Assembly: GCA_963840435.1 (NCBI GenBank) | Contig: CAWIYY010000015.1 | Coordinates: 42,105-106,104 of the forward strand | Length of the DNA: 64,000 nucleotides | Origin: an uncultured Acidimicrobiaceae bacterium | GTDB taxonomy: Bacteria > Actinomycetota > Acidimicrobiia > Acidimicrobiales > RAAP-2 | Direction: 5' to 3' | In this document: positions 1-64,000 of the stretch, piece after piece | Position numbering within the stretch: position 1 is the first letter of the stretch | Layout of the letters: each line of letters starts with the position of its first letter | Notes under the pieces: model-generated | The model's input: the letters and a program-made list of their open reading frames with translations, nothing else | Database searches by the model: none | What the model was told of the DNA's origin: nothing | Program-made: the position numbers and the translations under genes

Positions 1-1
1 G

Positions 2-319
2 ATCCTCAACACGCACCCCGCCCTCCTCCCGGCCTTCCCGGGCTGGCATGCCGTCCGCGACGCCCTGGCGGCCGGCGCCACCGAGACCGGCTGCACCGTG
101 CACCTCGCCACCCTCGAAATGGACGCGGGCCCAATCCTGGCCCAGCAGGCCGTCCCGGTGCACCCTGGCGATACCGAAGAAATGCTGCACGAGCGGATCA
201 AGATCGTCGAACGCTCGCTCTACCCTGCCACGGTGGCTTGGGCGCTGCGGGAGATCGAGGAAGGTCGCGAGATTGATCCGAGTGACTCGTCGACCGCCCT
301 GCGCCTCGCTGACCGGTGA
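2..319 (+). CDS. purN: phosphoribosylglycinamide formyltransferase PurN, C-terminal part (5' end outside window)
   Basis: Open from base 2 in the frame of ORF 98..319. [50 protein letters not shown] is the PurN/formyl-THF transferase catalytic core (NxHPxLLP, TVH, DxGPI). About four-fifths identical by manual count to the PurN domain of ORF 1212..2657. Confidence 0.85.
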
Positions 320-1158
320 GCGGCGAGGCACTGCGCCCGCCCACTCGCCGCTCCATGCGGGCCAGAAAAGCGACCGTGCAGACCTGGCGCATGGCCACCG
401 CCGACCTGCGCGCCAGGCCGAGGATCGTGATCATCGGCGCTCAGCGGAGTGGGACCACCTCGCTGCACTCCTGGCTGTGCTCTCACCCCGACGTAGCGCC
501 ATTGATGGTCAAGGAGGTCCACTACTTCGACGGCGCCTACGAGCGGTCGGAGCGGTGGTACCGATCCCGCTTTCCCATCAGCCCACCCTGGCGCGTCCAT
601 GTCGAGGCCTCCCCGTACATGCTCTTCCACCCGCTGGCCGCGGGCCGGGCCGGCCGGGACCTCCCTGAGTCCACCCGGTTCGTGGTGCTGCTGCGCGAGC
701 CGGCGGACCGGGCCCTCTCGCACTACCAGTTCGAGCGACGGCAGGGTCGGGAGAGCGAGACCTTCGCCCGCGCCCTCGAACTCGAGCAATCCCGCCTCGA
801 AGGAACCGAGGAGGCAGTAGTCCGGGGCGAGCGCAGCCGACCGCACCGCTGGTATTCCTACCGGTCGCGCGGACGCTACGCCGGGCAGCTCGCCCGCTGG
901 TTCGACGCCGTCGACCGCGAGCGGATCCTCATCATGGAGAGCGAGCGGATCTTCGAGGATCCTTCGGCGACCGGCCAACTCCTGGGCTGGCTCGGACTCT
1001 CGCCTGTTGAAGCTCCCTTCCCCACCCTCAACGCCACCTCCGAGCCCAGCACCGCCGATGCCGAGGTGCGCGATCGCCTCCGCACCGAATTCGAGGCTGA
1101 CAACGAGGCGGTGTTCGCACTGCTGGGTCGACGCCTCTGGACCCGACCGGCGACCTGA
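316..1158 (+). CDS. PAPS-dependent sulfotransferase family protein
   Basis: 280-aa ORF. GTG at 316 overlaps the purN stop (GTGA). [18 protein letters not shown] is the 5'-phosphosulfate-binding P-loop of sulfotransferases. Homologous along its full length to the C-terminal half of ORF 1212..2657. The true start could be ATG 355. Confidence 0.8.
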
Positions 1159-1211
1159 GCGCTCCGGGCCGACGTGATTCTGCGTCCGCCCAGTCTCACT
1201 AAATTGGCCGG

Positions 1212-2657
1212 GTGCGTCTGGCGGTCCTCGTGTCGGGCTCGGGGACGATCCTGCGGGCTATGTTCGACGCTGGCCTTCCGATCACGGTGGTCGTGTCGGA
1301 TCGCCCCTGCGCCGCCCTGGAGATCGCCCGCGAAAAGGGCTCCGACGCGGAATTGGTCGACCGGGCCGAGTTCGGCGGCTTCGGTTCGGATTTCGATCGG
1401 GACGGTTTCACGACCGCCGTGACCAAGACACTGCTGGAGTCTCAGGCCGACCTGGTGGCCATGGCGGGCTTCGGCACCGTCCTGACCGCGCCGGTGCACG
1501 AGGCCTTTCCCGGCCGGATCCTCAACACCCACCCCTCCCTCCTTCCAGCGTTTCCCGGTTGGCATGCCGTGCGCGATGCCCTGGCCGCCGGCGTCAGTGA
1601 GACGGGCTGCACCGTCCACCTGGCCACCCTCGAGATGGACGAGGGACCGATCCTGGCCCAGCAGGCGGTGAGGCTGGTACCCGGCGACACGGAGGAATCG
1701 CTGCATGAAGCGATCAAGGTCGCGGAGCGCACGCTCTATCCCGAGACCATCGCCTGGGCGTTGGGCGAGCTGCGGGCCGGACGGGCCATCGAGGCCCGAC
1801 ACGACCCGGTCCGGCCCCCCGCCGAGCGTGGCGTGCGCGGCGCAGCGCGGCTGAGCAACCCGGCTCGCCGCGGTCGGTCGGCCCACGACCATGCCTGGCG
1901 CTTGGCCACGGCCGACCTGCGGCCCTTGCCCGACATCATGATCGTCGGCACGCAGCGGGCGGGGACCACCTCGCTGCGCCGGTGGCTGCGTGAGCACCCG
2001 GCCGCCACCTACGAGGGCGGCGAGGTGCACTTCTTCGACCACAACTATGCCTTTGGCCGGCGCTGGTACCACGCGCAATTTCCGACCTTCCTGCAACCAG
2101 GGCGGCGCATCGAGTCTTCGCCCTATCTGCTCTTTCATCCCCTCGCTCCGGCCCGGGCCGCCGCCATGATGCCCGAGCGCACCCGTTTCGTCGTGCTGCT
2201 CCGCGAGCCGGCCGAACGCGCCATGTCGCACTATCGCCTGGAACGCTCCCTCGGCCGCGAATCCATGTCCTTCGCCCGTGCTCTGGCCGCGGAGGATGAC
2301 CGGCTCGCCGGAGAGACGGAGAAGGTGCTCCGAGGCGAGCGGAGCCGGTCGCACCAGTGGTTCTCCTACCGCGCCCGGGGCCGCTACGCGGAGCAAGTGG
2401 CGCGCTGGTGGGGCGCTGTCGGGCCCGAACGGGTCAAGGTCGTCGAGAGCGAACGCCTCTATGTCGACCCGGCGGTCGGGGTCGATCTGCTCGAGTGGCT
2501 GGGTCTTCCCGCTGCTGTGGAGCCGTTCCCCAACGTCAACGCCTCCCCTGACCCCCGATCCGAGGACAGGGAGGTGCTGGCGGATTTGAGGGACCAATTC
2601 GAGCCGGACAACGAAGCCCTCTTCGAGCTTCTCGGGCGCCGCCTCTGGCGGCGCTGA
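1212..2657 (+). CDS. fusion protein: complete PurN-type formyltransferase domain plus sulfotransferase domain
   Basis: 481-aa ORF. N-terminus RLAVLVSGSGT...[16 protein letters not shown]...[20 protein letters not shown] is PurN. After a linker, IMIVGTQRAGTTSLRRWL...[16 protein letters not shown] is a sulfotransferase. There is no stop between the domains. Confidence 0.8.
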   Translation: MRLAVLVSGSGTILRAMFDAGLPITVVVSDRPCAALEIAREKGSDAELVDRAEFGGFGSDFDRDGFTTAVTKTLLESQADLVAMAGFGTVLTAPVHEAFPGRILNTHPSLLPAFPGWHAVRDALAAGVSETGCTVHLATLEMDEGPILAQQAVRLVPGDTEESLHEAIKVAERTLYPETIAWALGELRAGRAIEARHDPVRPPAERGVRGAARLSNPARRGRSAHDHAWRLATADLRPLPDIMIVGTQRAGTTSLRRWLREHPAATYEGGEVHFFDHNYAFGRRWYHAQFPTFLQPGRRIESSPYLLFHPLAPARAAAMMPERTRFVVLLREPAERAMSHYRLERSLGRESMSFARALAAEDDRLAGETEKVLRGERSRSHQWFSYRARGRYAEQVARWWGAVGPERVKVVESERLYVDPAVGVDLLEWLGLPAAVEPFPNVNASPDPRSEDREVLADLRDQFEPDNEALFELLGRRLWRR

Positions 2658-2835
2658 GCAGGCCCGGCGCGTTGGGGCCAGCAGCCTCCCGGGGTGCGGA
2701 GAGCCACTAGATTGAGGGGCGCGGCAGCCTCGATCCGGGTGCGGGTCGGTTAGCCCAGCCAGGCGTAGTCGGGCGTTGCAACTGGGCGCCGCCGCGGTCG
2801 CCGAAGCGAAAAGGAGCTGACGAGGACATGGTGTT

Positions 2836-4407
2836 GTGAGGGCGCTGCTTTCGGTCTACGACAAGGACGGCCTGGACGAGCTGGCTCGGGGACTCTCGGA
2901 ACTGGGCTGGGAGCTGGTGGCCAGCGGGAACACGTCGGCCAAGCTGAGCGAGGCCGGCATCGCACACCGTGAGGTGGCCGAGGTGACTGGCTCGCCCGAG
3001 ATGTTGGGCGGCCGGGTCAAGACCCTCCACCCCAAGATTCACGGCGGGATCCTCGCCGATCGGTCCAAGCCGGAGCACCTGGCCGACCTGGAGGCGAACG
3101 GCATCGACGGGATTGACCTGGTCGTGGTCAACCTCTATCCCTTCTCCTCGGACCCCTCCATCGAGCTCATCGATGTGGGCGGCCCGACCATGGTGCGAGC
3201 CGCAGCCAAGAACCACGAGCACGTGGGCGTGGTCACCTCGCCCTCCGACTATCCGGTCGTCCTGGAGGAGCTGCGTCGCTCCGGCAAGCTCAGCGCCGCC
3301 ACCAGGCGCCGACTGGCTCGGGCCGCCTTCGCCCACACCGCCGCATACGACGCCGCCATCGTGGCGTGGCTCGACGGCGCCGGGCCCAGCCCCATCGGGC
3401 AACTCGAGGGCGCGACCGAGGCCGACGGGGAAGAAGCCGCGCTGGCGGCGGTCCTGCCCCGGACCTTGCACCTCACCCTCGAGCGAACCGAGGTCCTGCG
3501 TTACGGCGAGAACCCCCACCAGCGCGGCTCGCGCTATCGCACGGTCGGTGCCCGCAGCTGGTGGGACGACATGGTCCAGCACGGGGGCAGCCCGCTGTCG
3601 TACCTCAACCTCTTCGACGGCGATGCCGCATGGCGCCTGGTGCACGAGCTGGCCTCCGATTCGGGCGAGCGAGCCGTGGCCATCATCAAGCACGCCAACC
3701 CGTGCGGTGCCGCTGTGGCCGGCGACCTGGTCGCCGCCTACGAGCGGGCGCTCGAGTGCGACCCCCTGTCGGCCTTCGGCGGCGTCGTGGCCATCGGGGG
3801 TGACGTGACGGCCCGGGAGGCGGAGGCCATCGCGGCCGGCCCTCAGGCCGACGTGATCATCGCGGCGTCGTACACCTCCGAGGCCCTCGAAACCCTCATC
3901 GCCCGGCGCAAGGCGACGCGGCTCCTCTCGGGACCGGTGCCCGAGCAGGTGGTGCGACAGCTGCGGAGCCTGGGGTCGAGCGTGCTCGTCCAGGACGCCG
4001 ACGCGTTCGTCTCGCCCCGCCGCGACTGGCAGACCGTGACCAAGCGCCAGCCCACAGAGGACGAGTGGCGCGACCTGGTGCTGGCCTGGCGCGTGTGCGG
4101 TCGTACGACCTCCAACGCCATTGCCGTTGTGACCAACGGACAGGCCGTGGGCGTCGGTGCCGGTCAGCAGTCCCGGGTGGTGGCGGCCGAGATCGCCGTG
4201 CAGAAGGCCGGTGAGCGGGCCAAGGGCGGTGCCGCCGCCAGCGACGCTTTCTTTCCCTTCCCCGACGGGCTGCTCGTCCTGGCCGACGCCGGCGTGACCT
4301 CGGTCGTGCAGCCCGGGGGGTCCGTCAAGGACGCCGAGGTCATCGCCGCGGCTGACGAGGCCGGTCTGGCCATGGTCACGACCGGCGAACGGCACTTCAA
4401 GCACTGA
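2836..4407 (+). CDS. purH: bifunctional AICAR formyltransferase / IMP cyclohydrolase
   Basis: 523 aa. N-terminus RALLSVYDKDGL and C-terminus TGERHFKH are typical PurH. High GC3 frame. Confidence 0.95.
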   Translation: MRALLSVYDKDGLDELARGLSELGWELVASGNTSAKLSEAGIAHREVAEVTGSPEMLGGRVKTLHPKIHGGILADRSKPEHLADLEANGIDGIDLVVVNLYPFSSDPSIELIDVGGPTMVRAAAKNHEHVGVVTSPSDYPVVLEELRRSGKLSAATRRRLARAAFAHTAAYDAAIVAWLDGAGPSPIGQLEGATEADGEEAALAAVLPRTLHLTLERTEVLRYGENPHQRGSRYRTVGARSWWDDMVQHGGSPLSYLNLFDGDAAWRLVHELASDSGERAVAIIKHANPCGAAVAGDLVAAYERALECDPLSAFGGVVAIGGDVTAREAEAIAAGPQADVIIAASYTSEALETLIARRKATRLLSGPVPEQVVRQLRSLGSSVLVQDADAFVSPRRDWQTVTKRQPTEDEWRDLVLAWRVCGRTTSNAIAVVTNGQAVGVGAGQQSRVVAAEIAVQKAGERAKGGAAASDAFFPFPDGLLVLADAGVTSVVQPGGSVKDAEVIAAADEAGLAMVTTGERHFKH

Positions 4408-5270
4408 TGAGCGCCATCCTTCTCGACGGCGAGCCGGTGGCCGCCCGTATACGCGCCGAGGTGGCCGACCGGGTGGCTGTCCTGGCCACCGAAGGCGTGC
4501 ACGTGGGGCTGGGTACCATCCTCGTCGGCGATGACGCGCCGAGCGCCCGCTACGTGGCGATGAAGCACGAGGACTCGGTCAGCGTGGGCATCTACTCGGC
4601 TGGGGAGCACCTCTCCTCGAGCGCCACCCAGAACGAGGTGCTCGGTGCCATCGCGGCCATGAATGCCGATCCGAAGATCAGCGCATTCCTGGTGCAGCTG
4701 CCACTGCCCGACGGGCTCGACGAGGAGAGCGCCCTGCTCGCTGTCGACCCCGACAAGGACGTCGACGGGCTCCATCCGGTCAACCTGGGCCGCCTGGTGC
4801 TCGGGACACCGGGGCCCATGCCGTGCACCCCGTTCGGCATCGTCGAACTGCTCCACGCCTACGACGTTCCCGTCGAGGGCCGGCACGTCGTCATCATCGG
4901 CCGCGGCGTCACCATCGGGCGGCCTCTGGCGAACATGCTCACCTTGAAGCGTCCCGGGTTCAACGCCGCGGTGACAGTCGTGCACACCGGCGTGGAGCGG
5001 GACGACATGGCCGCCCTCACCCGCTCGGCCGACATCGTCGTTGCCGCCGCCGGCCGCCCCCACCTGCTGACGCCGGACATGGTGAAGCCCGGAGCGGCCG
5101 TGGTCTCGGCCGGCACCACCTTCGAAGGCCGGAAGTTGATACCCGACGCGCACCCGGATGTGGCCGAGGTTGCCGGGTTCATCACCCCACGGCTGGGCGG
5201 GGTGGGCCCGATGACGCGTGCCATGCTGTTGCGCAACGCGTTGCGAGCTGCCGAGCTGTCCGCTCGGTGA
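4407..5270 (+). CDS. folD: bifunctional methylenetetrahydrofolate dehydrogenase / methenyl-THF cyclohydrolase
   Basis: 287 aa. ARYVAMKHED, DVDGLHPVNLG and VVIIGRGVTIGRPLA are FolD motifs. The ATG overlaps the purH stop (TGATG). Confidence 0.95.
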   Translation: MSAILLDGEPVAARIRAEVADRVAVLATEGVHVGLGTILVGDDAPSARYVAMKHEDSVSVGIYSAGEHLSSSATQNEVLGAIAAMNADPKISAFLVQLPLPDGLDEESALLAVDPDKDVDGLHPVNLGRLVLGTPGPMPCTPFGIVELLHAYDVPVEGRHVVIIGRGVTIGRPLANMLTLKRPGFNAAVTVVHTGVERDDMAALTRSADIVVAAAGRPHLLTPDMVKPGAAVVSAGTTFEGRKLIPDAHPDVAEVAGFITPRLGGVGPMTRAMLLRNALRAAELSAR

Positions 5271-5307
5271 CAACCCGGCCGGCGGAGGCCGGGGAAGGCA
5301 GGTATTG

Positions 5308-5670
5308 GTGAAGAACGGGGAGTACTCGGAGCGACCTTGGGGCAACTACACGGTGCTCGATGACGATGCTCACGACCACAAGGTCAAGAGGCTCGTCGTG
5401 CACCCGGGGAAGCGTCTCAGCTATCAACGCCACGCCCGCCGGGCGGAACACTGGTTCATCGTGTCCGGCACCGCCACGGTCACCCTCGACGGTGCGGTGA
5501 CCGAGCTGCATCCGGGAGACTCCATCGACATACCCCAGGATGGTGCACACCGGATCGCCAATGAGGGTGACGCCGACGTCGTCCTCATCGAGGTGCAGCA
5601 CGGCACGTACTTCGGCGAAGACGACATCGTCCGCCTCGAAGACGACTACGGCCGGGTGCCTTTGCCGTGA
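5308..5670 (+). CDS. stand-alone cupin, type II phosphomannose-isomerase (ManC C-terminal) like
   Basis: ERPWGNYTVL..KVKRLVVHPGKRLSYQRHARRAEHWFIVSG..IPQDGAHRIAN..IEVQHGTYFGEDDIVRLEDDYGR matches the PMI-type cupin signature. I chose GTG 5308, preceded by GGAAGG, instead of the track ATG 5218, which overlaps folD. Confidence 0.75.
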   Translation: MKNGEYSERPWGNYTVLDDDAHDHKVKRLVVHPGKRLSYQRHARRAEHWFIVSGTATVTLDGAVTELHPGDSIDIPQDGAHRIANEGDADVVLIEVQHGTYFGEDDIVRLEDDYGRVPLP

Positions 5671-6536
5671 CACGGATCACCGATCTCCTGGCAGCCGGGC
5701 CGACCTATTCCTTCGAGTTCTTCCCACCCAAGAACGACAAGGAGCTGGCCACGCTCGCCCGCACCATCGGTGAGCTCCAGCCGCTCGAACCCTCCTTCGT
5801 CTCGGTCACCTACCGGGGTGGAGCGGAGTCACGGCAGCGCACCTTCGACCTGGTTTCGGGCATGCTGCACACGACCAAGCTCAATCCCATGGCGCATCTC
5901 ATCTGCGTGGCCCACACCCGCCTCGAGCTGGCCGACATTCTGGTCTCGCTGCGCAAGGCGGGGGTCGAGAACCTGATGGCCCTCGGCGGCGATCCGCCCG
6001 AGGATCCGACCGCGGGTCCCGGAGAACTGGCCTATGCCACGGAGTTGGTCGAACTGGCCCACGCCATCGGCGGCTTCTCGGTCGGCGTCGCGGCGCACCC
6101 GGCGGGCCATCCGCGCTCGCCGCACCTCGAGAGCGACCGGGACTACCTCGCCGCCAAGCTCGAACGAGCCGATTTCGGGGTGACCCAGTTCTTCTTCGAG
6201 GTGGGCGAATACGAGGGTCTTATCTCGGACCTCGAGGCGCGGGGGGTGGACAAGCCGGTGCTGCCGGGCATCCTGCCGGTCACCTCGCTGTCGACCATGG
6301 GCCGCCTGGGGGCAATGGGCGCGGGGGCGCCGTCGTGGATGGAGCAGCGGTTGCGCGCCGCCGACGAACGCGGTGGAGCTGATGCGGTGCGCAAGGAGGG
6401 GATCGAGCTGGCGACGGAGCTGTGCGCCGGTCTCATGGGCGTGGGCGTGCCGGGTCTGCACTTTTACACCTTCAATGCATCAAACGCGACGCGTGAGATC
6501 TATGCCGCACTGGGGCTGGTTCCGCCGGCGCCTTGA
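5667..6536 (+). CDS. metF: methylenetetrahydrofolate reductase
   Basis: 289 aa with YSFEFFPPKNDKE and FVSVTYRGG as MetF N-terminal motifs. The GTG overlaps the cupin stop (GTGA). Confidence 0.9.
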   Translation: MTRITDLLAAGPTYSFEFFPPKNDKELATLARTIGELQPLEPSFVSVTYRGGAESRQRTFDLVSGMLHTTKLNPMAHLICVAHTRLELADILVSLRKAGVENLMALGGDPPEDPTAGPGELAYATELVELAHAIGGFSVGVAAHPAGHPRSPHLESDRDYLAAKLERADFGVTQFFFEVGEYEGLISDLEARGVDKPVLPGILPVTSLSTMGRLGAMGAGAPSWMEQRLRAADERGGADAVRKEGIELATELCAGLMGVGVPGLHFYTFNASNATREIYAALGLVPPAP

Positions 6537-6575
6537 TGTGAGCCCCCTCGTTGGGGGGAGAGGCCGTCGCCCGCC

Positions 6576-6608
6576 GTTCACTTCCGCGTCACTCGCCGGT
6601 CACGCATT
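6576..6608 (+). promoter_or_regulatory. three phased 11-nt direct repeats resembling an actinobacterial PHO box (PhoP operator)
   Basis: GTTCACTTCCG|CGTCACTCGCC|GGTCACGCATT. Matches to G[G/T]TCAYYYR[G/C]G are 10/11, 9/11 and 8/11 by my count. The site is about 175-205 nt upstream of the beta-helix gene. Confidence 0.45.
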
Positions 6609-6780
6609 GGTGTCCGCAGGGCAACACCGAAGCGACAGATGGGGGAAACCCTGGCGTCGATGCCAAAGAGGCCTACCCCGGCCCGAGTCCGTGTATTAGA
6701 ACGCTGCATGACATTGGCGACTGACCCTTGCGCGTGCGAGAGCAAGGGTCAACTGACGCGGTGCTCGAGGGCGCCGGGGG

Positions 6781-8220
6781 ATGGAGGAACCACACGTGAA
6801 GGTCTTTGGGAGAGCAACAGCGCGCAATCTCGGCGCGCTCGGCATGCTCGGCGCGCTGGTGGGAGGCTTGAGCTTCGCCGCCCCGAGTGTGTCTGGTGCG
6901 TCGAGTGGAGGGACCCTGCTCGTCTCGACAACGGGTTCCAACGTCGGCTCGTGCCGGGTGAACGCCTGCCGGACAATCGGCTACGCCGTGTCGCAGGCCA
7001 CCACAGGCTCGACGATCAGCGTCTCTGCAGGCACGTACGCTGAGCAACTGGTCATCACCAACCAGACTCTTTCGATCAAGGGCACCGGTGGGACGGTCAC
7101 GATTCAGCCCACGGCACTGCCGACCTCCGACACCAACAGCGACACCGGTTTGCCGGCCTATCCGATCGTCGACGTGGTGGGCGGCAGCGTGAACCTGAAG
7201 AACCTCACCATTGACGGCTCGGTCGCCTCCAGTCAGTTCACCAGCTGCAGTGACGATTTCGACGGCGTCTATTACCACAACGCCGGCGGCCTCATGTCGG
7301 GCGACACCGTGGAGAACATCTCCCTGCCCACCACACCGACCAACTTGGACGGGTGTCAGGACGGCAACGACGTCCTGGTGCGCTCCGACACCGGGAGGTT
7401 CGCGAGCGTGACGGTCCAGGGCGGCACCAAGCTGGAGTCGTACCAGAAGAACGGCATCTTCTGCATGGACGCCGGCACCACCTGCAAAGTGGATGACACG
7501 ACGATCACGGGAGTCGGGCCCGACCCCTTCCAGGCGGGCAATGGATTCTCCGCCGTCGACGCCAGCTCCATCACGGCCACTGGAAACGCCATCTCAGGCG
7601 ACTCCTACGCTGGAGCGGGAGGCCCGGGAAACCAGTCCGAAGCCATGTATTTCGGTGACATCGGCACCCTGAGCGTCACCGACAACGTCGTGTCGCAGAG
7701 CGACATCGGCATCTACCTCACCGACGATGGCAGCGGTCCTCGGCCGGGCACGTGGACGGTGAGCGGCAACACGGTCAGCGGCGCCACGGACAACATCGCC
7801 GGCGGGGAGGCGAACTACGGCGACGGGATCCAGGTGGACAGCTCGTCCAATGCGATCACCATCACCAACAACACGGTCAGCGGGAGCGCCGAGAACGGGA
7901 TCTCGCTGCTTAGTGCCGGTTTCGACCGGGTGGCGAACAACCACCTGTCTCACAACGCGGACAACGGGATCTACCTCGGGTCTCCGGGATCGACCTCTTC
8001 GGCCGCGACGACCGGCGCCACCGTCTTCGACAACACGCTGAAGAAGAACGGTAACGACGGGATCCTGACTGACACCGGATCGAGTTCCAACTCGTTGAGC
8101 GGGAACAGCGCCACCAAGAACATCAACGGCTTCGACTACCAGGACCTCGGGACTGGCAACACGTGGTCCAGCAACACCTGCACTCCGGCCCACGACTCGA
8201 GCCCGGCCGGGCTCTGCTAG
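6781..8220 (+). CDS. secreted right-handed parallel beta-helix repeat protein (pectate-lyase/NosD-like fold)
   Basis: Signal peptide (LGALGMLGALVGGLSFAAPSVSGA). TGSTISVSAGTYAEQLVI is followed by many NxxxxG/I-rich beta-helix repeats (ISGDS, VSGNTVSGA, ITNNTVSGS, LSHNADNGIYL). The start may be GTG 6796. Confidence 0.7.
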   Translation: MEEPHVKVFGRATARNLGALGMLGALVGGLSFAAPSVSGASSGGTLLVSTTGSNVGSCRVNACRTIGYAVSQATTGSTISVSAGTYAEQLVITNQTLSIKGTGGTVTIQPTALPTSDTNSDTGLPAYPIVDVVGGSVNLKNLTIDGSVASSQFTSCSDDFDGVYYHNAGGLMSGDTVENISLPTTPTNLDGCQDGNDVLVRSDTGRFASVTVQGGTKLESYQKNGIFCMDAGTTCKVDDTTITGVGPDPFQAGNGFSAVDASSITATGNAISGDSYAGAGGPGNQSEAMYFGDIGTLSVTDNVVSQSDIGIYLTDDGSGPRPGTWTVSGNTVSGATDNIAGGEANYGDGIQVDSSSNAITITNNTVSGSAENGISLLSAGFDRVANNHLSHNADNGIYLGSPGSTSSAATTGATVFDNTLKKNGNDGILTDTGSSSNSLSGNSATKNINGFDYQDLGTGNTWSSNTCTPAHDSSPAGLC

Positions 8221-8267
8221 CCGAGACAGAGAGAACGGGAACGTCGTAGGGAGCAAGGCCTCCTGCG

Positions 8268-8310
8268 AAGGCCCCGGTGGCGCGAAGAAGAACCGCGCTG
8301 CCGGGGCCTT
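8268..8310 (+). terminator. stem-loop after the beta-helix gene
   Basis: AAGGCCCCGGtGGCGCG-aagaagaac-CGCGCtGCCGGGGCCTT, followed by gcccgTTTcg. Confidence 0.5.
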
Positions 8311-8381
8311 GCCCGTTTCGACGGGAGTGAGGTCCCGAAGCTGGACCAGGGCAGGTTGGTGGAGGAATAGGGTTCTTCTCC

Positions 8382-9320
8382 GTGTCGGACGCCGCCCTTT
8401 CTCTCGATGCACTGGCTGTCACTGCGGTGGTCCTCACCCACCGCAGGCCGCGACTTGCAGGTGACGTCGTCCGGAGCCTGCTCCATGACGAGGGTTTCTC
8501 CCCCGGACGGATCGTGGTTGTGGTCAATGGCAGTGGTGGGCTCGACGACCCTGCCCTCGAAGCCTCGGTGCAGATGGTCTGGCTGGAGGAGAACTTCGGG
8601 CCGGCGGCTGGGTTCGGAGCGGGCATCCTGCACGCCTTTGCCGATCCGGGCACCCGCTGGGCCTACCTCTGTGAGGATGACATCGGCCTTTTTGGACTGC
8701 CCACCCCTCGGGTCGCCGAGCTCGTGCGCCGCGTGGAAAGCGACCCCGCCCTCGTTGATACGGGCGCGGTAGTGGCCTATGGGCGGCGGTTCGTGGGCCG
8801 AGGTCATTCGGAGAACGTTGTTCCGGGCGCCGGTGATCCGGAGCTCGTCCCGGTGGATGTGGCGGCCTGGGGGGCCACCCTGCTCAGCCGTCGGGTGCTC
8901 GAGCGAGGCGTGCTCCCCGACACTGAGTGGTATTTCGGCTACGAGGATTTCGATTTCTTCTGCCGGGTCAGGGCCTGCGGTCTCCCGGTCCTTGTGGACT
9001 CGCACTCGGCACGCGTGGCCGCCGAAGTACAGACAAACGAGGGGCGCAATGAGGCGATGGCCGGCGCCCGCCCGAAGGACTCGGAGGAGCCGTGGCGGGC
9101 GTACTACGTTGCCCGGAACTTCTTCCATCTCTCCCGTGCGCATGGCTCGCGCTCATGGACGGCGTGGCACTTCGCGTACTCGGCGCGTCGCATCCAGTTG
9201 GCGTCGAGCGCCGAGGAACGGATGGCAACGGTCCTCGGGCTGCTTGACGGGATGAGAGGCCGGCTGGGAGCCCATCCGCGCTTTCAGCGCAAGACGGGCG
9301 AGTTCGAACAACCCGGGTGA
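8382..9320 (+). CDS. glycosyltransferase family 2 (GT-A)
   Basis: VTAVVLTHRRP...VVVVNGSGG...ENFGPAAGFGAG...LCEDDIG is the typical rhamnosyl/galactofuranosyl-type GT2 layout with an ED(D) metal motif. Confidence 0.75.
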   Translation: MSDAALSLDALAVTAVVLTHRRPRLAGDVVRSLLHDEGFSPGRIVVVVNGSGGLDDPALEASVQMVWLEENFGPAAGFGAGILHAFADPGTRWAYLCEDDIGLFGLPTPRVAELVRRVESDPALVDTGAVVAYGRRFVGRGHSENVVPGAGDPELVPVDVAAWGATLLSRRVLERGVLPDTEWYFGYEDFDFFCRVRACGLPVLVDSHSARVAAEVQTNEGRNEAMAGARPKDSEEPWRAYYVARNFFHLSRAHGSRSWTAWHFAYSARRIQLASSAEERMATVLGLLDGMRGRLGAHPRFQRKTGEFEQPG

Positions 9321-9368
9321 TTTCTCCGGCGTGACGCCGCGTCGGTCGCCCGATCTTTCGTCAGGAGA

Positions 9369-11387
9369 TCATTGTCGGCGGGAGGACTTCGACAGCTGAT
9401 CCTTCTGCATATTCGTCATCACCAGTCCCAACACCGGTGGTCGGCGTTGTGTCAGCAGCCTTTGTGTCCGAAGGCCGTCCTGCACCGTGGTGTGCCAGCT
9501 CTCGCAGACCACGACGACGAGGTCGACCACGGGCAAGAGTGCGGCTCCATCCTGTGTCGAGAGGAGCGGCGCTTCGATCAAGAGCACGTCGACCACGTCG
9601 CGAGCCGCCTCAATGAGACTTCCCGCCTTGAGCGCGAGGCGGGCCGGATTGGAGAACACCGACCCCAAGGCGAGGCTCGACACACCCGGAATCTGGGAGG
9701 GTCGGGCGTTGGCCACCAATTCTGCGGCATCGGTATCGGGCATTTCGCCTTCCCAGCCCCGGAACCCCTTGCCGTCACCCTCGAACTCGGTTCGCATACC
9801 GCCGGTCGTGGCTACCAGCACCCGGTCACCGGCCTCGGCGAACACCGTTGCCAGATTGACGACGGCGAGCGACCGCGACGGTTCGTCATTGGGAGAGGTG
9901 ATCAGGATGGCGAAGCGGTGGCGACGCGGGGTGACGAGGTCAGTGCCCGCCCTGGGTACCGGGTACCGCCCCTCGGTGACTGGACCCTCGTCGGGGCCGC
10001 CTGCCATGGCCGCTCCGGTGGGCGCAGAGACCAAGGGCCGCGCCGGGGCCAGTTCGGCCGGCTCGAGTCCAACTCCGCCCCGTTTGACCCACGTGACAGA
10101 GGGGGCCGTGAGAATGGCGACGTACAGCTTGCGGTATGCCTCGGATATCGGCGAATACGGGTCCACCACGATGTCGACGACCGGGATCACCGAGGTCGAA
10201 TTCGGCCCAGCGGGGATCTCGGAGACGACGGGGAGACGGAAGACCTCCTCGGCCCGCTTGGTGGTCCGGATACGCCGATCGAGGCCGTCGAGCAGCCAGG
10301 TGGCCAGGATCCCGAGAATGAGGCCGACGAGGAAACCGATCCCGAGCCGCACCGAGTGCCGGGCCAGCAGTGACGGCTTCGAGTTGAGCATTGACGCGCT
10401 CTTGGCGGGAGTGATGACTCTGAAGCCGGACTGCGGGGTGCCCTGGGCTAGGAGGAGCTGCTGTCTGGCCTGCGCGTGAGCGAGCTCGTTGATGAGGACA
10501 TTTTTCTCAGCCTTGACCGTCGCCGAGACCCCCGGAGTGGTTGTCGTCGTCAGACCGGGAACCAGTGTCGTGGGCGCTCCTGGGACAGTCGTGGCAGCGA
10601 CCAGCCCTAACCCGGGAAGTGTCGACGGTGTCCCGGCGACGGGCCGGAACGAGGTGAGCTGCGCAGATCGGCCGGGAACCGCCAGGGAGGACTTGGCGGT
10701 CGTACTGGTTGTCGTCGGGGCGGTGGTAACAGGAGGCCGGATCACGGTTCGCCGAACCTTGTGCCGCCTGACGGTCGGTGTGGTGGTCGCCGGCTTGATC
10801 GTGGTCGGCGTCACCGGCTTCTTCGGAAGCGCGTTGATCGCGTTCTCCAGGTTGGTGATGTACAGCTGGTTGATGAACTCCGCGTTCTTGGTCGAATTCG
10901 AGAACTGGAGCTGGGAGTAGCTGTCGAGAGCGGTCACGAAGGCGTTTGTCATGCTGACCGCTTTGGCTTTGGTCGGCTGGAGGACCCCGACCTGGAGGAT
11001 GGCCGAACCGCCCTTCTTCGCACCGCCGCCCGCTCCAGCCTGCTTGGCCGCGGCTTTGGCCTCCTTGCTGATCTGGGCTTTGCCGATCACCACCTCGCTC
11101 TGGAGCTTCTTCGTGACCGGTACTCCGTCGGCCGTCGCTGCCGCGTCGACCACCGCCGGCTCGTGAGCGTAGAACTCGAGCTGCTTCACTCCGAGCTTGG
11201 CTCCCAGGTTGTTCCCCTTGGCGGGTGGGTTGAGCCCCACCTCCGCACTGGCCAGCCAGGTGGGCGTGGGGAACGTGGAGGACGTGTGCACCGGGATGAG
11301 GACCGCAACTACCATGCACACGAGCACGAAGGGGATGAGCACCGGCCAGCGACGGATCGGCGCTCGCAAATAGGAAATCGGCTCCAA
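9369..11387 (-). CDS. polysaccharide co-polymerase (Wzz-like) fused to a degenerate BY-kinase-like P-loop domain
   Basis: 672 aa. N-terminal TM, a periplasmic-type region with a Pro/Thr-rich tract, and a second TM (LGIGFLVGLILGILATWLL). Then DPYSPISEAYRKL and FAILITSPNDEPSRSLAVVNLATVFAEAGDRVLV, which is colinear with CpsD/Wzc kinase domains. Confidence 0.75.
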   Translation of the reverse strand: MEPISYLRAPIRRWPVLIPFVLVCMVVAVLIPVHTSSTFPTPTWLASAEVGLNPPAKGNNLGAKLGVKQLEFYAHEPAVVDAAATADGVPVTKKLQSEVVIGKAQISKEAKAAAKQAGAGGGAKKGGSAILQVGVLQPTKAKAVSMTNAFVTALDSYSQLQFSNSTKNAEFINQLYITNLENAINALPKKPVTPTTIKPATTTPTVRRHKVRRTVIRPPVTTAPTTTSTTAKSSLAVPGRSAQLTSFRPVAGTPSTLPGLGLVAATTVPGAPTTLVPGLTTTTTPGVSATVKAEKNVLINELAHAQARQQLLLAQGTPQSGFRVITPAKSASMLNSKPSLLARHSVRLGIGFLVGLILGILATWLLDGLDRRIRTTKRAEEVFRLPVVSEIPAGPNSTSVIPVVDIVVDPYSPISEAYRKLYVAILTAPSVTWVKRGGVGLEPAELAPARPLVSAPTGAAMAGGPDEGPVTEGRYPVPRAGTDLVTPRRHRFAILITSPNDEPSRSLAVVNLATVFAEAGDRVLVATTGGMRTEFEGDGKGFRGWEGEMPDTDAAELVANARPSQIPGVSSLALGSVFSNPARLALKAGSLIEAARDVVDVLLIEAPLLSTQDGAALLPVVDLVVVVCESWHTTVQDGLRTQRLLTQRRPPVLGLVMTNMQKDQLSKSSRRQ

Positions 11388-11786
11388 CGCTCAGCCTCCG
11401 GAAACGGGGTGTGACCGGAGCCACCCCTTGAGTTTGTCGCCCCTCATGGATGCGAAGAGCACGGCTGCGGATACTAATCGCCGGAATTCCTAGAGAGAAT
11501 TCGCCCCTGCGCAGCTGAATCGGGTCGAGTAAGCTCTCGAGCAGCTGCGGTTGGCAACTGCGGTGCATGGCGATGCAATCAGGTGGCGCTCAGCTCGGCT
11601 GTGGCGAAAGAGGGCAAATACGCGGCGTTCTCGTTTCGATAGCGCGCGGTCGTGACGACTTTGTGATTCGGGTGAAATCCATGCGTTTTGTGTGGGTGCA
11701 GGAGGTGCTTGTTGTGCAAACCGGCCGTGAACACGGCGAAACCGCAAAGTTAATCTTTGATGTCCTGCACATTTCTCCTGCATAGG

Positions 11787-11824
11787 TACTTCAATGACAC
11801 TTGACCGTGCCTGCTACTTCAATG
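11787..11824 (+). repeat. direct repeat TACTTCAATG x2 (28-nt period) in a low-GC divergent intergenic region
   Basis: TACTTCAATG occurs at 11787-11796 and 11815-11824, upstream of the dehydratase gene. Confidence 0.6.
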
Positions 11825-11948
11825 CAATGTGAAAGCGCGTGCGGACCAAATCAGAGGGGGTGGAGGAGGTGCGGGGTGACGTACAAGCACCGGCTGGTTT
11901 CCGACTCGAAGACGAACCGCGCGTCCAGGCCCAGCCCCACCAGGGGTT

Positions 11949-13919
11949 TTGATGGCTGACAGGAGCGAGAGGCCCGCGTCGGGCACCGTGCGCATCAGTC
12001 TTCTGGCCACAAAGGTCCGGTCGAGGATGGTGTTCTTCTTCATGGACGCAGCGGTCGTGGTGGCCGCTTTCGGTATCGCCGAGGTTGTGTCACTGCGAGA
12101 TCGAGCTCCTGCGGACTACTGGCCCAAGTTCCTGTTATTCCTCTTAATTACATTGTTCGTGCAATTGGGTGCCAATCGAGTGTTCGGTTTGTACGGAAGG
12201 ATCTGGCGTCACGCCGGCATCGAGGAGGCCCGCAACATCGCCATGGCCTGCCTGGTAACCCTGGCCATCCTGCTTGCCCTCTATCCCATCGGATTCGAGA
12301 TGCACCTGACCCGGGTGCCCCTGCAGGTGATCCCACTTGGTTGTGCTCTCACCCTCCTCGGGATCGGGCTCCTTCGGTTCCACTCACGTCTGCTCGGCTG
12401 GCAGCGAGCCAACCGGGGCATGGGGATCCGAGTGGCCGTGGTCGGCAGCAAGGATGCGGGAGCCGCCGTCATCCGAGGCATGCTGCGCAACCCTGGCGCC
12501 GGCATGTTCCCCGTCGCGGTCATCGACGACGACGAGCGCACGCACGGGCTGTCGCTCATGGGGGTGCCGGTCGTCGGATCTATCGACGATCTGCCCGCGG
12601 CGATCGAGAAGTTGCAGATCCAGCAGGTGCTCCTGGCCATTCCCAATCCCTCGACGGCGACCGTCGAGCGCTGCGTCCGGGCCAGTGAGGACGCGGAGAT
12701 CGTGATGAAGATCGTGCCGGACTTGTCCGACATCGTCAGCTCCCTCTCCGGCTCCATTTCCGAGCCCTCGGTCTCCATCCGATCGGCTCGCGAACCGCGG
12801 ATCGAGGATCTCCTTGGTCGCCGTGAGGTGGTCACCGATTTGGCGACGGTGAGGAACGCGCTTGACGGTCGGCGGGTTCTGGTCACTGGGGCAGGAGGCT
12901 CAATCGGATCCGAGATCTGCCGACAGGTGTCAGGCTTCGGGCCTGACGTGCTGGTGATGCTCGACCACGACGAGACCCACCTGCACGAAGCGTCGGCGAC
13001 CACCTCGGCAAGTTGCAAGGTGGAGCAGGTCCTGATCGACGTGTCCAACCGCGAAGCGGTGATGGACGCGTTCATCCGCTGGCAGCCCGATGTCGTCTTC
13101 CACGCGGCCGCCCACAAGCACGTCCCCATCCTCGAGACGCACGTCGTCGAGGCGGTCACCACCAACGTGTTGGGAACACGAAATGTGCTCGATGCCGCCA
13201 CTGAAGTTGGGACGGAGCGATTCGTCTTCGTGTCGACGGACAAGGCTGTCCGCCCGTCGAGCGTGATGGGTGCCACAAAACGGGTGGGAGAGCGTCTGCT
13301 GCTCGACCGTGCTCCGGATGGCGCCGCCTTCTGTGCGGTCCGCTTCGGCAATGTCCTCGGCAGTCGGGGCAGCGTCATCCCCACCTTCCAGCGCCAGATC
13401 GCTGCCGGTGGTCCCGTGACAGTGACCGACCCTCACATGACCCGGTACTTCATGAGTGTGGAGGAAGCCGTGCAGCTCGTCCTCCAGTCATCCGTGCTGG
13501 CCGAGGGGGGCGATATCTACATGCTCGAGATGGGTGAACCTGTCTCCATCCTCGATCTGGCGCATCGGATGATCCGACTTTCCGGGCTCCAGCCCGGGCT
13601 CGACATCCGCATCCGGATCACCGGACCTCGAATCGGAGAGAAGCTTCACGAGCAGCTGCACAGCTCGAGCGAGGATCTCTCACCGACGTTGCATCCCTCC
13701 ATCCTGCGCCTTCTCTCGCCAGAGATCGACACGTCGGAGGGACTCAACGAGGGAGTGTCGGAACTGGGACTTGCTGCGGCAGATCGGAACGAGGTTCGAG
13801 CCCGGCGGATTCTCTTCGACATGGTGTCCGAGCACACCGCCGACGAGCGCCTCGAACTGAACGACGTCAGGGGGCGGGAGCCGATCGCGTTCGCGGTCGA
13901 TAATGAAATCTCGGCGTGA
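11949..13919 (+). CDS. membrane-bound UDP-N-acetylhexosamine 4,6-dehydratase (CapD/PglF/WbpM family)
   Basis: 656 aa. Four to five N-terminal TM helices, then VAVVGSKDAGA and VLVTGAGGSIGSEICRQV Rossmann motifs, and STDKAVRPSSVMGATKR. Confidence 0.85.
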   Translation: MMADRSERPASGTVRISLLATKVRSRMVFFFMDAAVVVAAFGIAEVVSLRDRAPADYWPKFLLFLLITLFVQLGANRVFGLYGRIWRHAGIEEARNIAMACLVTLAILLALYPIGFEMHLTRVPLQVIPLGCALTLLGIGLLRFHSRLLGWQRANRGMGIRVAVVGSKDAGAAVIRGMLRNPGAGMFPVAVIDDDERTHGLSLMGVPVVGSIDDLPAAIEKLQIQQVLLAIPNPSTATVERCVRASEDAEIVMKIVPDLSDIVSSLSGSISEPSVSIRSAREPRIEDLLGRREVVTDLATVRNALDGRRVLVTGAGGSIGSEICRQVSGFGPDVLVMLDHDETHLHEASATTSASCKVEQVLIDVSNREAVMDAFIRWQPDVVFHAAAHKHVPILETHVVEAVTTNVLGTRNVLDAATEVGTERFVFVSTDKAVRPSSVMGATKRVGERLLLDRAPDGAAFCAVRFGNVLGSRGSVIPTFQRQIAAGGPVTVTDPHMTRYFMSVEEAVQLVLQSSVLAEGGDIYMLEMGEPVSILDLAHRMIRLSGLQPGLDIRIRITGPRIGEKLHEQLHSSSEDLSPTLHPSILRLLSPEIDTSEGLNEGVSELGLAAADRNEVRARRILFDMVSEHTADERLELNDVRGREPIAFAVDNEISA

Positions 13920-14911
13920 CGCTCACGGAGATCCTTGTCGGGATCGCGGGCCACGGGCTTAATCCGTCACTCCGCCCACTGCTCGAGCAGCCGCTCGACG
14001 CAGAATCCTGGCAGGCCTTCGTCACCAAGCTTGATCAGCTGATGCTGTCGACCTTCGCCCTTGCGGCTTGCGAACAGGGAACCCTGGCCGTCACAGAGCC
14101 GCAGCTCGAGGACCTGAGGACTCGCACGACCCAGGCCACAGAGCGTTGCCAGAGGGCGGCGGGCAGTCTGGAGGCGGTTGTCACAACTCTCGACCAGTAC
14201 GGCCTGGACGCCTGCGTGCTGCACGGCGCGGCCACCTCGGGACTCGACTATCCCGACAGCCACCTCCGGCTCTACGAATCCGTGCACGTCTTGGTCGACC
14301 ACGAACATCACGACGAGGCCGTTGACGTTCTCCGTACTGCCGGGGTGATCCGGCCCCCCAGCGTCCACGCGCGGGCCCGGCGCCGCCGAGACGTCTGGCA
14401 TCGGACGACCAGCGGGGTGGAAGTCGGTCTCTACCGGGCGATCACGCCAGGCCGGTTCGGTGGGGCGATTGAGTCCAAGGACCTGCTGGCGAACCGGGTC
14501 TGGTTCACCCCGAGGACCGCTCCGGACGGAGCCGCCCTCAGCGCATTGGGCACCGAGGAGCGGATGATCGCTGCCTGTATCCATGCGCGCTTCGACCGCT
14601 CGATCTCCAACCTTCTGGTCCAGCGCGACGTCGTGCAACTGGTCTTGCGCGACGATCTCTCTATGCGCCGGGTGGAGCACCTGCGCAACGAGTGGCGGGT
14701 TGAGGCCATTCTGGCCGACGCCGTACGCCGGGCCTGGGAGACCTTTTCCGTGCCCGATGTGGTGCCGATCTCCGCCTGGAGCGGTTTTTACCAGCCGTAC
14801 CGGCGGGACCAGCGCAAGCTCGAGGCCCATCCGCTCCCGGCAACGCATCGCCGCGAGGCCAACCTTGACTACAGCTCCGCCGAGGCTGCGCCTCAGCGGT
14901 TCGAGCCCTGA
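13916..14911 (+). CDS. hypothetical protein, possibly of the uncharacterised nucleotidyltransferase (NTP_transf_5-like) family
   Basis: 331 aa in a high GC3 frame. The GTG overlaps the upstream stop. LHGAATSGLDYPDSHLRLYESVHVLV resembles the LKG..Y....R..D-D-LV core of that family, but without the acidic pair. Confidence 0.45.
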   Translation: MTLTEILVGIAGHGLNPSLRPLLEQPLDAESWQAFVTKLDQLMLSTFALAACEQGTLAVTEPQLEDLRTRTTQATERCQRAAGSLEAVVTTLDQYGLDACVLHGAATSGLDYPDSHLRLYESVHVLVDHEHHDEAVDVLRTAGVIRPPSVHARARRRRDVWHRTTSGVEVGLYRAITPGRFGGAIESKDLLANRVWFTPRTAPDGAALSALGTEERMIAACIHARFDRSISNLLVQRDVVQLVLRDDLSMRRVEHLRNEWRVEAILADAVRRAWETFSVPDVVPISAWSGFYQPYRRDQRKLEAHPLPATHRREANLDYSSAEAAPQRFEP

Positions 14912-14925
14912 AGGACACAGGGCTG

Positions 14926-16254
14926 ATGTCAAACGGACTTCCCTTCCGGGGCGGACACAGAGGAAGCGGCGAGCGCCCACGCAAGGTGGTGATCCTCGGC
15001 CAGGGTTACGTAGGTCTGCCTGTGGCCATGCGATCGGTCGAGGTCGGCCACGATGTCGTCGGTTTCGATCTCGACGAGGCAAGGGTCAAGGCCCTGTCCG
15101 ACGGTGAGTCGTTCGTGACCGATGTCTCCTCGGAGGAAGTAGCAGACGCGCTGGCGACCGGCCGTTATCGGGCGACGAGCGACGAGAACGAGCTCAGCGG
15201 CTTCGACGTGGCGGTGATCGATGTCCCGACCCCCCTGCGTGAGGGCGTACCCGACCTCTCGCACGTCGAGGCGGCCAGCCGGATGCTCGGACGGCATCTC
15301 CGGGTTGGCTCGGTCGTGATCCTCGAGTCAACGACGTATCCCGGAACCACCGAAGAGCTCGTTCGACCGATCCTCGAGTCCGCGTCCGGCTTGATCGCCG
15401 GTACCGACTTCCATCTCGGCTACAGCCCGGAGCGGATCGACCCGGGGAATGAGACCTGGACCTTCATCAACACGCCGAAGGTCGTCTCGGGGGTGAGCAC
15501 GGCCTCGCTTGCCGCGGTCGGCGGCTTCTTTGACTCGCTCGTCGAGACGACCGTGCCGGTGGCGGGGACCCGCGAGGCCGAAATGACGAAGCTGCTCGAG
15601 AACACCTTCCGGCACGTCAACATCGCGCTCGTGAACGAGTTGGCGGTCTACGCCAGCGATCTCGGGATCGATGTGTGGGCCGCATTGGATGCCGCGGCCA
15701 CCAAGCCCTTCGGTTTTCTCTCGTTCAAGCCCGGGCCGGGTGTCGGAGGGCATTGCCTGCCGATCGACCCGAGCTATCTGTCGTGGCGGGTCCGGCGCTC
15801 GCTCGGACAGACGTTCCGTTTCGTCGAGCTCGCGAACGACGTGAACGAGCACATGCCGGACTACGTCGTCAAGCGATTAGCCGAAGGTCTGAACCGGGCG
15901 CGCAAACCCCTCAACGGCAGTCGGGTGCTGGTGCTCGGGTTCGCCTACAAGCGGAACACCGGAGACGCCCGCGAGAGCCCGGGCCGGACGATTGTGCAGT
16001 TGCTCCGCCGCACCGGCGCTGTCGTCCGGGTGGCCGATCCTCACGTCGGCGGACTGGGACTGCTGGAGGACGAGCTCGAGGACGGGACGCCAGCCGCACT
16101 CGTGACGCTCAACGATGCCGAGGTTGATGCAGCGGACGCTGTCGTCCTCGTGACGGACCACGATGTCTTCGATCTCGACCGGGTGGCCGCCCGGGCCGCT
16201 TACGTGCTCGATACTCGGGGCCGGATCTCCGGTCCGAACGTGGAGCGGCTCTAG
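14926..16254 (+). CDS. nucleotide-sugar dehydrogenase (UDP-ManNAc/GlcNAc dehydrogenase-like)
   Basis: VVILGQGYVGLPVA Rossmann motif, GYSPERIDPGN, GGHCLPIDP catalytic Cys motif, AYKRNTGDARESP. Confidence 0.85.
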   Translation: MSNGLPFRGGHRGSGERPRKVVILGQGYVGLPVAMRSVEVGHDVVGFDLDEARVKALSDGESFVTDVSSEEVADALATGRYRATSDENELSGFDVAVIDVPTPLREGVPDLSHVEAASRMLGRHLRVGSVVILESTTYPGTTEELVRPILESASGLIAGTDFHLGYSPERIDPGNETWTFINTPKVVSGVSTASLAAVGGFFDSLVETTVPVAGTREAEMTKLLENTFRHVNIALVNELAVYASDLGIDVWAALDAAATKPFGFLSFKPGPGVGGHCLPIDPSYLSWRVRRSLGQTFRFVELANDVNEHMPDYVVKRLAEGLNRARKPLNGSRVLVLGFAYKRNTGDARESPGRTIVQLLRRTGAVVRVADPHVGGLGLLEDELEDGTPAALVTLNDAEVDAADAVVLVTDHDVFDLDRVAARAAYVLDTRGRISGPNVERL

Positions 16255-17220
16255 GTGGACGTACTCGTCACGGGCGGCGCGGGCTTCATCGGCTCGCACG
16301 TCTGCCGATCCCTCCGTGGAAGCGGCCTGGCTGGGCGCCTCCTCGTGCTCGACGACTTCTCGACCGGGCTCGAATCCAATTTCCGCGGGATCGAGGGTGT
16401 CGAGATCCACCGGGGAAGCGTGCTCGACGAGGCGCTGGTGGCCAGCCTGGTGGGCGAGGTAGGGGCGATTGTGCACCTTGCTGCGGTGCCCGCGGTGGCG
16501 CGGTCCCTGCAGAATCCACGAGGCAGTCACGATGCCAACGCCACGGGAACTGTCGTGGTCCTCGAAGCCGCTCGGCATCATTCGCGCTACGTGATCGTCG
16601 CCTCATCCTCGTCTGTGTACGGGCGGAAGGTGTCCCTTCCAACGTCAGAAGACCATCCGACCAGGCCGGCCAGCCCCTATGCCGCGAGCAAGCTCGCCGC
16701 CGAGTCCTACACGATGTCCTATGCCCGCTCGTTCGGGACAAAGGTCCTCGCCCTGAGGTTCTTCAATGTCTTCGGGCCCTTCCAGCGGGCTGATCACGCC
16801 TACGCCGCCGTGATTCCCGCCTTTGTCGCAGCGGCGCTCGAGGGCAGACCGCTCTCGGTCCACGGCGACGGGACCCAGACCCGAGACTTCACCTATGTTG
16901 GTGATGTGATGGCGGTGATCACTGATGCCCTGTGCCGGGAGGTGACCACCGATTCACCCGTCAATCTGGCCTTCAGTACCAACACATCCCTACTCACGCT
17001 CATCGACGAGCTCGAGGCGCTCCTCGACCGTCCACTCGAGCGCGAGCACGGCCCGTCACGAGGCGGCGACGTCCACGACTCCCAGGCCGATTGCTCCAGG
17101 CTCCAGGCGCTCTTCCCGTCGGTGCACGCGACGCCGCTCCGTGACGGACTGCGCTCGACCGTTGACTGGTTCCGCCAGATCGATGGTGACGCCGCAAACG
17201 CCACGGCGGCGCGGACGTGA
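16255..17220 (+). CDS. NAD-dependent nucleotide-sugar epimerase/dehydratase (SDR)
   Basis: VLVTGGAGFIGSH; SSSSVYG...YAASKLAAE (YxxxK). Confidence 0.85.
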   Translation: MDVLVTGGAGFIGSHVCRSLRGSGLAGRLLVLDDFSTGLESNFRGIEGVEIHRGSVLDEALVASLVGEVGAIVHLAAVPAVARSLQNPRGSHDANATGTVVVLEAARHHSRYVIVASSSSVYGRKVSLPTSEDHPTRPASPYAASKLAAESYTMSYARSFGTKVLALRFFNVFGPFQRADHAYAAVIPAFVAAALEGRPLSVHGDGTQTRDFTYVGDVMAVITDALCREVTTDSPVNLAFSTNTSLLTLIDELEALLDRPLEREHGPSRGGDVHDSQADCSRLQALFPSVHATPLRDGLRSTVDWFRQIDGDAANATAART

Positions 17221-17248
17221 CTCCATCCGTCATCCTGATTCGCCGGCA

Positions 17249-18133
17249 ATGATCTACGTCGCCACCGTCCACTGGAACGACCCGAAGTGGATCGCGCCGC
17301 AGCGAAGAGCACTCGCTGCGCAGATGCAGGAGCCATTTCGCGTGTTCGCCAACCTGCAAGGCATCGAACCCGCCTACGACAGGTACTTCGATTCGGTTAC
17401 CCGGGGCGAGGGGAACCACCCGCAAAAGTTGAACGATCTGGCGGACGCCATCACGAATGAAGCCCAACCCGAGGATCTCATTCTGTTCCTCGACGGAGAC
17501 GCCTTTCCGGTTCGAGGGCTCGATTCCTGGCTGCGCGAGCTCTTGCGCGAGCATCGCCTGGCTGCAGTTCGGCGCGACGAGAACGCTGGCGACATTCAGC
17601 CGCATCCGTGTTTCTGCGTGACCTCAGTCGGGTTCTGGAACGAGATCGGCGGGGACTGGCGCCATGGTTCATGGATCACCGCCGAAGGCGCGACCGCGTC
17701 GGATGTTGGCGGCACCCTGCTGTCAACCTTGAAGGCGCGGTCGATCCCCTGGCGTCCCATCCTGCGCTCCAACGCGGTCAATCTCCATCCGGTCTTCTAC
17801 GGCCTCTACGAGGGTCACATCTATCACCACGGATCGGGTTTCCGACCGGCCATTTCTCGAGCCGACGAGACAAACGTGCCGGTGGCCCAAAACAAGGACT
17901 ACCTGTTCTGGCGCACACGGGCGCACGCCAGATCGCTCCGCGAAATCCGGCCGCGGCATGCCCGGCACTTGTTCCTCATGGCCCGTGACGGCGTGCGGGC
18001 TCGAAAGCTCAATGCCTACATACGTAAAGAGGGGAGGCGGTCGAACGAGATCTACGACCAGCTGTGTTCCGACCCCGATTTCTTCCGACAGTTCGAGCAG
18101 GCCGACACCAGCTCGCTGGTGGCCGGAGGCTGA
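17249..18133 (+). CDS. hypothetical protein, possible GT-A-like glycosyltransferase
   Basis: ATG 17249 (MIYVATVHWNDP). LILFLDGDAFPV is DxD-like. High GC3. No firm family assignment. Confidence 0.45.
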   Translation: MIYVATVHWNDPKWIAPQRRALAAQMQEPFRVFANLQGIEPAYDRYFDSVTRGEGNHPQKLNDLADAITNEAQPEDLILFLDGDAFPVRGLDSWLRELLREHRLAAVRRDENAGDIQPHPCFCVTSVGFWNEIGGDWRHGSWITAEGATASDVGGTLLSTLKARSIPWRPILRSNAVNLHPVFYGLYEGHIYHHGSGFRPAISRADETNVPVAQNKDYLFWRTRAHARSLREIRPRHARHLFLMARDGVRARKLNAYIRKEGRRSNEIYDQLCSDPDFFRQFEQADTSSLVAGG

Positions 18134-18150
18134 ACCCACCCGACCGGGGG

Positions 18151-19089
18151 TCAGTCCTCGAGGCCGTGCAAGGAGAAACCGAGCGCACGCACCTTGGCCA
18201 GTCGTTCGTCGCCGAACTCGTTGCGCATCTGCTCGAGAGTGAACTCCAGCGGGAGCGGGGGGTTCGGGAAGGCCATCAACTCCTCCATCGTGTCCTCCGG
18301 CGCCTCGATCCCGAGAAACTCGACCAATCGGCGGACTTCCTCGCGAGGAGAGCGGCACAGATCGCCATGGTTCACCAGAAGAAACGTCCCCTCAGGCATG
18401 GCTCGCCCCCGTTCGATCGCCAGACTGTTCGAGGCAATCCAGTAGTCCAGCGACCGTACCGGGTTGGCCGACGAACCTCCCTCGATCCCGAACTGAGATC
18501 CCCAACGTGCGACCTGGACCTGGTTGGGGCTGTGCGCCATATAGATCCCGTGGCGGATCACGTGGACGTAGCGCAGCCGGTCCCCGAAGTAGCTGCGAAA
18601 ATGAGGGAGAAAGACGTGGCTGTTTGGCTCCTTCCACCCCCAGAGCGGTGAGTCCTCTCGGACCTGTTCGCGCGAGTGAGCCAGCGTTTCTACTCTGTCT
18701 TCCAGCCACGCGTCGGAGCGGTCGTCCGACAGGTCACCCCGCCTTGCAAAGGCCGAGCAGCGGTGGACCACGGCGGATATGGTCCGCCGATCTTCTCTCG
18801 TAGGCACCAGCAGACCGGTCATTGCCTTCTCGAGTATCGCCAGCGAGTGCCGGATCGGCGTGGCGTCGGGGCCCTCGGGATCAGGATCCCATCTGGGGAG
18901 CTTGCAGAGCAGGGTGAACCATTTGTTGTCCCCGGCTTTGTTCAGATCCGAACCGGTGTACACCTGCAGGCGTCGCATGATCTCGACAACCACTCGCGTG
19001 CCGCTGCCTCCAACGCCGCCAATGACGACGGGGCCTTGCTGTGGCTCGAACCGCGGGGCTGGCTGCGGCCGGCTGAAAACTGGGGTCAC
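18151..19089 (-). CDS. sulfotransferase family protein
   Basis: VVIGGVGGSGTRVVVEIMRRL is a P-loop-like PAPS site. WGWKEPNSHVFLPHF is typical of the Sulfotransfer_3-like group. Confidence 0.7.
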   Translation of the reverse strand: MTPVFSRPQPAPRFEPQQGPVVIGGVGGSGTRVVVEIMRRLQVYTGSDLNKAGDNKWFTLLCKLPRWDPDPEGPDATPIRHSLAILEKAMTGLLVPTREDRRTISAVVHRCSAFARRGDLSDDRSDAWLEDRVETLAHSREQVREDSPLWGWKEPNSHVFLPHFRSYFGDRLRYVHVIRHGIYMAHSPNQVQVARWGSQFGIEGGSSANPVRSLDYWIASNSLAIERGRAMPEGTFLLVNHGDLCRSPREEVRRLVEFLGIEAPEDTMEELMAFPNPPLPLEFTLEQMRNEFGDERLAKVRALGFSLHGLED

Positions 19090-19099
19090 GGAACGCCGA

Positions 19100-21154
19100 C
19101 TAGTCCTGAGGTCTGGCGGAGCCGGCCCCCTGGTGAGCCGAGTCCGCCGGACTCGTCGGATACCAGCGCCGCGTCGATGCGTGGTCAGCCCAGGGAATCG
19201 GATGCCGGCTCGAATCGGCCCGGCGATTCGGGAGGGTAATCACCTCGTCCCAACGCTGCGTGTAGACGGCGTCGAGAGATTGGCTCCGGCGGGCGAAGCT
19301 GTGCCAGCCTGCCGACTGGTGCATTCCATCGCGCTCTGAGCGTTCGACCAGTTCGAGCTTGGTCCGGGTGAACGCCTCCTCCCGATACTGGAAGTGGTGG
19401 ATATTGATCCCTCTCGAGGGTTCGATGAGACGCTCCGACGCGTACGCCGTGTGTGCTCCGTCATTGCTCAAGAGGAACTGGCCGTGCCGATCAAAGCGCT
19501 GCAGAGGATGCTTCCAATGCCCCAGTGAGCAGGGCGGGTTGTTGAGGGGTTCGAAGGTGTAATAGAGCGGTTGAAAGTCGAGCGGATGGAATCGAGGGAC
19601 GTATTCCGGTTTGCGGTCGGGCAGGTGATTCAGGAACGTGGCCCCGACAAGGCGGAACCTGCGGTCCAAGCCTGCCAGGTAGTCCCTGACAGTCGTGCCA
19701 CTCGGACCCTCGGGAAACTCATCGCTGTCGAGCAACATCCACCACACGTGGTCGGCCCCGGAACGCAGTGACTCCCGGGCGACAACCGCATTCACCAGAG
19801 GCTGCACCAACCGTCCGTCGAAGGCCTCCGTTTCGTAGACCTCGGCGATGGTGGCGCCCGCTGCTTCGGCGTTGGCGACGGTGGCATCGCTGCTCGCATT
19901 GTCGACCACGTACACGGCGTCGGCGCCTTGTGTCTGAGCATTGCGGACCGTCGCCTCGATGATGTCCTCGTCCATCCATGACTTGATCACTGCAAAAACG
20001 CGGAAGCCGTCGAGTGGAACCAGAGCCGCCGGGTTGTCCTCGTGCCCCAGGTGGCCTGGCCTGCCTGTCGTGCGCTTTCGGGCAGAGATCGCTCGGCGTG
20101 CAGTTGTCGAGAGAATCTGCAAACGCTCCAGTGCAGGCGGAGACCCGTTTGACGCCGCCGGTTCCGCAGTGTCGCCCTCGGAATCGGCCGACAGCGTCGG
20201 TCCACTCGAAGTCAAGCGCCAGACCGTCTTGGTGGCAGCGAACAGACGGGATCGCTTGATCCACTTCAGTTCGTTCTCGGCCGCGACCCGGGCGAAGACC
20301 ACCATTTCACCGTCCGCCGAGAGCTGAATGAAGTCGTCCACCCAGGACGGTTCGTCGGGAACCGGGGGAGGAGTCCACCGGTTGTGACCACCACGCCGAC
20401 GCACCAGCACTTCCGCAAACGCCCTCTGCTCGGCTACGAGCAGCGGTTCGGCCCCCTCGTCGGAGCGGTGGTGTCGCAGCTCCGGCTCGAAGGCATCCAC
20501 CGCCTGATCAATGCGGTGGTGCGCCGAATGCGCCAGGTCCTGATCCGCCAGGAAGTCACACAACTCGCCGATGGAAGTGCCGGGATCTTGCAGGATGGAC
20601 TGGTAGTCGGCCACGAAGACGGGGAGGCCTTCCACGGCCCTGATCGATTGCTGGACGTAGCGGCGCCACAGCGCCAGTCCGAACGAGATGGGGAAATCGT
20701 TGCGGTGCTCCAGCGACCGCGCGACCTCGAGCGGATCCCGAAGGACCAGGACCGCCACTGGGGGACGATCGAACACCTGGCGCCAGAGCGGCAGGACCAG
20801 ACAGAGCCGCGGGTCCTTCAGCACCATGTGAGCCTCGGTGAATTCCCGCAACGAGAAATCACGCGCGCCGCTCTTGAGCTCTCCCAGCTCGGCGCTCTTG
20901 GAGTCCTCCCATCCGAGAGGTGGGCTCGGTGGCGATGACCAGGTGCCCCCGAGGTATCTGAGGATCCGGTCGTTATAGGTCACGAACCGCCGGCTTTCCC
21001 AGTATCCCCGCTCGTTGTAGGGGCCTGGCGTGATGAGGTCGGTCTCGTCGGGGAGGGCAAATCCGAGCCGAGCGACGGCATTGGCGACGGCCGACGTTCC
21101 GCTTCGGTGCATCCCGATGATGACGACGTGCTGTTGCTCCGACGGCTTCATCAC
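19100..21154 (-). CDS. two-domain protein: N-terminal sulfotransferase plus C-terminal family-2-like glycosyltransferase
   Basis: 684 aa. VVIIGMHRSGTSAVANAVARLG..YNERGYWES is a Stf0-like sulfotransferase. FAVIKSWMDEDIIEATVRN..VYVVDNASSDAT..LLDSDEF is a GT2-like domain with a DxD motif. Confidence 0.7.
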   Translation of the reverse strand: MMKPSEQQHVVIIGMHRSGTSAVANAVARLGFALPDETDLITPGPYNERGYWESRRFVTYNDRILRYLGGTWSSPPSPPLGWEDSKSAELGELKSGARDFSLREFTEAHMVLKDPRLCLVLPLWRQVFDRPPVAVLVLRDPLEVARSLEHRNDFPISFGLALWRRYVQQSIRAVEGLPVFVADYQSILQDPGTSIGELCDFLADQDLAHSAHHRIDQAVDAFEPELRHHRSDEGAEPLLVAEQRAFAEVLVRRRGGHNRWTPPPVPDEPSWVDDFIQLSADGEMVVFARVAAENELKWIKRSRLFAATKTVWRLTSSGPTLSADSEGDTAEPAASNGSPPALERLQILSTTARRAISARKRTTGRPGHLGHEDNPAALVPLDGFRVFAVIKSWMDEDIIEATVRNAQTQGADAVYVVDNASSDATVANAEAAGATIAEVYETEAFDGRLVQPLVNAVVARESLRSGADHVWWMLLDSDEFPEGPSGTTVRDYLAGLDRRFRLVGATFLNHLPDRKPEYVPRFHPLDFQPLYYTFEPLNNPPCSLGHWKHPLQRFDRHGQFLLSNDGAHTAYASERLIEPSRGINIHHFQYREEAFTRTKLELVERSERDGMHQSAGWHSFARRSQSLDAVYTQRWDEVITLPNRRADSSRHPIPWADHASTRRWYPTSPADSAHQGAGSARPQD

Positions 21155-22272
21155 GAGGTGTGGAGCAGCGTCTCGATGATGCGATCCTGATCCGTGGGTG
21201 ACAGAGCTGATCCACTCGGCAGGCAGAGGCCGTCGGCGAAGATGCCCTCGGCGACCGCGCCGCCCAGGACCGTTGCTCCCTTGTAGAGCGGCTGCAGGTG
21301 GAGCGGTTTCCAGACCGGCCGGGATTCGACGTCGATCTGCTCGAGGGCCAATCGGATCTGTTCGCGATCGGCGCCGAAGCGTTCTGGGTCAATGCGGATG
21401 CAGGTCATCCAGTAGTTGGGCACGACCTCGGGGCGAAAGGGCATCATCGCAATGCCGTCGACCTCGTCGAACGCGGCGCGGTAGCGCTCACGTATGGCTT
21501 TTCGTTGTTCGATGCGCCGGTCGAGTCCTCTCAGCTGGCCACGACCCAGTGCCGCGAGCAGGTTGCTCAAGCGGTAGTTGTAGCCCAGGTCGAGGTGCTC
21601 GTAGTGGGCGACAGGTTGTCGGGCCTGGGTGGAGAGGTAGCGGGCCCGTTGGACCAACTGTGGCGAGTTCGACGCCAGCATCCCGCCGCCACTGGTCGTG
21701 ATGATCTTGTTGCCGTTGAACGAGAAGGTGGCGCAGGCGCCGAACCCTCCCGCCGGACGGCCACGGTAGGAGGCGCCCAGCCCTTCAGCGGCGTCTTCGA
21801 CAAGTGGGATCTCGAGGTCCTCACAGGCAGCGGTCAGCACGTCGTAGTCCGGGCAGCCGCCGAGAAGGTCGACAGAGATCACTGCCGCCGGCCGCCGGCC
21901 CAGGCGGGCCCGTTCATAGAGATCGGCCGCCAAGAGGTTGGCGTCGACGTTCCAGTCGGCCGGGTCCGAGTCGACAAAGACGGGTTCTGCCCCGACATAG
22001 CAGGCCGCATTGGCCGTCGCCACGAACGTCAGGGTGGGCACGATCACCTGGTCGCCAGGTTGCACGCCGACCAGGAGGAGGGCCAAATGGAGTGCAGCGG
22101 TGCCACTCGAGAGGGCCGCCGCATCGGTCACACCGACCCGATCGGCCAACTCCCGCTCGAACGCGTCGACATGGGGTCCCAGCGGTGCGATCCAATTCGA
22201 GTCGAAAGCGTCGAGGAGGAGCTCGCGCTCCTCAGAACCGGTGTCGGGAGGTGAGAGAAAGATCCGGGCCAT
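21151..22272 (-). CDS. DegT/DnrJ/EryC1/StrS-family PLP aminotransferase (PglE/WbpE-like sugar aminotransferase)
   Basis: Start set to ATG 22272 (MARIFLSPPDTGSEERELL..SNWIAPLGPHV..FE). The track ORF extends upstream into an Arg/Gly-rich non-homologous stretch that overlaps the next gene. Confidence 0.9.
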   Translation of the reverse strand: MARIFLSPPDTGSEERELLLDAFDSNWIAPLGPHVDAFERELADRVGVTDAAALSSGTAALHLALLLVGVQPGDQVIVPTLTFVATANAACYVGAEPVFVDSDPADWNVDANLLAADLYERARLGRRPAAVISVDLLGGCPDYDVLTAACEDLEIPLVEDAAEGLGASYRGRPAGGFGACATFSFNGNKIITTSGGGMLASNSPQLVQRARYLSTQARQPVAHYEHLDLGYNYRLSNLLAALGRGQLRGLDRRIEQRKAIRERYRAAFDEVDGIAMMPFRPEVVPNYWMTCIRIDPERFGADREQIRLALEQIDVESRPVWKPLHLQPLYKGATVLGGAVAEGIFADGLCLPSGSALSPTDQDRIIETLLHTS

Positions 22273-22274
22273 GT

Positions 22275-23258
22275 TCAAGACGGTCCCGCGCCGGTGGGCT
22301 GCTGAGGTGAGGACATGAACCCAGCCTGGAATCCCACGGCGATGAGTGCCAAAACGCTGACTCCTGTGATCGCCACGGCCGGGACGGTTTTCAAGTCGCT
22401 GGCCACGATGGCCAACCCTGTGAGTATGACGCCCGTCAGGGCATAGGCCCCAACCGCCGCCTTTGTGCTCCAGCCTCGCCGCAGCAGCTGGTCGTATGGG
22501 TGGTCGCGGTCGCCGGCGAGCAGCGAGGTTCCGGCGCGCCACCGGCGAACCACCGCGAAGACCAGTTCGGCGGCCGGAAGAAGGACCAGAGGAAGAGCAC
22601 CGATTCCTACCGGCAACGACTCGCCTGGCGCCCAGCACAGCGCCAGCAGAGCGGCAATCGCCGTTCCGATCAGATAGGAGCCGCCGTCACCGAGGTAGAT
22701 CCTGGCCGGAGGCCAGTTGAAGACCAGGAACGCGGCCATGGCCCCCGCCAGAGCGACCGCGAGATACCGACCGTGGCTGCCGAGGACCACTGCGAATCCC
22801 ACTGCACTGGCCAGGGTGACCGAGCCACAGAGGCCGTCGAGCCCGTCCATGAGATTGAAACCGTTCACGAGCACGACTGTGGCCACGACAATCAGGATGA
22901 AGCTCACGATCCCCGTGAAGCGGGTGGCCAGCATGAGGGCGAGGACCACGGCGGTGAGGAGTTCGGCGGCCAGGCGTGCGGCGGGAGGAAGTGGCCGCAC
23001 ATCGTCGCTCGTGCCAATGGCGAGCGCCATCCCGAGGGGGATGAGCAGCAGGGGCCGGTAGGCGACGGTGCCGACAAGGAGCCCGAGGGCGACTGCGACT
23101 CCACCGAGATAGGGCGTTGCCGAGGCTTGGGGCTTGAGCGGCCCCGGCTGGTCGATCAATTGCACGCGCCTGGCCACTCGCCACGCCAGGGGGGTGGCCA
23201 CCAACGTGACCGCGCAGGCGCCAATCCCCACCGCGACGGTGTCTGTCAAGGAGGGCAT
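22275..23258 (-). CDS. polyprenyl-phosphate N-acetylhexosamine-1-phosphate transferase (MraY/WecA/WbpL superfamily)
   Basis: 327 aa and polytopic. IDQPGPLKPQASATPYLGG and NGFNLMDGLDGL are signature motifs. Confidence 0.85.
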   Translation of the reverse strand: MPSLTDTVAVGIGACAVTLVATPLAWRVARRVQLIDQPGPLKPQASATPYLGGVAVALGLLVGTVAYRPLLLIPLGMALAIGTSDDVRPLPPAARLAAELLTAVVLALMLATRFTGIVSFILIVVATVVLVNGFNLMDGLDGLCGSVTLASAVGFAVVLGSHGRYLAVALAGAMAAFLVFNWPPARIYLGDGGSYLIGTAIAALLALCWAPGESLPVGIGALPLVLLPAAELVFAVVRRWRAGTSLLAGDRDHPYDQLLRRGWSTKAAVGAYALTGVILTGLAIVASDLKTVPAVAITGVSVLALIAVGFQAGFMSSPQQPTGAGPS

Positions 23259-23914
23259 ATGGCTGAGATGTCGGCTCGCAGGAGCAGCGATTCGGTTCCC
23301 GGGTGCAACTCGAAACGCTCCGCTTCGACGAAGCCCGCCTCGAGGTAGACCCTGATCGCCGTCTCGTTCGTCGCCGCCACCACCACACGGGCCGTGCTCG
23401 AACCCGCCTCAGCCGCCGCGGCATGGAAGGAACGGACGAGCTGCGCACCGGCGCCTCGCCGTCGAGCCGTGGCCGCCACGGCGAGCGAGAGCAACTCCGT
23501 CTCGGATCTCTCCACGTGCTCACCCATTCCCTTCGGCTGCTTCGGGTCGTCCTTTGCCCCATAGCGCAAGGTTTCGACGACCCGGGGGATCGAGCGCACG
23601 AGGCGCGGGGCCGAGGTCATCCCGGCGACCAAGCCGTCGCGGAGGAGGAAATCGCCATAGAGGCGGCGCACCGAAGTGGCACCGGCGACAAACCCGATCA
23701 CGATCCCGGGTCCTGGATCGCAGGCCACCAGGAGAAAGCCGTGCGGGGACTTGGCGATCCGGGCGTAGAGCCGGCGGAGGAAGCGGGGCCCCAGCGAGGC
23801 AAGGAATCCCTCAGTGATCGCCCTGACATGGAGGTCCGCCACGCTGCCTGCGTCCTGCGACGTGGCGGCCCTCACGACGACCTCGCTCGGGGGTTCCCCG
23901 TTGCCACCTGACAT
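23246..23914 (-). CDS. GNAT-family N-acetyltransferase
   Basis: Start set to ATG 23914. LAVAATARRRGAGAQLV is the Q/RxxGxG/A acetyl-CoA motif. First gene of the minus-strand operon 23914 to 18151. Confidence 0.7.
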   Translation of the reverse strand: MSGGNGEPPSEVVVRAATSQDAGSVADLHVRAITEGFLASLGPRFLRRLYARIAKSPHGFLLVACDPGPGIVIGFVAGATSVRRLYGDFLLRDGLVAGMTSAPRLVRSIPRVVETLRYGAKDDPKQPKGMGEHVERSETELLSLAVAATARRRGAGAQLVRSFHAAAAEAGSSTARVVVAATNETAIRVYLEAGFVEAERFELHPGTESLLLRADISAICPP

Positions 23915-24117
23915 TGGACCCTCGACCCCGATGAGATTGCCGGACCGGATCACGTTAGCCTCCGAGTGCCGGCGTCCCGGCGGCGGCAATCCCGCTGTTC
24001 ACCTGGCCCTTTCCTTCCTTTAGCTGTTCGCTCGATCCCCCGGCTCCGGCGCCAGAGACCCGGTTCGGCCGGACCGGAGGGGTGTTGCGCCCGCCCGCAG
24101 CGCCATTCCAAACGCAA

Positions 24118-24135
24118 GGTGAACGTGAGGTGAAC
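24118..24135 (-). promoter_or_regulatory. PHO-box-like operator: two GTTCACC cores exactly 11 nt apart
   Basis: The plus strand reads GGTGAACgtgaGGTGAAC. The reverse complement is GTTCACCtcacGTTCACC. It sits in the divergent region between the GNAT operon and the Ig-repeat gene and is followed by AT-rich TAAATATTAAAT. Confidence 0.5.
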
Positions 24136-24325
24136 TAAATATTAAATGTTGATGATCTGGTGACAATCTGCCGATAGACCCTATGCATCGGCGGTGACGC
24201 CGACCCATAGTTGCGTGTAGGCGGGCTGGCAAACCCAATTCCGTCTTGGCGATAAGGCATTTCCACTTATTGGGGGAACGCGGCACTCGAAGGTGCCGTT
24301 TCCGGGACCACGGAGGCAAATAGGT

Positions 24326-26125
24326 ATGGCGAGAAGATTCGGTGCAGTACCTCTGCGGCTGGCGATCGGATCAGTAGTGGCCTTGTCGGGCCTCGCGCTG
24401 CTGGCAGCACCCGCGTCGGCAACCCCAGGAGTGACCACCACGACTGTGACGGAGTCGGCAGGAGCGGTGACTGGCTCTCCGGTCACGTTCACGGCGACGG
24501 TGACCAAGGGGGCGATGGTCCCGACCGGGACAGTGACCTTCACGGTCACGGGCAAGGACTCAGCGCCCTTCACATGCGATGGTGGGAACATCGCAAACCT
24601 GGGGCCCAATGGGAGCGGTCCCGGCTCGGTGGCCACGTGCGCCTTCAGTGGCGGTCTCCAGGCGAGTGATTCGCCCTACACGGTCGATGCGAGTTACAGC
24701 GGAGGCGGAACGCTCGGCCCGAGCAACGGTTCGCTCAGTCCCGCCACGATCACCCGGGGCTCGACGAGTACGGGCCTCCTTTCGTCGTCAAATCCGACGG
24801 TAACCGGTCAATCGGTCACCTTCACGGCGACGGTGGACCCGACGAGCCCATCGACCGGGTCCCCGAGCGGGTCGGTCACCTTTGCCATCGACGGAACGGG
24901 CGGCGGCAACGTGGTTTGCGACACGACCGGCGACGTGGTGCCCCTCAGCGGCGGCACGGCCTCGTGCGCCATTTCTGCGGGCCTATCTGCACAGTTCAGC
25001 CCGTACTCGGTGAGCGCTGCCTACTCCGGTGACACGAACTTCAAGCCGAGCACCGGCACGCTGTCCCAGACGGTGTCAAAGGCTGCCGTGACCCTCGGAC
25101 TGACGAGTTCGGTCGCACAGCCCGACACGGGGCAACCGATCAGCTTCACTGCGAGCGTCACTTCGGCGACTCCTCCGGGGTCCGGCAATCCAACTGGCAA
25201 CATCGTCTTCACGGTCATGGGGAACAACGTGTTGCCGGGTCAGCCCGGCTACACGGAGACCTGTGCCGGGGGTGACACGCAGCCGCTCTCAGGTGGCAGC
25301 GCCACGTGCAACTTCCCGACCGGACTGATCTCGAATCCGATCACCTTCACGGTGACGGCAACGCTCAAAGACGCAAACTTCTCGTCCTCCTCGGCTTCGC
25401 TCGTGCAGGACGTGAACAAGGCGCCAACGACGACGAGCATTAGCGGCGTGCCGGGCTCCATCGTTGCGTCGCAGCCATTCACCTTCACGGTCACCATCCA
25501 GACCAACGCTCCTGGTGGGAACCCGCCGACCGGCAACCTCGAATGGGCCGTGTGCGTGCACAACGCGCCCACGTGCTCGGGTCTGCCGGGTGGGACCTTC
25601 ACCCTGGGGAAGGCGACGAAGAAGGACATTGCGAACAATGAGCGGGTCCTCACCTACTCGGTTCCAGGCGTCTTGAGGCCCGGCTTCTACACCATCAACG
25701 CCAACTTCTCGGGTGACTCGGACTACACGCAAAGCAGTTCGGCAACCGGATTCATCCTGGTGAACAAGGCGCCGACGAGCATGCAGATCGTGCTTCAGCG
25801 CAACCCCTTGAAGCAGGGGAGCACCCCGGTCATCCGGGCCGCCGTGATCCCCAGCGCGGAGGCCAGCACGGGCCTAGGCGCCCCTCAGGGCACCGTCACC
25901 TTCACGATCACCGGTGCATCGGGCGACACGGTCAACTGTGAAGGGGGTTCGAACGTGATCACGATCAGCACCACCTCGTCGAACCAGGGCAAGGGGACGT
26001 GCACCATTGCGCCAGCCGACGTCACGGTCGCCGACAGCCCCTACGTGGTCGGGGTGCAGTACTCGGGCGACAGCAACTACGAACCCATAAGCGGCACCCA
26101 GATGGTCCACATCGTCAACCCGTAA
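24326..26125 (+). CDS. secreted protein made of about six bacterial Ig-like repeats
   Basis: ATG 24326 after GGAGG. Signal peptide ends LLAAPASA. Recurrent ~95-aa units carry VTFTATV / VTFTVTG / ITFTVTA / VTFTITG and C..G....C...L......Y.V.A.Y.GD.N patterns. Confidence 0.7.
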   Translation: MARRFGAVPLRLAIGSVVALSGLALLAAPASATPGVTTTTVTESAGAVTGSPVTFTATVTKGAMVPTGTVTFTVTGKDSAPFTCDGGNIANLGPNGSGPGSVATCAFSGGLQASDSPYTVDASYSGGGTLGPSNGSLSPATITRGSTSTGLLSSSNPTVTGQSVTFTATVDPTSPSTGSPSGSVTFAIDGTGGGNVVCDTTGDVVPLSGGTASCAISAGLSAQFSPYSVSAAYSGDTNFKPSTGTLSQTVSKAAVTLGLTSSVAQPDTGQPISFTASVTSATPPGSGNPTGNIVFTVMGNNVLPGQPGYTETCAGGDTQPLSGGSATCNFPTGLISNPITFTVTATLKDANFSSSSASLVQDVNKAPTTTSISGVPGSIVASQPFTFTVTIQTNAPGGNPPTGNLEWAVCVHNAPTCSGLPGGTFTLGKATKKDIANNERVLTYSVPGVLRPGFYTINANFSGDSDYTQSSSATGFILVNKAPTSMQIVLQRNPLKQGSTPVIRAAVIPSAEASTGLGAPQGTVTFTITGASGDTVNCEGGSNVITISTTSSNQGKGTCTIAPADVTVADSPYVVGVQYSGDSNYEPISGTQMVHIVNP

Positions 26126-26136
26126 ATGGTCAATAC

Positions 26137-26172
26137 CATGTAATTGGCATGTAATTACATGGAAACATGTAT
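26137..26172. promoter_or_regulatory. AT-rich motif cluster CATGTAATT-gg-CATGTAATTACATG-gaaa-CATGTAT
   Basis: Perfect 14-bp palindrome CATGTAATTACATG at 26148-26161, flanked by two further CATGTA(A/T)T copies. It lies in a ~90-nt low-GC island upstream of pstC. Confidence 0.5.
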
Positions 26173-26217
26173 TTAGTAGGTAACCTAAAGTTTACTGCAA
26201 CGACAGATTCCGGTAAC

Positions 26218-26281
26218 TCACGGCCGTTAGCGTGATCGGGTGCTCGAGCCAGAGTCCACCCAGATCACCTAACGGCCGTGA
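26218..26281 (+). promoter_or_regulatory. long imperfect hairpin that includes the pstC start codon
   Basis: TCACGGCCGTTAGcGTGATCGGGTG (26218-26242) pairs with CACCCaGATCACCTAACGGCCGTGA (26257-26281). The GTG start at 26278 lies in the 3' arm. Confidence 0.5.
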
Positions 26282-27267
26282 CTACTGAAACCCTGGTTCG
26301 CCCCAACACCGAGGCCCCGCGTCCCATCGTCATTCCGAACGATCGGTCGACCGAGGACAAGATCTTCCGAGGGGTGGCCCGAGCGGCAGGGTTCACTGTC
26401 TTCGCCATCCTCTTCCTCATCGGGTTCTTCCTGCTTCTTCGAGGGCTCCCGGCACTGCGGGCAGTGGGGTGGAAGTACTTCACGACGTCGGGCTACAGCA
26501 CTCTCCACAAGCCGTACCACTACGGGGCGGCTGCCCAGATGTTCGGGACCGTCTTGATCGCCCTTATCGCGGTGATCGTCGGTGTGCCTGTCGCCATCGG
26601 GACGGCGTTGTTCCTGACCGAGTACGCACCCCTCCGGGCCCGCCGAGCGCTGATCGCGATGGTCGACCTGGGCGCAGCCGTCCCCAGCATCATCTTCGGG
26701 CTCTGGGCGCTCCATGTGTTCCAACCTCAGATCACGGGGTCGACGACTTGGATCGTGCACCACTTGTCTTTCATCCCGATCTTCAAGGCGTCGACGCCGC
26801 CCTTCAACGGCTCCTTCTTCATTGCAGGTCTGATCGTCGGCATGATGATCGTGCCGATCGTGGCGTCGGTCTCCCGTGAGGTGTTCAGTCTCGCTCCACC
26901 CGGCGAACGGGAGGGAGCGCTGGCGCTGGGGGCAACTCGCTCCCAGATGATCAGGACGGTTGTCCTGCCCTTCGGGCGCGGGGGCATGATCGGCGCCTCC
27001 ATGCTCGGACTGGGACGGGCTCTCGGCGAGACGATCGCGGTCTACGTGATCTTGGGTCTCGACTTCACGATCTCACCGCATATCATGGAACACGGCGGCA
27101 CGTCGGTGGCGTCCTTCATCGCCGCAGAGTTCGGTGCAGGTGGGAAACTGGGTACGGCGGATCTGCTGATGCTGGGCTTCGTCCTCTTTACGTTCACTCT
27201 GATCGTCAACCTCGTGGCATCCATGATCGTCAACCGTTCTCGCAGCGGAAAGGGCGTCGACCTGTGA
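26278..27267 (+). CDS. pstC: phosphate ABC transporter permease PstC
   Basis: 329 aa, six-TM pattern, FLTEYAP and EAS/EGALALGAT permease loop. Followed by pstA and pstB with overlapping junctions. Confidence 0.9.
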   Translation: MTTETLVRPNTEAPRPIVIPNDRSTEDKIFRGVARAAGFTVFAILFLIGFFLLLRGLPALRAVGWKYFTTSGYSTLHKPYHYGAAAQMFGTVLIALIAVIVGVPVAIGTALFLTEYAPLRARRALIAMVDLGAAVPSIIFGLWALHVFQPQITGSTTWIVHHLSFIPIFKASTPPFNGSFFIAGLIVGMMIVPIVASVSREVFSLAPPGEREGALALGATRSQMIRTVVLPFGRGGMIGASMLGLGRALGETIAVYVILGLDFTISPHIMEHGGTSVASFIAAEFGAGGKLGTADLLMLGFVLFTFTLIVNLVASMIVNRSRSGKGVDL

Positions 27268-28433
27268 GCCTGACCGTCACCAATGGGGCCGCACCCGGGG
27301 ACCAGGTCACGCTGGCGACCAACGGCTCTCGCGGGATCGTCTCGCCGCCCCGCCGCACCCGTGACTTCGGCGCCAAAGGTCTGGCGCTCCTGGCCGCGTC
27401 CATCCTGTCCTCGTTCGCGGTCGTGTGGATCTTCTTCTACGAGCTCACGCTCCTTTCGGGCGCGTTCGGTTTCATCCTGTGCTGGTACGCCTGCTTCCTC
27501 GTCGTCTATTGGCTCGTGACGAACCTGAGCATCGACCGGGCCGCGGCCACCGACCGGGTCCTCACCGCAGTGGTTGCCTCGTGTGCTGCCCTGATCATCG
27601 GTCTACTCGGGTACATCATCGGCTGGGTCTTCGTGCGTGGTGTCGCGCATTTCACGGTCGGTTTTCTCTACCGCTCCATGCGCTACTACCAGCCCGCTGA
27701 TCCGCACCTCTTCAGCGACGTGGGCGTGAGCCAGGCGATCATCGGAACCCTCGAGCAGGTCGGCTTGGCTGCACTCATGGCAGTACCACTCGCCTTCTTG
27801 ACGGCCATCTTCCTCAATGAGGTCGGGGGGTGGGGCACCAGGTTCGTGCGGACAATCGTTACTGCGATGAGTGGCGTTCCATCCGTCGTGGCGGGTGTGT
27901 TCATCTACGCCGTTTTCATCGTGCCCCATGTGCTCGGCTATTCCGGCTTCGCCGCGTCGATGGCGCTCTTCGTCTTGATGCTGCCCTCCATCACGCGGAC
28001 CACTGAAGAGGTGCTGCGGGTGGTGCCCGGGGGGCTGCGCGAGGCCTCGTTGGCTCTCGGTGCGTCGGAGTGGCGCACCGTCCGCCAGGTGGTCCTGCCC
28101 ACCGCCCGCTCGGGACTCATCACCGCCGTTGTCCTGGGGATCGCCATCGCCGCCGGAGAGACGGCACCGCTGATCTTCACGGCGTTCGGGAACAGCAATC
28201 TGAACTACGACCCATTCCACGGGCCTCAGGCCGCGCTGCCCCTGGTGCTCTACGAGGACATCGCGACCGCGCAGCCGGCAGTAGTGCAGTTGGCGTTCAC
28301 GGCAGGGTTCGTCCTGCTGAGCCTCGTCCTCATCCTCTTCGTCATTGCGCGGCTGTTCGGCCGGCGGTCGACCCGTAAGGGTCGGGTTCGCCACGCCTTA
28401 GCCGCGCCCATCCGCTGGGTCAGGAGCATCTGA
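27264..28433 (+). CDS. pstA: phosphate ABC transporter permease PstA (long N-terminal extension)
   Basis: 389 aa. [21 protein letters not shown] is the PstA EAA loop. GTGA overlap with pstC. Confidence 0.9.
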
Positions 28434-29275
28434 TGGACACGTTCACCGATATCCGCCCGTCGTCTGATGCGGAACATCCGATCGTCGCTCCGGTCGGCCA
28501 ATCCGCTCAGCTCCAGGCACACGGGGTCTGCGCCTGGTTCAGCGGTCGTCTGGTGCTCGAGTCGGTCACGCTCAACATGGAGCGTTCACGGGTGACGGCC
28601 CTGATCGGCCCGTCAGGCTGTGGCAAATCGACCTTCCTCCGCATCCTCAACCGGATGCACGAGCTGGTGCCGGGGGCCCAGCTGGCCGGACGGGTCGAGC
28701 TCGACGGGGTGGACGTCTACGGCGGAGGTTTGCGGGCCACCGAGGCCCGCAAACAGATCGGCATGGTGTTCCAGAAGCCGAACCCGTTCCCGGCAATGAC
28801 GATCGAGGAGAACGTGCTCTCCGGCCTCAAGTTCAATCGGACAAAGCTGTCGTCGGCCGGCAAGCGGCTCGTGGTCGAGGAGATGCTGACCAAGGCCGGC
28901 TTGTGGAACGAAGTCAAGGATCGGCTGAACGAGCTGGGCGGCGGTCTCTCGGGCGGTCAGCAACAGCGGCTGTGTATCGCTCGCGCCCTTGCCGTACGCC
29001 CTCGGGTCCTCCTCATGGACGAACCCTGCTCCGCTCTGGACCCGACGTCGACCAACCGAATTGAGGAGACCATCCGAGAGATCGCCGATGAGGTCACGGT
29101 CGTGATCGTGACGCACAACATGCAGCAGGCTCAGCGGGTCTCGCACACGTGCGCATTCTTTCTGGCGGCGGAGGGCCAGCCGGGGCGGGTCATCGAATCC
29201 GGAGACACCGAGATGATGTTCGGAAACCCCTCCGATCCTCGAACCAGCGACTACGTCAACGGGAGGTTCGGATGA
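28433..29275 (+). CDS. pstB: phosphate ABC transporter ATP-binding protein PstB
   Basis: GPSGCGKST Walker [13 protein letters not shown] (PstB-specific), [20 protein letters not shown]. Confidence 0.95.
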
Positions 29276-30945
29276 GGCGTGTCGTCAGGTTCTCATGCCT
29301 CCTGGCCGCGCTGACCTTCGCGGCTTCGATCGCCTCGTTCGGCCTGAGCAGCCTGGGGTCCGGTTCAGCTGGTGCGGCGTATCCCCTGCTGACATCAACG
29401 GGGTCGAGTTTCGCCGGCGTCGCCATTTCAGAATGGCAGGGGCAGTTCAACGAGCTCGATGCCGGCAACATCAACTTCACCGTCACGTCCTCCGTCGTCG
29501 GCATGAACGACTTCTGCCAGAACACGGTCAACTTTGGCGCGACCGACATCGCCTACAGCACGAATCAGTCGAACTGCACGACGAGCCAGGTTCCCTACCC
29601 GTTCCAGTACATGCCCGACGTCGCCGGCGGACTGGCCTTCGAATACAACCTCACCGGGCAGAACGGCGAGGCGGTCAACAACCTGATTCTGAACGCAACG
29701 TTGCTCGAAGGGATCTTCACCGGTGCCATCACGAACTGGGACGATCCTTCCATCGCTGCGCTGAACCCCGACGTTCGCTTGCCGAACGAGGCCATCACGG
29801 CCTTCTACCGGGGAGACCCTTCCGGTGAGAACTACCTCCTCAGCGACTACTTCCTGCACACGAATCCGGGACCGATCACTGCGTTCCAGCAGTTGGCCGG
29901 AGTGCCCTCGACGCCAGGTCAGCCCTCGGCGACCTGGGCGGCCTTCCCCAACGGCAAGCCGACCAGCCTGCAGGGCCTGGTCAGTGTCGGCTCGGCAGAC
30001 AGCGCGGCGCAGGGCCCGAAGCAGACGCAAGGCGGCATCTCCTACGTCGAGACCGCCTATGCAAAGCAGGCTGACTTACCCGTGGCCTCGGTCGTCAACC
30101 AAGCCGGGTATGCCGTCCAGCCTGCGTCCTACAACGTCGCCGTCGCCCTGACCGGCGCCATCTTGTACCAGGACCTCACCCAGAACCTGGCCGGGGTCTA
30201 CACGAACCCGAATCCCAACGCCTATCCCATCTCGGCATACAGCTATTTCATCGCCCAGTGCGTGCCGTCCCAGGCGGCGACTCAGAACTTCGCTTGCGAC
30301 AGCTCAGGAAACGTCACACAGGTCACATCACAAGGTCAGGAGATGGCCGCATTCATCACCTTCGTGGCCTGCCTCGGCCAGGCGAATATGGCAAAACTTG
30401 GGTATTCGCCGATACCACCGAACCTGGTGGAAGACGATTTCCAGGCGGCGGGCCGGCTTGAGGGCGGGGTAGAACCACCGGCACCCACGCCGCAGAACTG
30501 CGACAACCCGTACATCACGGGGGCACTCCAACCGGTGGGTCAACCGACGGTGGTGGGGTCGGCCAATCCGGGATCGGCAGGGGCTGCATCAACCGCTGCC
30601 ACCACCGCTGCCGCCACGGCCGCCGCGGCAGCCGCGGCCCAGCACGCCCAAAACGGTGGGTTGAACGCGCCGCAGAGCGTCACGGGTTCTGGTGCGTCGG
30701 CGACCGCCACGGCCGGTGGTCCATCCAAAGCCACGAAGAAGAAAGCAGTGAACGCGCTGACCGACCCTGCCCTGGCCTACGACCGCCAGGACGGTTTGAT
30801 CGGCGCCGCCAACAGTGGGCTGGACAGCTGGTCGCCCACTGTCGTGGCTCTGTGGTCGCTGATCTTCGCCGTCTTCCTCGTGGGGGTGCCGTTGAGCGTG
30901 TGGTTCTGGCAACGAAGGCGAAAAGACTCGGGAGGCATGACGTGA
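29272..30945 (+). CDS. pstS: PstS-type phosphate-binding protein with Ala-rich linker and C-terminal transmembrane anchor
   Basis: ATG 29272 overlaps the pstB stop. Colinear with E. coli PstS: [59 protein letters not shown]. The C-terminus [32 protein letters not shown] is a TM helix plus a basic tail. Confidence 0.75.
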
Positions 30946-33662
30946 GAACGACACGGATCCGCGTTGCGGTCCGGCTAGCCGTCGCGTTCGCCATCGGTGC
31001 GGTGTGCCTACTGGCGTTCGCTCCAGGCCACACCAACGCCTCGGCTTCGAGTGTCGGAAGTGCAGAAACGGTGCTCCCTCACGCCTCCGCCTCGTGCCCT
31101 CCCGAGGCCAACTCGTGTGTGCAGATGCCGTTCGACGCTACGAATCCCAATGTCGCCACCATCTGCCCGGCTGGCTGCACGCTGACGGCAGGACCGGTCA
31201 GTGCGCTCGGGCAGGGACAGTCGGTCTATGTCGACGTGTCGGGTCTCGCGACCGGTGAGGAAGTCGCGCTTGCCATGTGCACCCTGCCGACAGGGACCAC
31301 GCCCGTGGCGCAACCACAATGCGCGTCGTATCTACCGGCGGGGCCGAGTTGTACCGAGAACTGCTCCGGGACGCCCAGCCCCCTCGAGTGGCAATACGAC
31401 ACCGCAGCATCGGCCGACACCGTCATGTCGATCGGGACCCAATACGACCCGAACGTCTCCGGCCAGACGCCCATTACCTCGCAGACATCCACCCAATACC
31501 AGTCGGGAGATCCGAATGCCTTCGGGTCTTTCTTCTGCGACAACGGGCCGGCCAATCCGTGCGGAATTGAGGTCATGGATCTCGGCCCCAACACGCAGGA
31601 CGTGGTGGGTGACGGTTTCCCGCCCCGTGTCGCCTTCAATTCCACGACCGCCAACACCGTCGTGATCCCGCTCAACTGGGCCGCCACCGGCTCGGGGTGC
31701 GGATCGGCGCCCATCATGCAGGTGGATGCCTCGTACAGCGCGGCCCAGTTCCTGCCTGCCGCCGGAGAGGCGACCTGCAATGGCACGGACGGTGTCGCCG
31801 TGCTGCCGACAAGCGTTCCATCGGTCGACGATCCCACGTGCACGTCCGGAACGGGCTCGTGTCCGATCGGGGACGTGATCAGTGGGAACACAGCAGCGTC
31901 GTTCACGGACGACCCGAACGACCCGGCCACACTGGCCGAGCTTCAGGCCGCCGGAGGGAAGTTCGCCTACATCCCGATCGCGGTCTCGGCGACAGAGATC
32001 GCGTTCGAGGGCGAGGCGGGTCAGAACGGATCTGGTGGCTCGATCTATCCCCTGAGCAATTACAACCTGACCCCGGCGCAGACTGCCGGCATCATGACGC
32101 AGCAGTGGACGTCCCCGATAGCGCAGCCCGGCTCGCCCGAGGACGATATCTGTGGACAGTTGGGTGCGACGGCTCCGTGCACAGAGACGCCGAACATAAC
32201 GCAGTCCCCACAGACTGTGTATGAAGTCAACGGCCAATCCGCCAACGTCGACGTCGAGGGCGTGGACGGCGGGGTACCCACGCCGGCCACATTCCCGTTC
32301 CTGAGTTATACCGGCACCTACGGCGATGGGTCGTTCAAGAGTCCACTGAAGAACTATCCGCAACTCACCGGCTACGCGCTGCTCAATCCGTGGCCAGGCG
32401 ACACCGGCCTCAGCACGGAATCGGTGACAGAATCAAACCTCGACGCGATGTTTCCGTCCACCGCGAGCGGCGCCTCCTATGAGACCTCGGGTTGGATCTG
32501 TGGCGCACCGGACAAGTCCTATTCGGTCACGCTTCCCGGCGGGACGCAGGCGACGGTGAGTGATCTCGAGAGCGGTCCGCAGCTCTTGGCGAACGGCGAG
32601 CAGGATCCGATCGAAATGACCCAAGTCGACGGTGTGTGGACGCTCAACCCCAGCGTGACCGAGAACTTTCAAGCGAATCCGAGCGGCTGCGAAGCGCTGT
32701 CCAGCCTCCCCACGGACTTCGCGCCACAGACGTCGGCCGGTGGTGGGATCACCACCTATGCGCCTTCGAGCCAGCCCCTGACGGCGGCGCACGCCATCTC
32801 GGGAAATGCCAGCAAGGGGCTCTTGGGGTTTGCCTTCACCGCTATGGACAGTTCGGAGGCGGACTTCTATGGCCTCCTCCCTGCCAACCTGCAGAACGCC
32901 TCGGGAGCTTTCGTTGCCCCGTCAGCACCGGCCATCACGGCGGCTCTGAACGATGCGACCCCGGCGAAGAACGGCACACTGATCCCGAGCTTCACCAACG
33001 CAACGGACGCGGCTGCCTATCCAATGCCGATGGTCACCTACGCGCTGATCTCGACCAGTCCGCAACCAAGCACTGCTCAGGCCGCTCAGCTCACCGACAT
33101 GCTGACCAACCTGGTGAAGTACTCCAATACAGGCGGTGCCGGTACCAGCGAGCCACTGCCTCCGGGTTACGTCCCGCTCCCGACCAACCTCTACCAGCAG
33201 GCGCTGGGGGAGATTGCCAGCGATGTCATCGCCCCCGACGGTCAGCCCGTTGGCGGCGAGGCCGCAGCGCCGCCACTGCATTCCGCATCTGGCTCCGCTC
33301 CCGGCGCGTCGACCTTGCCCGACGATTCATCGAGCGAGTTCTCGCCTGATTCGTTCGGTGGCGAACTCGGGGCACCTTTCGGCCTGGCCGTCGAGAAGGC
33401 GGCTGGGAACAGTCCGGCAAAAGACTCCTCAGGTTCCCCGTCCGGCGGCGGGGGCTTGAACCCGATCGGGCGCTTCATCGCCGTGACACTGGGTGACAAC
33501 CGGTTCCTGGTTCCCGGTCTACTTCTGTTGGCCCTGATCTGTCTGGTCGCTGGACCGCTGCTTTACATGTCTCCATCGCTACGGAAAAAACCGGCTACTG
33601 CCACGGATGGGGGTGTGGACGGCGTGGGCGGCGAGGGTGACGGCCCGCCGCCCGTGGAGTGA
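30942..33662 (+). CDS. large (906 aa) surface protein with PstS/PBP-like segments and a C-terminal transmembrane anchor
   Basis: GTG 30942 overlaps the upstream stop (GTGA). Signal peptide. AGGKFAYIPIAVSATEIAF and AAAYPMPMVTYALIS...PPGYVPLP resemble PstS-fold segments. C-terminal FLVPGLLLLALICLVAGPLLYM followed by LRKK. Confidence 0.6.
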   Translation: MRTTRIRVAVRLAVAFAIGAVCLLAFAPGHTNASASSVGSAETVLPHASASCPPEANSCVQMPFDATNPNVATICPAGCTLTAGPVSALGQGQSVYVDVSGLATGEEVALAMCTLPTGTTPVAQPQCASYLPAGPSCTENCSGTPSPLEWQYDTAASADTVMSIGTQYDPNVSGQTPITSQTSTQYQSGDPNAFGSFFCDNGPANPCGIEVMDLGPNTQDVVGDGFPPRVAFNSTTANTVVIPLNWAATGSGCGSAPIMQVDASYSAAQFLPAAGEATCNGTDGVAVLPTSVPSVDDPTCTSGTGSCPIGDVISGNTAASFTDDPNDPATLAELQAAGGKFAYIPIAVSATEIAFEGEAGQNGSGGSIYPLSNYNLTPAQTAGIMTQQWTSPIAQPGSPEDDICGQLGATAPCTETPNITQSPQTVYEVNGQSANVDVEGVDGGVPTPATFPFLSYTGTYGDGSFKSPLKNYPQLTGYALLNPWPGDTGLSTESVTESNLDAMFPSTASGASYETSGWICGAPDKSYSVTLPGGTQATVSDLESGPQLLANGEQDPIEMTQVDGVWTLNPSVTENFQANPSGCEALSSLPTDFAPQTSAGGGITTYAPSSQPLTAAHAISGNASKGLLGFAFTAMDSSEADFYGLLPANLQNASGAFVAPSAPAITAALNDATPAKNGTLIPSFTNATDAAAYPMPMVTYALISTSPQPSTAQAAQLTDMLTNLVKYSNTGGAGTSEPLPPGYVPLPTNLYQQALGEIASDVIAPDGQPVGGEAAAPPLHSASGSAPGASTLPDDSSSEFSPDSFGGELGAPFGLAVEKAAGNSPAKDSSGSPSGGGGLNPIGRFIAVTLGDNRFLVPGLLLLALICLVAGPLLYMSPSLRKKPATATDGGVDGVGGEGDGPPPVE

Positions 33663-34696
33663 TGGACATCGCTACCTCGGCGCACGACGCCGATCAACTG
33701 TCCGTCTCGACCCAGGAGGGAAGCCCCGAGCCCGACGTGGGGACCCCCGAGTCGCCTGAGAGCGGCGGGAACGGGGTGTCGGGACCGGACAGCTCCGCTA
33801 CTGCACCACCTGGTGTCGGCGAGTCGTCCCGGGCCCTCCTGGCCGCTCTTGGACGCGCCCTCGCGGTGTTGTCCCGACCACGGGTGGCCGGAGTCCTGAT
33901 CGGCGGACTGGGCGTCCTCATTCTGCTATTGCTCGGCTACATCTACGTGTTCACGCCGCTGAGTGCCGCTCGGTCGCAGCACTCGTTGTTGCAACAGATC
34001 CAAGCCCAGCCGGCTCAGACCTATCAACTGGCCGAGGGCAAGGCGCCACCGGAGGGCAGCCCTCTGGGCGTGCTCGAGATCCCGGCGCTCCATCTGGACC
34101 AAGCGATGGTGCAGGGAACCGACTCTCAGGATTTGCAGAAGGGTCCCGGACACATGCCGACCTCGTCGCTCCCCGGTCAACGGGGCAATGCGGTGATCGC
34201 CGGACGCCGTGCCACCTACGGGGCGCCGTTCGGATCTATCGGTTCGCTTCGCAGGGGCCAGATGATCAAAGTGATCGACGGTCTTGGCACGTTCCACTAC
34301 AGGGTCACGAGCGTGATCTACGTGCAGGGTGGCGCCCACGACGTCGTGACCCAGTCGGCCAACAATCGTCTCACGCTTGTCACTGCCGGGTCGGGTTTCT
34401 GGCCACAGGGCCGGCTCGCCGTCATCGCATCGCTCCAGGGAAAGCCCTTCCCTCATCTGAGCGCGACCCACTTTGCGGCACCGACATCGGAACTGGGACT
34501 CTCTGGCGATGCGGCTTCGGGATTGCTCTTCGTTCTGTGGAGCCTGTTGTTTCTTATGATTCTTTCGGTGTCGGTCTGGCTCCTGCGCCGCTGGTCACAA
34601 CCGGTCGTGGTGCTGCTCCTGTCCGTGCCCGTGCTCCTGCTTGTTGCCATTTTCGCCTGTGAGAGCTTCGTCGGTGCCTTGCCGGCAACGGTCTGA
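33659..34696 (+). CDS. class-E-sortase-like membrane protein lacking the catalytic His and Cys (pseudo-sortase)
   Basis: LEIPALHLDQAMVQGTDSQDLQKGPGHMPTSSLPGQRGNAVIAGRRATYGAPF...NNRLTLVTAGSGF...GRLAVIASL is colinear with SrtE-type sortases. AGHR is replaced by AGRR (R183, nt 34205-34207) and TLxTC by TLVTA (A243, nt 34385-34387). Confidence 0.75.
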   Translation: MMDIATSAHDADQLSVSTQEGSPEPDVGTPESPESGGNGVSGPDSSATAPPGVGESSRALLAALGRALAVLSRPRVAGVLIGGLGVLILLLLGYIYVFTPLSAARSQHSLLQQIQAQPAQTYQLAEGKAPPEGSPLGVLEIPALHLDQAMVQGTDSQDLQKGPGHMPTSSLPGQRGNAVIAGRRATYGAPFGSIGSLRRGQMIKVIDGLGTFHYRVTSVIYVQGGAHDVVTQSANNRLTLVTAGSGFWPQGRLAVIASLQGKPFPHLSATHFAAPTSELGLSGDAASGLLFVLWSLLFLMILSVSVWLLRRWSQPVVVLLLSVPVLLLVAIFACESFVGALPATV

Positions 34697-34703
34697 GGCG
34701 ATC

Positions 34704-35228
34704 ATGAGCTCGTTCAAATGTCAGCCGAGGCGCCGGGCCGCCTTGTTGGCCGTGTCGGGGGCCGCACTTGCGCTGGCTGCCTGCAGCTCGCCCAGTGCCA
34801 CCGCATCGGGCCAACATCACGCGGACGGCCGGACCTCCACGAGTTCGACAGGAGCTTCGGCCATTGATGCGCCCATGAAAGTCAGCTTCGGCACCGGCTC
34901 CATTGGCCAGCCCGATCCCACGACCACGGTGCCGAACGAACGCGGCAATCCCATTCCCCCGATCCTTGCCCCGGGGCAGAACATCATCATCTCTTCGTCC
35001 GGTTGCATGCCCGAGACCCTCGAAGCCAATGTGAGCGCACCGGTCGTGTGGACCAACCTCTCGGGCAAGCCACAGCGGGTCATCTTCGAGAATTTCCCGG
35101 TCGACTCCGGAACGATCCCGGCTGGGGGCACGTTCACCTGGACAACCGCCGACGCCGTTGCTATGGAGTACAAGCTTGAGCCGTCGGGCAAGCTCTGCAA
35201 GCTGCTGATGAACCCGGTGCAGCCCTGA
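34704..35228 (+). CDS. lipoprotein of unknown function
   Basis: ATG 34704, 8 nt after the sortase-like gene. Signal peptide with lipobox ALALAAC. High GC3. Confidence 0.55.
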   Translation: MSSFKCQPRRRAALLAVSGAALALAACSSPSATASGQHHADGRTSTSSTGASAIDAPMKVSFGTGSIGQPDPTTTVPNERGNPIPPILAPGQNIIISSSGCMPETLEANVSAPVVWTNLSGKPQRVIFENFPVDSGTIPAGGTFTWTTADAVAMEYKLEPSGKLCKLLMNPVQP

Positions 35229-35610
35229 TTGTTCTGCGGGAGCTGAAGTTCGCGCACCGTTTACCTCTGACTCATACGGTGTCCCCGTAGGCAGGAGCAC
35301 GAGGATAGTGACACCTGCAGTGCAAGTGCCCAGACGATGGGCGCTGGAGCTGCACTTTTGCGCCGCGACTTGGCCAAAAGCCAAACGGACGCATGGGGTA
35401 AGGAAGTGATCACCAATAGTTCTTCGCCCCGGTGTCGGGAATTCGCGGAACGTTTACGTTGCAACCGTAACGTGCACCACGGCGATGGGTCCCGAACGCC
35501 TCCGCACTTCGCAGATGCTGGACGGATCCTGTCCCCAGGGACCAAGCGCCACCAACCGGTGTCGGAATGCCGGTACGGAGATGAACCAACCAAAAGGAGA
35601 CCCAACCAAA

Positions 35611-37461
35611 ATGCTGAAGAAGCTGATGGCGCGCCAGCGCGCGCTGAAGCTAGGCGCAGGGTTGCTGGGGGCGTCCGTATTGGCAGTGGGCTTTGCTAGC
35701 CCAGCCTTTGCGACGGCGTCGTCCGGCGGCAACGTTGCCTCGGCGAACTACAACATCTATCAGGGCGGATCGAACACGACCTACCTGATGATGCAGCAGC
35801 TGGCGGACCTGTTCAACCAGGCACCCGGTTGCGACCTGGCCGTGGTGAGCGGCAAGATCCAGCCTCTCGACTACGAGTGCCCCGGCACCGGGTCCAGCTT
35901 GTCTGTGCCGATCACGACGGCCGCGACGGGCGCCACGACGAAGAAGAGCGAGACGATAACGCTCGTACCGGCGACCACCAACGCGAACATCTTCGCCAAC
36001 GACCCGATCAGCGACTCGGGTGGTGCCATCAAGGCGGGAACGATCGTCACCAGCGTGAACCAGAGCACGAACACCATCACAATCAGCGTCGCAGCGAAGA
36101 AGACGGTGGCGTCCGACAGTCTCACGGTGACCACCACCCCGGCGGTCGGTGAGAACGGCTTCACGACGTTCTCGCAGGAAAACCCCTTCAACGACCTCCT
36201 CATTGAAGAGCCTGCGTTGGGATCCTCCAACGGCATCCAGGAGCTCGAGGACCAGAATGGCCACGCCGCCGGCGCGTTGTCGGCCGGCGTCAACGTTGCG
36301 CCGCTTGACGTTGCCCGCTCCTCTCGTGCGCCGAACCTGACCTCATCCAGCTCCAATGGCGACGACAAGGGTCTCAACTTCGTCGCCTACGCGATGGACG
36401 CTGTGACGTGGGTCCACTGGACCAAGGTGAAGGGTACGGCGACCCCGTCGTCCACCCTCACCAACTTGACCGTCCCGCAACTCACCGCCATCTGGCAGAA
36501 CAAGCCCTGCACCTCACTGATCGATGGCACGAACGAGCCCTCGGCCAACTGGGGATGCTACGGCGGGAGCAAGAACGCACCCATCGCGCTCTACATCGCG
36601 CAGAACGGATCTGGGACGGAGTCCACCTGGCAGAGCCTGCTCGGCCTGACTGCTGGCAGCCCCGCGCCCAAGTTCCCCTTCGGCGGTGAGGACCCGAACC
36701 ACATCATCTTCGAGAACGAGACGGCGTCGATCCTGAACAACGGGGACGAAGCCAATGCCATCTTCTTCTTCTCCTTCGGGAAGTTCGAGACCATCTGTGC
36801 GCCGAACCCGTCCTTCTGCTCGGGTTCCTCCACCAGCTCGATGGCCTTGGGGAAGATCGGCGGCATCGCGGCGAGCAAGACCACCATTGCGGCCCAGCTC
36901 CCAGGGGCCAACACGACGGGGTCGAACCCGCAGCTGTTCCCGGGCGACCGTCTGCTCTTCAACGTGTACTCCGATGGCTCCAACCCGCAGATCAACGCTT
37001 CCTCGCCAGCTTCGCTCAATGCGGTCAGCGAGGACGGGTTCCTGTGTAAGCCTTCGAGCAACACGGACATCGACCCGAACACGGGCTTGACCTACCGCAG
37101 CGAGATCAACAAGGTGATCTCCGCGCAGGGTTTCTTCCCGCTGCCACTGATGGTGGAGAACGGTCAGAACGGACAGCAGAACGAGGCGGCATTCGGGCCC
37201 TTCGGCACGACGTCGACGCTCAACACTCCTCCCGGTATCCCGAACCCGGCGTGGAGCGACGGCCTTTCTGCCTCTAACTACAACGCGGCCAACGAGACCA
37301 CTCCGGCTCCGAACCAGGACACGGATGACTCGGCGGTCAACGGAACCAGCTACACGAACGTCTACTTCGACGGCAGCTCGACCACCACCCAGGTGGCCTC
37401 GCCGAGCAGCCCGGTCGGGTACTGCCTGACCGAATCGACGGACGGCAACAACACCAACTAG
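35611..37461 (+). CDS. secreted PstS-superfamily (PBP_like_2-type) substrate-binding protein, enlarged
   Basis: ATG 35611, 10 nt after AAAGGAGA. Signal peptide ends ASPAFA. GGSNTTYLMMQQLADLF, LGSSNGIQEL, LDVARSSR and IAQNGSGTESTW are colinear with B. subtilis-type PstS motifs (GSGtG, D..aSR, R.dGSGT). Confidence 0.65.
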   Translation: MLKKLMARQRALKLGAGLLGASVLAVGFASPAFATASSGGNVASANYNIYQGGSNTTYLMMQQLADLFNQAPGCDLAVVSGKIQPLDYECPGTGSSLSVPITTAATGATTKKSETITLVPATTNANIFANDPISDSGGAIKAGTIVTSVNQSTNTITISVAAKKTVASDSLTVTTTPAVGENGFTTFSQENPFNDLLIEEPALGSSNGIQELEDQNGHAAGALSAGVNVAPLDVARSSRAPNLTSSSSNGDDKGLNFVAYAMDAVTWVHWTKVKGTATPSSTLTNLTVPQLTAIWQNKPCTSLIDGTNEPSANWGCYGGSKNAPIALYIAQNGSGTESTWQSLLGLTAGSPAPKFPFGGEDPNHIIFENETASILNNGDEANAIFFFSFGKFETICAPNPSFCSGSSTSSMALGKIGGIAASKTTIAAQLPGANTTGSNPQLFPGDRLLFNVYSDGSNPQINASSPASLNAVSEDGFLCKPSSNTDIDPNTGLTYRSEINKVISAQGFFPLPLMVENGQNGQQNEAAFGPFGTTSTLNTPPGIPNPAWSDGLSASNYNAANETTPAPNQDTDDSAVNGTSYTNVYFDGSSTTTQVASPSSPVGYCLTESTDGNNTN

Positions 37462-37501
37462 CAGTCCCCGCAGTAACTGCATTGCACTGAAGGGCCGTAG
37501 C

Positions 37502-37533
37502 CCGGGCTGCGGGGTTCATTCCCCGCAGCCCGG
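37502..37533 (+). terminator. 13-bp perfect stem-loop after the PstS-like gene
   Basis: CCGGGCTGCGGGG-ttcatt-CCCCGCAGCCCGG, 41 nt after the stop at 37461. No U-tract. Confidence 0.6.
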
Positions 37534-37572
37534 TGCCGGCTCTCAAGGTGTGCAAGTGATCCGAAGTACCGA

Positions 37573-37601
37573 GGAGGCCCGGCCGAGGAGGCCGGGCCTC
37601 C
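37573..37601 (+). terminator. second 12-bp perfect stem-loop
   Basis: GGAGGCCCGGCC-gagga-GGCCGGGCCTCC. Confidence 0.45.
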
Positions 37602-37696
37602 TGCGCGCTCGGACTCCACAGTCCCCGCAGCCATGCTCGGCAGCTCCGTACCCTGAGCGCCCATCGCGGCAAGGCGGAAGAAGTACAGTCGCCGGA

Positions 37697-38467
37697 GTGG
37701 CCAGGCACGCCAAGCGTCGCCGCAAGTCCCCGGGCCCGGGTGATCGGGACTGGAGCGACGAGCGCCGCTTCGACACGGACCTGCGCGCCGTCGAGCCCTC
37801 ACCGGAGAGTGTCGCCGCCGAACCCGATTGGTTTTCGCCTTCTGTGGCCGGCGAGGACGTGTATGCAGCGCGCCAGGAGGTTCCGCTCGCCGCGATGTTG
37901 ATGCTCGGGGAGCACGCCTGGCAGCGGATCGACGGGATGGGGATGGCCCGACAGGCTCTCGAGGCGCCATCGACCGGCGACCAGCGTGTCGACCTGAGCA
38001 ACGAGGAGCGCTTTCTGCTGGCCAACGGGCGCGCCTGGTGCCTCGTCGTGCATTCTGATCTCGGGCACGGGGGCCGGCGCGACGATCCGATCGTCCTGGC
38101 TGACGCCCAGCGCCATGTCGAGCAGGCGCAGGCGGTGGCCGAGCGTGACGTCCACCGGGCCCAGGTCCAGATGACCACGGCCCTCATCGCTTTCCGCCGA
38201 GATGGGCCGCACCGCGCGCTGCATCAGGCACAAACGGCCGTAGACGCGTTCGCGGTGTTGCCCGACACCGAGCGCAGCGGGCAGAGCCAGGGGGTGGCCA
38301 GCCTGGCCGTGCTCACCTTGGCGCTGGTCACTGCGGCTTCTGGGACAACAGAATCCGGGCTGAACCTGGCCCGGGCTGCCGGGGCTCTCCGACCGCCTCT
38401 CGACGTGGATCAGGCCGCCTTCGGGGCGCTCTTAAAGGAGCTGTCGGAGTGGATTCCGGCGCATTGA
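37697..38467 (+). CDS. hypothetical protein
   Basis: The frame of ORF 37550..38467 has strong GC3 bias from ~37700 onward. I moved the start to GTG 37697 because the 5' part of the track ORF is occupied by the two hairpins. No recognisable motif. Confidence 0.4.
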   Translation: MARHAKRRRKSPGPGDRDWSDERRFDTDLRAVEPSPESVAAEPDWFSPSVAGEDVYAARQEVPLAAMLMLGEHAWQRIDGMGMARQALEAPSTGDQRVDLSNEERFLLANGRAWCLVVHSDLGHGGRRDDPIVLADAQRHVEQAQAVAERDVHRAQVQMTTALIAFRRDGPHRALHQAQTAVDAFAVLPDTERSGQSQGVASLAVLTLALVTAASGTTESGLNLARAAGALRPPLDVDQAAFGALLKELSEWIPAH

Positions 38468-38684
38468 ACCGGCCCGCGGACTAGGCCACCCACCTGGGGC
38501 TCTATAGTTCACCTACCTGTTACGCCGCTGTTGCGGGTGGTTCATCTGTTCCACCTAGTCTCGGCGGCTGACATGCGGCCGGTTGCAACCATGAGTCGGC
38601 CGCCCATCGGGGCCGTGTACCCCGGATCGTCCGGCGAACGCAACGTCGCCGAAGGGACGAAACCGGGCGGAGGGCAGTCACAGC

Positions 38685-40466
38685 ATGACGACACAGCGAG
38701 ACAGGGGCAAGCGCTGGCCGTTCACGTGGCACCGCAGCCGAGCCGCGTCGCGGGGCTCAGTGTCGATGCTCGACACCATGCAGCTGACCGCGATCATGAC
38801 GGATCCGACGCCTCGCACGGTTCCACCCGAACATGGCGGGGCCAACGAACTCCTCGGTGTCGTGAAGTCCGACGGAGAGTTCAAACACTCGGTGGGCTGG
38901 CTGAGTGCACCGCGCCATCTTTCGGAAGCCGTACGCCAACGGATTCAGGCGCGACAGAACCTCTCCGTGCGTCGGCTGGTACTGGCCATCGGCAGCCTGA
39001 TCCTCATCACCGCTGGTCTCGTGGCAGCGACCATGATCGCCACGACGAGTGCAACGCCGCCCCAGACATCGCACTCGAGTTTCGGCGCCGTGGCCCATCG
39101 ACTCGTTATGAGCCCGAGCCATTTGGAACTGGGACCGGCCACCACGAATCCCCTACCCGCGAAGCCGCTTGTGGAGCTGGCCAATCCGACATCGGCCCAC
39201 GAGGTCTTCGGGTATGTCCCTTACTGGTCGCTCCCGGACTGGCAGAGCTTCCCTTACGGAGACTTCTCGACGGTCGCGTACTTCAGTTTGAACGTAAATC
39301 CCAACGGCTCAATTGAGCAGTCGGGCCCGGGCTGGAATGGCTACAACAGCGAGGACTTCGTGAACATGATCGATGCCGCCCACCAGGCGGGCGACCGCGT
39401 CGTGCTGACGGCCAACGATTTCTCCCAGGCTTCGCTCTACACGCTGACCCACGATCCAAACGCCGGCATCGTGCTCGGAACGGAGTTGCTCGAGGTGGTG
39501 CAGACCAAGGACCTCGACGGCGTAAACCTCGACCTCGAAGGCACTGGCAGTGCCGACCAAGCTGGTCTGGACCACCTGGTCGGCCAGGTCGACTTCATGT
39601 TGCACAGCGCCGATCCCCACTATCAGCTCACGATGTCCACGTACGCCTCATCGGCCGGCGATCCGAACGGCTTCTACGACATCTCGGGCCTCTCGCGATG
39701 GGTCAACGCCTTCTTCGTGATGGCCTATGACGTCAGCCAGGGATCGACGGGGGCCGGCGGTGGAAGCGACGAGGCTGACATCGACCAGTACGTGTCGAAG
39801 GTCGGCGCCTCCAAGGTGATCCTCGGGTTGCCCCTCTTCGGCGACGACGAACCAACCAGCGGGCCTGCGCTCGGTGACCCCTCGACCGGTCCGCCCGTCC
39901 CGGTGACCTACGCCCAGGCCATGGGAGACGGTCCCACCTACTGGAATGCAGCGACGGACACGGCCTGGACGTCCTACCAGTCGGGCGGTCAGTGGCATCA
40001 GGTCTTCTTCGACAACGCCAACACCCTCGAAGGACAAGTCCAGCTTGCGGCCCGGTCGAACTTGCTCGGGACCGGCGTCTGGGCTCTCGGAATGGAAGGA
40101 AGTGACAACTCGGTGCTCAGCTTGCTCAACGGGCGACCCGTATCCCTGCGCACGCCCCCGGCGGGCTTGACCACATCGGCTGCGACGGCTCGCACCAGCC
40201 CGAAGAAGGCCAAGGCAGGCGGCGGGGGGCAGAGCGCCACATCTTCGACGACGGTCCCCTCCGTTGCCGGAAGCGGAGGACACCGCCGTCGCGGGAACCG
40301 ATCGACGACATCGACCCGCCCGTCGACCACGACGTCCAGTGCACCGGGCACGACGACCTCGACGACCTCCGGATCCCTGCCGACGTCGAGCTCGACGACG
40401 ACCCTGACCACAGGGGACTCGGGCAGTGCCGGGAGCACCACCACGTCCACGGCGATCCCGCAGTGA
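38685..40466 (+). CDS. membrane-anchored glycoside hydrolase family 18 (chitinase-like) protein with Ser/Thr-rich tail
   Basis: TM LVLAIGSLILITAGLVAATMIA. FGYVPYWS...VAYFSL...LDGVNLDLEG is the GH18 DGxxxDxE catalytic motif. The last ~130 aa are S/T/G/P-rich. Start uncertain. Confidence 0.7.
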   Translation: MTTQRDRGKRWPFTWHRSRAASRGSVSMLDTMQLTAIMTDPTPRTVPPEHGGANELLGVVKSDGEFKHSVGWLSAPRHLSEAVRQRIQARQNLSVRRLVLAIGSLILITAGLVAATMIATTSATPPQTSHSSFGAVAHRLVMSPSHLELGPATTNPLPAKPLVELANPTSAHEVFGYVPYWSLPDWQSFPYGDFSTVAYFSLNVNPNGSIEQSGPGWNGYNSEDFVNMIDAAHQAGDRVVLTANDFSQASLYTLTHDPNAGIVLGTELLEVVQTKDLDGVNLDLEGTGSADQAGLDHLVGQVDFMLHSADPHYQLTMSTYASSAGDPNGFYDISGLSRWVNAFFVMAYDVSQGSTGAGGGSDEADIDQYVSKVGASKVILGLPLFGDDEPTSGPALGDPSTGPPVPVTYAQAMGDGPTYWNAATDTAWTSYQSGGQWHQVFFDNANTLEGQVQLAARSNLLGTGVWALGMEGSDNSVLSLLNGRPVSLRTPPAGLTTSAATARTSPKKAKAGGGGQSATSSTTVPSVAGSGGHRRRGNRSTTSTRPSTTTSSAPGTTTSTTSGSLPTSSSTTTLTTGDSGSAGSTTTSTAIPQ

Positions 40467-41257
40467 GGGGGGAGCACCCGAAGCACCAGAGGGCGGGCCT
40501 CTTCGACAGGCACAGGGTGGCGCTGACCTTTGCCGGCCTGACTGCCGTGCTGGGCCTGGCCGCGTCTGCGTGCGGAAGCAGTGGACCGTCCGAGGGGGCA
40601 CTGGCCGGGAAGTCGGCCACCGCCGTGCTCTCCATCTCGATCAAGGCGTACCACCGCCAGCAATCGGTGAGCTTCGTCACCCGTACTGTTGCCGGCACGG
40701 CCAGCACGATCCAGGTCGGGGAGACGAGCGCCAAAGCCGCCACCGAGTCCGTCCGATCGGGCACGACCCCGGTCCTCGACGCCGTCCTGGTCAACGGGAC
40801 AGGCTACCTGCGGGCCGGCACGCAATTCCTCGAGCAGCAGTTGAGCATGTCCGCGCAAGTGGCAACCGCCCATGCCGGGCAGTGGATCTCGTTCGAGAAG
40901 GGGAACCCTGGCTACTCCGCCGTGACGCAATCGCTTACTCCTGGTGAAGCCATCTTCCAGTTCGTGCCCGACGAACCCGATCTCCGCGTCGCTGGCGCCA
41001 CGACGTTCCAGGGTCAGAGCGTGGTCGCCGTCACCGGAAGCCCGGCAACGGCGCCACCCGCAGGGACGACTGCGACCGTCACCATGTTCGTCTCGTCCAC
41101 TGCCCCCTACCTGCCACTGGGCGCCACCCTCCAGGTGAATGACAACGGTGGGAAGAACGTCGAGCGGGCCGCTTCGGTCTACGGGAGATACAACAAGAAG
41201 GTGGATCCAAAAGCCCCGACGGGCGCCGTCCCCATCACGTCGCTGGTTTCGTCCTGA
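40463..41257 (+). CDS. lipoprotein of unknown function
   Basis: Lipobox LGLAASAC. Overlaps the GH18 stop. High GC3. Confidence 0.55.
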   Translation: MRGEHPKHQRAGLFDRHRVALTFAGLTAVLGLAASACGSSGPSEGALAGKSATAVLSISIKAYHRQQSVSFVTRTVAGTASTIQVGETSAKAATESVRSGTTPVLDAVLVNGTGYLRAGTQFLEQQLSMSAQVATAHAGQWISFEKGNPGYSAVTQSLTPGEAIFQFVPDEPDLRVAGATTFQGQSVVAVTGSPATAPPAGTTATVTMFVSSTAPYLPLGATLQVNDNGGKNVERAASVYGRYNKKVDPKAPTGAVPITSLVSS

Positions 41258-41389
41258 TCGGCTCGACATTGTCCTGGTCAGACGCAGGGTCATGGCTCTC
41301 GATTCCCCTCACGATCCGGTGCGGTCTCTTCGACGGCTTCCCGCTCCACGTAGTAGAAGTGCGGGTCACCATGGGACGACGTTCCTGCC

Positions 41390-42508
41390 ATGTGCATCGA
41401 CCAGCGCTCAGCGTCTGTCCTCCGGCCGAGGGAAGATCATGAACGCACTGGGCTGCTCGGAACACCAAGGAGAGGCAAGGAATTGACTTCGCCGGCTCAC
41501 CGATCGGAGTCGAGCGCGTCGGATGCGCTCGAGGCAACTCCCGAGAACCTCGACGCGGTCCTCGCCGTCATGCGTTGCCCTGAATGTGGCGGGCGCATGC
41601 TGCCCGAGCGGCCCGACGTGGTCTGTGTCAACGGTCACGTGCTTCCGGTGGTCGACGGCTATCTCGACGCCACCGGGGCTCGAGCCGTGGCCAGCGCAGC
41701 GACGGCCAAGACGTTCGAGAGCTTCGGCTACGAATGGACAACCTTCTCTGACGTGCTGGAGGAGGACAAGCTCTACGCGGCGCACTACCTGCGTGACCTG
41801 GACCTACCCGGGCTGGCAGGCCGTCTCGGACTCGATGCCGGCTGCGGGCGAGGTCGCTACACGCGCTTCTTGGCGCCGCACCTGAGCCAGCTGGTTGCCT
41901 TGGACGGATCCGACGCCGTGCGCTCGGCCGCCGCCAACATGCGTGACCTGAAGAACACGGTTGTGCTGCGCTCCGACCTCCGTCGGGCCCCGTTCGCTGA
42001 CGAGAGCTTTGGTTTCGTGGCTTCCTATGGCGTTCTCCATCACCTAGAGGATCCCCGGGCGGGATTCGACTACCTGGTCGGACTGCTCGCTCCGGGCGGC
42101 GTCATGACCCTTTATCTCTACAGCCGTCCCGAACGGCGGGGTCCGCGCGGGATGGGTCTCGCCGCCGCGGCTTGGCTTCGCCGCTACACGGTGCGCATGC
42201 CGCATCCGCTCCTCCGCGCCCTGTGCTATCCGCTGGCTGCGCTCTTGTGGCTCGGCATCGTGCTCCCTGGGAAGTTGGGCGATGTGGCGCACGTCGAGAA
42301 GCTGTCCTCGCTCCCCATGGCGACTTACCGCGGCAAGCCGGCGCGCACCCTTGTCCTCGACTCTTTCGACCGCTTGAGCGCACCCGTGGAACACCGCTAC
42401 ATCTGGGCCGATCTGGCCCCCTGGTTCGAAGAGGCCGGGCTCGTGGTGGACGCTCACCGCGACGAGTCGGGCTGGTTCGTGGTCGCGCACCGTCCGCCTC
42501 TCGGTTGA
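41390..42508 (+). CDS. class I SAM-dependent methyltransferase with N-terminal Trm112-like zinc ribbon
   Basis: MRCPECGGRM...VCVNGHV (CxxC...C.xH) and GLDAGCGRGRYTRFLA (SAM motif I). Start uncertain, possibly near 41480-41570. Confidence 0.7.
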   Translation: MCIDQRSASVLRPREDHERTGLLGTPRRGKELTSPAHRSESSASDALEATPENLDAVLAVMRCPECGGRMLPERPDVVCVNGHVLPVVDGYLDATGARAVASAATAKTFESFGYEWTTFSDVLEEDKLYAAHYLRDLDLPGLAGRLGLDAGCGRGRYTRFLAPHLSQLVALDGSDAVRSAAANMRDLKNTVVLRSDLRRAPFADESFGFVASYGVLHHLEDPRAGFDYLVGLLAPGGVMTLYLYSRPERRGPRGMGLAAAAWLRRYTVRMPHPLLRALCYPLAALLWLGIVLPGKLGDVAHVEKLSSLPMATYRGKPARTLVLDSFDRLSAPVEHRYIWADLAPWFEEAGLVVDAHRDESGWFVVAHRPPLG

Positions 42509-42527
42509 CGCTCGGGTCCCTGGGCGG

Positions 42528-42960
42528 TCAGGAACGGCGTCTCTCGAGGGCCGAGAGCATGGCGACCTCGATCAGATCGACCTCGTCGTGGAGCGACAGC
42601 CGCTCCTCGGCCGCATGTCGACAGCGCTGACCGAGCTCGGGGTCGTCACTGTGCCAATCGAGCACCTCGAGCAGATGCCGGACCAGATCGTCGGGGTCAT
42701 CGGGTGCGGCCAGCCGGCGCCGCATCCAGTGGGTGAGGATCTCGGGGGAGCCCGCCGACCGCAGTCGCCACCACCGGGACGCGCCGACCCGGCCGAGGCG
42801 GCGCGTCCCGTCGACGAGCTGCGCTCCCTGGGGCTGGAACTCCCGGTCGAAGCGATGGCCACGCCGGGCCAGTCTCTGGGCGTTGGTCAGGTGGGTCCGC
42901 TCCAGGCCACCCGCCGAGTCGAGGTGGTTTGCCGTGGTCGGGATCCGCACCGGGCCACAA
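42528..42960 (-). pseudogene. probable frameshifted, 5'-truncated remnant of a GT4 glycosyltransferase
   Basis: One minus frame reads VPVVATAVGGLP (ORF 42697..42960). Another continues PEILTHW...LAAPDDPDDLVRHLLEVLDWHSDDPELGQRCRHAAEERLS (ORF 42528..42950). Together they form a GT4 C-terminus split at about nt 42748, and no N-terminal half is present. Confidence 0.35.
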
Positions 42961-43144
42961 TTCGGATCTCGTCGAGGGTCGGAAGAAAGGGAGGGCTCGT
43001 GCGGCCTCCCGGGCGGGCGGGCCGTCGCGGTTCGCCCTCCGGTCGCGCAGTCGACACCTGCCGTTCAGCCGAGACCCCTGGTGAGGACGCGGCGGGGAGG
43101 TGGATCCGGTACCGTGCCATGAGGGGCATGGAAAGGAGAACTCG

Positions 43145-43450
43145 GTGGAGGCTCACCAGGAGCAAGAGGGCTGGTTCACCGATCCGTTCGGGCGGCACGA
43201 GGCCCGGTGGCTTTCCGACGGTACACCGACCAAGTTGGTGCGAGACGGCGGGGTGGAGTCCTATGACGAACCGCCTGACGAGGAGCCGACGACGGCGCCG
43301 GAACGCATCGAGCCCGATGTGGTCGCCAAGGATGGCGCGGACCTGATCCGGGCCGGTGACGGCTCAGGACTGGATGATCTCGGCTCGCTGACCGAGCGGA
43401 TGGAGGACGCCGCGCTCGAAGGCGGAGCCCACCCCCAAGCGCGGATCTGA
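43145..43450 (+). CDS. small DUF2510-like protein
   Basis: GTG 43145, 7 nt after AAAGGAG. GWFTDPFGRHEARWLSDGTPTKLV resembles the GWY.DP.G....RYWDG..WT motif. Confidence 0.5.
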   Translation: MEAHQEQEGWFTDPFGRHEARWLSDGTPTKLVRDGGVESYDEPPDEEPTTAPERIEPDVVAKDGADLIRAGDGSGLDDLGSLTERMEDAALEGGAHPQARI

Positions 43451-43463
43451 GGCCTGGCCGGGA

Positions 43464-45416
43464 TCAGGTGGCGGGCCAGCGCTCGAGCCAGGCCTGCAGC
43501 ATGAGCACGCCCCAGAGCTCGGAGGTGAGGTCGCGCCGCTTGGCCTGGTGGAGCTCCCACGCCCTGCGCACGGGTTCCGGGTGGAGCAGGCCGTGGCGCC
43601 GGAGCGCAGACTCCGAGAGCAAGTCCTCGGCCCACGGTCGTAGCGGTCCGCGCAGCCAGTTGCCGATCGGCACGCCGAAACCCATCTTTGGCCGGTCGAC
43701 CAACGACGCCGGCACGTGGCGGTAGAGGATCTGGCGCAACATCCACTTCGCGGTGCCGTCACGCCGCTTCGAGGTCGGCGGCAATCGCCAGGCCGCCTCG
43801 AGCACGGTCCGATCGAGGAACGGGGTACGGGACTCGAGCGAGACGGCCATCGTCGCTCGGTCCACCTTGGTCAGGATGTCGTCGGGGAGATAGGTCACCA
43901 GATCTGTCTGCAGGAGCCGGTCCATCACGTCTCGTCCTCCGGCCGCTCCGATCCGGCCGTCCGCGACCGGGACGGGAGCCGAGGCGCCCGGCACCAGCGA
44001 GACCGCGTCCTCCCAGTGCGAGACCAACGCCCGATAGGCGCTGTCGACACTCGAAGACTCGAGCACTCGTCCCACCTTGGCCACCTTGTTCGAGGGCAGG
44101 CGCACCTGCCAGCGGGCAGGGAGGTGCGCTGCCACTGAGTCGATCGCGCCAGGAGGGATTCGCCGCAAGGTCCCTCCCGCACCGCGGCGAACGGGGAGTG
44201 GTACGGGACCTGCGGCACGCCAGACCCGGTCCAGCCAGGCGTGTCGGTTGTACCCGGCGAAGAGCTCGTCACCCCCGTCGCCCGACAACGCGACCGTCAC
44301 TGCCTGCCGGGCCACCTTCGCCACGAGGTGCGTGGGGAGCTGCGAGCTGTCAGAGAAAGGTTCGTCCCAGATGTCGGGCACCAGGGGGACGATGTCGAAC
44401 ACGTCCTGCGCCGTCATGTCCACTGTCGTATGTGCGGTCCCGAGGTGAGCGGCGACGGCGCTGGCCGATGCCGCCTCGTCAAAGGCTTCATCCTCGAATG
44501 ACACGGTGAAGGTTCGGACAGGCTGGCCGGAATACTGCTGCATCAGGGCCACGGTCAGGCTCGAGTCGATGCCCCCCGAGAGCAGCGCACCCACCGGCAC
44601 CTCGGCCACGGTGCGGGCCGCCACCGAGGCCGAAAGCGCGGCCTCCACCACCTCGATGGCCTCGCGGTCGTCGTCGAGCACTCGGACCCGGCATGCTGCG
44701 TCGATCGCTTCGGCAGCGGACCAATACGGCACCTGCTCGGGCAGGCGCCCTGGCACCGCACCGGCTTCGACGCAGACGCGGGTGCCGGGAGCCAGCTTGG
44801 ACAGGCCCCGATAGATGCAGGTGGGCGTGGGAACGTAGCTGAGGCGGAGGTACTCAGCCACCGCATCGCGATCGACGCGGGCCTCGAATGTTGGCAGGAC
44901 GTGGAATGCCTTGAGCTCCGAGGCGAACCCGAAGACGGCGCCCGCCCAGCCGTAGTAGAGAGGCTTCTCCCCGAAACGGTCTCGAGCAAGGTGGAGGCGT
45001 CGGTCGCGCCGATCCCAGGCGGCGAAGGCGAACATTCCTTCAATGCGCTCGAGCGTGCCCTCGAGACCCCACTGGTCGAGTCCGCCGACCAGCACCTCGG
45101 TGTCCGACGTACCGCGGACGATGACGCCCGAGGCCTCCAGCTCGGAGCGCAAGAGCGCCGTGTTGTAGAGCTCGCCGTTGTAGCTCACGACCCAACGCCC
45201 GGAGGCCGACGTCATCGGTTGCTGACCTTGCGTGCCCCGGCCGACCACCTCGAGGCGTCGATGACCCAGCGCCACCCCGGCCTCAGCATCGACCCACGTA
45301 CCGGCGTCGTCTGGGCCACGGTGGACCAGCGTCGAGGCCATGTCCCGAGCCCGCTCGTGCAGCGCGTCGGGACCGCTGGCCCTGGAGCTGTCGAGGAGTC
45401 CGGCGATCCCGCACAT
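43464..45416 (-). CDS. asnB: glutamine-hydrolysing asparagine synthase family amidotransferase
   Basis: Start set to ATG 45416 (MCGIAGLL, Ntn Cys2). LLSGGIDSSLTVALM is the PP-loop. The track ORF extends 119 codons further upstream without homology. Confidence 0.9.
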   Translation of the reverse strand: MCGIAGLLDSSRASGPDALHERARDMASTLVHRGPDDAGTWVDAEAGVALGHRRLEVVGRGTQGQQPMTSASGRWVVSYNGELYNTALLRSELEASGVIVRGTSDTEVLVGGLDQWGLEGTLERIEGMFAFAAWDRRDRRLHLARDRFGEKPLYYGWAGAVFGFASELKAFHVLPTFEARVDRDAVAEYLRLSYVPTPTCIYRGLSKLAPGTRVCVEAGAVPGRLPEQVPYWSAAEAIDAACRVRVLDDDREAIEVVEAALSASVAARTVAEVPVGALLSGGIDSSLTVALMQQYSGQPVRTFTVSFEDEAFDEAASASAVAAHLGTAHTTVDMTAQDVFDIVPLVPDIWDEPFSDSSQLPTHLVAKVARQAVTVALSGDGGDELFAGYNRHAWLDRVWRAAGPVPLPVRRGAGGTLRRIPPGAIDSVAAHLPARWQVRLPSNKVAKVGRVLESSSVDSAYRALVSHWEDAVSLVPGASAPVPVADGRIGAAGGRDVMDRLLQTDLVTYLPDDILTKVDRATMAVSLESRTPFLDRTVLEAAWRLPPTSKRRDGTAKWMLRQILYRHVPASLVDRPKMGFGVPIGNWLRGPLRPWAEDLLSESALRRHGLLHPEPVRRAWELHQAKRRDLTSELWGVLMLQAWLERWPAT

Positions 45417-45825
45417 CAGGAGACCCTCATCGGCTCGAGCGCGGCGCCGCCGCGCATTCCGCCCGGAACACCCAGAGCCTGGTCGACCCAGACTCCCGGT
45501 TTCTGCGTCGAAAAGGCTGACCAGGGCGTGGCCGCGGTCAGTGCCACCGAGCTCATCGACCGGGGCCCGGGCGAAGACCTGCGCCCCCGCCCCGGTGCGG
45601 TCGGAATGACGTGGAGTACTCGCGGTCCGGGACGTGCCGGGCTGGCCGAGGACTCTGGCGCGGTGAGCCCCATGATGGAGGGCATTCTGCTCGGATTGGG
45701 GACCGAATGGCCAGCGACGTGCAATTTCATCTAACTTTTTGTGGATGTCGGCGATTTTTCGCGTGCCGATCACGGAGCTGTAGGGAGGCTGGTGAGGTGG
45801 ACCAAACAGTCCCGCCTCGTACGCC

Positions 45826-46686
45826 GTGAGCAGGCTCCGCGAGACCGGGGTTCAGATCTTCTCGAAGCTCCCGCCCCAGGCCCGGCTGGCCATTCTCCAC
45901 GCCCGGGGCCGGTACGCGCCCTGGGAGGAGGGATTCGACTTCACCCCCCCGCCGCGGGCGCCCGGCGAGGTCGTCGGCGCACCTGATTTCGTCGGGATCG
46001 GTGTGCAGAAGGCGGGGACGACCTGGTGGTACGAGCTCATCGCGGCGCATCCGCAGGTGTCCGCCCGCGCGGACCTGCACAAAGAACGCCACTTCTTCGA
46101 TCGCTTCGCCGCCCAGCCCTTCGGCCCCGACGACATCCGTGGGTATCACGGCTGGTTCCCGCGGCGGCCCGGTACACAGGCAGGCGAGTGGACGCCGGAC
46201 TATATGCACCTGCCCTGGGTGCCGGCCCTGTTGGCCCAGGCCGCGCCCGAGGCACGACTCCTCGTGATACTGCGCGACCCGGTCGAGCGGCTTCATTCGG
46301 GGATCGCTCATCACCGGACCCACCGGGGACGGGTCACGGCCGACGTGTGGGCCGATGCCGTTGCCCGCGGTTTCTACGACCAGCAGCTGGCCGGCTGGGC
46401 CGCCTTCTTCGCACCTGACCGTTTCCTCGTTCTCCAGTACGAGCTGTGCGTCGCCGATCCGGTGGGCGAACTGAATCGGACCTACCGCTTTCTCCACCTG
46501 GAGCCCTTCGTCCCGGAGGATCTGGCTCGCCGGGTCAGCGCCACCGCCGACCGGTTCGGCCTTCAGGACGATGTGCGCCGGAGGCTGGTCGATCTCTATG
46601 AGCCGAGTGTGATCGCCCTGGCCAAGAACCAGCCCGAACTCGACCTCGAGCGCTGGCCGAACTTCGCCGAGGTGGTGAGCCGGTGA
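45826..46686 (+). CDS. sulfotransferase family protein
   Basis: DFVGIGVQKAGTTWWYELI P-loop and LVILRDPVERLHSG (3'-PB-like). Same architecture as ORF 316..1158. Confidence 0.75.
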   Translation: MSRLRETGVQIFSKLPPQARLAILHARGRYAPWEEGFDFTPPPRAPGEVVGAPDFVGIGVQKAGTTWWYELIAAHPQVSARADLHKERHFFDRFAAQPFGPDDIRGYHGWFPRRPGTQAGEWTPDYMHLPWVPALLAQAAPEARLLVILRDPVERLHSGIAHHRTHRGRVTADVWADAVARGFYDQQLAGWAAFFAPDRFLVLQYELCVADPVGELNRTYRFLHLEPFVPEDLARRVSATADRFGLQDDVRRRLVDLYEPSVIALAKNQPELDLERWPNFAEVVSR

Positions 46687-48173
46687 TCCATCTGTTGCTC
46701 AGTGCCACTCCAGCAGCCAACGCCGCGGCCGCTTCCAACGGCTCCAACGTGGTCTCCACGGACTACCCGGTGGCCATCGTGACCGCGCTGGTACTCGGGT
46801 ACCTGGGCTACCTCATCGCCGACCGGGTGGCTCGTGGGGATTCGTATCCGAACTTGCGCAAAGTGATGCGGGCCAGTGTCATCCTTCACCTGCTGGCCGC
46901 CCCCTTGCAGATCTTCGTGGTCGATCACTATTACGGCGGCATCTCGGACTGGTTGCGCTATACCCACCAGGGAGCGCTGCTGTCCGACAATTGGCGCAAC
47001 TTCGCGTTCACCGTTCAGGGGGTCGGCCTTCCTCGGATCGTCGGCGATGGTGCCGTCTCCCTCTACGGCGGGATCATCATGACGGTGGTGGGACCGAACC
47101 GGCTGGCTGCCTTCTTCGCGGCCACCTTCATCTCCTTCCTGGGCACCATGTTCTTCTATTTGGCCTTCAGGACTACCTTCCCCGAAGCGAATCGTGGCCG
47201 CTACGCCCTGCTGGTGTTCCTGTTCCCGTCGATCATCTTCTGGACAGCCGACGTGAGCAAGGAATCGGCCATGCTCTTCGCCCTCGGCCTCATGGCCTAC
47301 GGAGTTGCCCTGATACTGACCGGTCGGGCGTTGGGCTATGTATGGGGCGTCGCGGGCGGTGTCATCGCCTATGTGGTCCGTCCCGACGAACTGGTCATCC
47401 TGGTGGTCGCGTTCGCGCTGGCCATGGTGGTGCGGGGCCTCTTCCGCCAGGGCCGGACGTTCCGCCATCCGATCCGCATCGTCGCGGCCGTCGTGGTCAT
47501 CGCCGGATTCGTGGTCCTCACGGGGATCGAGGCTTCCCACTTCCTGCACCAGGCGACAGGCGCAAACTCGCTCAGCGGCACCTTGAGCAAGGTGGGGGCC
47601 AACAATCAGGGCACGGGCGCCGGCTTCGGCAGCAGCCAGGTCGGCTACTCGAGCAACCCGCTCTCCTTCCCCCGTGACGTCTACACGGTCCTCTTCGACC
47701 CGCTGCCAATCTCGGCTCGCAGCGTGACCCAGCTCGCCGCCGCCGCCGAGAACGTGCTGATCCTGGTCGTGATCGTCCTGTCCTTCCGCCAGTTGCGCTG
47801 CCTCCTTCGCGTCTCGTTGCAGCGGCCCTACGTGTTCGTGTGCCTGGTCTACAGCCTGATTTTCATCTACGCGTTCGCGGCGCTCGGCAACCTTGGCCTG
47901 ATCACGAGGGAACGCACGCTGATGCTGCCGTTCCTCTTCGTCCTGCTGTCGATCCCCATTGCCCCCGACGGCGAGTCCCCCTATCCGTGGCAGCTGCCAC
48001 GGCGGCTACGCAGAACTGCCACGGGCTCGACCCGGCAGGCGCAGACGTCGAGTGATGAGGAGAGCGAGTGGGCGGTAAGCGCCGGCGCGGTGGCCCAGGA
48101 ATGGTCGGCCGATCCCGTCGACGAGACCGATTCGGCTGATTGGTCACCAGCAGAGTGGGTGCCCGACATTTAG
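46683..48173 (+). CDS. polytopic integral membrane protein (polymerase/ligase-like role is a guess)
   Basis: 496 aa with about 10-12 hydrophobic segments and an acidic C-terminal tail. GTGA overlap with the sulfotransferase gene. Confidence 0.55.
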   Translation: MIHLLLSATPAANAAAASNGSNVVSTDYPVAIVTALVLGYLGYLIADRVARGDSYPNLRKVMRASVILHLLAAPLQIFVVDHYYGGISDWLRYTHQGALLSDNWRNFAFTVQGVGLPRIVGDGAVSLYGGIIMTVVGPNRLAAFFAATFISFLGTMFFYLAFRTTFPEANRGRYALLVFLFPSIIFWTADVSKESAMLFALGLMAYGVALILTGRALGYVWGVAGGVIAYVVRPDELVILVVAFALAMVVRGLFRQGRTFRHPIRIVAAVVVIAGFVVLTGIEASHFLHQATGANSLSGTLSKVGANNQGTGAGFGSSQVGYSSNPLSFPRDVYTVLFDPLPISARSVTQLAAAAENVLILVVIVLSFRQLRCLLRVSLQRPYVFVCLVYSLIFIYAFAALGNLGLITRERTLMLPFLFVLLSIPIAPDGESPYPWQLPRRLRRTATGSTRQAQTSSDEESEWAVSAGAVAQEWSADPVDETDSADWSPAEWVPDI

Positions 48174-48384
48174 CCAGGGCGCAACGTCCGTGACCGTCGG
48201 CGTTCCCATCACATCGCGGGCGCCCGTCACTGTCCGGATTGGCGCAACTCGCTGACAACTGGTGGCGCAGAGTTGCGGACGGCAACGCCGTGTTGTGCAA
48301 ACAGGCGTTCTTTTCCGCTCTCGCCACATGTAAATAGGCAATTGGACCCATATCCCGTGACGACCGCGGCGCCGAAGGATCGGT

Positions 48385-49968
48385 GTGCGGAGATTTCTCT
48401 ACGTCATCATCCTCGTCCTCAGCTTCGGTCTCGTCGCCCTGCCGGCCGGCGCCACCACGCCCGCCACGGTGTCACCGCCAGCCACGATCACGGCCAATTG
48501 CACCAAGGACGTCGCCAATGGCATGCAGCGCTGGCTGGCGTCGTTGCCGGCCAACACGACCGTGGTTGCACCGGCGGGTGCGTGCTACCTCATCAACGGT
48601 GGCATCACCGTCTTCGCGGCTCAGGGCCTGACCATCGCCGGTGGCACCTGGGAGGACGAGACGGCTCCGGTGCCGGGAGCACCTTCGGACGATATGAACC
48701 CGGCCCTGTGGTTCAGGGGTGGGTCGAACGTCACGCTGGAGAATCTGACCGTCGACGGCTCCAGCCCCGGGGGTTACACCGTGGCCGGCGCCTTCGGCGC
48801 CGGCATCCGCTCGGACGGCGTCATCGGGTTCCGGGTGACGGACGTGAACGTGGACAACGTCTGGGGTGACGGCCTGGAGCTGACCCCGCTGCGGGGTTCC
48901 AACGACACGTCGGGCGTCATCGTCAACCCGACGGAGAACGTCTCTGTGTACGGGCTCAACGTGAATGGGGCAGGTCGCCAGGGCGTGACCCTGGCCAGCG
49001 TCGCGGGAGCCACCTTGACCGACGTGCATCTCCAGCACATCGGGTTTGACTTCTTCGATGTCGAGGCCGACCAGGGCAATGAGGGCGCGGTGAACGTCAC
49101 CATCAACGACTGTGAGACCGGAGGTGCCGGTGGCCTGTTCTTCGCCAACATGGGCGCAAGCGCCGGCGCGGCCTTCACTCGGAACATCACAGTCGAGAAC
49201 TGCACCATGGACGCGCCGACTGCCGGCGAAGCAGTCCTGGTCCAGGCGCCGACCATGGAGGTAAATCCCCGCGGGCCGATCACGTTCCTCAACGACACAC
49301 TTCGGTGCGGGTCGAGCGTGTACGTCTCGTGCATCCAGGCCACCGATGCCGACATCGTCGTGGCCAACTCCACGGTGCTGGTGCCGGGCGGCACCGTGCA
49401 TGAGCCCGTGTTCAACGCCAACGAGAGCAGCGGCCTCGATTTTTCGGGCGACTCGGTGTCAGGTTATGGCGCGCCGGGATCGAAGGACACCACAAGCAAC
49501 GTGAGCATCACTGGCGGGCAGTGGTCGCCCTACAGCCCGCCCCACCCTTCGCCGGGCCCGGGGCCAGTGCATGGGGCGCCGCCATTCAACACTCCGAGTG
49601 GGACTTCAGCGGGCAACGCTCCGTCGTCGACGACCACAAGCACCATCGCAGCCACGACCACGTCGACCGGCCCGACGAGGTTGCACGGTGTGGTCCCGGT
49701 GCTCTCGGGCAAGACCACGGATTCGGGCAACCGCAAGGGCACCGGTTCACCGGCCGGGGGCGCGACCACCGCCGCCGTGCTGACGTCTGACAGCAATGAC
49801 CCCCTGACCTCTCCGCTCCTGCGCTCCTTCCTTCTCCTCGACCTGGGCGCAGGAGCCGTGGCCTCTGGCTTGCTCCTGGTGCGCCGGCGGCGACACCTCG
49901 GCGTCGTGCCCGCCACCCACTCGGTGCAGGACTTGCTCGGCCGGCCGCGTCGCTCCGAGTCGGCCTGA
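48385..49968 (+). CDS. right-handed beta-helix repeat protein with C-terminal transmembrane anchor
   Basis: Signal peptide VLSFGLVALPAGA. Repeats NVTLENLTVDGS, VTDVNVDNVWGDG and NVSVYGLNVNGAGRQG. S/T/P linker, then LLLDLGAGAVASGLLLVRRRR. Confidence 0.7.
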   Translation: MRRFLYVIILVLSFGLVALPAGATTPATVSPPATITANCTKDVANGMQRWLASLPANTTVVAPAGACYLINGGITVFAAQGLTIAGGTWEDETAPVPGAPSDDMNPALWFRGGSNVTLENLTVDGSSPGGYTVAGAFGAGIRSDGVIGFRVTDVNVDNVWGDGLELTPLRGSNDTSGVIVNPTENVSVYGLNVNGAGRQGVTLASVAGATLTDVHLQHIGFDFFDVEADQGNEGAVNVTINDCETGGAGGLFFANMGASAGAAFTRNITVENCTMDAPTAGEAVLVQAPTMEVNPRGPITFLNDTLRCGSSVYVSCIQATDADIVVANSTVLVPGGTVHEPVFNANESSGLDFSGDSVSGYGAPGSKDTTSNVSITGGQWSPYSPPHPSPGPGPVHGAPPFNTPSGTSAGNAPSSTTTSTIAATTTSTGPTRLHGVVPVLSGKTTDSGNRKGTGSPAGGATTAAVLTSDSNDPLTSPLLRSFLLLDLGAGAVASGLLLVRRRRHLGVVPATHSVQDLLGRPRRSESA

Positions 49969-50020
49969 TTTCCCCGCCAGGCTCCGGTCACGTCGGCCCG
50001 CACGGCACGCCCGTGCACCC

Positions 50021-51229
50021 TCATCCCGCCGAGGTCGATCGGCGCCGGGGCGATCCCGCCCGGCGCAGGAGGCGCTCGTAAACCTCGAGGGTGATCCCGA
50101 CCACCTTGCGGTCGTCGAAGGCGGCCCGGGCCCGAGTCACGGCCGCCCGGCTCATGGCCTGGCGACGCACCGGGTCCTTCGCCAGCATCTGCACCGCGGT
50201 CGCCAGAGCGGCTCCGTCGTGCGCCGGCACCAGCAGGCCGGTGGTGCCGTCATCGACCACTTGTCGGCAGCCTCGGATGTCGGTGGCCACCACCGGCACA
50301 CCGCAGGCGGTCGCTTCCATAGCCGAGCGGGGGAATCCCTCGCGATAGGACGGCAGCACGAAGAGGTCCATGCCGGGGTAGAGCTCCTCGACGTCCCTGC
50401 GCTCCCCGAGAAAGGAAACGTTGCCGATCTCCTCGGCGACCCGCACATCGGCGTCCGAAAGTGCGTTGCTCTTGGCGGGTTCCCTCGGCCCGATCACGAC
50501 GATGGCGACGTCGGGGCAACTGCGTTGGAGCCGCCGGGCCGCGTCGAAGAGTTCGGCGAACCCTTTTTCCCACACCAGTCGTCCCACCACGCCGACGAGC
50601 ACTCGCCCATCGTCCACGCCCATTGCACGGCGCGCCCCGGCTACAACCTCGGGAGGCTGCGGCTTGAAACGCTCGAGATCGATGCCGTTGCCGAGCAGTA
50701 CCAACTTGTCCGCCGGGACCCGAAGCCGGGCGAGCGTGTCCATGTCCTCAACGTTCTGTACAAGCTCGGCCTGCGAGCACACGGAGACGGCGCGCTCGAG
50801 CCCGTAGACCAACGTCCGGCGCAGGAGCGGATCCTCGCTCGTGGCATAGAGGCCGTGCACCGTGTTGACCACGACGGGCACCCCCGCCAACCGCGCGGCG
50901 AGGCGCCCGTAGACACCGGGTTTCGGGTTGTGGGTGTGCACGATGTCGGGTCGCAGCCGGCGGAACATCCTGACCAACTCGCCAAGCGCCTGTACGTCCT
51001 GGCCCACCGAGTTCGACCGGGTCGCGTGCTGGACCGATTCGTGCCGGATCCCCCACGCCGCTAGCTCGCCGGCGTAGGGGCCGGGGGCTGAGGCCCCGAT
51101 GACCTCCATGCCGGCGTCGCTGAAGGCCCGGAGCTGCGGGCCGAGCAGGAGGGCCAGGCTCATGTCCGTCGTGGCCAGGTGCACCAGCCGCCGCCCGGCC
51201 AGGGGCCCGGCACCCTCGGGAGATGTCAC
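50021..51229 (-). CDS. GT4-family glycosyltransferase
   Basis: SYREGFPRSAMEATACGVPVVATDIRGCRQVVDDGTTGLLVP is the GT4 E-x7-E region. Confidence 0.85.
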   Translation of the reverse strand: MTSPEGAGPLAGRRLVHLATTDMSLALLLGPQLRAFSDAGMEVIGASAPGPYAGELAAWGIRHESVQHATRSNSVGQDVQALGELVRMFRRLRPDIVHTHNPKPGVYGRLAARLAGVPVVVNTVHGLYATSEDPLLRRTLVYGLERAVSVCSQAELVQNVEDMDTLARLRVPADKLVLLGNGIDLERFKPQPPEVVAGARRAMGVDDGRVLVGVVGRLVWEKGFAELFDAARRLQRSCPDVAIVVIGPREPAKSNALSDADVRVAEEIGNVSFLGERRDVEELYPGMDLFVLPSYREGFPRSAMEATACGVPVVATDIRGCRQVVDDGTTGLLVPAHDGAALATAVQMLAKDPVRRQAMSRAAVTRARAAFDDRKVVGITLEVYERLLRRAGSPRRRSTSAG

Positions 51230-52440
51230 CGCCTGCCTGCGTGTCCGGGCGCCGCCGGCACGAGCTCGTCGTAAATCCCTTCGACCTGGCGCACGAAGCG
51301 AGTCGCTTCGAAGAGGGTCGATCTCTGGAGAGAGCCGGCCGCCAACCTCCGGCGCAACTCGGCGTCGCCGGCCGCCGCGCCAATGGCATCGGCCAGGGCA
51401 AGGGGCTCCTCGGGCGGGACGATCAGGGCGTCGATGCTGTCGGTCCAGAGGTTCGGGATCTCGCCGACGCTCGTCATCACGATGGGCACACCCATGGCAG
51501 CCGCTTCCATCAGGACGACCGGCAGGCCTTCTTGGCGCGAGGGCAGGACGAAGAGATCGGCCGCGCTGAGCAGCCGCAGGATGTCGGACCGCTCGCCGAG
51601 GAACCGGAAGTGGTCGCCCAGTCCCAGGGCGGTGCGCTGGCCCTCGAGCTCGTCACGGAACGGACCGATCCCCGCCGCCACGAAGCGCACCGGGACGCGC
51701 CGGTCGACGAGGGTGCGAGCGGACCGCAGGAGGACGTCGTATGCCTTCTCGCGTCGCAGGTTGGCCACTGTCAACACCAAGAGCTCGCCGTCGGAGACAC
51801 CGAATTCTCGTCGGACCTCGGGGCGAGCCGACTCGCGAGCGGCTCGAGCCTGCTGTACCGGCTCCATTTCGATCCCGTGGATCACGACTGTGGCCCGCCT
51901 GCGGAGCGCAGGCGGAAGGGAATCCTTGGCGGCCTGCGAAATGATGAGCAAGCGATCGTCTAACCCGATGGTGGCCCGGTTGAGCGCTTTGAGGGCGATT
52001 GCCATCTTGTCCCACATGTTGTGTTCGGTGTAGACGAGCGCCGGTCGTCGCCGCGGTGTCATGCTGGCCGCCGCCACCATCCGGCCCAGGGTCGCCGCGT
52101 AGGGCAAGTGGGAATGCATGAGGTCGAAGTCGCCCGTGCGGAGCAGTGTGCGCAGCCGCCCGGTCCACCCCAGGTCGCGGTTCGACGCCGCGCCGAGCGA
52201 ATGCACTGCGACTCCAGCGTCGATCAACTCGGAGACGAGCGAGTTGGAGTCCTCGAGGATGTAGGCCACCTCGTAGTCGAAGCGCTGACGGTCCCGGAGA
52301 CGCACCATGTTGACGAGCAGCCGTTCGGCGCCGCCGGCGCCCAAACCCTTGATCAGGAGAAGAACCCGCCGCCGCGCTGCTGGCGCGGCCACGGCGCCCG
52401 TCTCCTTGTCAGCTTGAGTATCCGTGTCCACTGGCTGCAC
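51226..52440 (-). CDS. GT4-family glycosyltransferase
   Basis: PSRQEGLPVVLMEAAAMGVPIVMTSVGEIP. Overlaps the downstream GT4 by 4 nt. Confidence 0.85.
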   Translation of the reverse strand: MQPVDTDTQADKETGAVAAPAARRRVLLLIKGLGAGGAERLLVNMVRLRDRQRFDYEVAYILEDSNSLVSELIDAGVAVHSLGAASNRDLGWTGRLRTLLRTGDFDLMHSHLPYAATLGRMVAAASMTPRRRPALVYTEHNMWDKMAIALKALNRATIGLDDRLLIISQAAKDSLPPALRRRATVVIHGIEMEPVQQARAARESARPEVRREFGVSDGELLVLTVANLRREKAYDVLLRSARTLVDRRVPVRFVAAGIGPFRDELEGQRTALGLGDHFRFLGERSDILRLLSAADLFVLPSRQEGLPVVLMEAAAMGVPIVMTSVGEIPNLWTDSIDALIVPPEEPLALADAIGAAAGDAELRRRLAAGSLQRSTLFEATRFVRQVEGIYDELVPAAPGHAGRR

Positions 52441-52811
52441 TCGTCAGGGTCCTCCGCTGCGCCGAGTGGACAGTAACGCATGGCTCAATGCGTCCGGATC
52501 GGCTTGTTGCACCAGACATGAACCTTTGCCGATCTGCTCGCGAAACTGGGAGCGTTGGCCCGAGGGTGCTTGTCCTGTGACCCCGTCTCGCCACGCGAGC
52601 TCGACGGCCCCTTCCCTTTCGAGGGGTGCCCAACGGACTCACGGTGCTCGCAACGGTGGTCGTCGGAGGACCTGAGAGCTCGGCTGATGGGTTCCCGAAT
52701 GGCGGCCCGCACGGTGCCAGACGCGCTCCTGGCCATGGTCCTTCCCAGGGGCGTCGCCGCCCTGAGCACGCCAATTAGGCACTCCCGCCTCCGGCCCATA
52801 GCATCCGGACC

Positions 52812-54008
<1,197 letters not shown>

Positions 54009-54072
54009 CCGGGCATCGCCTCCCCAGAATCCAGCCCTTCGACGCGTTACGCCAGAGAGAAAGGTCAGCCCC

Positions 54073-55068
54073 ATGGCCAAGTCACCCGTCCATGTCACCG
54101 TCACCGGCGCCGCCGGCCAGATCGGTTACTCGCTCCTGTTCCGTATCGCCTCGGGCCAGCTCCTCGGAGCGGACCAGCCGATCGTGCTGCGCCTCCTCGA
54201 GATCGAGCCGGCCATGAAAGTGCTCGACGGCGTCGTCATGGAGATCGACGACTGCGCGTTTCCCCTGGTGCACGACATTGTGCCCACCTCTGACCTCAAG
54301 ACGGCCTTCGACGGGACGTCCTGGGCCCTCCTCGTGGGCTCGATCCCGCGCAAGGCAGGCATGGAGCGCGGTGACCTGCTCAGCGTGAACGGCGGCATCT
54401 TCAAGCCGCAAGGCCGGGCCATCGCCGAGAACGCCGCCTCCGACGTGCGCATCCTGGTCGTGGGCAATCCGTGCAACACGAACTGCCTCATCGCCCGCTC
54501 GAACGCGCCCGAGGTGCCAGCTGAGCGCTGGTTCGCCATGACGCGGCTCGACGAGAACCGGGCCAAGGCTCAGCTGGCCGCCAAGGCGAACGCACCCGTG
54601 GCCGACGTGACCAACGTGGCGATCTGGGGCAACCACTCGGCCACCCAGTACCCCGACTTCGCCAATGCCAAGATCGGCGGCCGGGCCACCACCGACGTCA
54701 TCACCGACCGCGAGTGGCTCGAGGGCGAATTCATCACGACGGTGCAGAAGCGCGGCGCCGCCATCATCGAGGCCCGAGGGTCGTCCTCGGCCGCCTCGGC
54801 CGCCTCGGCCGCGGTCGACACGGTGGTGAGCCTGTGCACCACCACCCCGGCTGATGACTGTTTCTCCGTTGCGGTTTGCAGCTCGGGCCAGTATGGCGCC
54901 CCCGAGGGCCTGCAGTTCGGCTTCCCGATCGTCGCCGACGGCAAGGGCGGTTGGTCCGTGGTCGAGGGCTTCTCGCACAGCGCGTTCGCCCAGGACCGCA
55001 TCAAGATCACAACCGACGAGCTTGAGGCCGAGCGCAACGACGTCAAGAATCTCGGGCTGATCGGGTAG
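54073..55068 (+). CDS. mdh: malate dehydrogenase
   Basis: [48 protein letters not shown]. Confidence 0.95.
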
Positions 55069-55081
55069 TACCCCCGGTACG

Positions 55082-55106
55082 CTGCGGGGCTTGAGGAGTC
55101 CCGCAG
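55082..55106 (+). terminator. stem-loop after mdh
   Basis: CTGCGGG-gcttgaggagt-CCCGCAG, 14 nt after the stop. Confidence 0.4.
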
Positions 55107-55164
55107 TGCCACGCAGCCGCCGCCGTCACCGGCTGTTCGCAGCCGTGAAACGGCGGCGAAACAC

Positions 55165-56817
55165 ATGCCTGGCACCCTGAGGTCCGTGGGAGACCTGTTC
55201 GAGGGCTATGGCGCAGCGGCCCAGGGTCTGACCCAGGCCGCCTTCGACGAAATGGTCGACGGGGCCGGGCAGACCCGGGAGCCCTACTCCGGCGTGGCCG
55301 CCTCACTCGCCCAGATGGGACCCGACGACGTCTCGGCCCGGGCCTCCCGGCTGGCGAGGGCCTTCATGGACCAGGGGGTGACCTTCGACCTCGACGGCGA
55401 GGAGCGACCGTTCCCCCTCGACGTGGCGCCCCGGATCTTCACCGCTTCGGAGTGGTCCAAGGTCTCGGATGGCGTGGCCCAGCGGGTCCGCGCCCTCGAG
55501 CTCTTCCTGGCCGACGTGTACGGGGCGGCCAGGATCGTCAGTGACGGGCTGATCCCCCACGAGATCGTCACGAGCTCGCCTGGGTTCGTCCGCGCCGCCC
55601 ACGGCCTCTCACCGCCGAACGGGGTCCGTATCCACGTCGCCGGGATCGACGTGATCCGCGACGAGGACGGCGAGTTTCGCGTGCTCGAGGACAACCTGCG
55701 CAGCCCCTCCGGCGTGAGCTATGTCCTGGCCAACCGGGCCGCCATGGCCCGCGTCCTGCCCGAGCTCTTCTGGGGCCAGCCCATTCAGATGGTCACCGAC
55801 TACCCGGCCCGCTTGATCAACGCGCTGCGCCGGGCTGCGCCCTCGTCGGTGGCCGACCCGACAGTCGTGGTCCTGACCCCGGGAGTGCACAACTCGGCTT
55901 TCTACGAGCACGCGTTGCTGGCCCGCCTCATGGGCGTGCATCTGGTCGAGGGGCGGGACCTGGTGTGTCACGGCACCGACGTCTTCCTGCGCACGACCGA
56001 GGGCGAGGTGCCCGTCCACGTGATCTACCGGCGGATCGACGACGATTACCTCGATCCACTCCAGTTTCGTCCCGATTCCCTGGTGGGCTGTCCCGGGATC
56101 ATCAACGCGGCGCGGGCCGGTCGTGTCTCCATTGCCAATGGCGTGGGCAATGGGGTCGCCGACGACAAGCTCGTCTACACCTACGTGCCGGCGATGATCC
56201 GCTACTACCTGGGGGAGGAGCCGATCCTCCGGAACGTCGAGACGATGCACCTCCAGGACGATTCGGTGCGCAAGGACGCGCTGGGACGGCGCGAGGAGCT
56301 CGTCTTCAAGCGGGTCGACGGCTCGGGCGGCAAGGGGCTGGTCATCGGCCCGGCCGCCAGCGGGGCCGAGCTCGACGAGCTCGCGCTCGAGGTTGAGGCC
56401 GACCCCCGCCACTGGATCGCCCAGCGGGTGGTGGCGCTCTCGACGTCACCCACCTGGGTCGAGCGCACGATGGTGCGCCGCCACGTCGACTTGCGCCCCT
56501 TCGCGGTCAACGATGGCGAGGACATCTGGGTCCTCCCAGGTGGTCTGACCCGAGTGGCCCTCCAAGAGGGCGGCCTCGTCGTGAACTCGAGCCAAGGAGG
56601 GGGTTCCAAAGACACGTGGGTCGTGGGCGGCGGGCTGACCATGCCTGTCCTGCCCCCGCGCCGCGACGCGCTGCTGGTTGCCGGCCCACCGATGGACGCC
56701 GGCCCACTGCCCGAGTCCGACTTCGGGGTGCAGCAACAACAGCAGCAGCAACAACAACGACAACAGGAGCAGCAGCAGCCCGAGCACCACCTGCCGCGGC
56801 ACGGGTCCGAGCCGTGA
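55165..56817 (+). CDS. circularly permuted ATP-grasp type 2 protein (DUF404/DUF407) with poly-Gln C-terminal tail
   Basis: 550 aa. PFPLDVAPRIF, VLEDNLRSPSGVSYVL and IANGVGNGVADDKLVY are typical of the family. Ends GVQQQQQQQQQRQQEQQQPEHH. Confidence 0.85.
   Translation: MPGTLRSVGDLFEGYGAAAQGLTQAAFDEMVDGAGQTREPYSGVAASLAQMGPDDVSARASRLARAFMDQGVTFDLDGEERPFPLDVAPRIFTASEWSKVSDGVAQRVRALELFLADVYGAARIVSDGLIPHEIVTSSPGFVRAAHGLSPPNGVRIHVAGIDVIRDEDGEFRVLEDNLRSPSGVSYVLANRAAMARVLPELFWGQPIQMVTDYPARLINALRRAAPSSVADPTVVVLTPGVHNSAFYEHALLARLMGVHLVEGRDLVCHGTDVFLRTTEGEVPVHVIYRRIDDDYLDPLQFRPDSLVGCPGIINAARAGRVSIANGVGNGVADDKLVYTYVPAMIRYYLGEEPILRNVETMHLQDDSVRKDALGRREELVFKRVDGSGGKGLVIGPAASGAELDELALEVEADPRHWIAQRVVALSTSPTWVERTMVRRHVDLRPFAVNDGEDIWVLPGGLTRVALQEGGLVVNSSQGGGSKDTWVVGGGLTMPVLPPRRDALLVAGPPMDAGPLPESDFGVQQQQQQQQQRQQEQQQPEHHLPRHGSEP
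56731..56778 (+). repeat. imperfect CAG/CAA trinucleotide tract (16 codons: Q9-R-Q2-E-Q3)
   Basis: cagcaacaacagcagcagcaacaacaacgacaacaggagcagcagcag, in frame at the 3' end of the ATP-grasp gene. Confidence 0.9.
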
Positions 56818-57758
56818 CCCGGGCCCTGCTGAGCCGGGTGGCCGAGAACATCTTCTGGGTCGGCCGCTATGTGGAACGGGCCGAGGGCACCGCCCGCATC
56901 CTCGACGTCTCGGTGTACCAGGCCCTGGAGCAGAGCGACGTCGAGGGATCGAACGCGGCCCGCAGGTTGCTCGCCGTCATGGGCCTGCCCGACAGCGGTA
57001 CCGAGACGCTCTGGCAGGCGACCGAGCGCCTGGCCACAGACCCGAACCAGCGCACGTCCATCGCCGGCGCGCTCGCTGCGGCACGCGAGAACACCAGGGC
57101 CGTCCGCCATGTCGTGCCGGTCGAGTTCTGGGAGCACATCAACGCCACCTGGTCCCAGCTGGCCCAGCAGTGGGAGGTGAGCCGGGTGGCCGGACCCGCC
57201 CTGTATCTGTCGTTCGTCAAGACGCAGTGCGCCGGGATGATGGGCCTGGCCGACACCATGATGAGCCGCGACCAGACGTGGCTGTTCTTCACCCTGGGCC
57301 GCTGCCTCGAGCGGACCGACGTCGTGGCTCGCCAGCTGACCACGGTCGCCTTCGACGAGGTCCACGACAGTGGCCTGGTCATGCTGCTGCGCTCATGTGG
57401 CGGCTACGAGCCGTACCTGCGCCTGTCCCAGGGCGTGGTCGAGCCAGGCCGCGTGCTCGACTTCCTCCTGCGCGACCGCCTGTTCCCCCGCTCGGCCTTC
57501 GCGTCGCTCACCCTGGCCGAGGAGTGTCTCGACCAGATCAACGCCGGACGCGACGAAACATGGGAGGACGCCCGCGGCCTGGTTGGCTTGGCCCGGGCCG
57601 AGCTGGAGTACTCCGCCCCGGCCACCCTTGCCCGGGGGCTCGAAGCCCGGCTCGAGCGCCTGCAATCCGCCATCTCGTCCGTGTCCGACGCGGTGACGGC
57701 GCGGTACTTCGCCCAGGACCTGCCCACGCAGTGGCGCAGCGGGGGAGTGGTGGTGTGA
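56814..57758 (+). CDS. alpha-E domain protein (DUF403)
   Basis: GTG 56814 overlaps the upstream stop. LLSRVAENIFWVGRYVERAE is the hallmark N-terminus of alpha-E proteins. Confidence 0.85.
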   Translation: MTRALLSRVAENIFWVGRYVERAEGTARILDVSVYQALEQSDVEGSNAARRLLAVMGLPDSGTETLWQATERLATDPNQRTSIAGALAAARENTRAVRHVVPVEFWEHINATWSQLAQQWEVSRVAGPALYLSFVKTQCAGMMGLADTMMSRDQTWLFFTLGRCLERTDVVARQLTTVAFDEVHDSGLVMLLRSCGGYEPYLRLSQGVVEPGRVLDFLLRDRLFPRSAFASLTLAEECLDQINAGRDETWEDARGLVGLARAELEYSAPATLARGLEARLERLQSAISSVSDAVTARYFAQDLPTQWRSGGVVV

Positions 57759-58597
57759 TCCGGTCCGAAGGGTGGCGTCTTCGGGTGGTCCACGAGACGC
57801 GCTTCGACTACGACTCACCGGCCCGGGCCTCCTACAACGAGCTTCGCCTCACCCCGCGCACCGAGCTCCGCCAGACCGCGCTCGAGACGAGGATCCTCAC
57901 GACGCCCGGCGCCCAGCAGTACTCCTACGTGGACTACTGGGGAACCCATGTCGTGGCGTTCAACGTCGACCGTCGCCACGAGGTCCTCTCCATCACCGGC
58001 AACGCCTTGGTCGACACCCAGACGTCGGAGCCACCGGACGACTGCAGCTGGGACGAGGTCGGCGACGCCGCGCTGACCATGGCAGACCATCTCGCGCACA
58101 AGCTCTACACCCAGCCCAGCCCCGAATTGGCTGCGATCGCAGCAGAGCTGCGCAGGGCGCGACCGCTGGAAACGGCGCGGGCCGTGTTCGACTACACCAA
58201 CGCCGCGTTGCGCTACGTGCGCGGCGTTACCGGCGTGCACACGTCGGCCAACGAGGCCTATGCCGACGGTGCCGGAGTGTGCCAGGACTTCGCCCATCTC
58301 TCCCTCGCTCTGACCAGATCCGTCGGCCTGCCCAGTCGCTATGTCTCGGGGTACTTCCACCCCGACCGTGACGCAGCCATCGGTGAGGAGGTCTCGGGCG
58401 AGAGCCACGCCTGGGTGGAGGTCTGGACCGGAAGGTGGTGGGGCTACGACCCCACCAACGGTCTCGAGGTTGGTGAGCGCCACGTCGCGATCGGCCGCGG
58501 CCGCGACTACTCCGACGTGCCGCCGGTCAAGGGGATCTACGCGGGCAACGCGGAGAACGCCATGCGAGTGGCGGTGCGCATGACACGGACACACTGA
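57755..58597 (+). CDS. transglutaminase-like cysteine protease-fold protein
   Basis: Start taken as the GTG overlapping the alpha-E stop (VIRSEGWRLRVVHETRFDY). GAGVCQDFAHL (catalytic Cys), SHAWVEVW (His) and GYDPTNG (Asp). Confidence 0.85.
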   Translation: MIRSEGWRLRVVHETRFDYDSPARASYNELRLTPRTELRQTALETRILTTPGAQQYSYVDYWGTHVVAFNVDRRHEVLSITGNALVDTQTSEPPDDCSWDEVGDAALTMADHLAHKLYTQPSPELAAIAAELRRARPLETARAVFDYTNAALRYVRGVTGVHTSANEAYADGAGVCQDFAHLSLALTRSVGLPSRYVSGYFHPDRDAAIGEEVSGESHAWVEVWTGRWWGYDPTNGLEVGERHVAIGRGRDYSDVPPVKGIYAGNAENAMRVAVRMTRTH

Positions 58598-58598
58598 C

Positions 58599-59258
58599 GT
58601 GTTGACCCGGATACGTATCTGGCTGCCCGACGCGCCAGGTGTCCTGGGTGCCGTTGCCGCGGAGATCGGCGCCGTGCAGGGCAACGTCGTCGGTCTCGAC
58701 GTGCTCGAGCGCGAGGCAGGTGTGGCCATCGACGAGCTCGTCGTGGAGTTACCCGACGAGGCTGGCGCCGTCGACGCCGTCTGCCGAGGGGTGCGCAACG
58801 TGCCCGGAGTGGGGGTGGAGGAGGTCACGGAGCTCTTCACCGAGGCACCCGATCGAGAGGACACGGTGCTGACCGCGGCCACCGCCATCGTGGCTGCAGG
58901 CACGCCCATCGCCGCTCTTGATGCGCTCACCGGCCGCCTGATGGCGCTCTTCGACCTGTCCTGGCTGGCCCTGGCCGACGAGGAGTGGCGAGGCTACGTG
59001 GAGACGCACGGCCCCGACGTTCCCTCGGTCCAGTGGGTGGCAGCGTTCGCCGAGGGGTCGCGCAGCGGATCCGATCCGGCCAATGACACCATCCGATCGG
59101 GGGTGTTCGTCGAACCGATCACTGACGCCGGACTCGCGGTCTGCGGCGGCCGGCCCGCGGCCATCCGGCGTCGAGAGCGGCGCGAGATCGCCATGTTGGT
59201 CATGGTGGCGGCCCGCTTCGTGCTGGCCCTGGGCGGGGAAGGTCGGAGCACGGTCTGA
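58599..59258 (+). CDS. hypothetical protein with ACT-like N-terminal domain
   Basis: RIRIWLPDAPGVLGAVAAEIGAVQGNVVGLDVLE resembles an ACT beta-alpha-beta start. It begins 2 nt after the transglutaminase stop. Confidence 0.45.
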   Translation: MLTRIRIWLPDAPGVLGAVAAEIGAVQGNVVGLDVLEREAGVAIDELVVELPDEAGAVDAVCRGVRNVPGVGVEEVTELFTEAPDREDTVLTAATAIVAAGTPIAALDALTGRLMALFDLSWLALADEEWRGYVETHGPDVPSVQWVAAFAEGSRSGSDPANDTIRSGVFVEPITDAGLAVCGGRPAAIRRRERREIAMLVMVAARFVLALGGEGRSTV

Positions 59259-59291
59259 CGACGCCGGCGCCCCCCAGTACTGTCCCGGGTC

Positions 59292-60350
59292 ATGGTGCGC
59301 ATCGGGTTCGTAGGGTCTGGGCTCATCGCGTGGGCCCACGCTCTCGGACTCAAGGCGATGATCGACGGGGGTGTGGTCGACGCGTCCATCGTGACGGTCC
59401 ATGATCCGCGGGAGCGCCAGGCCCAGCGCTTTCTCGACGTCGTCGGGGCGGATGGCGCCCGGTTGGCGGCCGATGCCGCGGAGGTGGCCGAACTGGCCGA
59501 CGTGGTCTGGGTCTGCACGCCGACCTCGTCCCACCGTCAGGCCCTCGATGCCGCCCTCGCCGCCGGCCGGCCCGTGTTCTGCGAGAAGCCGCTCGACCGC
59601 GATCTGGCCGGCGCGCGGTCGATGGCTGAGTCCGCGGCGACCACGGGTCTGGCCACCCAGTGCGGCCTGGTCCTGCGCAGCGCCCCCGTGTTCCGTGCCC
59701 TGCGCGACCTCGTGGCCGGCGGGACGCTGGGGGCGCCCATGGCGGCCATCTTTCGGGACGACCAGTTCTTCCCCATCCAAGGCCACTACGCCTCCACTTG
59801 GCGCTCTGATCTGGAGCAGGCGGGCGGCGGCTGCCTGATTGAGCACTCCATCCACGATGTCGACATCTTGCGCTACTGCTTCGGAGAGGTTCGCCAGGTC
59901 TCGGCCCGAACCGCCAACTTCGCCGGGTACGAGGGGATCGAGGACCTGGCCGCCGTCATCATGAGTTTCGAGTCGGGCTTCGAGGCGCAGCTCACGAGCG
60001 TGTGGCACAACATCTTGAGCCGGGGCTCCACCCGCCGCATCGAGGTCTTCTTCCGCGACGCCATGGTCTGGCTCGACGATGAGTTCCGTGGGCCTTTGCA
60101 CATGCAGACCGGAGACGGCGCCGTGGTGCGCGCCTGCCCTTCACCGGAATGGGTCGATGCCCTGCCGCTCCCCGACGACGAGGTGGGCCTGGCCCTGCGG
60201 TCCTACGTCGAGGCCGACCGAGCCTTCGTCGACGCCGTCACTGCAGGCACCGCACCGGAGCCGAGTATGGCCGAGGCGGTGGAGGCGCACCGCCTGGTGG
60301 ACGCCGCCTACCGTTCCGCCGCGGGCGGAGCACCCGTGTTGCTCGACTGA
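59292..60350 (+). CDS. Gfo/Idh/MocA-family oxidoreductase
   Basis: VRIGFVGSGLIAWAHA Rossmann motif and VFCEKPL motif. Confidence 0.85.
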   Translation: MVRIGFVGSGLIAWAHALGLKAMIDGGVVDASIVTVHDPRERQAQRFLDVVGADGARLAADAAEVAELADVVWVCTPTSSHRQALDAALAAGRPVFCEKPLDRDLAGARSMAESAATTGLATQCGLVLRSAPVFRALRDLVAGGTLGAPMAAIFRDDQFFPIQGHYASTWRSDLEQAGGGCLIEHSIHDVDILRYCFGEVRQVSARTANFAGYEGIEDLAAVIMSFESGFEAQLTSVWHNILSRGSTRRIEVFFRDAMVWLDDEFRGPLHMQTGDGAVVRACPSPEWVDALPLPDDEVGLALRSYVEADRAFVDAVTAGTAPEPSMAEAVEAHRLVDAAYRSAAGGAPVLLD

Positions 60351-60456
60351 CGTCTCCGCCGAGACATCGGTCGACCGTGTCGTGCCCTCACGATCATCGG
60401 GCCGCACAGTTGCGCCCCGCGCAGACTGGCCGTCTCGGTCTCTAGTGTCTGAGGTC

Positions 60457-60969
60457 ATGGACACCGTGGCCCTGTTGCAAGAGATCTATGGACGGGTGCC
60501 CCCGCTCGTTGCCGATGCAGTGGAGGGACTCGACGCCGCCCAGCTGGCCTGGGCTCCATCGCCGGAATCCAACTCGATCGGGTGGTTGGTCTGGCACCTG
60601 ACCCGGATTCAGGACCATCACGTCGCCGAGCTGCTCGAGTCGGATCAGATCTGGGTCGCCGGGGACTGGGCACCCCGGTGCGGGCTCGAGCCTGATCCCT
60701 CCAACACCGGGTACGGGCACACGGCCGCCGAGGTCCACTCCGTCCGTCCCGATGGGCCCGAAGTACTGGTCGACTACCTGCGAGCGGTCGATGCCCGGAC
60801 CACCGGCTTTCTCGAGGGTCTGACCGAGGCCGACCTGGAGCGGGTGGTGGACCGGCGCTGGACGCCACCCGTGACCCTCGGTGTTCGGCTGGTGAGCGTG
60901 GCCGACGACTGTCTCCAGCATGTCGGGCAGGCGGCCTACGTCCGCGGCCTGCTATTGGGGAACGGCTGA
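60457..60969 (+). CDS. DinB-family (DUF664/mycothiol-dependent-enzyme-like) protein
   Basis: ATG 60457. AEGLDAAQLAWAP...NSIGWLVWHLTRIQDHH is the DinB helix-bundle His motif. Confidence 0.75.
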   Translation: MDTVALLQEIYGRVPPLVADAVEGLDAAQLAWAPSPESNSIGWLVWHLTRIQDHHVAELLESDQIWVAGDWAPRCGLEPDPSNTGYGHTAAEVHSVRPDGPEVLVDYLRAVDARTTGFLEGLTEADLERVVDRRWTPPVTLGVRLVSVADDCLQHVGQAAYVRGLLLGNG

Positions 60970-61017
60970 TGCGCGATCCCGGATCTCCCAGCGGCAAAGA
61001 CGAGGTGCCGGACTGGT

Positions 61018-61842
61018 TCAGAGAGGTTTCGTGGGCATGCGCACGTATTCGACGTGCTGGTGGACGGTCTCGTACCCCAGCCTGAGGTAGATCGGGGCGC
61101 CCATCGGAGACGCTTGGAGCGACACCGACGAGGCCCCGCGGCTGAAGGCCAGGTTCGTGACCCAGACCGTGACCAGTGCGCCGAGTCCCGAGGTGCGCGC
61201 CCCGGGTCGGGTGCCGACCCACTGCACGGTGGCGGCGCCGTCGCTCTCGTAGACCAGTGCGGTGGCGACCGGCTCGCTCTCGTTCGAGGCGAGCACGATG
61301 TGGACCGCAGGATCCTCCAGGACGGCGTCCGGATTGTCGAAGAGCTCTGGGTGCACCTCGGCTGGCATGCCGTAGGTGGCATAGGCAGCCGAGTTCACCT
61401 CCGCGAACTGCCGCACGCCTTCCGGGTCCTCGACCTGGTGGAGCACGATGCCCGGCGGTGCCGGCTGCACGGGCAGAGGTCCGCCACAGACCATGTCTGG
61501 CGTGTCCGACCCGAAGAGCTCGAGTCCCGCCGCCAGGCAGGCGGCACGCAGGTCCTCGTCCTCGCCGTTGTCGCGTACCGACACGGTGTAGCCCCGCCCG
61601 AGAGCGCTGAAGAAAGCGTCGGCCCGCTCAACCAGCTCTCTGGGTGACACGTCGGGCTCTCGGCGAAACGCCGAGTTGGCAATCATCGGGATCCACGTGC
61701 CGCCTGCGCACAGCACAATGCCGTCGCGATCTTCGAGCGAGCCCGCGGTACTGAAACGCGTCAGCGCCCGGCTGTAGGCAATCAGCGTGCGGTGGACGAG
61801 CTCCACGTGGTTTCCCGAGTGGACGTCGAGCCCGTCGGTCAT
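61018..61842 (-). CDS. GNAT-family acetyltransferase
   Basis: Start set to ATG 61842. VQWVGTRPGARTSGLGALV (R/QxxGxG/A) followed by YLRLGY. Confidence 0.65.
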   Translation of the reverse strand: MTDGLDVHSGNHVELVHRTLIAYSRALTRFSTAGSLEDRDGIVLCAGGTWIPMIANSAFRREPDVSPRELVERADAFFSALGRGYTVSVRDNGEDEDLRAACLAAGLELFGSDTPDMVCGGPLPVQPAPPGIVLHQVEDPEGVRQFAEVNSAAYATYGMPAEVHPELFDNPDAVLEDPAVHIVLASNESEPVATALVYESDGAATVQWVGTRPGARTSGLGALVTVWVTNLAFSRGASSVSLQASPMGAPIYLRLGYETVHQHVEYVRMPTKPL

Positions 61843-62172
61843 CACGCAATAGTGACGTGTCCGAGCTGTTCCGGACCAATCAGGCGGACGCCAGGTGGCA
61901 TTCCAACGGGTCCGGCGACGTGGCCCGGTTCCTCGCTCTCCAGGCATGGACGTCGAAGGCCGAGTGAGGCGTCATGGCCGCCCCGGATTTCGTTGAAGAA
62001 CAGCCATGAGCCCGAGTCGGAGACGCCCGCCGTGGATTTGTGGTCGATCCCGGCGACGCTTTTGGGATTCCAGTTGGGCCCGTCGAGTGCCACGTCTTCG
62101 AAGCACGCAACTGCCACGGGCTTGGCCGGTCGGTTGCAGCGAGCAAGCAGTGTGCGGTCCGAGCCGCCGAGC

Positions 62173-62649
62173 TCAGCGGATCTCGAACACCGGGTGCTTC
62201 GGCGCAACCGCCGCCCACTCCTCGTCAGTGGCGTCCGGGGTGATGCCGTCGAAGAACATGCCCACCTCGAACTTCCACTTGCGCAGGTAGGCCCGGAGCA
62301 CCGGCACGGCCTCGGCCGGTGGGATCTCGGTCGCCCGGCAGATCTGGCGCCGCCGCCCCAGGATCAACACCATGTGCCCGTCGGAGTGGCGCACGTTGCG
62401 CACCCACTGGGTCTCGCCCCGGGGCGACACCAGGTACTGGGTTCCGTTCAGGTTCAACAGGTTGACCGGGGTGTGATGCAGATCGCCGCTGGTCCGACCC
62501 CGGTGCTCGAGCACCCGGGAGCCCAGGACGCTCACGCCCAGCCGGGTCAGGCCGGCCACCACGTTGTTGAAGATGTGCGTGGTGAACCAGTCCGGGCGCT
62601 TGTAGTGGGCCGCAGCCGGCGTCTCGAGGGCGATGGTGTTGGTGCTCAT
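62173..62649 (-). CDS. deazaflavin (F420)-dependent nitroreductase family (DDN-like) protein
   Basis: Start set to ATG 62649. HRGRTSGDLHHTPVNLL..YLVSPRGETQWVRNV is typical of the DDN/PNPOx-like family. Confidence 0.75.
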   Translation of the reverse strand: MSTNTIALETPAAAHYKRPDWFTTHIFNNVVAGLTRLGVSVLGSRVLEHRGRTSGDLHHTPVNLLNLNGTQYLVSPRGETQWVRNVRHSDGHMVLILGRRRQICRATEIPPAEAVPVLRAYLRKWKFEVGMFFDGITPDATDEEWAAVAPKHPVFEIR

Positions 62650-62666
62650 GATGACCTCCTCGGTGT

Positions 62667-62737
62667 TGTTCTCCATGAACATTGATCTTAAGAGTGAACA
62701 TTGTTCTTGTCAAGTACTTGTGTTCTCCATTGAGAAC
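62667..62737. promoter_or_regulatory. three palindromes built on GAACA/TGTTC (GAGAAC/GTTCTC) half-sites; candidate TetR operators
   Basis: TGTTCtccatGAACA (62667-62681), GAACAtTGTTC (62696-62706) and GTTCTCcattGAGAAC (62722-62737), in the 104-nt divergent region between the DDN-like and TetR genes. Confidence 0.6.
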
Positions 62738-62753
62738 GTCCACACTGGGAGGC

Positions 62754-63467
62754 ATGCCGGCAGCGTCCGCACCACGTACGGCCCGGGCCCGGGTCCGGGA
62801 GGAGATGACGGGGGAGATCCTGTCCATGGCCCGGGAACAGTTGGCCCGCGACGGCGCCGCCGCCCTGTCGCTGCGCTCCATCGCCCGGGACCTGGGTATG
62901 GCTCCCTCGGCCCTCTACCGGTACTTCGACGGGCGTGACGCCCTCCTCAGCGCCCTCATCCTGGCCGCCTACGAGTCCCTGGCCCAGTGCGCCGAAGAGG
63001 GGGCCCAGCGCGCCGCGAGCAGCGGAGGATCCGACATCGAGCGGTTCGCGCTGGTGCCCGGGGCCATCCGGCGCTGGGCGCTGGCCCGCCCCCACGAGTG
63101 GGGCCTCCTCTTCGGGACGCCCGTGCCCGGGTACGAGGCACCCGAGGACACGGTCGCCCCCTACGCCCGGACGGCCGCCGCCATGGTGCGCCCGGTCGTC
63201 GAGGCCAGGCACGCCGGGCGTCTCCGCCCGTCCAGGCCCGGTGGAGCGGTCTCCACAGAGCTGGCGCAGGCCCTGGACCCCATCACCGAGGGCCTCTTCC
63301 CCGGCATGCCGGCGGAGACGGTCCTGCTGGTGGCCCAGGCCTGGTCCACCACGATCGGCGCCATCAGCCTCGAGGTGTTCGGGCACTGGCGCGGCACCAT
63401 CCTCGACCCCGGCCTGTACTTCGAACGCACCATCGCCGACATCGCCGTCTCCGTCGGCCTCAGCTGA
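62754..63467 (+). CDS. TetR-family transcriptional regulator
   Basis: ILSMAREQLARDGAAALSLRSIARDLGMAPSALYRYF is the TetR HTH. Start uncertain, because GGGAGG lies only 1 nt before ATG 62754. Confidence 0.85.
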   Translation: MPAASAPRTARARVREEMTGEILSMAREQLARDGAAALSLRSIARDLGMAPSALYRYFDGRDALLSALILAAYESLAQCAEEGAQRAASSGGSDIERFALVPGAIRRWALARPHEWGLLFGTPVPGYEAPEDTVAPYARTAAAMVRPVVEARHAGRLRPSRPGGAVSTELAQALDPITEGLFPGMPAETVLLVAQAWSTTIGAISLEVFGHWRGTILDPGLYFERTIADIAVSVGLS

Positions 63468-63486
63468 TCCGTTCGCCGGATCCGAT

Positions 63487-63801
63487 TCAGCGCAGCCGGG
63501 CCCGCAACGAATCCACCTGGGCCTCGAACGCTTCGTACTCGGTGGCGGTGAGCGTGTCCTTCAGCGCGACGAGCAGGCCCCCGACCAGGGCGACCACGTC
63601 GGCCAGCTCCTGGCTGGGCTCCTGCATCCGGATCTGGGAGAAGGGGAGTGCGATGGCGACCCGGCTGGTCGGACCTGCCGACGGTGCCGCCACCTGGGCG
63701 TCGCCCTTGTGCGTGCCCTTCGCCTTCTTCCCGGGCTTGTCCGGCTTGCCGCGCTTGCCGGATCCCTCGGGCTTCGGCAGCGGTGACATGGCGGTCGACA
63801 C
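63487..63801 (-). CDS. hypothetical protein (Lys-rich N-terminus, helical C-terminus)
   Basis: 104-aa ORF in a high GC3 frame. No recognisable motif. Confidence 0.35.
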   Translation of the reverse strand: MSTAMSPLPKPEGSGKRGKPDKPGKKAKGTHKGDAQVAAPSAGPTSRVAIALPFSQIRMQEPSQELADVVALVGGLLVALKDTLTATEYEAFEAQVDSLRARLR

Positions 63802-63814
63802 GCGGACGGGCAGC

Positions 63815-63997
63815 TCAGCCCAGGACGGGCAGCTTCACCTCGATGCCGTTGTGGGCCAGGAAGGCCAGCTTGTGCTCGAGGGCGTGCTGCCAATCGACCA
63901 TGTCCTTGTCGAACTGCGTGCGATCGCCTTCTTCGCACGCGTGCTCGAGCTCGTCGAACGCGAGGTCTTCGGCGTCCAACAGGCTGCGGTACTTCAA
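63815..63997 (-). CDS. hypothetical protein, probably 5'-truncated by the window edge
   Basis: The frame is open to the window end, the sequence is acidic and helical, and the stop lies 13 nt upstream of the next minus-strand ORF. Confidence 0.3.
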   Translation of the reverse strand: MKYRSLLDAEDLAFDELEHACEEGDRTQFDKDMVDWQHALEHKLAFLAHNGIEVKLPVLG

Positions 63998-64000
63998 AAG

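Follow-up and report, generated by a model that had tools for sequence, protein, structure and literature searches.

A pst locus with three PstS-fold proteins and a probably non-catalytic sortase paralogue in an uncultured actinobacterium

Genes of the locus and the transporter core

The window (the whole 64-kb stretch of DNA analysed) contains eight genes in the order pstC, pstA, pstB, a gene for a tail-anchored PstS, one for a 906-aa protein (the giant), a pseudo-sortase gene, a small lipoprotein gene and a gene for a third PstS-fold protein (Table 1). A cell-envelope glycan gene cluster surrounds the locus. The host is an uncultured soil actinobacterium. All six successive junctions from pstC to the lipoprotein gene are overlaps or a 7-nt spacer: pstC and pstA overlap by 4 nt (GTGA), pstA and pstB by 1 nt (TGATG), and the following three junctions read ATGA (pstB/PstS), GTGA (PstS/giant) and GTGATG (giant/pseudo-sortase). 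The initial annotation had described these seven genes as tightly joined, with an 8-nt spacer in front of the lipoprotein gene. All of its overlaps stand, but the spacer was off by one because the true lipoprotein ATG is at 34704. The third PstS-fold gene lies beyond a 382-nt gap and has a Shine-Dalgarno sequence of its own (AAAGGAGA).

Table 1. Genes and PHO-box-like repeats of the locus, in window coordinates.
Feature	Position	Strand	Basis or remark
PHO-box-like 11-nt direct-repeat pair, GTTCACCTCAC GTTCAC	24119..24135	-	strict pattern; outside pst unit
PHO-box-like repeats, GGTAACCTAAA GTTTAC	26179..26195	+	83 nt upstream of pstC; loose pattern
pstC, phosphate ABC transporter permease	26278..27267	+	TIGR02138, PF00528
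pstA, phosphate ABC transporter permease	27264..28433	+	TIGR00974
pstB, ATPase	28433..29275	+	TIGR00972 best match, PF00005
tail-anchored PstS, 557 aa	29272..30945	+	PF12849, TIGR00975, PDB PstS chains, TM prediction
906-aa giant, PstS fold	30942..33662	+	AlphaFold/Foldseek, family profile, TIGR00975
pseudo-sortase, 345 aa	33659..34696	+	PF04203, NF033747 below cut-off, TM prediction
small lipoprotein, 174 aa	34704..35228	+	lipobox; conserved in module of distant loci
PHO-box-like repeats, GTTCGCGCACC GTTTAC	35248..35264	+	just past lipoprotein gene; strict pattern
second PHO-box-like site, TTCGCGGAAC GTTTAC	35442..35457	+	most conserved block upstream of third gene
third PstS-fold protein, 616 aa	35611..37461	+	AlphaFold/PDB matches, profile match to 1twy

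PstC scored 244 bits against TIGR02138 (cut-off 196) and also matched PF00528. PstA, which carries an N-terminal extension of about 95 aa, scored 225 bits against TIGR00974 (cut-off 193) over aa 98-368. The best match of PstB was TIGR00972 (E 8.5e-96) at 320 bits, slightly below the cut-off of 343; PF00005 was matched as well. The tail-anchored PstS matched PF12849 at 1.8e-23, TIGR00975 at E 3e-49 (168 bits, below the cut-off of 205) and PstS chains of the PDB, including PstS-1 and PstS-3, at E 7e-24. It starts with an ordinary signal peptide and lacks a lipobox. There follow the PstS domain (aa ~40-420), a linker rich in Ala, Gly, Thr and Ser (29 Ala in 90 residues), a single predicted C-terminal TM helix (aa 519-547) and an RRRK tail. 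Thus, sequence and TM prediction bear out the earlier description of a PstS encoded after pstB, devoid of a lipobox and held by an Ala-rich linker and a C-terminal TM anchor. The ligand residues S46, F47, S74, D92, R180, D182, S184, G185 and E186 do not vary among 15 orthologues, and the full phosphate-binding set was found only in this protein, the comparison being with the third protein; the giant's pocket is not mappable. At least 67 of 110 long relatives (50% clustering) have a C-terminal anchor. The operon had been called atypical; this is true with respect to textbook operons but not within the lineage, where a long PstS with a C-terminal anchor regularly comes after pstCAB.

The accessory proteins

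The giant begins with a signal peptide or N-terminal TM segment and continues with a neocarzinostatin-like Ig domain, a PstS-fold domain with large insertions, a disordered linker rich in Gly, Ser, Ala and Pro, a C-terminal TM helix (aa 850-880) and a basic tail. Its AlphaFold model is of moderate confidence (pLDDT 69). In Foldseek searches of the PDB, PstS proteins took the top 20 places (E 3e-7, target TM-score 0.6-0.71), ahead of the C-1027 and neocarzinostatin apoproteins. The family profile matched M. tuberculosis PstS-1 (E 1.7e-5) and TIGR00975 was matched at 1.2e-10 over aa 645-755; profile-profile comparison with the tail-anchored PstS family gave only 38% probability. The N-terminal domain has the Ig-like fold of the enediyne apoproteins (neocarzinostatin, C-1027, PF00960; Foldseek target TM-score 0.6-0.73), and the annotations of the orthologous giants in loci L025 and L026 include PF00960. 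The corresponding NCBIfam match is far below threshold (18 bits, cut-off 86). Unlike the apoproteins, the domain is here one part of a membrane-anchored protein in a phosphate operon, and no enediyne biosynthesis genes lie nearby.

The third protein combines a Sec-type signal peptide, a PstS family-2-like core, a beta-rich insertion and a C-terminal beta domain, and has no membrane anchor. Phosphate-binding proteins made up all of the top 26 PDB matches of its AlphaFold model (pLDDT 78; E 7e-8), and the family profile matched 1twy at E 1e-9, with YiAqnGSGT aligned to sReDGSGT. Shorter relatives (450-500 aa) pass PF12849; profile-profile comparison of the third family with that of the tail-anchored PstS gave no significant result. 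The protein has Ala at the phosphate-binding Arg of PstS and Asn at the partner Asp. Models, PDB matches and profiles together substantiate the earlier assignment of both enlarged proteins to the PstS superfamily. Nevertheless, the giant need not bind phosphate and, to judge from its residues, nor need the third protein.

The pseudo-sortase matched PF04203 at 8.6e-21. Its best PDB and NCBIfam matches are class E sortases of Actinobacteria (such as S. coelicolor SrtE, PDB 5go5/5go6), with which it shares the beta-barrel domain, an N-terminal membrane anchor, the conserved Arg and the motifs GN..(I/L)AG.R and LTL.T. It departs from them in scoring 89 bits with the class E model NF033747 (cut-off 160), in having Arg for the catalytic His (R183; AGRRAT instead of AGHR) and Ala for the catalytic Cys (A243; LTLVTAGSG instead of TLxTC), in a C-terminal part with two further TM helices and an LPxT ending, and in being always pst-linked, with no LAXTG/LPXTG substrate gene nearby. 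The predicted topology is a disordered N-terminus, TM1, an extracellular sortase-fold domain, TM2 and TM3. The protein ends in LPATV, and 101 of 120 relatives have an LPxT ending. The His and Cys are truly absent, as the name first given to the protein implied. Both substitutions are common to all 17 orthologues and to more than 110 of the best 120 database matches, and they are fixed, with Ala or Ser at the Cys position, while the remainder of the domain is strongly conserved. The closest active sortases, with His and Cys intact, occupy unrelated contexts beside cytochrome c maturation genes; the pst-linked protein is therefore a dedicated paralogue.

The small lipoprotein carries the lipobox LALAAC, whose A-C is nearly invariant in relatives, and found no match in Pfam or NCBIfam. 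Its counterparts in distant loci are 127-166 aa long. Sub-threshold matches to cupredoxins (E 0.035-0.9) suggest that it is possibly a cupredoxin-like beta-sandwich without copper ligands.

Conservation and promoter-like repeats

Each of the clade's 20 related species genomes, all from uncultured Acidimicrobiaceae or Acidimicrobiales, carries these eight genes in this order. The order is kept in seven of eight loci outside the clade, where the pseudo-sortase is about 32-44% identical. At every locus examined the giant gene overlaps or directly precedes the pseudo-sortase gene. This survey of synteny identifies the genes as a conserved unit, in an arrangement far beyond chance; the set, so far undescribed, is conserved across a whole bacterial class. 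Two loci (L024 and L027) have the unit split, with pstCAB-PstS apart from the genes for the giant, pseudo-sortase, small protein and third protein, and the exactness of the split thus defines two sub-modules. L024 has no small gene separating the pseudo-sortase and third genes. A further tail-anchored PstS locus, L031, has no pseudo-sortase, which suggests that the core works without the accessory module.

The strict pattern GTTYRC-N5-GTTYAC has two matches in the 64 kb, against 0.02 expected. The local repeats match the Streptomyces PHO box, with its GTTCACC core and 11-nt repeat design (PMC4415409). Around the repeats upstream of pstC, 14 orthologous upstream regions preserve the block GGTGTAACCCTCCGTTCACCCC...CCGGTAAT...TAGCTTGAT. 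The repeats just past the lipoprotein gene are likewise conserved in orthologous regions, with copies ahead of the third gene in L005, L010, L020 and L023, and the second site in this interval reads GTTCACAGAACGTTTAC in relatives (alignment of 16 upstream regions). The pair on the minus strand lies between divergent glycan-synthesis genes and a Big_3_5 gene, a position also occupied in L005. A separate, conserved promoter-like region in front of the third gene makes one shared transcript across all eight genes unlikely. GTTCAC-type 11-nt direct repeats recur in promoter regions of the distant modules, whose neighbours in phosphate metabolism comprise PhoX, polyphosphate kinase (PPK), CHAD/CYTH, a second canonical pstS and two-component systems. 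Repeats and neighbours together tie the unit to phosphate. No phoU adjoins the locus, as noted at the outset: about 50 ORFs scanned across the whole window yielded no PhoU and no further PstS domain, and no phoU lies within about 9-10 kb in seven Pfam-annotated related loci.

A Pst importer with a proposed accessory surface module

The locus resembles the PstSCAB systems of E. coli and M. tuberculosis in its PstC, PstA and PstB orthologues and in a PstS whose phosphate ligand residues are conserved. Several PstS paralogues (three PstS lipoproteins) lie within one cluster in M. tuberculosis. Here, unlike in PstSCAB, the order is pstCAB-pstS with no phoU nearby, and a C-terminal helix rather than an N-terminal lipid anchors the receptor. 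Two more PstS-fold proteins are present, both much enlarged (an altered pocket was mapped in the third protein), and the unit has a sortase paralogue and a small lipoprotein as constant members.

We lean towards reading the locus as a Pho-regulated Pst importer joined to a conserved surface module of accessory proteins with a non-catalytic sortase paralogue at its centre. We regard the importer core as nearly certain and infer what the module does. The importer would be a phosphate-starvation-regulated, high-affinity ABC system adapted to the single-membrane envelope of Acidimicrobiia, with PstC and PstA as the channel and PstB supplying power. PstS, exported by an ordinary signal peptide, would be held at the membrane by its C-terminal helix instead of a lipid and, on a flexible Ala-rich linker of roughly 100 residues, could therefore swing onto PstCA. 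The four accessory proteins probably form one membrane-attached complex, in which the giant would also be C-terminally anchored, with its Ig-like domain as a stalk, and the third protein would be secreted with a remodelled pocket. For the dead sortase we purely infer a non-enzymatic scaffold role, as a peptide-binding holder or assembly factor; its likeliest direct partner would be the giant, given the position of their genes. Transcription probably has two starting points, PhoP/RegX3-type promoters in front of pstC and in front of the third gene.

The giant and the third protein, as divergent PstS-fold members, might capture or relay additional phosphate or phosphorylated ligand, or lend specificity for it. 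The multi-receptor capture apparatus envisaged earlier agrees with the PstS fold of all three candidates; as a function it is conjectural, and the third protein lacks the phosphate-binding Arg and Asp. This lack, the large insertions and extra beta domains of both proteins, the surrounding glycan cluster and the PhoX gene adjoining the module in L024 could instead mean that giant and third protein bind phosphorylated or anionic polymers or organophosphates (wall glycopolymers, polyphosphate, phosphoesters) rather than free phosphate, for scavenging or wall attachment. We consider this unlikely: the third family shows no variation in its GGSNTT, RSS and GSGT helix-dipole motifs or in the Asp that corresponds to D56, which fits a small oxyanion, and the glycan neighbourhood is not kept at distant loci.

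C-terminal sorting signals, such as LPXTG with sortase, PGF-CTERM with archaeosortase (on archaeal binding proteins) and PEP-CTERM with exosortase, have a three-part layout. The tails of PstS and the giant share it: a conserved juxtamembrane stretch, a hydrophobic TM helix with [GP]P[LV] and a basic, Arg-containing cluster, next to a sortase-superfamily gene. The paralogue might accordingly still be an enzyme that processes these tails for release or wall attachment. Its sortase-fold domain is highly conserved, the sortase Arg is retained and mostly kept in the family, and outside this clade the Cys position is mostly Ser (LTLVTS), which leaves room for non-canonical chemistry with, for example, a Ser nucleophile. 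However, within the clade this position is Ala, hence no nucleophile is present, about 112 of 120 family members have Arg in place of the general-base His, and some members swap the catalytic Arg for His or Gln. Neither tail has an LPXTG/LAXTG or other known signature motif or matches a known sorting-signal model. An active enzyme thus seems quite improbable, and the tail helix most likely stays as a permanent anchor.

We give similarly little credence to the idea that the module senses phosphate or transporter status and reports to a PhoR-type kinase in place of the missing PhoU. The lack of phoU in the regions scanned is compatible with it, as are the two-component genes flanking the module in L025 and L027 and the remodelled pockets, which would suit a regulatory ligand better than a transported one. 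Yet PhoU is cytoplasmic and the accessory proteins are extracellular, the conserved unit includes no kinase gene, phoU may sit elsewhere in the genome, and translational coupling to pstB and PstS suggests a structural rather than regulatory stoichiometry. Returning to the importer with its surface module, the notion that the accessory genes are mere neighbours of the pst operon, which the third gene's own promoter-like region and the L031 locus might encourage, is hardly credible in view of the stop/start codon overlaps, the identical order in clade and distant loci despite such sequence divergence, and the PHO-box-like repeats that precede the third gene too.

The transporter core and its receptor

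The gene calls (26278-37461) matched the order put forward in the initial annotation, with pstC, pstA and pstB first, PstS behind pstB, and enlarged PstS-like proteins after it. The junctions from pstC to the gene of the sortase homologue (hereafter pseudo-sortase) were also as annotated, reading in order GTGA, TGATG, ATGA, GTGA and GTGATG; the spacer that follows, ahead of the small lipoprotein gene, is 7 nt long and not 8. The start codons chosen for the operon genes are backed by orthologue alignments. An Rfam scan of the interval 24000-39000 (E 0.1) returned no RNA family, so no known riboswitch or leader accounts for the gap preceding the third-protein gene, and the intrinsic terminator scan placed no terminator between the small lipoprotein and third-protein genes. 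Scans for sigma-70 promoters and intrinsic terminators did not rise usefully above background. The G+C content of the window is about 65%; outside the locus, its genes are for glycan enzymes of the cell envelope and for central metabolism.

Genes and sequence features of the pst locus and its surroundings (window positions)
Feature	Position	Strand	Remark
Gene cluster	300-24000		flanks the locus
PHO-box-like pair GTTCACCTCACGTTCAC	24119-24135	-	best of the window; divergent region upstream of the gene for the Big_3_5 surface protein, with a large cluster for glycan synthesis on its other side
Palindrome with its upstream copy	26137-26161		in an AT-rich stretch upstream of pstC
Palindrome CATGTAATTACATG	26148-26161		perfect, 14 bp
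PHO-box-like pair	26179		upstream of pstC
pstC	26278-27267	+	
pstA	27264-28433	+	
pstB	28433-29275	+	
Tail-anchored PstS	29272-30945	+	557 aa
C-terminal tail of tail-anchored PstS	30828-30945		
Giant	30942-33662	+	906 aa
C-terminal tail of giant	33489-33662		
Pseudo-sortase	33659-34696	+	345 aa
Pseudo-sortase end ...GALPATV	34676-34693		
Small lipoprotein	34704-35228	+	174 aa
PHO-box-like pairs	35248 and 35442		upstream of third-protein gene
Third protein	35611-37461	+	616 aa; 382-nt gap before its gene
305-aa protein	within 37550-41257		no family matches
GH18 chitinase-like protein	within 37550-41257		Ser/Thr-rich tail
Putative lipoprotein	within 37550-41257		264 aa
Gene cluster	41000-52500		flanks the locus

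PstC and PstA passed the cut-offs of their NCBIfam equivalogs (TIGR02138, 244 bits against 196; TIGR00974, 225 bits against 193). PstB matched TIGR00972 best by far (E 8.5e-96), scoring 320 bits against a cut-off of 343, and TIGR00975 was the clear best match of the tail-anchored PstS (168 against 205); Pfam agreed on the identities of the core. The tail-anchored PstS aligns to solved PstS structures (E 7e-24). Nine pocket residues of E. coli PstS (1ixg) were compared with it and eight are kept, the aligned pairs being S46/T10, F47/F11, S74/S38, D92/D56, R180/R135, D182/D137, S184/S139 and G185/G140; its sole departure is Glu186 at the position of T141. M. tuberculosis PstS-1 likewise has an acidic residue there. 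All nine positions are invariant among 15 orthologues. Judged from these alignments, the locus encodes a Pst-type importer whose receptor keeps the phosphate pocket, and we consider it very probable that the transporter core, taken alone, is a Pst importer.

The receptor had been described as devoid of a lipobox, with an Ala-rich linker and a C-terminal membrane anchor, and each of these features was recovered: the N-terminus is an ordinary signal peptide with no lipobox, the low-complexity linker behind the binding domain holds 29 Ala per 90 residues, and the protein ends in a single hydrophobic helix followed by RRRK. An exhaustive search for PstS relatives gave 267 representatives at E < 1e-30, the best 150 of which were inspected. 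A C-terminal hydrophobic helix is present in 67 of the 110 long proteins in that set, a lipobox-like N-terminus in only five. Thus, C-terminal anchoring behind pstB is the regular design of this lineage rather than an oddity of one genome. No bacterial substrate-binding protein anchored through a C-terminal helix was described in the literature searched.

The accessory proteins

Pfam returned no match for the giant or for the third protein itself; shorter relatives of the latter (450-500 aa) carry PF12849. An AlphaFold model of the giant, built with 55 homologues (pLDDT 69), gave PstS chains as its 20 best PDB matches in Foldseek (E 3e-7 to 5e-5, target TM-score 0.59-0.71), followed by the neocarzinostatin and C-1027 apoproteins, which matched the N-terminal Ig-like domain. 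The giant family profile matched M. tuberculosis PstS-1 (E 1.7e-5) in an alignment spanning the C-terminal lobe only. The top 26 Foldseek matches of the third-protein model (pLDDT 78) were all phosphate-binding proteins (E 7e-8), and its family profile matched Vibrio cholerae 1twy (E 1e-9). In profile-profile comparison with the tail-anchored PstS family, the giant family reached a probability of only 38% and the third-protein family gave nothing (E 0.16); for this reason homology to PstS was established through structure and PDB profiles instead. On the strength of the models, both proteins have the two-lobe PstS fold, in agreement with the initial view of them as PstS-related. The giant lacks a lipobox. 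Towards its C-terminus, a Gly/Ser-rich disordered region leads into the conserved segment ...ITVTLGDxRF(F/L)VP..., behind which come a transmembrane helix and a basic tail. The third protein has a signal peptide, with neither anchor nor lipobox.

In the third protein, the Arg-x-Asp-G-S-G-T motif is replaced: A-Q-N-G-S-G-T aligns with R-E-D-G-S-G-T of 4gd5 and 1twy, the phosphate-binding Arg having become the nearly invariant Ala330 and its partner Asp an Asn. Dipole motifs made of Ser, Gly and Thr, including S-G-T, are kept. These changes bear on the multi-receptor capture apparatus proposed initially. The PstS fold of all three proteins and their inheritance as a unit speak for it; the loss of Arg and Asp from the third protein speaks against it, and the accessory role is one that we infer. 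Overall, the initial interpretation finds support in part. Alternatively, the giant and the third protein might bind ligands other than free phosphate. The lost residues would suit such a role, the kept dipole motifs would suit it less, and we regard it as unlikely.

The pseudo-sortase contains a sortase fold domain (PF04203, E 8.6e-21; PDB class E sortases, E 1.6e-12). Its closest match is class E, where it scores 89 bits against a cut-off of 160. AGRRAT stands in place of AGHR and LTLVTAGSG in place of TLxTC, so that of the His-Cys-Arg triad only Arg252 is retained, His being Arg183 and Cys Ala243. Both substitutions occur in 17 of 17 full-length orthologues of the clade, that is, of 20 related species genomes within Acidimicrobiaceae and Acidimicrobiales. 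The family is much bigger than this clade. In the best 120 of its 953 matches, the His position is occupied by Arg in about 112 and by Lys in one; Cys is missing from 113 of the 119 in which the column could be aligned, with Ala in the clade and mostly Ser elsewhere. Both His and Cys are present in only six of the best 120, at no more than 37% identity. A decayed pseudogene was ruled out by the intact and highly conserved state of the gene in every locus. An ancestral role in wall-anchoring of PstS, with the nearest active sortases linked to pst, was rejected as well: the two of the six that were inspected adjoin cytochrome c maturation genes rather than pst genes. Thus, while the protein is a member of the sortase superfamily by predicted fold, its sequence fails the defining catalytic test and the enzyme label should not apply. 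Public records call the family 'sortase A' or 'class E sortase', labels for which annotators now have a concrete correction. A non-canonical enzymatic role would accommodate the retained Arg252 and the conservation of the gene; with His and Cys both replaced, we think it quite unlikely. The literature searched held no description of a large, catalytically dead sortase family fixed in phosphate operons.

One transmembrane helix lies N-terminal of the sortase domain and two lie C-terminal of it; by the positive-inside rule, both domain and C-terminus are predicted to be extracellular. The protein ends in ...GALPATV, and in 101 of the best 120 family matches (P0182-P0301) the C-terminus is LPxT, the sortase recognition motif, plus one residue. 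In the nearest active relatives, the last residues are LLPAN(I/Y). Predicted to lie outside the cell beside the dead active site, this end may be a self-docking substrate mimic.

A common C-terminal design was seen in the tail-anchored PstS and the giant across distant lineages (orthologues in loci L023-L034): an interfacial Trp or other aromatic residue, a transmembrane helix with [GP]P[LV] near its inner end, then three to six Arg/Lys. The likeness of these tails to sorting signals is confined to layout, and known sorting-signal models do not match the design. No LPXTG/LAXTG substrate motif occurs in the tails of the neighbouring proteins, and sorting-signal models gave no match to them; with the motif absent and the adjacent enzyme dead, the tails were ruled out as real sortase signals.

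The small lipoprotein has a lipobox of the pattern [LVI][ASTVI][GAS]C where its signal peptide ends; it reads LAAC, and A26 and C27 are nearly invariant. The protein is without a match in Pfam or NCBIfam. All its PDB profile matches were sub-threshold; five of the seven were cupredoxins (nitrite reductase domain, plastocyanin, amicyanin). Since the copper ligands are not conserved, the protein is probably a metal-free beta-sandwich.

The accessory module is inherited with the importer as a unit

The giant family was detected in no genomes other than those of uncultured Acidimicrobiaceae and Acidimicrobiales; these number 20 species representatives, the majority being MAGs from Danish soil. The synteny survey called for initially gave an identical order in 20 of 20: Big_3_5, pstC, pstA, pstB, PstS, giant, sortase homologue, lipoprotein, third protein. 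Despite this fixed order, the giant is only 40-66% identical across the clade. Several related loci (L002/L013, L004, L016 and L019) belong to long-read assemblies that contain frameshifts, which accounts for the partial matches in the comparison. Three more genes hold their order behind the third-protein gene in 20 of 20 clade genomes and do not do so in distant loci (see table).

Relatives of the pseudo-sortase, the third protein or PstS led to seven loci outside the clade (L023, L024, L025, L026, L027, L032/33 and L034), hosted by Acidimicrobiales, Acidimicrobiia and one MAG labelled Dormibacteraeota. All seven carry the module: pstCAB, a long PstS (500-605 aa) with C-terminal helix and Arg cluster, a giant of 624-857 aa (with PF00960 or PF12849 in some), a pseudo-sortase, a small protein of 127-166 aa and a third PstS-like protein of 374-558 aa. 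L024 and L027 have it as two divergent halves, pstCAB-PstS and giant-pseudo-sortase-(small)-third. The gene of the giant overlaps that of the pseudo-sortase, except for a short gap in L025, and the two are therefore regarded as the tightest pair. On one short contig, L031, pstB and a tail-anchored PstS occur and the pseudo-sortase is absent; a 416-aa secreted protein of unknown family (L031:3231-4481) stands in place of giant and pseudo-sortase. Together, these data showed that three PstS-fold proteins, a sortase-fold protein that lacks the catalytic His and Cys, and a lipoprotein are inherited with the importer as a unit; the module is real and conserved across a bacterial class. That the accessory genes are mere neighbours of the pst operon is hardly credible given this survey.

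Neither a PhoU domain (PF01895) nor a further PstS domain was detected among the roughly 50 ORFs across the window, in line with the annotated absence of an adjacent phoU, and PF01895 was likewise missing from the annotated related loci. One could imagine that the accessory module senses, in replacement of PhoU. Two-component genes beside distant modules would suit this possibility, but we hold it to be quite improbable. An adjacent phoU and a pstS-first order are typical of PstSCAB systems, not strictly defining. The core of the window locus belongs to this family and should work alike; the locus departs from it in gene order (pstC-A-B-S), receptor anchoring, the lack of a nearby phoU and the fixed accessory genes. 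The initial term "atypical" applies in comparison with textbook operons and not within this lineage. No class-wide eight-gene Pst variant was found described in the literature searched. The locus is a variant of a well-known transporter, with new parts whose roles we infer.

Proposed function and regulatory sites

The explanation we favour, a Pho-regulated importer with an accessory surface complex, seems to us somewhat better than an even bet. The tail-anchored PstS would be the working receptor on a long flexible tether. The four accessory proteins would form a surface complex in which the pseudo-sortase binds peptides without catalysis and thereby holds a partner, most likely the giant, and the divergent PstS-fold proteins (giant and third) supply capture, relay or a different specificity. 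A PhoP/RegX3-type regulator would drive expression from two promoters. More tentatively, the paralogue might be a dedicated pseudo-enzyme whose old peptide-binding groove, perhaps together with its own extracellular LPxT C-terminus, gathers PstS-fold receptors with C-terminal anchors into a multi-receptor complex for phosphate capture at the surface of Acidimicrobiia; we consider this less likely than not. If true, this would be a sortase fold serving nutrient uptake, without counterpart in described systems; neither a pst-linked inactive sortase nor a C-terminally anchored bacterial PstS is described in the literature searched, which is not proof of absence. The mostly uncultured Acidimicrobiia abound in soil, freshwater, oceans and wastewater; their phosphate uptake has so far been inferred from textbook models, which the window locus does not fit. 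For experimentalists, the module is a system in which the recruitment of a pseudo-enzyme to a transporter can be tested, and for ecologists it is a marker for phosphate scavenging in Acidimicrobiia.

Neighbours of the module in distant loci include PhoX, polyphosphate kinase, a CHAD/CYTH protein, a second canonical pstS and two-component genes. In the window, GTTCAC/GTTTAC hexamer pairs with 11-nt spacing occur at four sites; the strict repeat pattern matched twice in the 64 kb against 0.02 expected. The sites fall in the most conserved blocks of orthologous upstream regions and have equivalents in promoter regions of the distant modules L023, L024 and L027. The Streptomyces PHO box consists of two 11-nt direct repeat units with the core GTTCACC (PMC4415409), a design that the window repeats match as candidate sites.

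The large glycan cluster next to the repeat at 24119-24135 encodes sulfotransferases, UDP-glucose dehydrogenase, epimerases, glycosyltransferases, a DegT aminotransferase and a GT4/WecA-like enzyme. In Bacillus subtilis, teichuronic acid is a phosphate-free wall polymer turned on under phosphate starvation. By analogy, the repeat GTTCACCTCACGTTCAC beside a glycan cluster hints, speculatively, at a phosphate-free anionic wall polymer induced by phosphate starvation.

Upstream of pstC, an AT-rich stretch contains the palindrome CATGTAATTACATG; another copy, CATGTAATT, lies 11 nt upstream of it. The palindrome is confined to the closest relatives (L003, L006, L008 and L009), being missing from the rest of the clade, and could be a candidate site for a dimeric regulator.

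Follow-up and report, generated by a model that had tools for sequence, protein, structure and literature searches.

A sortase-fold protein lacking its catalytic cysteine and histidine as a possible non-catalytic subunit of a variant phosphate importer

Textbooks present sortases as cysteine transpeptidases, and the enzymes are also drug targets. The locus described here raises the question of what a sortase homologue with neither the catalytic Cys nor the catalytic His would do among genes for phosphate uptake. The window, by which we mean the whole stretch of 64,000 nucleotides that was analysed, comes from an uncultured Acidimicrobiaceae bacterium and includes the following genes:

26278-27267, plus strand: pstC (synteny with loci L001 and L002, BPD_transp_1; BLAST)
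27264-28433, plus strand: pstA (synteny with L001 and L002, BPD_transp_1; BLAST)
28433-29275, plus strand: pstB (TIGR00972, 320 bits)
29272-30945, plus strand: PstS-like phosphate-binding protein (PF12849, E = 2e-23; TIGR00975, 167 bits)
30942-33662, plus strand: 906-aa PstS paralogue, the directly upstream partner (likely start GTG 30942; the ORF opens at 30852)
33659-34696, plus strand: sortase-fold pseudoenzyme gene, including the stop codon (ORF, PF04203, structure model)
34704-35228, plus strand: small lipoprotein, lipobox LAAC
35485-37461, plus strand: secreted 658-aa protein, remote PBP_like_2/phosphate-binding relative, without a transmembrane (TM) tail

The sortase homologue stands sixth in the order pstC, pstA, pstB, PstS-like gene, 906-aa PstS paralogue, sortase homologue, and genes along the chain meet at overlapping stop/start junctions (GTGA, TGATG, ATGA, GTGA, TGATG). 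Two starts are available to it, GTG at 33659 (345 aa) and ATG at 33662 (344 aa); the ATG is the likelier and forms TGATG with the stop codon of the gene before it. The gene is thus predicted to be co-transcribed with pstC, pstA, pstB and a PstS-family gene. An earlier note on this DNA had described it as translationally coupled to two tail-anchored surface proteins; the junctions agree with this, and both proteins prove to be PstS-family paralogues. The small lipoprotein gene, which begins 7 nt past the sortase homologue, retains its place in Acidimicrobiia-type loci, and family and PDB searches with its product gave no match. For the 658-aa protein, a profile search gave a weak link to phosphate-binding proteins, a PDB sequence search returned nothing useful, and hhalign against the profile of the 906-aa partner was negative.

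The association recurs far from this genome. Genes of the pst system lie at most 6 kb from the sortase homologue in 79 of 80 loci, including those of Trebonia, Nocardioides, Dactylosporangium and Catenulispora; in Trebonia-type loci the homologue sits between the PstS-like gene and pstB. Members with Arg/Ser at the catalytic positions and basal members are also pst-linked, and the two sampled relatives with canonical His/Cys (P0115 and P0118) have no such linkage. At one locus, L092, genes for a histidine kinase and a response regulator adjoin the module. Besides genomes from across Actinomycetota, one metagenome bin, labelled Candidatus Dormibacteraeota, has the arrangement.

The sortase domain is clear by both sequence and structure. 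PF04203 matches aa 139-259 with E = 8.6e-21 and 74.4 bits (the Pfam gathering cutoff is 26.6), and the AlphaFold2 model (pLDDT 84) contains the eight-stranded beta-barrel of sortases. The top Foldseek matches are all sortases, with TM-scores of 0.86 to 4d70 and 0.76 to 5go5. Class E sortases, to which the gene had been likened, are indeed the nearest group, as seen in the top curated family (NF033747) and the top PDB sequence matches. The protein divides as follows:

33659-33868, plus strand: N-terminal cytoplasmic low-complexity, disordered region, aa 1-70 (pLDDT 38-55 over aa 1-50)
33884-33952, plus strand: TM helix 1, about aa 76-98, a sortase-typical membrane anchor (hydropathy aa 79-97; model helix 74-116)
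34049-34444, plus strand: extracytoplasmic sortase beta-barrel, about aa 131-262 (Pfam aa 139-259; model strands within 135-260; Foldseek)
34511-34678, plus strand: C-terminal TM hairpin, with TM2 (about aa 285-311), a cytoplasmic RRW loop and TM3 (about aa 315-340)
34679-34693, plus strand: extracytoplasmic C-terminus LPATV (L341, P342 and T344 each at least 90% conserved)

The first 70 residues are poorly conserved in a broad homologue alignment. The hairpin helices span aa 288-306 and 316-334 by hydropathy and 285-311 and 315-340 in the model, and TM3 holds a clade-specific Cys334 and a family-wide Glu335. The presence of two C-terminal TM helices, claimed earlier, is confirmed, but the nearest active sortases do not lack them: the canonical His/Cys relatives P0114-P0120 have the same hairpin, which thus predates the loss of the catalytic residues.

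Four positions define the state of the former active site:

34154-34156, plus strand: Met166, after GPGH (alignment)
34205-34207, plus strand: Arg183 (CGC) at the catalytic His position, in AGRR, aa 181-184 (alignment)
34385-34387, plus strand: Ala243 (GCC) at the catalytic Cys position, in TLVTAGS, aa 239-245 (alignment)
34412-34414, plus strand: Arg252, the third residue of the catalytic triad (beta8), in GRLAV, aa 251-255; retained here

The AGHR His of 5go6, 5uus and 4d70 aligns with Arg183, and the TLxTC Cys of 4d70 and of S. aureus SrtA aligns with Ala243, so that of the residues of an active transpeptidase the Cys and the His are absent and the beta8 Arg is present. The PF04203 alignment and the structure comparison thus bear out the domain, the fold and both replacements proposed in the earlier note. 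In the clade with Arg and Ala at these positions, Arg183 is found in 89/89 members and Ala243 likewise in 89/89. Where this protein has Met166, the six canonical relatives all have Tyr, as does the SrtE structure 5go6. In class E sortases, a conserved Tyr of the beta3/beta4 loop recognizes the P3 Ala of LAXTG (PMC5148588), and from the alignment we infer that Met166 occupies this site. The segments that line the lost active site (GPGH, PGxxGN, GRRATxGAPF, LTLxTA) rank as the best conserved of the protein, which suggests that the site is still used. Ser245 and His165 were considered as replacement nucleophiles and rejected as a family feature, both varying across lineages.

Conservation of the altered site leaves next to no chance that the gene is a pseudogene decaying in this strain only, or that its sequence is in error. 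Of the best 120 relatives, 111 have Arg in place of the His, and where the Cys would be, 90 have Ala and 24 have Ser; the same replacements occur in hundreds of independent assemblies. Across 18 genomes, Arg183 is written with four synonymous codons and Ala243 with three, and dN/dS of the gene is 0.09-0.19 (about 0.1 for the TM hairpin). The reading frame is intact and the termini are conserved. With the enzyme fold retained, the catalytic residues gone and strong purifying selection in force, the protein is a pseudoenzyme in the operational sense, as the earlier note had supposed; the survey of relatives that the note called for found both the substitutions and the pst linkage in them.

The catalytic positions take several states among lineages. 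Arg252 has gone from most members outside Acidimicrobiia (replaced by Tyr, Val, Ser and others), and this third catalytic residue is usually missing in Trebonia, Nocardioides, Dactylosporangium and Catenulispora. In the Trebonia lineage Arg/Ala/Tyr is found in 119/120, leaving no residue of the triad; the downstream Arg described earlier as kept is therefore present here but is a lineage-specific trait. Because the patterns used for the genome scan include the His-to-Arg change, that sample is skewed toward Arg, which word-based and exhaustive searches served to balance; the exhaustive search found His/Ser/Arg in 14 of 142 representatives. Many basal relatives retain Ser and some also His, so the wider family may include active enzymes, and the module may have a residual catalytic role at the family level. 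In a neighbor-joining tree, no canonical relatives lie nearer to the dead clade than P0114-P0120, which are about 32-38% identical.

The products of the two upstream genes are the candidate partners. The PstS-like protein, whose gene overlaps pstB at ATGA, ends in a linker rich in Gly, Ala, Ser and Thr, a TM helix and an RRRK tail. The 906-aa partner consists of a signal peptide, a neocarzinostatin-like Ig domain, a PstS fold with insertions, a disordered linker and a TM tail; its model (pLDDT 75) has Foldseek TM-scores of 0.74-0.76 to PstS proteins including 9k3x_E and 0.70 to 1j48, and its profile matches PDB PstS-1 with E = 6e-6. The tail of this partner is encoded as follows:

33468-33590, plus strand: GRFIAVTLGDNRFLVP, then the TM helix GLLLLALICLVAGPLLY (with Cys897), then MSPSLRKK

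This tail has the organization of a sorting signal without LPXTG or LAXTG, carries ITVTLGD, and is conserved across 60 homologues. In other lineages the tails have (P)VTGxVVN[LV]A followed, after about 8 aa, by a TM helix and then RRRR, with the motif in 32/39 and a spacing of 39 aa in 30/33. All partner tails that were read at these loci have a hydrophobic helix with a basic end, except for ORFs broken by frameshifts or contig ends, and no credible LPXTG or LAXTG tail was found within the window. Judged by these alignments, conservation of the tails is well beyond what an anchor needs.

Cys334 in TM3 and a Cys in the partner tail tend to occur together (37 pairs with both, 33 with neither, and one coupled loss in the pair P0080/P0175). 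The Fisher value of p ~1e-14 should not be read as a probability, since the data are dominated by shared ancestry; the association mostly reflects phylogeny, independent events numbering about two, and is a hint of contact between the TM helices.

We consider it about evenly balanced, given these genomic patterns, whether the dead three-TM sortase-fold protein is a fixed part of a variant Pst importer that holds the tails of PstS paralogues at the permease. The former sorting-signal groove would bind the juxtamembrane motif and TM helix of the tails without cutting them, probably with a contribution from the TM hairpin, and binding would keep the membrane-tethered PstS paralogues at the PstCA permease or orient them there; a former enzyme-substrate pair would now be a receptor-ligand pair. 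Such a positioning role fits the conserved, sorting-signal-like tails and the Cys/Cys co-occurrence between TM helices. Counting against it, the tails vary by lineage and between the two partner types, and a single recognition code is not evident.

Some part in the importer could also be played without the tails. An accessory or regulatory subunit might act through PstCA, PstB or the Pho two-component system, for example as an assembly factor, or as an anion sensor built on an Arg183/Arg184/Arg252 cluster in the former active site. Strict operon membership would agree with such a role, as would the two-component genes beside the module in L092, the three arginines at the former triad site in the lineage of this protein and the conserved TM hairpin with its dN/dS of about 0.1. 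We nevertheless think it unlikely: most other lineages have Tyr, Val, Ser or another residue in place of Arg252, so an Arg-cluster anion site is no family feature, and the conservation and sorting-signal shape of the partner tails would go unexplained. That shape is the starting point for a guard or decoy function, in which the protein shields the tails from an active housekeeping sortase or a protease so that the binding proteins stay in the membrane and do not pass to the wall. The tails do retain the three-part layout of a sorting signal, in many lineages with a Thr-Gly pair, and related organisms have active three-TM class E-like sortases; however, lacking Leu at P4 and any LPXTG/LAXTG consensus, the tails would be poor sortase substrates anyway, and we give this function only a small chance.

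Smaller still, in our judgement, is the chance that the protein remains an enzyme and processes or releases the PstS paralogues with unconventional or partner-supplied residues. The Ser that many relatives have in place of the Cys, the His/Ser/Arg representatives, the common Ser245 two residues past the former Cys, and the well-conserved active-site region would all be in keeping with activity. They have to be set against Ala243 and Arg183 in this protein and throughout its clade, the Trebonia type without all three triad residues, and the lack of invariance of Ser245 and His165 across lineages; moreover, Cys-to-Ala and Cys-to-Ser mutants of sortase A are inactive or nearly so.

We return, then, to the docking of tails as the preferred reading. 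More tentatively, and with somewhat more doubt than confidence, we propose from the comparative data that a sortase fold has been turned into a non-catalytic ABC-importer subunit that docks PstS-paralogue tails at PstCA, which would make these proteins the first natural pseudo-sortase family. In the literature searched, we found no account of a dead sortase that occurs naturally, is widespread and is under selection, and NCBIfam has no model for one; a paper on five sortase candidates in Actinoplanes missouriensis was considered as a prior description and set aside. Public annotation gives the names "sortase," "sortase A" or "class E sortase" to these proteins, so that counts of sortases and of inferred wall-anchored proteins in soil actinobacteria are inflated. 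If the proposal is true, it would describe a previously unrecognized way of tethering substrate-binding proteins that is common in abundant soil Actinomycetota, and the forms His/Ser/Arg, Arg/Ser/Arg and Arg/Ala/Arg or Arg/Ala/Tyr would preserve the steps of an enzyme's death, a record left in nature of the way in which enzyme and substrate may become a binding pair. The strict pst link suggests that phosphate acquisition has an unrecognized component in Acidimicrobiia, Streptosporangiales (Trebonia), Nocardioides and others. Since cultured carriers exist (Trebonia kvetii 15TR583, Dactylosporangium fulvum NRRL B-16292, Nocardioides marmorisolisilvae and Catenulispora sp. GAS73), the role of the protein is open to direct testing.

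Among known systems, class E sortases (SrtE1/SrtE2 of S. coelicolor, SrtE 5go5 of S. avermitilis, SrtF 5uus of C. diphtheriae) share the beta-barrel and an N-terminal part made up of a cytoplasmic extension and then a TM helix, and the protein is colinear with them through GPGH, PGxxGN, AGxRxTYGxPF, LTLxTx and the beta8 Arg. Unlike them, it has Arg for His, Ala for Cys and Met for the loop Tyr, is encoded in a pst operon with no LAXTG proteins nearby, and scores 88.9 bits against NF033747, below the cutoff of 160 (76-79 for the Trebonia, Dactylosporangium and Nocardioides versions). Its C-terminal TM hairpin is unlisted in the SrtE1 domain scheme (PMC5148588). The active three-TM class E-like sortases P0114-P0120 share the three-TM architecture, the TM3 Glu and an LLPxN/T C-terminus, but retain His, Cys, Arg and the GHY Tyr, and have genes for cytochrome c maturation (ccm) or DsbD, rather than pst genes, as neighbors.

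PhoU, the classical non-transporter product of pst operons, is likewise encoded by an accessory gene, but it is cytoplasmic, helical and not homologous to the sortase homologue, which sits in the membrane and has a domain outside the cytoplasm. Among pseudoproteases, iRhoms are dead rhomboids under selection that are thought to retain recognition of TM clients; they are a conceptual analogue in mechanism only, being unrelated in fold, eukaryotic and part of a different process. Binding proteins of ABC importers are held at the membrane near the permease in other ways as well, as in the lipoprotein PstS of Gram-positive bacteria, OpuA and GlnPQ with their fused binding proteins, and the C-terminally anchored binding proteins of archaea. 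We know of no described equivalent of such a tether with a dedicated sortase-fold partner; here, the tether would be a TM tail at the C-terminus that carries a conserved motif, and the same operon encodes the sortase-fold protein.

The sortase homologue is encoded by an ORF of 345 aa at 33659-34696 (+). Residue numbers count from GTG 33659, and the likelier start, judging from the sequence, is ATG 33662, whose A is shared with the upstream stop codon (TGATG). Pfam assigns a single sortase domain (PF04203, aa 139-259, 74.4 bits vs. a cutoff of 26.6); the top NCBIfam family is class E sortase, yet its score is 88.9 bits against a cutoff of 160. Residue-level alignment to solved sortases (5go6, 5uus, and 4d70) places Arg183 (CGC, 34205-34207) at the His of AGHR, and both this alignment and a MAFFT alignment with S. 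aureus SrtA place Ala243 (GCC, 34385-34387) at the Cys of the TLxTC strand. Arg252, in GRLAV, occupies the third position of the triad. An AlphaFold2 model built from an alignment of 74 relatives was confident (pLDDT 84, pTM 0.76); its barrel superimposes on sortase D 4d70 with a TM score of 0.86 and on SrtE 5go5 with 0.76, and three transmembrane (TM) helices lie at about aa 76-98, 285-311, and 315-340. An earlier note had proposed alignment to PF04203 and an overlay on solved structures as checks; both results agree with its account of a sortase homologue with His replaced by Arg, Cys by Ala, and the downstream Arg kept. That account of the sequence is accurate, and the feature is real, conserved, and widespread.

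Conservation was assessed in the 120 best relatives, whose identities span 92% to about 32%. Arg replaces His in 111 of them; at the Cys position 90 have Ala, 24 have Ser, and 7 have Cys. Canonical His plus Cys is confined to sequences at ≤38% identity. Within the Arg/Ala clade all 89 members carry both substitutions, conservation is ≥90% over most of the barrel core, and the best-conserved segments of the protein are those lining the old active site. Across 18 Acidimicrobiaceae genomes Arg183 is encoded by CGC, CGG, CGT, or CGA and Ala243 by GCG, GCC, or GCA, and comparison with the window gene gives a dN/dS of 0.09-0.19 for the barrel as well as for the C-terminal TM hairpin. Neither of the findings that the earlier note had named as counter-evidence, a His/Cys dyad elsewhere in the fold or canonical His and Cys in the orthologues of close relatives, is therefore seen. 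Decay and sequencing error are refuted, and its reading of a retained pseudo-enzyme is right. The family also has Met or Leu in place of the class E loop Tyr, the residue that reads the P3 Ala of LAXTG (PMC5148588).

Stop and start codons overlap along a run of genes for a phosphate (Pst) importer and PstS-family proteins, in which the sortase homologue is the sixth.

Genes of the pst operon in the window.
26278-27267, +: pstC; junction to pstA GTGA
27264-28433, +: pstA; junction to pstB TGATG
28433-29275, +: pstB; junction to the PstS-like gene ATGA
29272-30945, +: PstS-like protein; junction to the large partner GTGA
30942-33662, +: large partner, a 906-aa PstS paralogue; junction to the sortase homologue TGATG
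33662-34696, +: sortase homologue; followed by a 7-nt gap containing GAGG
34704-35228, +: small lipoprotein, lipobox LAAC

The GTGA and TGATG junctions support the claim, made from the sequence, that the sortase homologue is translationally coupled to two tail-anchored proteins. The small lipoprotein, for which no family or PDB match was found, lies directly 3′ of the sortase homologue in Acidimicrobiia-type and Dormibacteraeota-type loci (22 of 24, plus L091, L092, and L093), and is absent from operons of the Trebonia type, a non-Acidimicrobiia lineage of the homologue. Further downstream (35485-37461) is a conserved, secreted 658-aa protein with no TM tail, a remote PBP_like_2/phosphate-binding-protein relative. 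It has no Pfam match of its own; two of 16 orthologues match PF12849 (best E = 7e-8) and its profile matches PDB 4q8r (E = 0.005), so that the operon has three PstS-family paralogues with this one.

Upstream of pstC, an AT-rich, operator-like region (26130-26215) contains CATGTAWTT or its reverse complement at 26137, 26148, 26155, and 26166, four occurrences in 80 nt vs. 0.01 expected from the window density. These are followed by GGTAACCTAAAGTTTACTGC, largely conserved in L001 (one mismatch), and two other relatives (L003 and L094) have GTTCAC-type 11-nt direct repeats at the matching position. We take the repeats to resemble the PhoP (PHO) boxes of actinobacteria. Next to this region, 26218-26230 (TCACGGCCGTTAG) and 26269-26281 (CTAACGGCCGTGA) form a perfect inverted repeat of 13 nt with a 38-nt spacer. 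Its distal arm lies over the pstC start codon, and the repeat might fold in the leader RNA into a hairpin masking this start, or be bound by a protein.

The gene order of the window recurs in Acidimicrobiaceae genomes at 59-74% identity, and in rearranged loci (L005, L008, and L094) the large partner and sortase homologue remain paired, with pst genes adjacent. Scanning one genome per species yielded 80 loci, a sample biased toward Arg because the search patterns included the His-to-Arg change; pst genes lie within 6 kb of the sortase homologue in 79. The 56 loci from other Actinomycetota include Streptosporangiaceae, Trebonia kvetii, three Nocardioides, Dactylosporangium fulvum, Catenulispora, Jatrophihabitans, and Pseudonocardiaceae. 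Most of these have the sortase homologue between the PstS-like gene and pstB. The Trebonia order is pstC, pstA, large partner, PstS-like gene, sortase homologue, pstB; in Nocardioides it is immediately upstream of pstB, pstC, pstA, and the PstS-like gene. The catalytic Cys is missing at all 80 loci, and the third Arg is usually lost outside Acidimicrobiia, with Arg/Ala/Tyr at the His/Cys/Arg positions in 36 loci. An independent word-based search with the Trebonia protein found Arg/Ala/Tyr in 119 of 120 sequences.

At E ≤1e-30, 2,748 cluster representatives matched in an exhaustive profile search; triads were read in the 142 top matches that were new.

Triad states in the 142 new top matches of the exhaustive profile search.
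Arg/Ser/Arg: 58
His/Cys/Arg (canonical): 30
His/Ser/Arg: 14
His/Ala/Arg: 6
Arg/Ala/Arg: 6
Other states: 28

Arg/Ser members carry the same pst module, including one from a bin labelled Candidatus Dormibacteraeota. That locus (L091, GCA_019234035.1) encodes pstB, the PstS-like gene, the large partner, the sortase homologue, and a 151-aa protein, and its presence in a bin of a different phylum reflects either horizontal transfer or a binning error. At one Arg/Ser/Arg locus (L092), positions 1-1430, immediately 5′ of the module, encode a PhoR/PhoP-like pair: a histidine kinase with an OmpR-type response regulator. The two canonical relatives sampled have no pst neighbours; ccm or DsbD genes adjoin them instead. 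One branch of an unrooted neighbour-joining tree, which has no support values, splits all degenerate from canonical sequences, with Ser forms basal.

The two C-terminal TM helices that the earlier note called extra are present, but they are not peculiar to the degenerate protein: canonical relatives P0114-P0120 have the same pair, also carry the Glu of TM3, and end similarly, with LLPAN[IY] where this protein has LPATV. The three-TM architecture is therefore older than the loss of catalysis. The published SrtE1 scheme has only a cytoplasmic extension, TM helix, linker, and catalytic domain (PMC5148588). The LPATV terminus (34679-34693) is LPxT-like and on the outer face, and the Trebonia type ends in LLPNLY; this C-terminus, which is strictly conserved, might bend back to reach the groove, or might touch lipid or the partner.

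The large partner has no Pfam match, and its profile matches M. tuberculosis PstS-1 (E = 6e-6). Its model (pLDDT 75) is a complete PstS fold with insertions (TM score 0.74-0.76 to PstS structures, including E. coli PstS from the PstSCAB complex); a disordered linker of 80 residues leads from it to a TM helix. An N-terminal neocarzinostatin-like Ig domain (30942-31500; Foldseek TM score 0.70 to 1j48), an unusual addition for a phosphate-binding protein, is recorded by Pfam as PF00960 in the L091 and L092 orthologues. Among 60 homologues the tail reads G[RH][FL]I[TA]VT[LV]G-D-x-R-[FY]-x-V-P, LLLLALLCLxxGPLLY, and SPxLR[KR]. The PstS-like protein likewise ends in linker, TM helix, and RRRK. The PstS-like protein directly upstream in other lineages has a Gly/Thr/Ser linker, (P)VTGxVVN[LV]A (32 of 39 tails), about 8 residues, a TM helix ending PPxLxxWL, and RRRR; of the 33 tails having both landmarks, 30 place T/S-G and the basic cluster 39 residues apart. 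Cell-wall sorting signals have this same three-part layout (PMC5148588); the tails often retain the Thr-Gly pair, lack the Leu and Pro/Ala of LPXTG/LAXTG, and by sequence look like sorting signals no longer cut. The 64-kb window contains no credible LPXTG/LAXTG tail and no second sortase. The Acidimicrobiia clade has gained Cys334 in TM3 (34658-34660; FACES), where canonical relatives have Phe, and the partner tail helix has Cys897 (33540-33542; ALICL) at comparable depth. Over 76 pairs both Cys occur in 37, neither in 33, and one without the other in 3 + 3; one pair within the Cys-bearing clade (P0080/P0175) has lost both. This co-occurrence, mostly a signal of shared ancestry, is suggestive only, and may reflect an intramembrane contact or disulfide.

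The sortase homologue is thus a dead sortase fold under strong selection, produced with a variant Pst importer and TM-tethered PstS paralogues. Its former signal groove and TM hairpin would bind the juxtamembrane motif and TM helix of the PstS-paralogue tails, holding the binding proteins at PstCA without cleaving them. We consider such tail binding and retention its most likely role; the anchor-binding function first put forward from the sequence is plausible, now with circumstantial support. One rival is an accessory or regulatory role via PstCA, PstB, or PhoR, or a function of the Arg cluster as an anion sensor; the loss of Arg252 in most other lineages weakens it. Another is that the protein guards the partner tails against an active sortase. 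Residual, unconventional catalysis is unlikely for Ala-bearing members but may persist in the His/Ser/Arg relatives, which could be serine-nucleophile sortases or a first step toward enzyme death; this triad occurs in P0106, P0113, and a member in L093 with a TM-tailed protein directly upstream.

Public sources name these proteins as sortases, and NCBIfam has no specific model for them. In the full-text literature searched, neither a natural pseudo-sortase nor a pst operon with a sortase homologue was found. By sequence and fold the protein belongs to the sortase superfamily, but it lacks the defining catalytic features, and it departs from class E sortases in score, loop Tyr, and substrates. 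Its closest conceptual analogue is the iRhom-type pseudoproteases.
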